The notes below the pieces were generated by a model. That model worked only from the letters and a program-made list of their open reading frames with translations, was not told the origin of the DNA and did not search any database. Positions 1 to 27,217 of a stretch of DNA of 27,217 nt are shown here, piece by piece (the stretch's first letter is position 1; each line of letters opens with the position of its first letter). Position numbers and translations under genes: made by a program. The DNA is from Bacteroidales bacterium (GTDB lineage Bacteria > Bacteroidota > Bacteroidia > Bacteroidales > SKPS01): assembly GCA_032250595.1 (NCBI GenBank), contig JAVVFR010000001.1, positions 1-27,217 of the forward strand, written 5' to 3'.

Positions 1-2
1 TT

Positions 3-1268
3 ACTTTCCAGTCTGCAACAGGTGACAGTACTGATGTCACAGTTCAATATGCTGCCACATCCTCCACTGCTAACTGGGTAATTGGCCTGGAAAATATCAA
101 TTACCTGACATTGAAAAATATGACTATCAAAGCCAATGGCAGCTCCTATGGAAGAGTATTGGTTATTAATGATGATGTAAACTATCTGGATGTTTCCAAC
201 TGTGCAATTGAAACATCAATCGCTACATCCTCCAATTTCGTTCCTATCTATGCAAATGGCAGTAGCGATAACTATAGTTACAATACCATACAAAATAACA
301 AAATTTTTGGTGGTTATTATGGTATCTACTGGTATGGTAATTCATCCAACTATAATATCAATAATACTTTTATCAATAATGATATTACTGACTTCTACTA
401 TTATGGTATTTATCTTTACTATAATGATAATGCAATATGCCAAAACAATCAACTCTCCAATTCATCTGCCTCCGGAACAGTTTATGGCATATACCCATAT
501 CACACATACAACTCTTCCTATATAAACAATGTGGTAATTGTTGGTGGCAGTTCTACTTCATATGGAATGAGATTATATTATGGTGACAATAATATTGTTG
601 ACAACAACATAGTAAATGTTGGTGGTACTACTTCTTATGGTATCTATGATTACTATAATGACCATGCCACCATCACCAACAACCAGGTCACCCTTGCCGG
701 ATCATCCACACATTATGGAATTTACCACAGAGGTATCGGCACAGCCCTCAACCCTAACCTTATTGCCAATAATACTATAAATATGATAGGTACAGGCACC
801 AGTACTTGGTACGGAATGTATCTTTACTATAGTGACACCACAAATATATATCATAACACTGTAAATATAGAAGGTGGAAGCACTACTTCTCGTGGTATTT
901 ATGTAAGTCAGGGTAGCAATATAAATATTCTCAACAACATCCTCAGTCTACCGGGTGGCGGCTACGCTATGTATATTTCAACAACCGCTGCTATTGCTAA
1001 CAGTAATAACAATGTATTGTACACTACCGGTTCCAGCATCGGTTACTGGGGTGGTGCTCAAACGGCCCTTACCGACTGGCAAACAGCAACAGGTTTTGAT
1101 GCCAACTCTGTAGATTTCAATCCTGCTTTAGCGGCACCCATGCTTAATGATCTTACCCCTTTGAATATTGCTGTTGATAACATCGGCACTCCTATTCCAA
1201 CCATAACTATGGATATTTTTGGTACTCCAAGGTCTGCCACCACTCCGGATGCAGGAGCGATTGAGTTT
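3..1268 (+). repeat. Right-handed parallel beta-helix repeats (Tyr/Asn-rich), capped by a choice-of-anchor-Q-like motif
   Basis: Recurrent YYGIY / YGMYLYY / I.NN.I units. Terminal motif DIFGTPRSATTPDAGAIEF. Confidence 0.8.
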
Positions 1269-4200
1269 ACCGGATTGGCAGGGGACCTTGCCACAATTAA
1301 CGGAATACTCAAAAATGGGGATTGTTTAAGCAACAATGACAGTGTATTTATTACCGTAAACAATCTATTTGGGAACACTGTAGATTTCTCTGTGAATCCA
1401 CTGACAGTGGGCTGGGAAGTCACCGGGCCTGTTAACTCCAACGGTACCATCACTGTAACTACAGGCACACTGGCTGTAGCCAACGATCTTCTTATTGGAG
1501 GCGATGGTGTTGACATGTCAGCAACGGGAACCTATACCCTTACCGTTTATGTACAACCCAACACCGTCAACAACTATAGCGGAAATGATACCTTGAATAA
1601 TATCTTTACACTGGAAATTATAGATCCTTTCTTTGTAATCCCAAAATATATCGAGATAACCAACCTCGACAGTACCATTGTTGAACTGACTGCACAATCG
1701 ACGTTCTTTCCCGGTGGAGCATTGTTACTAACCGAGATTTGTCAATATGCCGCTTCTTCAACAGGCCAACCCGCTAGTGGAAAGCCTTCTTATCTTGGCG
1801 ATGACTATCTGGAGATCACGGGTGTTCCAAACTCAGATCTTAGTGGTTATTCTATAGAAAAATGGACATCGTCCGGCACATCACCTAATGTTTTCCATAC
1901 TTTCCCGTCAGGCACAACATTAAGCCCTGCCGGCACTTACCTTGTAAGTACATACCAGGGAACCACCTCGCTTGGTGATTATCACCAGGCAGCTGATGTT
2001 GCTTCCAGTTATGGTAGTTCTACCAACAGTATCAATATCATAAGGGATGCTTCAGGTAATATCGTTGATGTAGTGCTGTATTACACCGGCTCCACCATCC
2101 CTGCCAATGCAGGCGTTACTACTGAATGGACCGGTCCCGGAGTCAATGGATCATCATCATGGGGGATCAGACTTGCAGGCCCTGATACAGATGATAACAC
2201 CAACTGGATAAAAGATACCCAGGATCCAAATGTATTGAATGCCGGGGTCCCATTGCCCTCTGCCGGTAATATCTCAGGCTTCACATGGAGTCATAACAGT
2301 GTGGTTACCAGCACCAAACCTGATACCATTGTTGGCCCTTTTACTACCAATGGATTGTACGAATATATAGCCAGCTATAATACTCCTTGTGGCATACTTA
2401 CTGACACTGTTAAGATCAATGTTATCATTCCTCCTTACGATGCAACTATTGCAGAGATATTACCCAATACCGAAGGCTGCGGACTAGGTCAGGAAGCTAT
2501 TGGAGTGAAGATTGCCAATCGTGGAAGCATGTCAATAACTAGCAATTTAACTGCCTCTTATATGATAGCCGGCGGCTCCTCTGTTGTTACAGAGCCCGTT
2601 ATTACAACAATAAACTCGGGTGATACGATCAACTTTACGTTTGCCACCCTGGCTGACTTCAGTGTGACCGGTGCAGATTCGTTATTCCATATTATTGCAT
2701 GGACTAATCTCTTAAATGACACTATCCCTGCAAATGATACTGCAACCAGTGAAGTGAATTCACTCCATATCCCTGTTCCTCCTGTTGTCAATGATATGGC
2801 TATCCCAACAGGAACACAGGCAGTGATAGCTGCTACCAGCAGTTATGATATTAACTGGTATGAACAAGCTACGAGCACTGTTCCTTTATATACTGGCCCG
2901 GTATATACAACACCTGTTCTTAACAATGCAACAACCTATTGGGTTTCTGCTTCTTCAGGCATACAGGTACCAGGCCAGCTTACAACACAGTTTACCGGAG
3001 GAACCTCTTGCGGAGGTGGTTTCATGATTGATGTTACAGCTCTTTCAAGCGATATTACTATAAATGCTTTTGACCTCTATCCTGCTTCATCAGGTACAGA
3101 AACTGTTAACGTTTATTATAAACAGGGAACCTATAATGGTTTTGGTTCTGACCCGACAGCCTGGACACAGGAAGGAAGTTACTCCGTAAACCAGATAGCA
3201 TTAACTCCTACATTCATGGCACTTAATACCGAAATTGTCATCCCTGCTGGCCAAACGTATGCTATCTATCTTCAATACAATAATGCCTATACTTCGGGAT
3301 CCTATACAACCTTTAACAATACTGATCTTGAAATATACACTGGCCTGGCCCATTGTAGTGCCTGGGATGCCTGTTGTGAGCCACGTGTTTGGAACGGAAC
3401 TATATATTATATGGCAGGTGTTGACGGCTGTGAATCACCAAAAGTACCTGTTACCGTAAGTATGGAAGCCACTGCAACTGCTATCACACCTAACACCTCT
3501 ATTTGTCTTGGTGATCAGATAATGCTGGAAGTAGCCCTCACAGGCTCAACACCTATTACTATGATCGTTACAGATGGCACCAACAATGATACCATCACAG
3601 GTATCACCACACCTACAATCGCTATTCCTGTAACACCTACCATTACCACCACTTATTCAGTAGTAGAGGTTATCAATGCTTATGGATTTAGCAATACCAG
3701 CACAGCAACAGTTACTGTTACCGTTAACCCGTTACCTGTTGTTACTGCCGACGATGTAGAGATCTGCGACGGAAGTACTGCATTTCTCAATGCTACCGGC
3801 AGTGCAGGAACACCGCCTTACAGTTACCAATGGAACAATGCTACTACCTTAAGTAATCCAAATGCTAAGAATCCATTAGCCACTCCATCGGCAACAACAA
3901 CGTATACAGTTACCATTACCGATGCCAATGGTTGTATAGCAACAGATGATGCTGTTGTTACTGTTCAGCCCGTACCGGTAGCCGATGCAGGCACCGATAT
4001 AAATATCTGTATGGGTACTTCGGCACAACTTGCTGCTACGGCAAGCGGAGGATCAGGCACTTACTCATCATACGACTGGACACCTGCTGCTACCCTTGAC
4101 AATGCCACTATTGCCAACCCATTGGCTACTCCATCCGTCACTACTACATACACTGTAGTGGTAACTGATAACAAAGGTTGCCAGAATGCTGATGATATTG

Positions 4201-7200
4201 TGGTTTCTGTGGTAGATGTTATAGCAGGATCCGATCAGGTCATTTGCTATGGTGCATCAGCCAACCTGGGTGTCACTGTTGCAGGAGGCTCCGGTTCATA
4301 CACCTACCTTTGGACACCTGCTGCCTCTCTCGATAACGCAGGAATACAGAATCCGGTAGCCACACCTACCGTAACAACAACCTACACTATTGCTGTGACA
4401 GACAATGTTCTTGGCATCACCTGTAGTGATGATGTAGTTGTCACCGTGAACCCTTTACCAACTGTTAGCTTTACCGGCCTTGCTGTCGAGTACTGTATCG
4501 ATGCACCGGCTGTTACGCTGACCGGCACTCCGGCAGGTGGTATATTTACAGGTATGGGTATCAGCGGCACCACTTTCGATCCTGCCACAGCAGGCGTTGG
4601 TGGCCCTTATACCATCACCTATACCTATACCGATGCGAACGGTTGCACCAACAGTGCATCACAACAGGTAACAATTAACCCGTTACCGGTAGTATCATTC
4701 ACCGGACTGGCCAGCGGCTATTGTATTGATGCACCTGTAGTTACACTTACAGGCACTCCGGCCGGTGGTGTATTTATGGGATCAGGTATCAGCGGAAACG
4801 ATTTCGACCCTGCCACAGCGGGCGTTGGAATACACAATATTACCTACACCTATGCCGATATCAATGGTTGTGTGAATTCAGAGACACAAAGTGTAGAAGT
4901 CTACCCACTGCCTATAGCCACAGCTATCCCTGATTTCTATGTATGCCTGGGCTCTCCTGCTCAACTCGATGTTACCGTTACCGGTGGCACGGCACCATAC
5001 AGCTATCAGTGGACCCCAGCCGACAGTCTTGATGATGCTACATTGAAGAACCCTATTGTTAATAATACAAATTCTGAAACCTATACCGTGGTCGTTACGG
5101 ATCAGAATGGATGTCAGGCAACAGATGCGGTATATGTGAATGTTATTCCTGATCCTGTTGCGAATGCAGGCAATGATGTGGCTATCTGTTTCGGTGAAAG
5201 CACCCAGCTACAGGCATCAGGTGGCGATGTTTATGTATGGAGCCCAACAACCGGACTCAGCAACCCGAATATCTCCAACCCTGTTGCTTCACCAACGGCT
5301 ACTACCGTTTATTCTGTCACTGTGACCAGCACTTGTGGTACAGCTTCAGACTATGTACTTGTTACTGTGAATCCATTACCGGGTGTTAACCTTGGCTCAG
5401 ATATCGACCTTTGCTACGGATCATCAGCCAACCTTAACGCTGTAGTGTCCGGTGCAGCTCCATTTGCTTACGCATGGACACCGACAACCGACCTGAGCGA
5501 CCCAACGATCAGCAACCCTGTTGCTACTCCGTTGAGTAACACCACATACACTGTTCTTGTAACAGATGTAAACGGATGTCAGAACAGTGATGATATCTAT
5601 ATCAATATAAACCCATTGCCAACAGTCAATGCTAAGGTCAATGTGAATGATGAGTATGCATCTGTATGTCCGGGTGGCACAGTAAGTCTTTATGCAAACG
5701 CCACACCCTCAACAGTCACCTATCAGTGGTCACCTTCTGCCTATATCAATGGATTCCCGAACAACCAAAATGTAGTTTCTATGCCACTGAGCAGTTCTGT
5801 GGACTTCTCCGTTATTGCCACCGATGCTAATGGTTGCAAAAACTATGATACCGTAAATGTATCTGTTATGGATGTTGATGCAGGCGTTGACGCAGAGATC
5901 TGTCTGAACGCTTCAACACAGCTTAACGCCGTTGTAACGAATGGAATCACTCCATACAGTTATTCATGGTTGCCGGCTACAGGACTTAGTGATGCTGCTA
6001 TTGCCAATCCTGTTGCCAGTCCGCTTTCTACTACTACCTATTATTTAACTGTTACCGATGATTATGGCACATCATGTATCGACAGTGTGACAGTAACGGT
6101 AAATCCATTACCCTCCGTTACGGTTGCAGATATTGATCTGTGTATTTCTAATTCAGCCATGTTGAATGCTATGGTTACCGGTGGCACACCAGGATACACT
6201 TACAACTGGACACCTACCAATGACCTGAATGATCCTACGATAGCGAACCCTATGGCCAGTCCAACTGTTACCACTACTTACAATATTCTGGTAACTGACA
6301 GTAAAGGCTGTACTGCTACCGACGATGCCACTGTTACTTTACATGCACTTCCTTCAGTTAACGCAGGCCCTGATGCTATTATCTCATCCGGAGCCAACCA
6401 TCCATTGATGGCCACAGGATCAGGCGGACAATCACCCTACAGTTACCTGTGGAGCCCTGCTTCTTCATTGTCGGATGCTACCATCCAAGACCCGATAGCA
6501 TCACCAACAGTAACTACTACCTATACTGTTACCTTGACAGATGTTTGGGGTTGTACTGCTACTGATGATGTAGTGATTTCTACCGTGAATCTGCCTATTG
6601 CCAATGCAGGTCCTGACAGAACGATCTGTATCTATGACAGTGCACAGCTTAATGCTTCCGGTGGCATCACTTATGTATGGAGTCCTACTACCGGATTAAG
6701 CAATCCGAATATTTATAATCCTATGGCTTCTCCTGCAGTAACAACAACATACACTGTTACAGTTACAGGCCCTTATGGCTCAGCAGTAGACTGGATGGTA
6801 GTAAATGTTAACCCACTACCGATCGTAAGCTTTATCGGACTTGGAGGGCCTTATTGTGAAGACGATCCTGCTATTGTTCCTTTGACAGGAACTCCTGCCG
6901 GTGGTACCTTCTCCGGCCCCGGAATTACAGGTAATGATTTCTCTCCATTAGCTGCAGGACCGGGCAATCATACTATAGTTTACAGCTATTCTGATCCAAA
7001 CGGTTGTACTAATACTGACACGAATTATGTCCTTGTAAATCCACTTCCAGTGATTGATGCAGGAACAGATATTGCTATCTGTGCTAACGATAATGCGGTA
7101 CTTTCAGCTACACCAACAGGATATGTATCCTATAACTGGAACTCCAACTTTGGTATCAGCAGTATCTATGATCCAAATAACAGCACAACTACTGTCAGTC

Positions 7201-10200
7201 CATATGCTACAACTACTTACACTGTATCGGTAACCGATATCAATGGATGTACCAATAGCGACGATGTGGTTGTAACAGTAAATCCATTACCGGTCGTTAC
7301 TTCTTCAGGACTTGCAGGCCCTTACTGTATCGACAATCCACTTGTGACCATGACAGGCACCCCTCCGGGTGGGATATTTACCGGCCCCGGTGTAGTGGGT
7401 AACGACTTTGCTGCTTCCGCCGCAGGCGCAGGCACTCATGTTATTACTTACACCTATACCGATGCCAATGGTTGTACCAACACCCATGACCAGACCGTTA
7501 CCGTTAACCCATTGCCGGTTGTTACTTCTACTACCTTCAGTGGTAGTGATATCGTTGATATTGAAGTGCAATATGATTACTTCGCTAATTGGGTTGGTGA
7601 CGATACTCGATTTGAGATAGTTGATGCTCTGGGAACTCCGGTCTTTTCACATCAGGCAACCGCAGGTAATCAATATTATACTACTTCCCTCACATTACCT
7701 GCTGGAAATTACACCTTTAAGGCGTATGATAACTTTGGTGATGGTGGAATAACTTACTATAATATTAATACAACAGATAATACTTACAGTGGTGCATTCA
7801 CTTATGGTTATTATACAGAGACGCCATTCACCGTTAACGGTGTAAGCCACCATTGTATTAACGGCCCTGTGGTAGTACACAGTGCTACACCAACAGGTGG
7901 CATATTCACCGGCAACGGTATTGTTAACACCAATGAGTTTGACCCGGCTGTTGCTGGTGTAGGACAACATCAGATCACTTATACTTACACCGACAGCAAT
8001 GGATGTACCAACAGCATAGGTGAAATAGCCAATGTAAACGCGTTAACACCCACAACATTCAGTGGTTTAGCTGCAATGTATTGTGTTGATGCTGCTGCGG
8101 TTACTTTGACAGGTACTCCTCCCGGTGGCACTTTCAGTGGTACCGGAATTATCGGCAATGACTTTGGCCCTGCCACAGCAGGAGTAGGTATATGGGATAT
8201 CATCTACACTTATGTAGATGCCAACGGATGTACCAATGCCGACACGCAAACTACTGAAGTAGTTCCTCTGCCGGTCTTGGCCATCACTAATCTGGCTACA
8301 GGCTATTGTATTGATGCAGCCCCTGTAACACTAAATGCAACACCTGCAGGAGGCACCTTCAGTGGCAATGGTATCACAGGCAATGACTTTGACCCTGCTG
8401 TTGCCGGCGTAGGTGTTCATACAATAACTTACACCTATACAGACGCTAACGGTTGTACTAATACTATAACCCAAAATACTGAAGTACATGCTCTGCCAAT
8501 AGTGACAATTGTTGGTCTGGATGCAGGTTTCTGCTTAGATGCCACTCCTGTAACTCTTGTAGGATCACCTTCAGGTGGTATCTTCAGTGGAACAGGCGTC
8601 AGCGGAAATATTTTCGACGCTTCTGTTGCAGGCGTAGGTGTTCATACTATCACGTATACATATACAGATACTTATGGTTGTGTCAATGACACTTCACAAA
8701 ACGTAACAGTATACAGCTTACCAACAGCTGATGCATGGAATGATGCACAGATATGTATCGGAGACTCTATCAACCTTTATGTAACAGCTTCAGGCGGTGC
8801 ATTGCCATATTCATATGCATGGACACCGGTTGCAGGACTTGATGATCCAAATATCGTCAATCCTGTTGCTTCACCGGCATTGAGTACTGTATACACAGTT
8901 GTTGTTACCGATGCAAACGGTTGTATAGCCACCGATAGCGTATTTATTGAAGTATCCGATATTCAGATCTCTACTACCGATGTGGATATCTGCTACGGAT
9001 CTTCAACACAATTAAATATTGCTGTCACAGGAGGTATCGCTCCGTACAGTTATAGCTGGACTCCTGCTGCGGGATTAAGCAGCACCACTATTGTTGATCC
9101 GATAGCTGATCCAACAGCAACAACAGTGTATACTGTTATGGTTACAGACAATATTGGATGTACCTCATCAGCAACTTTAACTGTTACTGTTAATCCATTG
9201 CCTGTAGTATCCTTCTCAGGATTGGCCATGAATTACTGTATTGATGCTCCTGCAGTAACCCTTACAGGTTCTCCGGCTGGTGGTATTTTCACAGGCCCAG
9301 GTATATCAGGAAACACTTTCGATCCGGCTGTTGCAGGAACAGGTACACACAGTATCACCTATACTTATACTGATGCCAACGGATGTATAAACAGTGAGAC
9401 ACAAACCACTAGTGTTAATCCATTACCAACAGCAGCTTTCACCGGCCTTGCCGCAGGCTATTGTGTTGATGCAGCAACTGCTACATTAACAGGTATACCA
9501 GCAGGTGGTACATTCAGTGGCCCGGGTATCTCCGGTAATTCGTTTGATCCGGCATCAGCGGGCGTAGGAATACATACTATTATGTATACTTATACCGATG
9601 GTAACGGTTGTACAGACAGTTACAGTGAAACTGTTGAAGTGTATGCATTACCTATTGTCACATTGAACACTATCAGCGATATTTGTGTAAATGTTGCCCC
9701 TGTTACATTAACAGGAGGTGTTCCAACAGGTGGATTATATAGTGGAACCGGCGTAAGCGGTGGCATGTTCGATCCTGCAGTAGCAGGCGTTGGACAGCAT
9801 TTCATCACCTATACTTACACTGATGCCAATGGTTGTGTAAACTTTGCTATAGATACTATAACAGTACATGCAACCACTCCACTTACTTTTGCCACACCAC
9901 CGGCAATATGCAACAATGCCATGCCTTACACGCTTGTTCAGGCAACCCCTGCAGGTGGAATATACAGCGGTCCAGGTGTATCCGGTGGACAGTTTGATCC
10001 GATGGCTGTCTCAGGCCCCGGATTATACACACTCACCTATACCTATACCAACACCGAAGGTTGTATTAGTACCATCAATCGTGCTATTACCGTACTTGAC
10101 ACACCAACACCGGTGGCCGGAACTTCAACAACCGTTTGTGCCAACACAACCACTCCGTTGAATGTTACTGTAACAGGTGGCGGTGGATCCTACACTTACC

Positions 10201-13200
10201 AGTGGAGCCCTGCTTCAAGTATCACTAATGATCCAACAATTGCTAATCCGTTCGCTATACCTTCAGTAACAACTACCTATACTGTTGCTGTGACAGGTGC
10301 TAACGGATGTACCGGACATGACCAGGTAATAATAACAACATTGCCATTGCCATCAGTTGATGTAGGACCGGATACACTTATTTGTGCCGGATATGCCTAT
10401 GTAATACCAACAGTGGTTTCCGGTAATAGCCCGTTTACTTACCAGTGGAATAACACCGCTACATTGAATGATGGCACTATCCAAAATCCAACAGCATACC
10501 CAATTAGTAATACCAACTACAGTGTTACTGTTACTGATGCTAATGGATGTGTTAATAGTGATAATCTAACTATTAATGTAGTTTCAAATCCGGTTGCCAA
10601 TATCTTAAGTCTAAACACTAACTATTGTGTTGACGCAACCCCGGTAACCCTTACAGCAACACCGACAGGTGGCACGTTCACCATTGATGGCGTGGCTGCT
10701 ACCATTTTCGATCCTGCTGTATTAGGTGTCGGACCTCATACCGTTATTTATAACTACGTAAATACCAATGGTTGTATAGCTGTCGACAGTATGATTGTGA
10801 CAGTAAGAGACCTGCCATCTGTTGATGCTGGCAGTGACCTGCTGGTATGTGCCGGTAATCCAACCAACCTCTATGCAACACCACTGAGTGGAACGTCTCC
10901 TTATTCATACGCATGGAGTCCTGCTGCATCATTGAACAATGCATTTATCCAGGATCCTATTGCTACACCGATGGTAACCACCACTTACACGGTAACATTA
11001 ACAGATGTGTATGGTTGTTCTGCTACTGATGATGTCACTATTTTGACAACCTCTTTCCCTGTAGCTGATGCAGGTAATAACGACACCATTTGTTATGGTG
11101 GATCAACACAGCTTATTGCTTCAGGTGGTAATCAATATCAGTGGGCACCGGCTACCGGACTCAGCAATCCAAATATTGCCAATCCGATCGCATCACCGAT
11201 TGTTACTACAGTATATACAGTCACTGTTACCAGTAACTGTGGTGTAGCCTTCGACTTTGTTGAGATCTACGTCAATCCGTTACCTGCTGTTTCATTCAGC
11301 GGATTAAACCCGGATGTATGTATCGATGATGGCTCGATCACCCTTACCGGTTCACCGGCAGGTGGTACTTTTAGTGGTGTTGGCATCATAGGTAATGTCT
11401 TTGATCCTGCAGTAGCAGGTATTGGAGGCCCCTATACCATTACATACGATTATGTAAATCCTAATGGATGTGCTAATCCGGCAACACAAACTGTTACTGT
11501 TCATGCATTACCAACCATTAGCTTCAGCGGATTGAACACAAGCTACTGTATTAATGGTACAGCGAGTACACTGACAGGCTCACCGGCAGGTGGCATCTTC
11601 TCAGGACCCGGCATCACAGGCAATGTCTTTGATCCGGCAGTGGCCGGTGTTGGAACACATACCATCACTTACACCTATACTGATGGTTACGGATGTGTTA
11701 ACACAACAACACAGCAGACCACTGTTCAAGGACTCTCCGCTGTGACCTTTACAGGCCTGCCAACAGCGATATGTGCTGATGGCAGTGTAGCTACCCTGTA
11801 TGGAAATCCATCCAGCGGAGTATTCTCCGGACCCGGCATAATCGGCAATCTTTTCGACCCGGTTATTGCAGGAGCAGGCACACATAATATAGTTTATACT
11901 ATCTCAGGTAGCGGCTACTGTACTAATGCTGATACCCAAACTGTAATTGTTAATGCACTACCGGTAGTTTCATTCACCGGCCTTGCAGCAGACTACTGTG
12001 CAAATGACGGTATTGTTACTATGACAGGAGTTCCTGCAGGTGGCGTATTCACAGGCAATGCAATATCAGCAAATACATTCGATCCTTCAAATGCAGGTGT
12101 AGGAACACATTCTATATCTTACGCTTACACCGATGGAAACGGATGTAGCAATAGTACAAGCCAGATAACTACTGTCCATGCACTACCAACATTAACTATC
12201 AACGGACTCTCTTCAGTTTACTGTGAGAATGATCCTGCAGTAACACTGTCAGGTACTCCAACAGGAGGCACATTCTCAGGAACAGGCATAACAGGCAACC
12301 AGTTTGATCCGGCTGTAGCCGGTGCAGGTGCTCATACTGTCTATTATACTTATACAGACGGAATGGGATGCACCAATACGATTTCACAACTGACTGTTGT
12401 TAATGCGCTACCTGCTGTTACATTTGCACCATTAGCACCAGTTTGTGGCGGTAGCAGTTCATTTGCCTTAACAGGTGGAAGTCCAACAGGTGGTTCTTAT
12501 AGCGGTAGTGCCGTTGTTTCAGGAAACTTTATCCCGTCAGTCGCAGGACCCGGTTCGCACCTTGTTACTTATACCTATACTTCACCAAGTACCGGTTGTT
12601 CAAACAATGCTACACAGAATCAGGTCGTTAATGTTAACCCTGTTGCCGATGCAGGCATAGACCAAATCATACCATTTGGTACCAGCACATCACTTACAGG
12701 TAATGCTACCGGCGGATCAGGAACATACAGCTATAACTGGACACCAACAGGATCACTGGTGAATGCCAATGTTCAGAATCCAACTACTACCAACCTTACC
12801 GCATCTACTATCTTCGACCTTACCGTTACCGATTTAAGTAATGGCTGTCAGGATAATGACCAGGTAATTGTCTCAGTTATTGGAAGTAGTTTAAGTGTCA
12901 ACATTAATGCTCCGTATACAGCTATCTGTGATGGTGACCAGATCACCTTAACAGCACAGGCTATTGGAGGCAGCGGTGTTTATACTTTCAGCTGGACGTC
13001 AACACCAGGAGGAACCTATCCATCGACTCAGGCAATAACCGTTTCTCCACTTGTAACAACAACCTATACAGTGGCTGTAGATGATGGCTATTCTGTTGAA
13101 ACAGCCAATATCACTATCACAGTGAATAGTCTGCCAACGGTTAGCTTCACCGGCTTACCGGCCAACACTTGTGAAGGCAGTGGTGCTGTGGCCATGTCAG

Positions 13201-15683
13201 GTAGCCCAACAGGTGGTGTCTTCAGTGGCACAGGAGTTAATGGAAATCTGTTCTATCCTATAATTGCAGGTGTAGGTACACACACTATCACATACACTTA
13301 CACAGATTTGAACGGTTGTACCAATACAGCTACTCAGAACATTACAGTACATGCATTGCCAACCCTGACTATCTCAGGAATTGGGACTGATGTATGTATC
13401 AATGATGCTCCGATAACCGTTATTGTTTCACCACAAGGTGGAATATTATCAGGACCCGGTGTCAATAATAACATCTTTGACCCAACGGTTGCAGGTATCG
13501 GAACACATACGATCACTTATACCTATGCTGATAACAACGGATGTATTACATCCACCACACATACAGTAATTGTTCATGGCCTCTCTTCAGTAACATTTAC
13601 CGGATTAGCCAGTGGTTATTGTAATAACGAAGCTCCTGTTACACTTACAGGATATCCTTCAGGTGGTGTGTTCTCAGGAACCGGTATGATAGGTAATGTA
13701 TTTGATCCTTCTGTTGCCAATGGTATACGTACTATCACTTATACTTATGCTGACGGATATGGCTGTATAAGCTCAGCATCACAAAGTACTACTGTTTATC
13801 ACTCACCACAGGCATACTTTGTTGGTCTGGCATCACAATATTGTGAATCTAACGGACCTGTAACACTTCTTGGCAGTGCAGGCGTAGGCGCAGGTACATT
13901 CAGTGGCCCAGGCGTAACCGGTAATATTTTTGATCCGGCAGTTGCTGGGGTAGGAACACATGTGCTATACTATTCTTACACCTCTTACTCAGAGAATCCT
14001 GCAGGTTGTACAACTGTTGGCAGTGATACAGTAACTGTACTGGCAGCGCCATCAGTTAGCATTGCAGCCAGTTCAACAAGTGTTTGTTTGAACGGCAATG
14101 CCATCACATTAACCGGAACACCGTCAGGTGGTACGTTTAGTGGATCAGGTGTAACAGGTAACATATTTGATCCAGCTGCAGCAGGTGCAGGGGTACATAC
14201 GATCTCCTACACCTTCACTGGAGCAAACGGATGCCCCAACACTGCTACTGTTGATATAACAGTACATGCACTACCAACCTTACAAATCAATGGACTGAGC
14301 AGTATCTATTGTATCAATAGTGCTACATCCAGCAATTTGGTTGGTGTACCTTCCGGAGGAACCTTCTCAGGAACCGGTATCATTGGTAATGTATTCTATC
14401 CGTCTACTGCAGGTGTTGGCACCCATTGGATCTATTACACCTACACAGACATGAATGGATGTACTGTTGTTGATTCAGCGATGACCAATGTTGATCCGGG
14501 TCCATCAACATCATTCACCGGACTTGCTCCTTCTTATTGTATCGACGATGCTCCGGCAACATTGAATGGCAGTGGTAATAATGCAGGTACCTTCAGTGGA
14601 CCGGGTATGACAAATAATATATTTGATCCTGCCCAGGCAGGTGCCGGTACCCATACCATTACCTATACATTGGTTAGCCAGACAACAGGATGTTCAGGAA
14701 TCTATACTCAGAATGTTACTGTTAATGCATTACCCACTGTTTCTATTGCAGGACTTGGTACCGACTACTGTATCGATCACGGTAATGTTACCATGACAGG
14801 AACACCATCAGGTGGTGTATTCTCAGGAACCGGTGTCGTTGGTAATACATTTAGCCCAACATCTGCCGGAGTAGGTACCTTTACTGTTACCTATACCTAT
14901 ACTGATCCTAATGGATGTACCAATTCATTCGATCAAACGGTTAATGTACATGCATTACCAGTTGTATCATTCACTGGTTTATCAGCTACATATTGTGTAG
15001 ATGATCCTACTGTATTGCTAACAGGAACACCAAGTGGTGGTGTATTCACCGGCAATGGTGTAGTTGGAAATACATTCGCCCCAGGCCTTGCCCATGCTGG
15101 TGTACATGTAGTCACTTATACATATACAGATGGAAACGGTTGTATCGGATCTTACTCAGATACTGTAGAGGTATTTGCTAATCCTTTTGTGGACCTTGGA
15201 CCTGACCAGGTAATCTGTATCAACCATAAGATCACATTGGATGCAGGTGCAGGATTTGCCTCATACCTATGGTCAACAGGTGAAACTACACAAACCATTC
15301 TTGTGGATGGTAGTGTAATAGGTGTTGGACCTAAGACATACTCCGTAACAGTTACCAATAGCCACGGATGTGTTACTGTAGAGTCAATAATCATTACCGT
15401 TGATCCTTGTGAGGGAATTGATGAAATTGGTGAAGAAACAGCCATTCGTGTATTCCCTAATCCATCAAGAGGTACATTTAACATCCTGTTCAACAACTTT
15501 GAAGATGATGTTACTATGGAAATCCATAATGATCTGGGTCAAATACTTATGACAGATGTCGTAGAGATAATCTCTCCGGTATACGTCAAACAAATTGACC
15601 TCTCTACACAACCCACAGGGGTATACTTCATCAGATTGATGAGCAATGATTTAATACGCGTTGAAAAGATCATTATCAATTAG
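3..15683 (+). CDS. Giant T9SS type A-secreted surface protein / putative adhesin, 5'-truncated (>5226 aa): beta-helix, CARDB-like, lamin-tail, 50 Ig-like repeats, Por_Secre_tail CTD
   Basis: The frame is open from base 3 (TFQSATGDSTDVTVQYAATSS...), so the TTG at 111 in the track is not the real start. It ends in a typical type A CTD (IRVFPNPSRGTFNI...GVYFIRL...EKIIIN, about 15411-15680). Stop TAG at 15681-15683. Confidence 0.95.
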   Translation, partial: TFQSATGDSTDVTVQYAATSSTANWVIGLENINYLTLKNMTIKANGSSYGRVLVINDDVNYLDVSNCAIETSIATSSNFVPIYANGSSDNYSYNTIQNNKIFGGYYGIYWYGNSSNYNINNTFINNDITDFYYYGIYLYYNDNAICQNNQLSNSSASGTVYGIYPYHTYNSSYINNVVIVGGSSTSYGMRLYYGDNNIVDNNIVNVGGTTSYGIYDYYNDHATITNNQVTLAGSSTHYGIYHRGIGTALNPNLIANNTINMIGTGTSTWYGMYLYYSDTTNIYHNTVNIEGGSTTSRGIYVSQGSNINILNNILSLPGGGYAMYISTTAAIANSNNNVLYTTGSSIGYWGGAQTALTDWQTATGFDANSVDFNPALAAPMLNDLTPLNIAVDNIGTPIPTITMDIFGTPRSATTPDAGAIEFTGLAGDLATINGILKNGDCLSNNDSVFITVNNLFGNTVDFSVNPLTVGWEVTGPVNSNGTITVTTGTLAVANDLLIGGDGVDMSATGTYTLTVYVQPNTVNNYSGNDTLNNIFTLEIIDPFFVIPKYIEITNLDSTIVELTAQSTFFPGGALLLTEICQYAASSTGQPASGKPSYLGDDYLEITGVPNSDLSGYSIEKWTSSGTSPNVFHTFPSGTTLSPAGTYLVSTYQGTTSLGDYHQAADVASSYGSSTNSINIIRDASGNIVDVVLYYTGSTIPANAGVTTEWTGPGVNGSSSWGIRLAGPDTDDNTNWIKDTQDPNVLNAGVPLPSAGNISGFTWSHNSVVTSTKPDTIVGPFTTNGLYEYIASYNTPCGILTDTVKINVIIPPYDATIAEILPNTEGCGLGQEAIGVKIANRGSMSITSNLTASYMIAGGSSVVTEPVITTINSGDTINFTFATLADFSVTGADSLFHIIAWTNLLNDTIPANDTATSEVNSLHIPVPPVVNDMAIPTGTQAVIAATSSYDINWYEQATSTVPLYTGPVYTTPVLNNATTYWVSASSGIQVPGQLTTQFTGGTSCGGGFMIDVTALSSDITINAFDLYPASSGTETVNVYYKQGTYNGFGSDPTAWTQEGSYSVNQIALTPTFMALNTEIVIPAGQTYAIYLQYNNAYTSGSYTTFNNTDLEIYTGLAHCSAWDACCEPRVWNGTIYYMAGVDGCESPKVPVTVSMEATATAITPNTSICLGDQIMLEVALTGSTPITMIVTDGTNNDTITGITTPTIAIPVTPTITTTYSVVEVINAYGFSNTSTATVTVTVNPLPVVTADDVEICDGSTAFLNATGSAGTPPYSYQWNNATTLSNPNAKNPLATPSATTTYTVTITDANGCIATDDAVVTVQPVPVADAGTDINICMGTSAQLAATASGGSGTYSSYDWTPAATLDNATIANPLATPSVTTTYTVVVTDNKGCQNADDIVVSVVDVIAGSDQVICYGASANLGVTVAGGSGSYTYLWTPAASLDNAGIQNPVATPTVTTTYTIAVTDNVLGITCSDDVVVTVNPLPTVSFTGLAVEYCIDAPAVTLTGTPAGGIFTGMGISGTTFDPATAGVGGPYTITYTYTDANGCTNSASQQVTINPLPVVSFTGLASGYCIDAPVVTLTGTPAGGVFMGSGISGNDFDPATAGVGIHNITYTYADINGCVNSETQSVEVYPLPIATAIPDFYVCLGSPAQLDVTVTGGTAPYSYQWTPADSLDDATLKNPIVNNTNSETYTVVVTDQNGCQATDAVYVNVIPDPVANAGNDVAICFGESTQLQASGGDVYVWSPTTGLSNPNISNPVASPTATTVYSVTVTSTCGTASDYVLVTVNPLPGVNLGSDIDLCYGSSANLNAVVSGAAPFAYAWTPTTDLSDPTISNPVATPLSNTTYTVLVTDVNGCQNSDDIYININPLPTVNAKVNVNDEYASVCPGGTVSLYANATPSTVTYQWSPSAYINGFPNNQNVVSMPLSSSVDFSVIATDANGCKNYDTVNVSVMDVDAGVDAEICLNASTQLNAVVTNGITPYSYSWLPATGLSDAAIANPVASPLSTTTYYLTVTDDYGTSCIDSVTVTVNPLPSVTVADIDLCISNSAMLNAMVTGGTPGYTYNWTPTNDLNDPTIANPMASPTVTTTYNILVTDSKGCTATDDATVTLHALPSVNAGPDAIISSGANHPLMATGSGGQSPYSYLWSPASSLSDATIQDPIASPTVTTTYTVTLTDVWGCTATDDVVISTVNLPIANAGPDRTICIYDSAQLNASGGITYVWSPTTGLSNPNIYNPMASPAVTTTYTVTVTGPYGSAVDWMVVNVNPLPIVSFIGLGGPYCEDDPAIVPLTGTPAGGTFSGPGITGNDFSPLAAGPGNHTIVYSYSDPNGCTNTDTNYVLVNPLPVIDAGTDIAICANDNAVLSATPTGYVSYNWNSNFGISSIYDPNNSTTTVSPYATTTYTVSVTDINGCTNSDDVVVTVNPLPVVTSSGLAGPYCIDNPLVTMTGTPPGGIFTGPGVVGNDFAASAAGAGTHVITYTYTDANGCTNTHDQTVTVNPLPVVTSTTFSGSDIVDIEVQYDYFANWVGDDTRFEIVDALGTPVFSHQATAGNQYYTTSLTLPAGNYTFKAYDNFGDGGITYYNINTTDNTYSGAFTYGYYTETPFTVNGVSHHCINGPVVVHSATPTGGIFTGNGIVNTNEFDPAVAGVGQHQITYTYTDSNGCTNSIGEIANVNALTPTTFSGLAAMYCVDAAAVTLTGTPPGGTFSGTGIIGNDFGPATAGVGIWDIIYTYVDANGCTNADTQTTEVVPLPVLAITNLATGYCIDAAPVTLNATPAGGTFSGNGITGNDFDPAVAGVGVHTITYTYTDANGCTNTITQNTEVHALPIVTIVGLDAGFCLDATPVTLVGSPSGGIFSGTGVSGNIFDASVAGVGVHTITYTYTDTYGCVNDTSQNVTVYSLPTADAWNDAQICIGDSINLYVTASGGALPYSYAWTPVAGLDDPNIVNPVASPALSTVYTVVVTDANGCIATDSVFIEVSDIQISTTDVDICYGSSTQLNIAVTGGIAPYSYSWTPAAGLSSTTIVDPIADPTATTVYTVMVTDNIGCTSSATLTVTVNPLPVVSFSGLAMNYCIDAPAVTLTGSPAGGIFTGPGISGNTFDPAVAGTGTHSITYTYTDANGCINSETQTTSVNPLPTAAFTGLAAGYCVDAATATLTGIPAGGTFSGPGISGNSFDPASAGVGIHTIMYTYTDGNGCTDSYSETVEVYALPIVTLNTISDICVNVAPVTLTGGVPTGGLYSGTGVSGGMFDPAVAGVGQHFITYTYTDANGCVNFAIDTITVHATTPLTFATPPAICNNAMPYTLVQATPAGGIYSGPGVSGGQFDPMAVSGPGLYTLTYTYTNTEGCISTINRAITVLDTPTPVAGTSTTVCANTTTPLNVTVTGGGGSYTYQWSPASSITNDPTIANPFAIPSVTTTYTVAVTGANGCTGHDQVIITTLPLPSVDVGPDTLICAGYAYVIPTVVSGNSPFTYQWNNTATLNDGTIQNPTAYPISNTNYSVTVTDANGCVNSDNLTINVVSNPVANILSLNTNYCVDATPVTLTATPTGGTFTIDGVAATIFDPAVLGVGPHTVIYNYVNTNGCIAVDSMIVTVRDLPSVDAGSDLLVCAGNPTNLYATPLSGTSPYSYAWSPAASLNNAFIQDPIATPMVTTTYTVTLTDVYGCSATDDVTILTTSFPVADAGNNDTICYGGSTQLIASGGNQYQWAPATGLSNPNIANPIASPIVTTVYTVTVTSNCGVAFDFVEIYVNPLPAVSFSGLNPDVCIDDGSITLTGSPAGGTFSGVGIIGNVFDPAVAGIGGPYTITYDYVNPNGCANPATQTVTVHALPTISFSGLNTSYCINGTASTLTGSPAGGIFSGPGITGNVFDPAVAGVGTHTITYTYTDGYGCVNTTTQQTTVQGLSAVTFTGLPTAICADGSVATLYGNPSSGVFSGPGIIGNLFDPVIAGAGTHNIVYTISGSGYCTNADTQTVIVNALPVVSFTGLAADYCANDGIVTMTGVPAGGVFTGNAISANTFDPSNAGVGTHSISYAYTDGNGCSNSTSQITTVHALPTLTINGLSSVYCENDPAVTLSGTPTGGTFSGTGITGNQFDPAVAGAGAHTVYYTYTDGMGCTNTISQLTVVNALPAVTFAPLAPVCGGSSSFALTGGSPTGGSYSGSAVVSGNFIPSVAGPGSHLVTYTYTSPSTGCSNNATQNQVVNVNPVADAGIDQIIPFGTSTSLTGNATGGSGTYSYNWTPTGSLVNANVQNPTTTNLTASTIFDLTVTDLSNGCQDNDQVIVSVIGSSLSVNINAPYTAICDGDQITLTAQAIGGSGVYTFSWTSTPGGTYPSTQAITVSPLVTTTYTVAVDDGYSVETANITITVNSLPTVSFTGLPANTCEGSGAVAMSGSPTGGVFSGTGVNGNLFYPIIAGVGTHTITYTYTDLNGCTNTATQNITVHALPTLTISGIGTDVCINDAPITVIVSPQGGILSGPGVNNNIFDPTVAGIGTHTITYTYADNNGCITSTTHTVIVHGLSSVTFTGLASGYCNNEAPVTLTGYPSGGVFSGTGMIGNVFDPSVANGIRTITYTYADGYGCISSASQSTTVYHSPQAYFVGLASQYCESNGPVTLLGSAGVGAGTFSGPGVTGNIFDPAVAGVGTHVLYYSYTSYSENPAGCTTVGSDTVTVLAAPSVSIAASSTSVCLNGNAITLTGTPSGGTFSGSGVTGNIFDPAAAGAGVHTISYTFTGANGCPNTATVDITVHALPTLQINGLSSIYCINSATSSNLVGVPSGGTFSGTGIIGNVFYPSTAGVGTHWIYYTYTDMNGCTVVDSAMTNVDPGPSTSFTGLAPSYCIDDAPATLNGSGNNAGTFSGPGMTNNIFDPAQAGAGTHTITYTLVSQTTGCSGIYTQNVTVNALPTVSIAGLGTDYCIDHGNVTMTGTPSGGVFSGTGVVGNTFSPTSAGVGTFTVTYTYTDPNGCTNSFDQTVNVHALPVVSFTGLSATYCVDDPTVLLTGTPSGGVFTGNGVVGNTFAPGLAHAGVHVVTYTYTDGNGCIGSYSDTVEVFANPFVDLGPDQVICINHKITLDAGAGFASYLWSTGETTQTILVDGSVIGVGPKTYSVTVTNSHGCVTVESIIITVDPCEGIDEIGEETAIRVFPNPSRGTFNILFNNFEDDVTMEIHNDLGQILMTDVVEIISPVYVKQIDLSTQPTGVYFIRLMSNDLIRVEKIIIN
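3462..15410 (+). repeat. Tandem array of 50 Ig-like repeats of about 75-84 aa (20 type A, 28 type B, 2 terminal variants)
   Basis: Counted by hand from the translation. Type A: ADAG.D..IC.G....L...GG...Y.W.P...L.......P.A.P..TT.Y.V.VTD.NGC. Type B: LP.VSF.GL...YC.D...VTLTG.P.GG.FSG.G..GN.FDPA.AG.G.H.ITYTYTD.NGC. Confidence 0.92.
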
Positions 15684-15700
15684 TATTGAATCCCTAAAAT

Positions 15701-15737
15701 AAAAAAGGCTGCCTTACCACAAGGCAGCCTTTTTTTT
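15701..15737 (+). terminator. Rho-independent terminator (bidirectional-type) of the giant gene
   Basis: Perfect inverted repeat AAAAAAGGCTGCCTT-accac-AAGGCAGCCTTTTTT followed by a T-run, 17 nt after the stop. Confidence 0.93.
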
Positions 15738-15819
15738 AAAAAGTATATTTAAAATGTTTTCGTTAATTACTTATTACTAATCGTTAATAAATAAATGCAA
15801 AAAATATTTTTCATTATTG

Positions 15820-15827
15820 TACATTTG
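15820..15827 (+). promoter_or_regulatory. Bacteroidota housekeeping promoter, -7 element (TACATTTG)
   Basis: Exact match to TAnnTTTG, 28 nt upstream of ATG 15856. No clear -33 TTTG. Confidence 0.55.
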
Positions 15828-15855
15828 TTATGAAAACAAAACCTGTATGAACAGT

Positions 15856-16701
15856 ATGATATCAATAAATCAATTAAAGCGTATTGCCACCCAAATCCGT
15901 CGTGATATTTTAAGAATGGTACATGGGGCAGCATCAGGTCATCCCGGTGGGTCGTTAGGATGTGCTGATTTTTTAACAGTGCTCTATTTCTCTGTTATGC
16001 AACCCAACGCCAATGATTTTCGTATGGATGGTAAAGATGAAGATATGTTTTTCTTGTCTAACGGACATATTTCACCCTTGTTTTACAGTGTATTGGCACG
16101 ATATGGTTACCTCCCTATAGAAGAATTAAGTACTTTCAGAAAAATTGGCTCACGATTACAGGGTCATCCTGCTATTACTGATCATCTTCCAGGGATAAGG
16201 GTTGCAAGCGGTTCACTTGGACAAGGGCTGTCGGTGGCGATCGGAGCTGCTCTGGCTAAAAAACAAAACAATGACAATAAACTTATTTATTGCCTTTGCG
16301 GTGATGGAGAACTGCAGGAAGGACAGATATGGGAAGCAGCGATGTTTGCTGCACACCACAAGGTAGACAACCTGATATTAACAGTTGATTATAATCGTAA
16401 GCAAATCGACGGTGCAACAGATGACGTTATCTCATTGGGTAACCTTGAAGCAAAGTGGCACGCTTTCGGATGGGAAGTGATATCATGCAACGGTAATGCA
16501 GTAGATGAACTCCTTTATACCCTCTCACATGCTAAAAAGTTATCAGGCAATAAAAAACCTGTGTGCCTCCTTATGAAAACCGAAATGGGAATGGGAGTTG
16601 ATTTTATGACCGGCACGCATAAATGGCATGGCGTTGCACCCAACGACGAAGAATTGCAAAACGCATTAAGCCAGTTAGAAGAGACGATGGGAGATTATTA
16701 A
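15856..16701 (+). CDS. tkt: Transketolase, N-terminal (TPP-binding) subunit
   Basis: SGHPGGSLG, LSNGH, LQGHP, GSLGQGLS, the TPP motif GDGELQEG...N and HKWHG. The start is probably ATG 15856 or 15847, because the track's 15817 start overlaps the promoter motif. Confidence 0.95.
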   Translation: MISINQLKRIATQIRRDILRMVHGAASGHPGGSLGCADFLTVLYFSVMQPNANDFRMDGKDEDMFFLSNGHISPLFYSVLARYGYLPIEELSTFRKIGSRLQGHPAITDHLPGIRVASGSLGQGLSVAIGAALAKKQNNDNKLIYCLCGDGELQEGQIWEAAMFAAHHKVDNLILTVDYNRKQIDGATDDVISLGNLEAKWHAFGWEVISCNGNAVDELLYTLSHAKKLSGNKKPVCLLMKTEMGMGVDFMTGTHKWHGVAPNDEELQNALSQLEETMGDY

Positions 16702-16765
16702 TAGCAAATAAATTATAATCAAAATGACAGAATTACGTTTTTCTTAGCAACGATATTTCACAATT

Positions 16766-18148
16766 ATGATAAAATATACCACTGTCGTACTTTTTATTGT
16801 TGCTTTCGGGTTCAATATTTCTGAACCACTCCATGGACAAAACAGGGAAAGAGAGGTCCCGCTCAACAGGGTATTAATTATTTTTGATGCCTCCAATTCT
16901 ATGTATGGCTATTGGCAAAGTGACCGAAAAATAACCATTGCACGTAATCTGCTGGTGCGGTTAGTGGATAGCTTGAAAAATGTTGATAACGTTGAACTGG
17001 CACTACGTGTGTATGGTCACCTTAAATACTACCCTCCACAGGATTGTGACGACACCAAACTGGAGGTTCCCTTTGCACCATCAAACACTGAACGGATCAA
17101 AGATAAACTAAAGTCTATTGTCCCAAAAGGAACAACTCCTATTGCACGATCACTTGAAGCAGCAGTTAATGACTTCCCTCCGTGTGACAACTGCCGGAAT
17201 ATTATTGTGCTCATCACCGATGGGATCGAAGAGTGCGATGGTGACCCTTGTGCTGTATCCAGACAGCTGCAGAAATCCGGAATAATATTAAAACCATTTA
17301 TTATTGGTATCGGACGCGACTTCAAAGCCGACTTCGATTGCGTTGGAAAGTATTTTGATGCCTCCAGTGAACATCTCTTCAGACAAGCATTGAATGTTGT
17401 TATTTCCCAGGCTCTAAACTCAACCACAGCACAAGTGAACCTATTGGACGATTATAACAGGGCACTGGAGACAAACGTTGCCATGACACTCTATGACCAT
17501 TTCTCAGGAGAAGTAAAGTATAATTTCATCCATACCCTAAACAGTTATGGAGTCCCTGATACCATAGTTATTGATCCACTTACTATTTACGATATTGAAG
17601 TGCATACCATTCCCCCGGTGAGAAAAGACAGTGTTAAGCTGCTTGCAGGAAAACATAATGTTATTCCTATTCCTACTCCACAAGGCTTCCTGGATTTACG
17701 GGTCGGCGGAACGAATCATCTGTATAAAGACCTGTTATGTATAGTGAAACAACCCGGTATTGAAACTATTTTACACGTTCAGCCTTTTAATGCAAAAGAG
17801 AAATACCTTACCGGCTTATATAATCTTGAAATCCTTACTCTGCCCAGAATTGTCCTTGATGCCATTGAGATAAAACAGAATCATACTACGGAGATAGTAA
17901 TCCCTGTTCCGGGCCTGGCAAGAATTTCTTATCCTGCCAGAGGATTTGGTAACCTGTTCTGGAAAAATGGTAACACGCTGATTAATATCTACCGGCTCAA
18001 CGAAAATGCAACCAGCGAATCAATAGTTTTACAACCGGGTGAATATAGTATTGTGTTTAGAGCTAAGTATGCACCACGTACATATCATACAATATATAAG
18101 TCTTTTACAATTGATTCAGGAAAATCAACAAATGTTCAAATAAAATAG
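16766..18148 (+). CDS. Exported von Willebrand factor type A (VWA) domain protein with intact MIDAS
   Basis: Signal peptide ending PLHG-Q. MIDAS residues DASNS, GTTP and ITDG. C-terminal beta-rich half with no T9SS CTD. Confidence 0.88.
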   Translation: MIKYTTVVLFIVAFGFNISEPLHGQNREREVPLNRVLIIFDASNSMYGYWQSDRKITIARNLLVRLVDSLKNVDNVELALRVYGHLKYYPPQDCDDTKLEVPFAPSNTERIKDKLKSIVPKGTTPIARSLEAAVNDFPPCDNCRNIIVLITDGIEECDGDPCAVSRQLQKSGIILKPFIIGIGRDFKADFDCVGKYFDASSEHLFRQALNVVISQALNSTTAQVNLLDDYNRALETNVAMTLYDHFSGEVKYNFIHTLNSYGVPDTIVIDPLTIYDIEVHTIPPVRKDSVKLLAGKHNVIPIPTPQGFLDLRVGGTNHLYKDLLCIVKQPGIETILHVQPFNAKEKYLTGLYNLEILTLPRIVLDAIEIKQNHTTEIVIPVPGLARISYPARGFGNLFWKNGNTLINIYRLNENATSESIVLQPGEYSIVFRAKYAPRTYHTIYKSFTIDSGKSTNVQIK

Positions 18149-18155
18149 CAAAAGG

Positions 18156-19115
18156 GTGAGAAAAAAATACAGTTATACTGAAAAAATTGACACGCGTTCA
18201 GGTTTTGGTGACGCATTGACTATTTTGGGTGAAAAGAACGATAAAGTCATAGGATTATGTGCAGATCTCACAGGATCGTTGAAAATGAATACATTTAAGG
18301 AATGTTTCCCTGACAGGTTCATTCAGACTGGCATTGCAGAAGCCAACATGATTGGCATCGCTGCCGGCCTTGCTACCGGAGGTTTTATTCCGTTTGCTGC
18401 AACATTTGCTAATTTTGCAACATCACGTGTCTATGACCAGATTAGACAGGTAGTTGCCTATTCCAAAAAAAATGTAAAAATCTGTGCTTCCCATGCCGGA
18501 TTGACCCTTGGTGAAGACGGTGCCACACATCAGGCGCTAGAAGATATTGGATTGATGAAGATGCTTCCCAACATGACCGTTATCAACACCTGTGATTACA
18601 ATCAGACTATGGCAGCCACTATGGCGGTAGCCATCCATGAAGGCCCTGTATATTTAAGATTTGGCAGGCCAAAAGTGCCCAATTTTATCCCAAAAGAGTC
18701 TCCTTTTACCATTGGTAAAGCCATTATGCTAAATGAAGGAAATGATATTTCAATTTTTGCTACCGGACATCTGGTTTGGGAAGCTGTTGAAGCAGGAGAA
18801 ACCCTCCATGCCATGGGTATCGATGCCGAAATTATTAATATTCATACCATTAAACCTTTAGATACTGATGCTGTCTTATCTTCAATAGAAAAAACAAAGT
18901 GTGCTGTTATCGCAGAAGAGCATATGAAAAATGGCGGATTAGGAGATAGCATTGCACAGGTGACATCAGAAAACCTTCCCGTACCACTGGAATTTATTGC
19001 TGTAGATGATACCTTCGGGGAGAGTGGAAAACCAGGCGAGTTGCTAAAAAAGTATGGTTTGTTATCGCAAAATATCGTTGAGGCTGCAATAAAAGTATTA
19101 AAAAGGAAAGGGTGA
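18156..19115 (+). CDS. tkt: Transketolase, C-terminal subunit (pyrimidine-binding and C-terminal domains)
   Basis: GTG start. Motifs DTRSGFG, GIAEANMIGIAAGLA, GEDGATHQALED, GPVYLRFGR, HTIKPLD and EEH...GGLG. Confidence 0.95.
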   Translation: MRKKYSYTEKIDTRSGFGDALTILGEKNDKVIGLCADLTGSLKMNTFKECFPDRFIQTGIAEANMIGIAAGLATGGFIPFAATFANFATSRVYDQIRQVVAYSKKNVKICASHAGLTLGEDGATHQALEDIGLMKMLPNMTVINTCDYNQTMAATMAVAIHEGPVYLRFGRPKVPNFIPKESPFTIGKAIMLNEGNDISIFATGHLVWEAVEAGETLHAMGIDAEIINIHTIKPLDTDAVLSSIEKTKCAVIAEEHMKNGGLGDSIAQVTSENLPVPLEFIAVDDTFGESGKPGELLKKYGLLSQNIVEAAIKVLKRKG

Positions 19116-19127
19116 AACCGGCATTGT

Positions 19128-19676
19128 ATGAATGATACTTCCGATAAAGAAATACTAACCCTTTTTAAATCTGAGGAAACAAGGGAAGATGCCTTTTGTT
19201 TACTGTTGGGCAAATATCAAAAAAGAGTTTATTGGCATGTTCGCAGGATGGTCATTGACCATGAAGATGCCAATGATATTACACAGAATGTCTTTGTTAA
19301 AATCTGGAAAGGACTTATTAATTTCAGAGAAGAGTCGATGCTCTTCTCATGGATCTATCGTATTGCCACCAACGAAAGTATCACCTTCATCAAACAAAAA
19401 CAACGTAACACCACTATTTCTATTGAAGATATCGATGGGTTTTACCCTGACAGCAATTCATCTGACAGCCAGATGTCGAGTGGTGATATTGAGCGGAAAT
19501 TACATAAAGCAATCATGTCACTTCCTGAAAAACAACGCATTGTCTTCAATTTACGCTACTATGACGAAATGCCTTATGCTGAAATGTCATTGGTATTGAA
19601 AACATCAACAGGAGCACTAAAAGCCTCTTATCATTTAGCACTAAAGAAAATCGAGAAAATTCTGGCCTCAGATTAA
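19128..19676 (+). CDS. ECF-family RNA polymerase sigma-70 factor
   Basis: 182 aa with only region 2 (DANDITQNVFVKIWK...FSWIYRIATN) and region 4 (LPEKQRIVFNLRYYDEMPYAEMS...GALKASYH). Confidence 0.95.
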   Translation: MNDTSDKEILTLFKSEETREDAFCLLLGKYQKRVYWHVRRMVIDHEDANDITQNVFVKIWKGLINFREESMLFSWIYRIATNESITFIKQKQRNTTISIEDIDGFYPDSNSSDSQMSSGDIERKLHKAIMSLPEKQRIVFNLRYYDEMPYAEMSLVLKTSTGALKASYHLALKKIEKILASD

Positions 19677-19702
19677 ACCTTGCAGTAAAAAAACTATCAT
19701 AA
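19675..19702 (+). promoter_or_regulatory. Possible ECF-type promoter overlapping the sigma stop codon (AAACCTT-N15-TCATAA)
   Basis: Resembles the sigmaE-type GGAACTT-N16-TCAAA layout and lies 15 nt upstream of the anti-sigma ATG. Single imperfect instance. Confidence 0.3.
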
Positions 19703-19717
19703 GAGTGTTAAGAAAAA

Positions 19718-21259
19718 ATGAAACACAAAAATGACATACCAGAGACATCATTGCCCGAAGCATTAAAAGCTTTAGGTAAACGGAATATATATACCGTTCC
19801 GGATGGCTATTTCGATACACTACAGGAGGATATCTTGTCGAAAGTATCTTCTATCCCTGTTAGAAAAAAAGGCATTCTTTATACACTGACCCAAAATCCA
19901 TACCGTGCCATCGCTGCATCAATATTGCTATTGGTTTTTAGCGGATTGACCTATGCCCTTGTCACGCAAATCATTCTTCCCGAAATCAGAGAAAACCGAT
20001 TGCCTTCAGAAAAAGCAGAAAACAAAGCTGAAAAAATCAATAGTGACAGTGATATCTCCAATGCTTTTGTCGTTACCGGCGACTCTACGAATACATCAGA
20101 TGAATCAACACCTCCATATGCATCCATAGGTGACCCGTATCCGGATATCTTTACTGCACAAACTAAAGAAAGCAGCACCTCTTCCCGGGAAAAAATACCA
20201 TTCACCGGTTTACCGGGGTATTCTTCCGGCAACAATACCGATGAACCACCTAATTATGCAGCGCAGGAAAAATCTGCCTACACATCGAAACCAGTATCCT
20301 TCACTACCCTGAATGACACTATGGTATGCAAAGGTCAGATTGTTAATTATAAAGTAAATACCAACAAACCAAACCTACTGTTTACCTGGAGCATTGACGG
20401 CAAGATTATTGAACAACGCAGCCGTGGTAATGAACTATATGTTAATACAGAATATTTAACGTATGGCAGCCATATCGTTAATGTTGCCATTACTTCAAGA
20501 CAACACAATGAAGTTGTCAACAATCAAAATGTTACACTGAAGGTTATTCCTAAACCCTCCCCCATAAAAGGGGATTTGAAAATATGTGGATATGATCAGG
20601 TTGTATTAAGTGCCGGGCAAAGAAATCCAAACTTCCAATACCTTTGGTCAAACGGTGCCAGGAATACCTCCATAAAAGTCACAAAATCAGGTAAATATTG
20701 GGTAACCATTGCTGCCGGAAATGGGGAAGCCTGCAGTGTTACCGATACTTTCAATGTTACCGTTATGCCAACACCGATAGTTGAACTCGGCACATCCCCT
20801 TCTATCTGTTTAGGAGATAACGTGAAACTTGGTATAAAAAATCCTTCTGACCAATACACTTATAAGTGGTATCCCACAGGAGAAACTTCACCTTCCATTG
20901 TGTTTACTCCTGACGAACCCGGGAAAAACATAATAAAAGTAGGAGTTACCGCATGTAAGATCCATAAAGATCAAATAACGATTAACGTTATCGATTGTAA
21001 TATTGAGATTCCTAATGTGATAACACCCAATGGCGATGGCATCAACGATTATTTTGTCATTAAAGGTATTGACCATTATAGCAAACGTCATCTCATTGTA
21101 AATGACCGAAACGGTACTGTTGTATATGAAAACTCTGATTATCAAAACAATTGGGATGGACAGCAACTGCAAAATGGCACATATTTTTATATCCTAACGC
21201 TTTCGACCCCCGGTGGCAAAAGCACAGAGAGAAGCGGTGTTGTAAGGATACTCCGTTAA
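19718..21259 (+). CDS. Putative anti-sigma factor: N-terminal VPDGYF motif, one TM helix, S/T/P/E linker, 3 Ig-like domains, T9SS type B CTD (CHU_C / gliding motility-associated)
   Basis: 41 nt downstream of the ECF sigma. YTVPDGYFDTLQEDIL at aa 25-40, hydrophobic segment at aa 64-87, CTD IPNVITPNGDGINDYFVI...YQNNWDG...GTYFYIL...G.V.ILR at aa 429-513. The anti-sigma role is inferred from position and motif. Confidence 0.8.
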   Translation: MKHKNDIPETSLPEALKALGKRNIYTVPDGYFDTLQEDILSKVSSIPVRKKGILYTLTQNPYRAIAASILLLVFSGLTYALVTQIILPEIRENRLPSEKAENKAEKINSDSDISNAFVVTGDSTNTSDESTPPYASIGDPYPDIFTAQTKESSTSSREKIPFTGLPGYSSGNNTDEPPNYAAQEKSAYTSKPVSFTTLNDTMVCKGQIVNYKVNTNKPNLLFTWSIDGKIIEQRSRGNELYVNTEYLTYGSHIVNVAITSRQHNEVVNNQNVTLKVIPKPSPIKGDLKICGYDQVVLSAGQRNPNFQYLWSNGARNTSIKVTKSGKYWVTIAAGNGEACSVTDTFNVTVMPTPIVELGTSPSICLGDNVKLGIKNPSDQYTYKWYPTGETSPSIVFTPDEPGKNIIKVGVTACKIHKDQITINVIDCNIEIPNVITPNGDGINDYFVIKGIDHYSKRHLIVNDRNGTVVYENSDYQNNWDGQQLQNGTYFYILTLSTPGGKSTERSGVVRILR

Positions 21260-21297
21260 CCCTTCCGTAAATTTTAGCATGAAGATTCTTTACAATA

Positions 21298-21330
21298 TTG
21301 CTACGAATAGGTTTATTGTTTTTAACTTCG
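21298..21330 (+). promoter_or_regulatory. Bacteroidota housekeeping promoter candidate for pnuC-nadR
   Basis: TTG at 21298-21300 and TAACTTCG at 21323-21330 (one mismatch to TAnnTTTG). Confidence 0.5.
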
Positions 21331-21367
21331 CCTTCTGAAATCAAACTAGTATTTATCACAACGAGGC

Positions 21368-21988
21368 ATGTTTTCACAGATAATTCATTATTTGACTGCG
21401 CACTATATCGAGGTAGCAGGCTTTATCCTTGGGATCGGTTATGTGCTTTTGGCGATGAAGCAAAATGTCTGGTGTTGGATATTGGGTATCGGTAACGTCA
21501 TCCTCTATATAATTGTTTTTTATGACAGCGCCCTTTATGGTGATATGATGCTGCAGATTTTTTACCTCTTTATGAGTTTTTACGGACTGTATTCCTGGTT
21601 AACCGTAAAAAAAACTGTTTCAACAAAGAGTGGCAGTGCTATCTCAACAACCTCCAAAAAGGTTTGGGCAGGTATCTTGATTTTTGTTATTGTGATCAGT
21701 ATATCAGGAGGCTATCTGCTCTCATTTACCGACAACACAATTCCCTATTGGGATGGAATAACAACCGCGCTGGGACTAGCTGCTACATGGATGACAGCAA
21801 AGAAACTCCTTGAAAACTGGTTGGTTTGGATATTTACCGACTTATTATGTACTGTTTTATATTTTTATAAATCACTCTACCCTACATCAATATTCTACTT
21901 AATAATGTCGATACTGGCAATAATAGGATATTATCGTTGGCGAAAAGAGATAAATAACCATGAAACGCATAGCAATAACAGGGCCTGA
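21368..21988 (+). CDS. pnuC: Nicotinamide riboside transporter PnuC
   Basis: Multi-TM 206 aa protein with KQNVWCWILG, PYWDGITTALGLAATWMTAKKLLENWLVWI and GYYRW. Overlaps a NadR-type kinase gene. Confidence 0.92.
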   Translation: MFSQIIHYLTAHYIEVAGFILGIGYVLLAMKQNVWCWILGIGNVILYIIVFYDSALYGDMMLQIFYLFMSFYGLYSWLTVKKTVSTKSGSAISTTSKKVWAGILIFVIVISISGGYLLSFTDNTIPYWDGITTALGLAATWMTAKKLLENWLVWIFTDLLCTVLYFYKSLYPTSIFYLIMSILAIIGYYRWRKEINNHETHSNNRA

Positions 21989-22472
21989 ATCAACAGGAAA
22001 ATCAGTATTGGCAGCATCACTGGCCTTACACTATCAAACAGTGTGGTCGCCGGAATATGCGCGAAGTTATCTCACAAAGAAACACGGATCCTACTCCCCT
22101 GCTGATGTAGTGCATATTGCCAAGCAACAGTTTGATCAGAACAATACAATGTCACTACAAGCCCAACAATACTTTTTCGCTGACACAGAGATGCTTGTCA
22201 CAAAAATCTGGTATCAATTTGTATTTGGGAAAGTACATCCTGTCATCAACCGGTTATTTCATCAGCAACAGTTTGACCTTTACCTGCTATGTGATATTGA
22301 CCTGCCATGGGAGCCTGATCCACTAAGAGAACATCCCGGCCAGCGAAAAGAACTCTTTAATATGTACCAACAACAATTATCGGATCACAATCTGCCCTTT
22401 GTCAGAGTGAAAGGCTTCGGAAAACTACGGTTGCAATCAGCAATAAACTCTATAGATACGTTTTTTTTATAG
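21960..22472 (+). CDS. nadR: Stand-alone NadR-type (AAA_28) nicotinamide riboside kinase-like protein
   Basis: Walker A GPESTGKS, PEYAR, ADT and DLPWEPDPLRE. 29-nt overlap with pnuC. Lacks the HTH and adenylyltransferase domains. Confidence 0.85.
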   Translation: MKRIAITGPESTGKSVLAASLALHYQTVWSPEYARSYLTKKHGSYSPADVVHIAKQQFDQNNTMSLQAQQYFFADTEMLVTKIWYQFVFGKVHPVINRLFHQQQFDLYLLCDIDLPWEPDPLREHPGQRKELFNMYQQQLSDHNLPFVRVKGFGKLRLQSAINSIDTFFL

Positions 22473-22512
22473 TATCTTTAACCATATTTTACTATTTCAA
22501 AAAAAATCGATT

Positions 22513-23586
22513 ATGAAACTACGTATTCACACCCTCTTAATCATACTTTTATGGTTCCCATCCGTTTTGATTCACGGACAAATCACCATCACCTCATCCG
22601 ATATGCCCGATATCAACGATACTGTTAGACTGAGTAACGCACTTACAGCAGGCTCCATTGATTTCACACTTACCGGGACCAACCATACCTGGGACTTTTC
22701 ATCTCTTGTTCCCGTTTCTCAAAGAATAGATACATTTGTGTCAGTGCTCTCCACACCAATAATGTATTATCCGTCATTTGTGCTCCATGCCTCATATGGC
22801 ATCAAAGGAAACGAATTCAATATGCTGGGATTCGACCTGAAAGATGTGTATGATTTCTATAAAAAAACCACCACTAAATATCAAAATGTCGGATTTGCCG
22901 CTACTGTTAACGGCATCCCCTTCCCTGTACGGTACGATGATTATGATGTTCTTTTCCGGTTTCCTATGACGTATGGCAACATTGATTCCTCGGAAGCCAG
23001 CTTTGCCATGCAGATCCCTATGCTTGGATATTATTCCAATGAAAAAAAACGACATAACCATGTAGATGGATGGGGAACCCTCATCACCCCTTATGGCACT
23101 TTTCAAACTATTCGCGTAAAATCGATGGTTACCAATACAGATTCTATTTTTATCGACAGCCTCGGAACAGGGATGCCACCGGTCACAACACACTACACAG
23201 AATACAAATGGCTGGCCAACGGCTTTCCGGTTCCTTTGCTCACTATTGTCGACAGAGTTGTAGGTGATGAGTTTTTTTATATCGATAGCAATAGAAACAT
23301 TGGTAATAATACTATTCATACAGTCACGGCAAATAATACGTTAACCATTTATCCTAACCCTGCAAAAAATAGTATTGTATTAAATTTCTCTCAAAAAATC
23401 ACTGGAGATATCATGGTAGCACTATTTTCCACCACAGGAAAAAAGGTATATAGCAATACCTTCAGTGGTAGTGTTGACAACATTGCTATTTCAAAAAAAG
23501 AGTATAACATATCTCCGGGAATTTATATGTTGATTGTCAAAACAAAAACATATACATATAAATCAAAAATCGTTTTTCAACACTAA
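22513..23586 (+). CDS. T9SS type A cargo protein of unknown function
   Basis: Signal peptide ending LIHG-Q, beta-rich body (QITITSSDMP...TWDFSSL) and CTD LTIYPNPAKN...GIYML...KIVFQH. Confidence 0.88.
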   Translation: MKLRIHTLLIILLWFPSVLIHGQITITSSDMPDINDTVRLSNALTAGSIDFTLTGTNHTWDFSSLVPVSQRIDTFVSVLSTPIMYYPSFVLHASYGIKGNEFNMLGFDLKDVYDFYKKTTTKYQNVGFAATVNGIPFPVRYDDYDVLFRFPMTYGNIDSSEASFAMQIPMLGYYSNEKKRHNHVDGWGTLITPYGTFQTIRVKSMVTNTDSIFIDSLGTGMPPVTTHYTEYKWLANGFPVPLLTIVDRVVGDEFFYIDSNRNIGNNTIHTVTANNTLTIYPNPAKNSIVLNFSQKITGDIMVALFSTTGKKVYSNTFSGSVDNIAISKKEYNISPGIYMLIVKTKTYTYKSKIVFQH

Positions 23587-23665
23587 AATAGTTACTTCTT
23601 TTGATTTTTATTTACAAAATATCATAACTCATTAATCTTCTGTTTATTAAAATAATTATAAAAAC

Positions 23666-23696
23666 TTGACTTATTAATTTTTTTGTGCTATTTTTG
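23666..23696 (+). promoter_or_regulatory. Consensus Bacteroidota promoter with no downstream same-strand gene
   Basis: TTG at 23666-23668, 20-nt spacer, TATTTTTG at 23689-23696. Confidence 0.6.
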
Positions 23697-23700
23697 GAAC

Positions 23701-23779
23701 CCCAAACAAATACAAATCTAACCTTCAAGTCCTATGAATGAAAAACAGGATTGCTCCCAACAATCCTGTTTTTCCTTTT
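23701..23779 (+). ncRNA. Candidate small RNA (about 80 nt)
   Basis: Lies between the consensus promoter and a 14-bp terminator. C/A-rich unstructured 5' half. No family recognised. Confidence 0.35.
23740..23779. terminator. Bidirectional rho-independent terminator
   Basis: Perfect 14-bp stem GAAAAACAGGATTG-ctcccaa-CAATCCTGTTTTTC with U-tracts on both strands, 3 nt past the mtnP stop. Confidence 0.9.
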
Positions 23780-24527
23780 ATACTCTTTCTATAAGTTTTT
23801 GCAGTAGAAAAGTGACTCTGTTAATATTTTTATTAAACACTTTCAGCACTTCCTTCCAGCTCACAGCTGCCTCATCACTTTTCCAACAGTCATAATCGGT
23901 ACTCAATGCAATAGCAGCATAAGGTATTTCCATCTCATTAGCAAGAATCACTTCCGGGGCAGTGGTCATATTAATGATATCAGCTCCCCACGACCTGAAC
24001 AAAAACGACTCAGCACGTGAAGAGAAACGCGGACCTTCTATTGTAATGACTGTACCTTTCTGGTGGCATTGGATGTTATTTACTGCCGCAACTTCGAAAA
24101 TAGCTTCACGAAGTGACTCATCAAAAGGATCAGCCATGGGAGTATGTTTTAGCACTCCAACGGGAAATGCTTCAAAAAATGAAATCGCTCTATGACGCGT
24201 GAAATCAATAAATTGATCAGGCAATACAATATCCCCTATGCCTATCTCTTCTTTTAAGCTACCACATGCCGTAATAGCAATAATCACATCGCAACCCAAT
24301 GTCTTTAACGCCAGAATATTTGCTCTGTTATTGATCTGCGTTGGCGGAATAGTGTGGTCTCTTCCATGCCTGCTTAAAATAAAAATATCTTTATTATAAA
24401 GTTGCCCACTTAGAAAAGAGGATGATGGCTGCCCATAACGGGTTGTTAATTCTACATAATTTTGATTTTCGAATAATGAGAATTTCTCCAGACCGGTACC
24501 CCCAATAATTCCTATTTTTTTTATCAT
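23778..24527 (-). CDS. mtnP: S-methyl-5'-thioadenosine phosphorylase (MTAP)
   Basis: IGIIGGTG, SRHGRDH..PP..IN.RANI.ALK, DQFID.T, TIEGPRFS..AES, NMT..PE and STDYDCW (DxD motif of the MTAP class). Confidence 0.92.
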   Translation of the reverse strand: MIKKIGIIGGTGLEKFSLFENQNYVELTTRYGQPSSSFLSGQLYNKDIFILSRHGRDHTIPPTQINNRANILALKTLGCDVIIAITACGSLKEEIGIGDIVLPDQFIDFTRHRAISFFEAFPVGVLKHTPMADPFDESLREAIFEVAAVNNIQCHQKGTVITIEGPRFSSRAESFLFRSWGADIINMTTAPEVILANEMEIPYAAIALSTDYDCWKSDEAAVSWKEVLKVFNKNINRVTFLLQKLIERV

Positions 24528-24571
24528 GATCGAAGTGCAGTTGATGATTTGATAAAATTAAAAAACATTTG

Positions 24572-24604
24572 TTGTAATAATTCTCCTGTTTGTTTATACT
24601 TTTG
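24572..24604 (+). promoter_or_regulatory. Bacteroidota housekeeping promoter for the Smr / PCMD genes
   Basis: TACTTTTG at 24597-24604 and (T)TTG elements at 24568-24574. Implies a 5' UTR of about 110 nt. Confidence 0.55.
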
Positions 24605-24722
24605 TAGCAAGAAGGGAAAAAGATATTCATTACATATATTATCAGATATTCGCAGCATATCACACCTAACCCTTTGCCTTCTCAGAGGTGAAAATACAAA
24701 ATAATAGCATTGACTACATATC

Positions 24723-25787
24723 ATGGAACTAAAAACAGGCGATAAGGTAAAATTTTTGAATGAAAAAGGGGGTGGCATTGTCACACGTATCATCAGCAAG
24801 GAGTTAGTCCATGTGGCCATAGAAGAAGGTTTCGAGATTCCCACTTTAATAAAAGACCTGGTAGTGATAGGACGCAACAAAGAATCGGCAGAGCGTCTGT
24901 TCGATCAGGAATTTTCTATCAATACCAGTGCGATAAAAAAACAGAAGGTGGATGAACAGGCACCTCCGGCTTACGCACACAATACTTTCGAAGGCAAGGC
25001 CATGGAAGACGGAATATGGTTGGCCTACATACCGCATCAACAACAGCTTTTGGTCAGCGGCCCTTTAGATATTGTGATTTTCAACAATGCATCATTCAGG
25101 GTAGCTTTTCAGATATACAGAAAGAAAGAACGACAACTCTTTATACATGCTTATGGGGTGATTAAGCCGGCCTCCGCTAAAGTAATTGCTACTATCGAGA
25201 GAGAAGCGCTGCCGGAGTGGGTCTCCGGTACGATACAGATGATGTTCCAAATACAAAAAACAGATAAAGTACCTGTCCCTGCCAGCGTTAGCTTCAACCT
25301 TAAGCCATCACGGTTTTACCACGATAATAGTTACATACAATGCAGCCTGGCAAAAGAGAAGATACTCCCGGTAATGCTTAAAAGCAATACTGGTATTGTA
25401 TCAACAACAACAGATGATGCTCAAATGATTGAAGATACACGCGTAACCTTTCGTTCCGGAAGTGAAATCATCAAAGAATATATAAAAAATGATGGCAGGG
25501 CAGTGGTTGATCTTCATATTCACAATATTACGGATGAACACCGGCATATCAATCAGGGAGAGGCTTTGAAGATACAGTTAAGTTATTTCAGTAAAGTATT
25601 GGAAAGCGCAATAAGAATGCAGGTTCAAAGGCTTATTCTCATCCATGGTGTTGGCAACGGCATATTAAAGAGTGAGATCAGAAAATATTTGGATGAATAT
25701 GATTTTATTCATTATTTTGATGCGCCTATTGCCCTTTATGGCTTAGGGGCAACAGAGGCAACGATTTTTTACGGCAAACAACATTAA
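24723..25787 (+). CDS. KOW-like + DUF2027 + Smr domain protein (Smr/MutS2 family, no ATPase)
   Basis: N-terminus GDKVKFLNEKGGGIVTRI...GFEIP and C-terminal Smr domain (VDLHI...LILIHGVGNGILK...YGLGAT). The middle region is assigned to DUF2027 from the known Bacteroidota architecture. Confidence 0.85.
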   Translation: MELKTGDKVKFLNEKGGGIVTRIISKELVHVAIEEGFEIPTLIKDLVVIGRNKESAERLFDQEFSINTSAIKKQKVDEQAPPAYAHNTFEGKAMEDGIWLAYIPHQQQLLVSGPLDIVIFNNASFRVAFQIYRKKERQLFIHAYGVIKPASAKVIATIEREALPEWVSGTIQMMFQIQKTDKVPVPASVSFNLKPSRFYHDNSYIQCSLAKEKILPVMLKSNTGIVSTTTDDAQMIEDTRVTFRSGSEIIKEYIKNDGRAVVDLHIHNITDEHRHINQGEALKIQLSYFSKVLESAIRMQVQRLILIHGVGNGILKSEIRKYLDEYDFIHYFDAPIALYGLGATEATIFYGKQH

Positions 25788-25798
25788 TTTTACCTACT

Positions 25799-26704
25799 AT
25801 GAAACATGCAGTGATTTTAGCAACACTTATGGCAGTATTTACCATTTGGACAAATGGGCAGACCACGGTTCCAAATACTGATTTCGAGCAATGGACATCA
25901 GGAAAGCCTGATGGATGGGATGCGACAAATTTCAACATTATGACCATCGTCATCAATACGGTGAATGTCGACAGTATCGATCCACAACACGGAAGCAGGG
26001 CGGTAAAGATAAATACCACAGAAGAGAATATTTTTGGCACTTTAGTGACCGTGCCCGGATTGATCACGCTCGGCAAATTTGAAATTGATCTTGTAAACTT
26101 CACAGGATCTGTAAGTGGCGGTGCCCCTTTCACCGGAAGGCCGGAGAAGTTAACAGGATATGTAGAAGCAAAACCTGCTGGCAACGACCGTGCTTTTATC
26201 GCGGTAGGCGTTTCAAAATGGAACGGCACAAAATCAGATACTATTGGCTTGGGTACCATGTTTATAGACTCTGTGCAAACCGGATGGCACTATTTTGAAT
26301 GCCCCATCACCTATTCAACACCGGATCAGCCCGATTCAATAAATATTATCTTTTGCGCCTCCAATATTCTCCAACAGGCTTTTACTGATGGTAGCAGGTT
26401 GCGTGTCGACAATATATCACTTGACTACGGTAATATTATCGTTGAAGAAAATTTCAGTGATGCTCATTTCAAGGTATGGGCTGATGAGAACAAAAACCTT
26501 TTTTATGACATCAGCTCCCTTTCGGATGAAATTACTACCTTACGGGTATTCACTATCCATGGCATTGAGGTGCAACACATATCCATAGCTGGTGATATAA
26601 AAAAAGGTCAATTGTCACTGTCCGGTGTCTCTTCCGGCATGTATCTTATCGGCATACAGTCAAAATCCGGCAAGGTTCATACCAGGCGTATCATTCTAAA
26701 ATAA
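25799..26704 (+). CDS. PCMD-like (putative carbohydrate-binding) protein with a degenerate T9SS type A CTD
   Basis: Signal peptide ending TNG-Q. VPNTDFEQW..GKPDGW, GGAPFTGRPEKLTGY, PDSINIIF and LRVDNISL. C-terminal GMYLIGI...RRIILK. Confidence 0.78.
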   Translation: MKHAVILATLMAVFTIWTNGQTTVPNTDFEQWTSGKPDGWDATNFNIMTIVINTVNVDSIDPQHGSRAVKINTTEENIFGTLVTVPGLITLGKFEIDLVNFTGSVSGGAPFTGRPEKLTGYVEAKPAGNDRAFIAVGVSKWNGTKSDTIGLGTMFIDSVQTGWHYFECPITYSTPDQPDSINIIFCASNILQQAFTDGSRLRVDNISLDYGNIIVEENFSDAHFKVWADENKNLFYDISSLSDEITTLRVFTIHGIEVQHISIAGDIKKGQLSLSGVSSGMYLIGIQSKSGKVHTRRIILK

Positions 26705-26711
26705 TGGATTC

Positions 26712-26745
26712 TTTGTAAAATATTTACGTCATTTTATTATCTTTG
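26712..26745 (+). promoter_or_regulatory. Bacteroidota housekeeping promoter of rnpB
   Basis: TTTG at 26712-26715 and TATCTTTG at 26738-26745. The predicted TSS coincides with the 5' strand of P1. Confidence 0.8.
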
Positions 26746-26748
26746 CCA

Positions 26749-27123
26749 TGGTGTTGTATGTTCTGTCGCGGCAATAAAAATATTTATTGCCGAGGAAAGT
26801 CGGGACAACAAAGAGCGCCATACTTCCTAACAGGAAGGCAGTCTTTTTACTAAGATTGACAGCGAGTGCCACAGAAAATTACCGCCCTGTTGTTTTCAAT
26901 AGGGTAAGGGTGAAAACGTGAGGTAAGAGCTCACGCTGCGATGTGGTGACATATTGCAGGGGTAAACCTTATGGGTTGCAAGGTTACATATACCGGGGCT
27001 TGAGGGCTGCTCGCCCGATCCCGGGGGGTGAACTGCTAGAGGTACCGGGTGACCGGCATCCCAGATAAATGACAGAATATTCGCACTGCGAAGACACAGA
27101 ATCCTGCTTACAGTACAACACCA
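26749..27123 (+). ncRNA. rnpB: RNase P RNA, bacterial class A
   Basis: P1 TGGTGTTGTA (26749-26758) pairs with TACAACACCA (27114-27123). P2 TTCTGTC/GACAGAA. P3 hairpin at 26769-26792. Conserved GAGGAAAGTC, AGTGCCACAGAAA, GGTAAACC and ACAGAA...GCTTA. Confidence 0.97.
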
Positions 27124-27145
27124 CCGGGCTTGCCCGGTTTTTTTT
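27123..27145 (+). terminator. Rho-independent terminator of rnpB
   Basis: ACCGGG-cttg-CCCGGT followed by a T-run, directly after P1. Confidence 0.85.
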
Positions 27146-27217
27146 ATGAACAAATTAAAAAAAACCTGTTGATAAATCATCGGTACTGAAAATTGTTGGT
27201 GATGCAATCATTACTAT

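Follow-up and report, generated by a model that had tools for sequence, protein, structure and literature searches.

A predicted ECF anti-sigma factor ending in a type IX secretion signal, and a possible link between cargo transcription and secretion in Bacteroidota

How can a protein built like an inner-membrane anti-sigma factor also end in a type IX secretion system (T9SS) export signal? The question is raised by two adjacent genes at 19128-21259 of the window, the 27,217-nucleotide stretch of DNA analysed here, which comes from an uncultured Bacteroidota bacterium of sediment. An earlier note on this DNA had described an ECF sigma factor followed by an anti-sigma-like membrane protein with a T9SS export tag and had proposed a secretion-coupled switch. 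The open reading frame at the center of that proposal, 19718-21259 on the forward strand (513 aa), was confirmed as described, and so was that of the sigma factor. It lies directly downstream of the sigma gene after an intergenic gap of 41 nt and is followed by pnuC and an AAA_28 (NadR-like) gene. Inspection of the neighboring genes revealed no PorP/SprF-like gene, and the operon ORFs and their family matches include no kinase. The locus is present in DNA sediment runs only; no RNA run containing it was found. The two genes are made up of the following parts.

19128..19676, forward strand: ECF (group IV) sigma-70 factor, 182 aa (Sigma70_r2, r4_2, TIGR02937)
19718..19906, forward strand: anti-sigma aa 1-63, cytoplasmic predicted sigma-binding segment with one 'N[PV][YF]xVPxGYFxxL' module (conservation, predicted complex)
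19907..19981, forward strand: anti-sigma aa 64-88, single transmembrane helix, a signal anchor with the N-terminus in (Kyte-Doolittle, AlphaFold, flank charge)
19982..20302, forward strand: anti-sigma aa 89-195, disordered S/T/P/E/N-rich periplasmic tether (composition, pLDDT)
20303..21001, forward strand: anti-sigma aa 196-428, three Ig-like beta-sandwich domains (AlphaFold, Ig_7, paralogue C414)
21002..21259, forward strand: anti-sigma aa 429-513 and stop, type B T9SS C-terminal domain, or CTD (CHU_C; PF13585, TIGR04131)

The sigma factor matches Sigma70_r2 (PF04542, E 7.8e-14), r4_2 (PF08281, E 4.8e-13), and TIGR02937 (E 4.8e-27, 94.6 bits with a cut-off of 42.9), and its 182 aa hold regions 2 and 4 alone, as in ECF factors of about 180-200 aa. 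Its best NCBIfam subfamily is TIGR02985, with a score below the cut-off of that family. The anti-sigma protein has a sole hydrophobic peak at aa 64-88 (Kyte-Doolittle 2.2), AlphaFold places a helix at aa 61-92, the flank N-terminal to the helix has a net charge of +4, and the sequence of this helix is highly conserved across the genus. The 108 aa that follow are enriched in S, P, E, and T, and pLDDT stays below 35 over aa 93-192; this tether is poorly conserved, differs in length among relatives, and yielded no conserved cleavage motif when searched. Both the one-helix topology and the S/T/P/E-rich linker of the earlier note are thus borne out. That note had also counted three Cys-stapled Ig domains. 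AlphaFold returned three beta-sandwich domains (about 200-277, 288-350, and 362-425; pLDDT 73-94), with an Ig_7 profile match at aa 353-389, and the domain count therefore stands; of the six cysteines (204, 290, 339, 364, 413, and 427), two pairs lie inside domains 2 and 3, where they may form staples. The C-terminus carries a complete CTD, as claimed: CHU_C (PF13585) matches aa 429-509 (E 4.9e-23, 81.5 bits, cut-off 27), TIGR04131 (type B) matches as well (E 2.5e-12, 46.8 bits, cut-off 35), and AlphaFold folds aa 429-511 with a pLDDT of 80-94. The CHU_C domain ends 4 residues short of the stop and so occupies the extreme C-terminus, and it ranks fourth of 21 CHU_C matches in the genome (84 bits). 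A search for an outer-membrane barrel family (OMP_b-brl_2) gave no match in this protein, whose C-terminus consists of the Ig domains and CHU_C. The short cleavable Sec signal peptide of T9SS cargo is lacking, and a conserved 63-aa segment stands ahead of a helix of ~25 residues instead. The topological conflict between an anchor and an export tag in one protein is real, and it is conserved.

What the 63-aa segment does can be approached through its relatives. A word-indexed search of aa 1-110 gave one near-identical protein only, and the family was defined with an exhaustive search, which returned 994 library matches, many with tandem repeats of the module. Residues V27, P28, Y31, F32, and L35 are conserved. 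Of the 401 genomes of the order, 257 have the module behind the sigma gene, with hardly any exceptions in a single copy, and 62 named Bacteroidota genomes show this arrangement as well; the multi-repeat version, which has a sub-threshold match to NF052375 'antisigma', likewise stands immediately behind an ECF sigma. Neither aa 1-100 nor the short forms of the protein matched any Pfam or NCBIfam family, and the module falls outside the described anti-sigma families (zf-HC2/RsiW, RseA_N, FecR, and others). The best hit of a PDB profile search was the N-terminus of RseA at a nonsignificant E of 0.095, and the Protein Atlas placed aa 1-110 in unnamed Bacteroidota clusters only. In complex modeling, the sigma factor and aa 1-63 scored an ipSAE of 0.77 (a model score), compared with 0.00 for the best control, and the predicted interface involves sigma residues 16-65 and 121-179, in regions 2 and 4. 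The anti-sigma assignment of the earlier note thus finds support: in a sigma operon conserved throughout the order, the protein takes the position of the anti-sigma, its N-terminus shares homology with the short proteins that stand there in other genomes, and its binding to the sigma is predicted with a model score well above controls. The two genes at 19128-21259 are very probably a genuine ECF sigma/anti-sigma pair.

This pair belongs to a Bacteroidota-wide envelope system composed of a sigma factor, a 'VPxGYF' single-pass anti-sigma factor, and a small periplasmic partner. Sigma orthologues with 44-57% identity occur in the same operon throughout the order, often adjoining transketolase genes. 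In its short form, which most genomes have, the system consists of three genes: the sigma, a VPxGYF anti-sigma of 111-190 aa with an acidic periplasmic tail, and a periplasmic protein of ~155 aa, which is secreted separately as a partner and in which the motif 'LTxEEAQxFWPxY' is conserved. This third protein has weak Spy/CpxP-like (LTXXQ) similarity (E 0.04) and no other known Pfam or NCBIfam family. The short and long forms share the orthologous sigma, the module, the transmembrane helix, a promoter overlapping the sigma stop, and the frequent transketolase neighbor; they differ in that the long form has neither the acidic tail nor the partner gene and has the tether, Ig domains, and CHU_C in their place. 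The third gene is present in 86 of 88 short or mid-length loci (26/27 and 60/61) and in none of the 12 long-form loci, and searches elsewhere in the long-form genomes did not find it either, with positive controls at E 1e-59. The search for a VPxGYF module, a helix, and CHU_C beside ECF genes that the earlier note had proposed turned up such long forms from five families of the order, plus one in a public metagenome-assembled genome (MAG; PHDB01000020.1), all of them with at least 270 residues between the transmembrane helix and the CTD. In this lineage and a few others, a long disordered tether bearing a copy of a cargo C-terminal module (three Ig domains and a type B CTD) appears to have taken the place of both the anti-sigma's short tail in the periplasm and the gene for the partner. 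The sigma tree places the long forms in three clusters and does not reject one single clade (p-AU 0.44), which fits a fusion that may have arisen once or up to three times.

Two readings would dissolve the puzzle before any mechanism is needed. One is that the fusion is an artefact, namely a frameshift, a misassembly, or a chimeric contig, and the source genome is indeed a fragmented MAG in 453 contigs with a completeness of 75%. However, an independent contig of 23,479 bases, from a different sediment run, spans 18700-21400 without a break and carries the same fused gene as an uninterrupted ORF, with 53 substitutions relative to the window and no indel inside the anti-sigma ORF, so the fusion is not a product of assembly. 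Colinear full-length relatives in five other genomes of the genus (36-40% identity), in four other families, and in the public MAG complete the refutation of a reading to which we give practically no credence and which the earlier note had named as a threat to its proposal. The other is that the protein is ordinary T9SS cargo whose long signal sequence is removed by signal peptidase I, with LTYA as one conceivable cleavage site, and that its adjacency to a sigma gene is meaningless. Its CTD and Ig domains resemble those of true cargo, members of the genus retain a T-Y-A motif in the helix, and an in-frame TTG at codon 39 could yield a shorter precursor. Nevertheless, the small-x-small motif is absent from the other four long-form families, which speaks against the conditional signal peptidase site (LTYA|L) that the earlier note had envisaged, and the ~25-residue helix with its conserved sequence is unlike a signal-peptide core. 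The TTG start, which would make a long signal peptide of the helix, and any start near aa 45-60, which the same note had listed as a possible refutation, are both ruled out because conservation in the family is highest at residues 10-45, which recur in hundreds of genomes, form the predicted sigma interface, and are homologous to ectodomain-less short proteins of the anti-sigma slot. The annotated start codon is the only Met among the first 120 aa. Ordinary cargo is, on this evidence, a very improbable reading.

If the export signal is neither an artefact nor a sign of ordinary cargo, the genes that the sigma controls may reveal its purpose. A candidate ECF promoter with the consensus TAAACY-N16-[GA]TCWWA occurs twice at the locus.

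18851..18878, forward strand: candidate promoter P1, TAAACC-N16-GTCTTA, inside the transketolase C-subunit gene (exact pattern match)
19674..19701, forward strand: candidate promoter P2, TAAACC / ATCATA (motif at the same site in at least 29 of 37 loci)

P1 lies about 250 nt 5' of the sigma start on codons for IKPLD..AV. Its Val codon is GTC in all nine loci that have Val there, compared with a genome-wide share of 11.5% of Val codons. The -35 element of P2 (TAAACC) overlaps the sigma stop codon, as the motif does in those 29 or more sigma/anti-sigma loci, and 16 nt separate the end of its -10 element (ATCATA) from the anti-sigma ATG; the sole strain difference in this -10 element, 19700 T>A on the independent contig, keeps the consensus. 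The motif stands 5' of the sigma in at least 10 loci. In silico, the locus thus carries the AAC-type -35 and GTC/CGT-type -10 promoter of its own that is associated with ECF autoregulation. The matches in this genome come from explicit pattern scans with a reversed-pattern control, over which the exact pattern is enriched only 2-3 fold in long-form genomes. Only this one of the nine ECF loci visible in the genome has the motif, and the idea that it is a generic ECF promoter of the genome was rejected with 0/8 at the others. Some matches in sister genomes adjoin other ECF-like genes, and ECF promoters of different sigmas can resemble each other; in those genomes, the motif may serve other sigmas too. 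From its position and conservation, we regard the motif as a candidate promoter of this sigma.

The genome contains six intergenic matches to the motif and one to the reversed-pattern control. The genes behind the six are the anti-sigma gene, two CHU_C cargo operons (C414 and C419), C439, which is the orthologue of a 1,825-aa CHU_C protein, an MbnP/cytochrome c peroxidase pair, and a lipoprotein gene. Three sister species have the same orthologues behind the motif at 50-65% protein identity, and CHU_C cargo also lies behind it in both of the other long-form families tested; in three short-form genomes, the motif precedes none of 39 CHU_C genes. The CHU_C cargo among these predicted targets has the CTDs and Ig domains most closely related to the anti-sigma ectodomain. 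The anti-sigma CTD forms a clade with the CTDs of C414 and C419 (support 97/93), its nearest CTD is that of C414 at 47% identity, and the best paralogue of the Ig region in the genome is the colinear pre-CTD region of C414 (25.6% over 234 aa, E 5e-10). The sigma thus appears to switch on type IX cargo whose tail the outer half of the anti-sigma copies. The genome does encode a T9SS: SprA matches at 2,414 bits, and PorP/SprF and CHU_C proteins number at least four and at least 17, respectively, the four PorP/SprF genes lying on contigs other than that of the anti-sigma. A functional link between the sigma pair and the T9SS gains indirect support from the motif ahead of the type B cargo nearest to the ectodomain. 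The earlier note had suggested that the pair reports on the state of the T9SS or the envelope. No T9SS component gene was found behind the motif, and the pair therefore looks like a controller of cargo supply and less like a reporter by which the machinery is tuned.

We consider it slightly better than an even bet that the protein is a decoy-cargo anti-sigma that couples transcription of cargo to type IX secretion. In such a mechanism, aa 1-63 would hold the sigma at the inner membrane until engagement of the tethered CTD strains or exposes the anti-sigma, which would then be cut in the tether or the juxtamembrane region. Regulated intramembrane proteolysis would remove the rest and free the sigma, the CHU_C cargo operons and other envelope genes would be turned on, and the sigma would also act through the stop-codon promoter P2 to supply new anti-sigma and reset the switch. 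Free cargo would compete with the tethered decoy, and cargo synthesis would therefore be matched to spare secretion capacity. Engagement by the T9SS, whether by pulling, clipping, or export, is something we infer, as are the proteolysis of the anti-sigma and the sign of the response. A more specific version is less likely and is put forward tentatively: the T9SS would sample the tethered decoy against free type B cargo, each engagement would destroy one anti-sigma and release one sigma, transcription of surface proteins would be metered by spare capacity, and the arrangement would have originated by capture of the C-terminal module of a regulated cargo, which replaced the periplasmic partner.

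Parts of this scheme have precedents. In the FlgM/sigma-28 system, the sigma transcribes the substrates of a secretion system and the anti-sigma bears that system's own export signal, and the FlgM gene has a promoter dependent on sigma-28. The protein described here would resemble FlgM in combining a cargo export signal with a predicted promoter for its own sigma. FlgM, however, is soluble and exported whole, whereas this anti-sigma is membrane-anchored and would therefore need to be cleaved or to act while tethered. Single-pass anti-sigmas removed by regulated proteolysis are known from RseA/sigma-E, RsiW/sigma-W, and RsiV/sigma-V, which share the topology of a cytoplasmic binder, one transmembrane helix, and an extracytoplasmic sensor. 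By analogy with these, release of the sigma by site-1 and then site-2 cleavage is expected here, although there is no detectable sequence membership (RseA being the best, nonsignificant hit) and the sensor derives from secretion cargo instead of being a PDZ-protease or ligand-binding domain. Dma anti-sigmas come closer: Dma1 spans both membranes via a disordered region (PMC10927553), and the two systems have in common a Bacteroidota ECF sigma, a cytoplasmic N-terminal binder (a predicted one in the present protein), one inner-membrane helix, long periplasmic disorder, an outer-membrane-destined C-terminus, and a proposed proteolytic release of the sigma. The Dma C-terminus is an eight-stranded OMP_b-brl_2 barrel that takes the BAM route to the outer membrane, whereas the T9SS would serve for the three Ig domains and type B CTD here; Dma partners are ECF21 sigmas, the best NCBIfam subfamily of the present sigma is TIGR02985, below cut-off, and the present N-terminal module is without a Pfam or NCBIfam family. 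In PorA-PorY/PorX-SigP of Porphyromonas gingivalis (PMC7712824, PMC12152298), a T9SS CTD is likewise both secretion signal and input to an ECF sigma, and PorA tethered to the inner membrane still signals via its CTD (PMC12152298). There, the signal comes from PorA as free type A cargo after cleavage and passes through a histidine kinase, and the genes under SigP encode T9SS machinery; here, the CTD is of type B and forms part of the anti-sigma itself, with no two-component system, and the predicted targets include cargo and envelope genes and no T9SS components. Taken as analogies, Dma1/Das1 and PorA-PorY make an envelope-reaching anti-sigma and a signaling CTD less paradoxical. A description of an anti-sigma factor with a T9SS CTD was not found in the literature.

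The same precedents also suggest two rival ways to read the fusion. Like Dma1, with its anti-sigma N-terminus, transmembrane helix, long disorder, and outer-membrane-directed C-terminus (PMC10927553), the protein might be a static tether whose CTD undergoes a single export and then stays docked to an outer-membrane protein of PorP/SprF type, so that it bridges both membranes and senses perturbation of the outer membrane or surface, or contact with the Ig domains, rather than secretion traffic. The genome has the PorP/SprF proteins for such docking, type B CTDs are reported to remain attached to PorP-like proteins (PMC9143113), and the 270 or more residues between helix and CTD in every long form would suit a bridge. 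The difficulty is that the polypeptide would have to stay threaded through the translocon or outer membrane, a problem that Dma escapes because its barrel inserts from the periplasmic side. Moreover, no PorP/SprF gene adjoins the pair, and static docking leaves unexplained why the ectodomain copies the cargo family behind the sigma's own promoter; we judge this reading unlikely. The alternative modeled on PorA keeps the CTD in the periplasm, where it is never translocated and binds a periplasmic or inner-membrane CTD receptor or chaperone. The CTD would then stand in for the lost third gene, and a backlog of unsecreted type B cargo would titrate the partner and shift anti-sigma stability. The PorA CTD does activate PorY in the periplasm, both when tethered to the inner membrane and in T9SS mutants (PMC12152298), and the strict mutual exclusion of ectodomain and periplasmic third gene, together with the faint Spy/CpxP-like character of the latter, would fit such a substitution. 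A tether of ~100 residues and three Ig domains exceeds the reach needed at the inner membrane, though, the CTD is by its score an entirely canonical signal for secretion (fourth of 21 at 84 bits), and no candidate partner was found; this sensor strikes us as rather unlikely.

Should the decoy-cargo reading prove correct, it would provide a membrane-anchored, proteolysis-dependent counterpart of the FlgM checkpoint and extend the envelope-spanning Dma anti-sigmas to a second outer-membrane route. The locus suggests an undescribed way to match cargo production to secretion, and a sensor that itself copies the cargo tail would solve that task with a single protein. To our knowledge, the PorA-PorXY-SigP cascade of P. 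gingivalis is the only worked example of such coupling. The analysis supplies testable parts in the form of a 63-aa module without a described family, a promoter consensus, and a small predicted regulon, and nature itself offers a contrast between short forms, which have the periplasmic partner, and long forms, which have the CTD. Cultured Pedobacter, Pontibacter, and Butyricimonas also carry the short three-gene system, now defined and apparently uncharacterized, and could be used to study the basic circuit.

In this analysis, computational throughout, the ECF sigma factor and the protein encoded directly behind it lie on contig C68 of a fragmented sediment MAG of an uncultured organism (453 contigs, 75% complete). 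The sigma contains Sigma70_r2 and r4_2 domains (TIGR02937 at 4.8e-27), and the final 85 residues of the downstream protein, which we call the anti-sigma, form a canonical type B T9SS C-terminal domain, or CTD (CHU_C 4.9e-23; TIGR04131 2.5e-12). The anti-sigma has one hydrophobic segment (aa 64-88), and the start codon is the only Met within residues 1-120. AlphaFold2, supplied with an alignment of eight rows, predicted a helix at 61-92 followed by disorder at 93-192 (pLDDT <35), three beta-sandwich domains at ~200-277, 288-350, and 362-425, and the CTD at 429-511 with pLDDT 80-94. Two pairs of the six Cys residues fall within domains 2 and 3. The ORFs, domain matches, and model bear out the earlier description of a sigma followed by a protein with a transmembrane (TM) helix, linker, three domains, and CHU_C. 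The TM helix and juxtamembrane 'P-[AES]-[IV]-R-[EQ]' (window 19907-19990; columns 75-105 of alignment A1) are conserved in the genus far above the tether that follows, which may point to a dedicated intramembrane partner or to recognition by a protease.

Features of the window around the sigma operon
3-15683: giant ORF, >5,200 aa, running off the window's 5' end
15817-16701: transketolase N-terminal subunit gene
16766-18148: secreted von Willebrand factor A-domain protein, 460 aa, between the transketolase subunit genes
18156-19115: transketolase C-terminal subunit gene, 12-nt gap to the sigma operon
18851-18878: second motif copy, inside the transketolase gene on its IKPLD..AV codons
19128-19676, (+): ECF sigma, 182 aa
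19674-19701: first motif copy, candidate promoter P2, ending 16 nt 5' of the anti-sigma ATG
19718-21259, (+): anti-sigma, 513 aa, starting forty-one bases after the sigma ORF
21368-23586: PnuC-type nicotinamide riboside transporter, AAA_28 (NadR-like) ATPase, and 357-aa type A CTD (Por_Secre_tail) protein, downstream of the anti-sigma

The N-terminus of this protein is probably an anti-sigma module. Searching exhaustively with aa 1-100, phmmer (cut-off E 1e-3) matched 994 proteins, and the module occurs in 257 of 401 sampled genomes of the order, nearly always as a single copy and mostly on ORFs of 115-220 aa. At every locus examined an orthologous sigma (44-57% identity) is encoded immediately 5' of the module gene, often preceded by the transketolase C-subunit gene. 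Neither Pfam nor NCBIfam contains the family, and a PDB profile search returned no significant match among solved structures. Modeling of the sigma with aa 1-63, as the earlier note had proposed, gave a complex score of 0.77 in three runs versus 0.00 for all three controls, with predicted contacts between anti-sigma residues 12-51 and sigma 16-65 (region 2) and 121-179 (region 4), a model-based result in favour of sigma binding by aa 1-63. Most top phmmer matches are Bacteroidota proteins of 250-450 aa with 4-7 tandem copies of 'N[PV][YF]xVPxGYFxxL', one TM helix, and an acidic tail. These multi-repeat proteins (P0004, P0006) constitute a large Bacteroidota family, one member of which is encoded directly after an ECF sigma (locus L046:2374-4209). 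A single anti-sigma bearing several sigma-binding-like repeats would be unusual, because several sigma molecules might be held.

Is the union of this module with an export domain genuine? The module is found in five of the six other genomes of the genus, four of which encode a complete 505-525-aa protein that aligns colinearly over its full length with the anti-sigma (36-40% identity); in the fifth, a contig end interrupts the ORF. Four further families of the order (E 1e-15 to 1e-25) and the public MAG 'Bacteroidetes bacterium HGW-Bacteroidetes-6' (PHDB01000020.1) likewise encode an orthologous sigma followed by a CHU_C-ended long form (module plus tether-Ig-CHU_C ectodomain). An unbroken stretch matching positions 18700-21400 is present on a 23,479-base contig from another sediment run, showing 53 substitutions and not a single indel in the ORF. 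The relatives and this independent contig together rule out the frameshift or chimeric fusion that the earlier note had entertained. A true start near aa 45-60, with which the helix would become an ordinary signal peptide, is likewise excluded by conservation of the N-terminal module, despite an in-frame TTG at codon 39. As for the possible SPase I site, 'LTYA|L' is conserved in the genus only, and the helices of other long-form families are unrelated and have no small-x-small site. In the sigma tree the long forms fall in three clusters, with a single clade not rejected (p-AU 0.44).

Comparison with the short form, in which the same module is followed by a TM helix and an acidic tail, points to what the ectodomain may do. 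Downstream of the short form is a third gene, whose ~155-aa secreted product contains a conserved 'LTxEEAQxFWPxY' motif; neither Pfam nor NCBIfam has a family for it, and its resemblance to LTXXQ (Spy/CpxP-like) is only weak. In alignment A5 of this protein (e.g., L008:757-1233, L009:1957-2418), it is helical and the 'LTxEEAQxFWPxY'-like motif is invariant. Of 27 short-form loci, drawn from different families, 26 have the third gene, as do 60 of 61 short or mid-length loci in named genomes, among them Prevotella, Butyricimonas, Tannerella, Pedobacter, Pontibacter, and Chitinophagaceae (86/88 in total, with cultured genera represented); not one of the 12 long-form loci has it. Searching with a profile of its product gave no match in the window's genome, three near-complete sister genomes, or the long-form genome G211, and signal-peptide-level matches alone in three other long-form genomes (G019, G054, G191; E ~0.003-0.006) versus 1e-59 in two short-form controls. 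The ectodomain and the periplasmic partner are thus mutually exclusive, an argument for the ectodomain as input module in the long-form system.

The regions upstream of short-form sigma genes share the motif TAAAC[CT]-N16-GTC[AT][AT]A. In at least 29 of 37 loci, of both long and short form, a copy with G or A at -10 position 1 separates the sigma gene from the anti-sigma gene, its -35 element overlapping the sigma TAA stop codon. The sole strain difference inside P2 (19700 T>A) keeps the consensus. At the transketolase copy, the Val codon is GTC in all nine loci with Val, although no more than 11.5% of the genome's Val codons are GTC. Among nine ECF-type loci visible in the window's genome, only the window locus has the motif, a candidate promoter tied to the sigma at 19128-19676. 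It is distinct both from the consensus of the Bacteroidota primary sigma and from the CGT-type ECF motif that has been reported upstream of T9SS genes in F. psychrophilum (PMC9723704).

The window's genome contains 11 copies of the pattern, six of them intergenic, versus one for a reversed-pattern control. All six intergenic copies stand 16-76 nt 5' of a gene whose product is exported or lies in a membrane.

Genes behind the six intergenic motif copies, by contig
C68 (window): the anti-sigma gene itself
C414: 796-aa CHU_C protein
C419: 155-aa secreted protein and 645-aa CHU_C protein
C439: protein >953 aa, interrupted by the contig end
C21: MbnP and di-haem cytochrome c peroxidase pair
C347: lipoprotein

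Across 923 colinear residues, the C439 protein shares 50% identity with CHU_C proteins of 1,825 and 1,809 aa in two sister species, and sister-genome orthologues of the C414, C439, and C21 genes also have the motif. The sister-genome set adds type A CTD cargo, a TonB-dependent receptor, Fib_succ_major/PKD proteins, and a primary-sigma-like gene. CHU_C cargo is behind the motif in both other long-form families tested. Pattern versus control counts in long-form genomes were 15 vs 7, 18 vs 6, and 9 vs 4, an enrichment of the exact pattern of only 2-3 fold. Five short-form genomes showed no enrichment; genes after their intergenic copies encode exported proteins, and the motif was at none of 39 CHU_C genes in three short-form genomes. 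ECF promoters of different sigmas can look alike. Some sister-genome copies adjoin other ECF-like genes, and therefore part of the gene set may belong to other sigma factors. Such copies are seen beside ECF-like sigma genes at G006:C1:11800-16427 and G002:C2:18027-18306, one before tandem PKD/Fib_succ_major genes and another before a TonB-dependent receptor. The primary-sigma-like gene is RpoD-type (~288 aa), with the motif upstream in three sister genomes, at 20-30 nt (G006:C27:13711-13738, G003:C6:18391-18418) or ~170 nt (G002:C27:6757-6784), an arrangement that recalls the sigma-E-dependent rpoD and rpoH promoters of E. coli.

The ectodomain resembles the cargo itself. In a tree of the 16 best CHU_C domains of the window's genome, the anti-sigma CTD sits in a clade (97/93 support) with those of C414, C419, C111, and C16, of which C414 and C419 are behind the motif; the other clade contains both CHU_C genes that adjoin PorP/SprF genes. 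The closest CTD is that of C414 (47% identity), and the best genome paralogue of the three Ig domains is the C414 region directly 5' of its CTD (25.6%, 234 aa, E 5e-10). The C-terminal 310 residues of the anti-sigma therefore resemble a cargo tail that has been captured.

The window's genome encodes SprA, at least four PorP/SprF proteins, and at least 17 type B cargo proteins. About 100 disordered residues reach up to ~35 nm when fully extended and each Ig domain adds roughly 4 nm; by this estimate the tether and three Ig domains are long enough for the CTD to reach the outer membrane. As the likeliest mechanism, we propose that aa 1-63 would hold the sigma at the inner membrane and that the T9SS type B branch would engage the tethered CTD, with free cargo competing. 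Engagement would lead to anti-sigma cleavage and intramembrane proteolysis, and the released sigma would raise cargo transcription and, via P2, produce more anti-sigma to reset the switch.

No published description of an anti-sigma factor bearing a T9SS CTD emerged from full-text literature searches. Two known systems come closest. The closest architecture is that of the Dma family, with an anti-sigma N-terminus, inner-membrane helix, disordered region, and outer-membrane beta-barrel (PMC10927553). The family-defining barrel is absent here. A similar static bridge, docked on a PorP-like protein, is a less likely variant of the proposed mechanism. Closest in function is PorA, whose type A CTD activates PorY-PorX-SigP and is still active when held at the inner membrane (PMC12152298). 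The CTD of the present protein, by contrast, is type B and forms part of the anti-sigma, with cargo genes as predicted targets where the PorA system has machinery genes. A comparable sensor confined to the periplasm, substituting for the lost third gene, seems a shade less probable than the static bridge. FlgM is a parallel in concept only.

Synteny from the transketolase C-subunit gene to the sigma operon is common to many families of the order, and the PnuC/AAA_28/Por_Secre_tail trio also lies 3' of the long anti-sigma in sister genomes and in G019.
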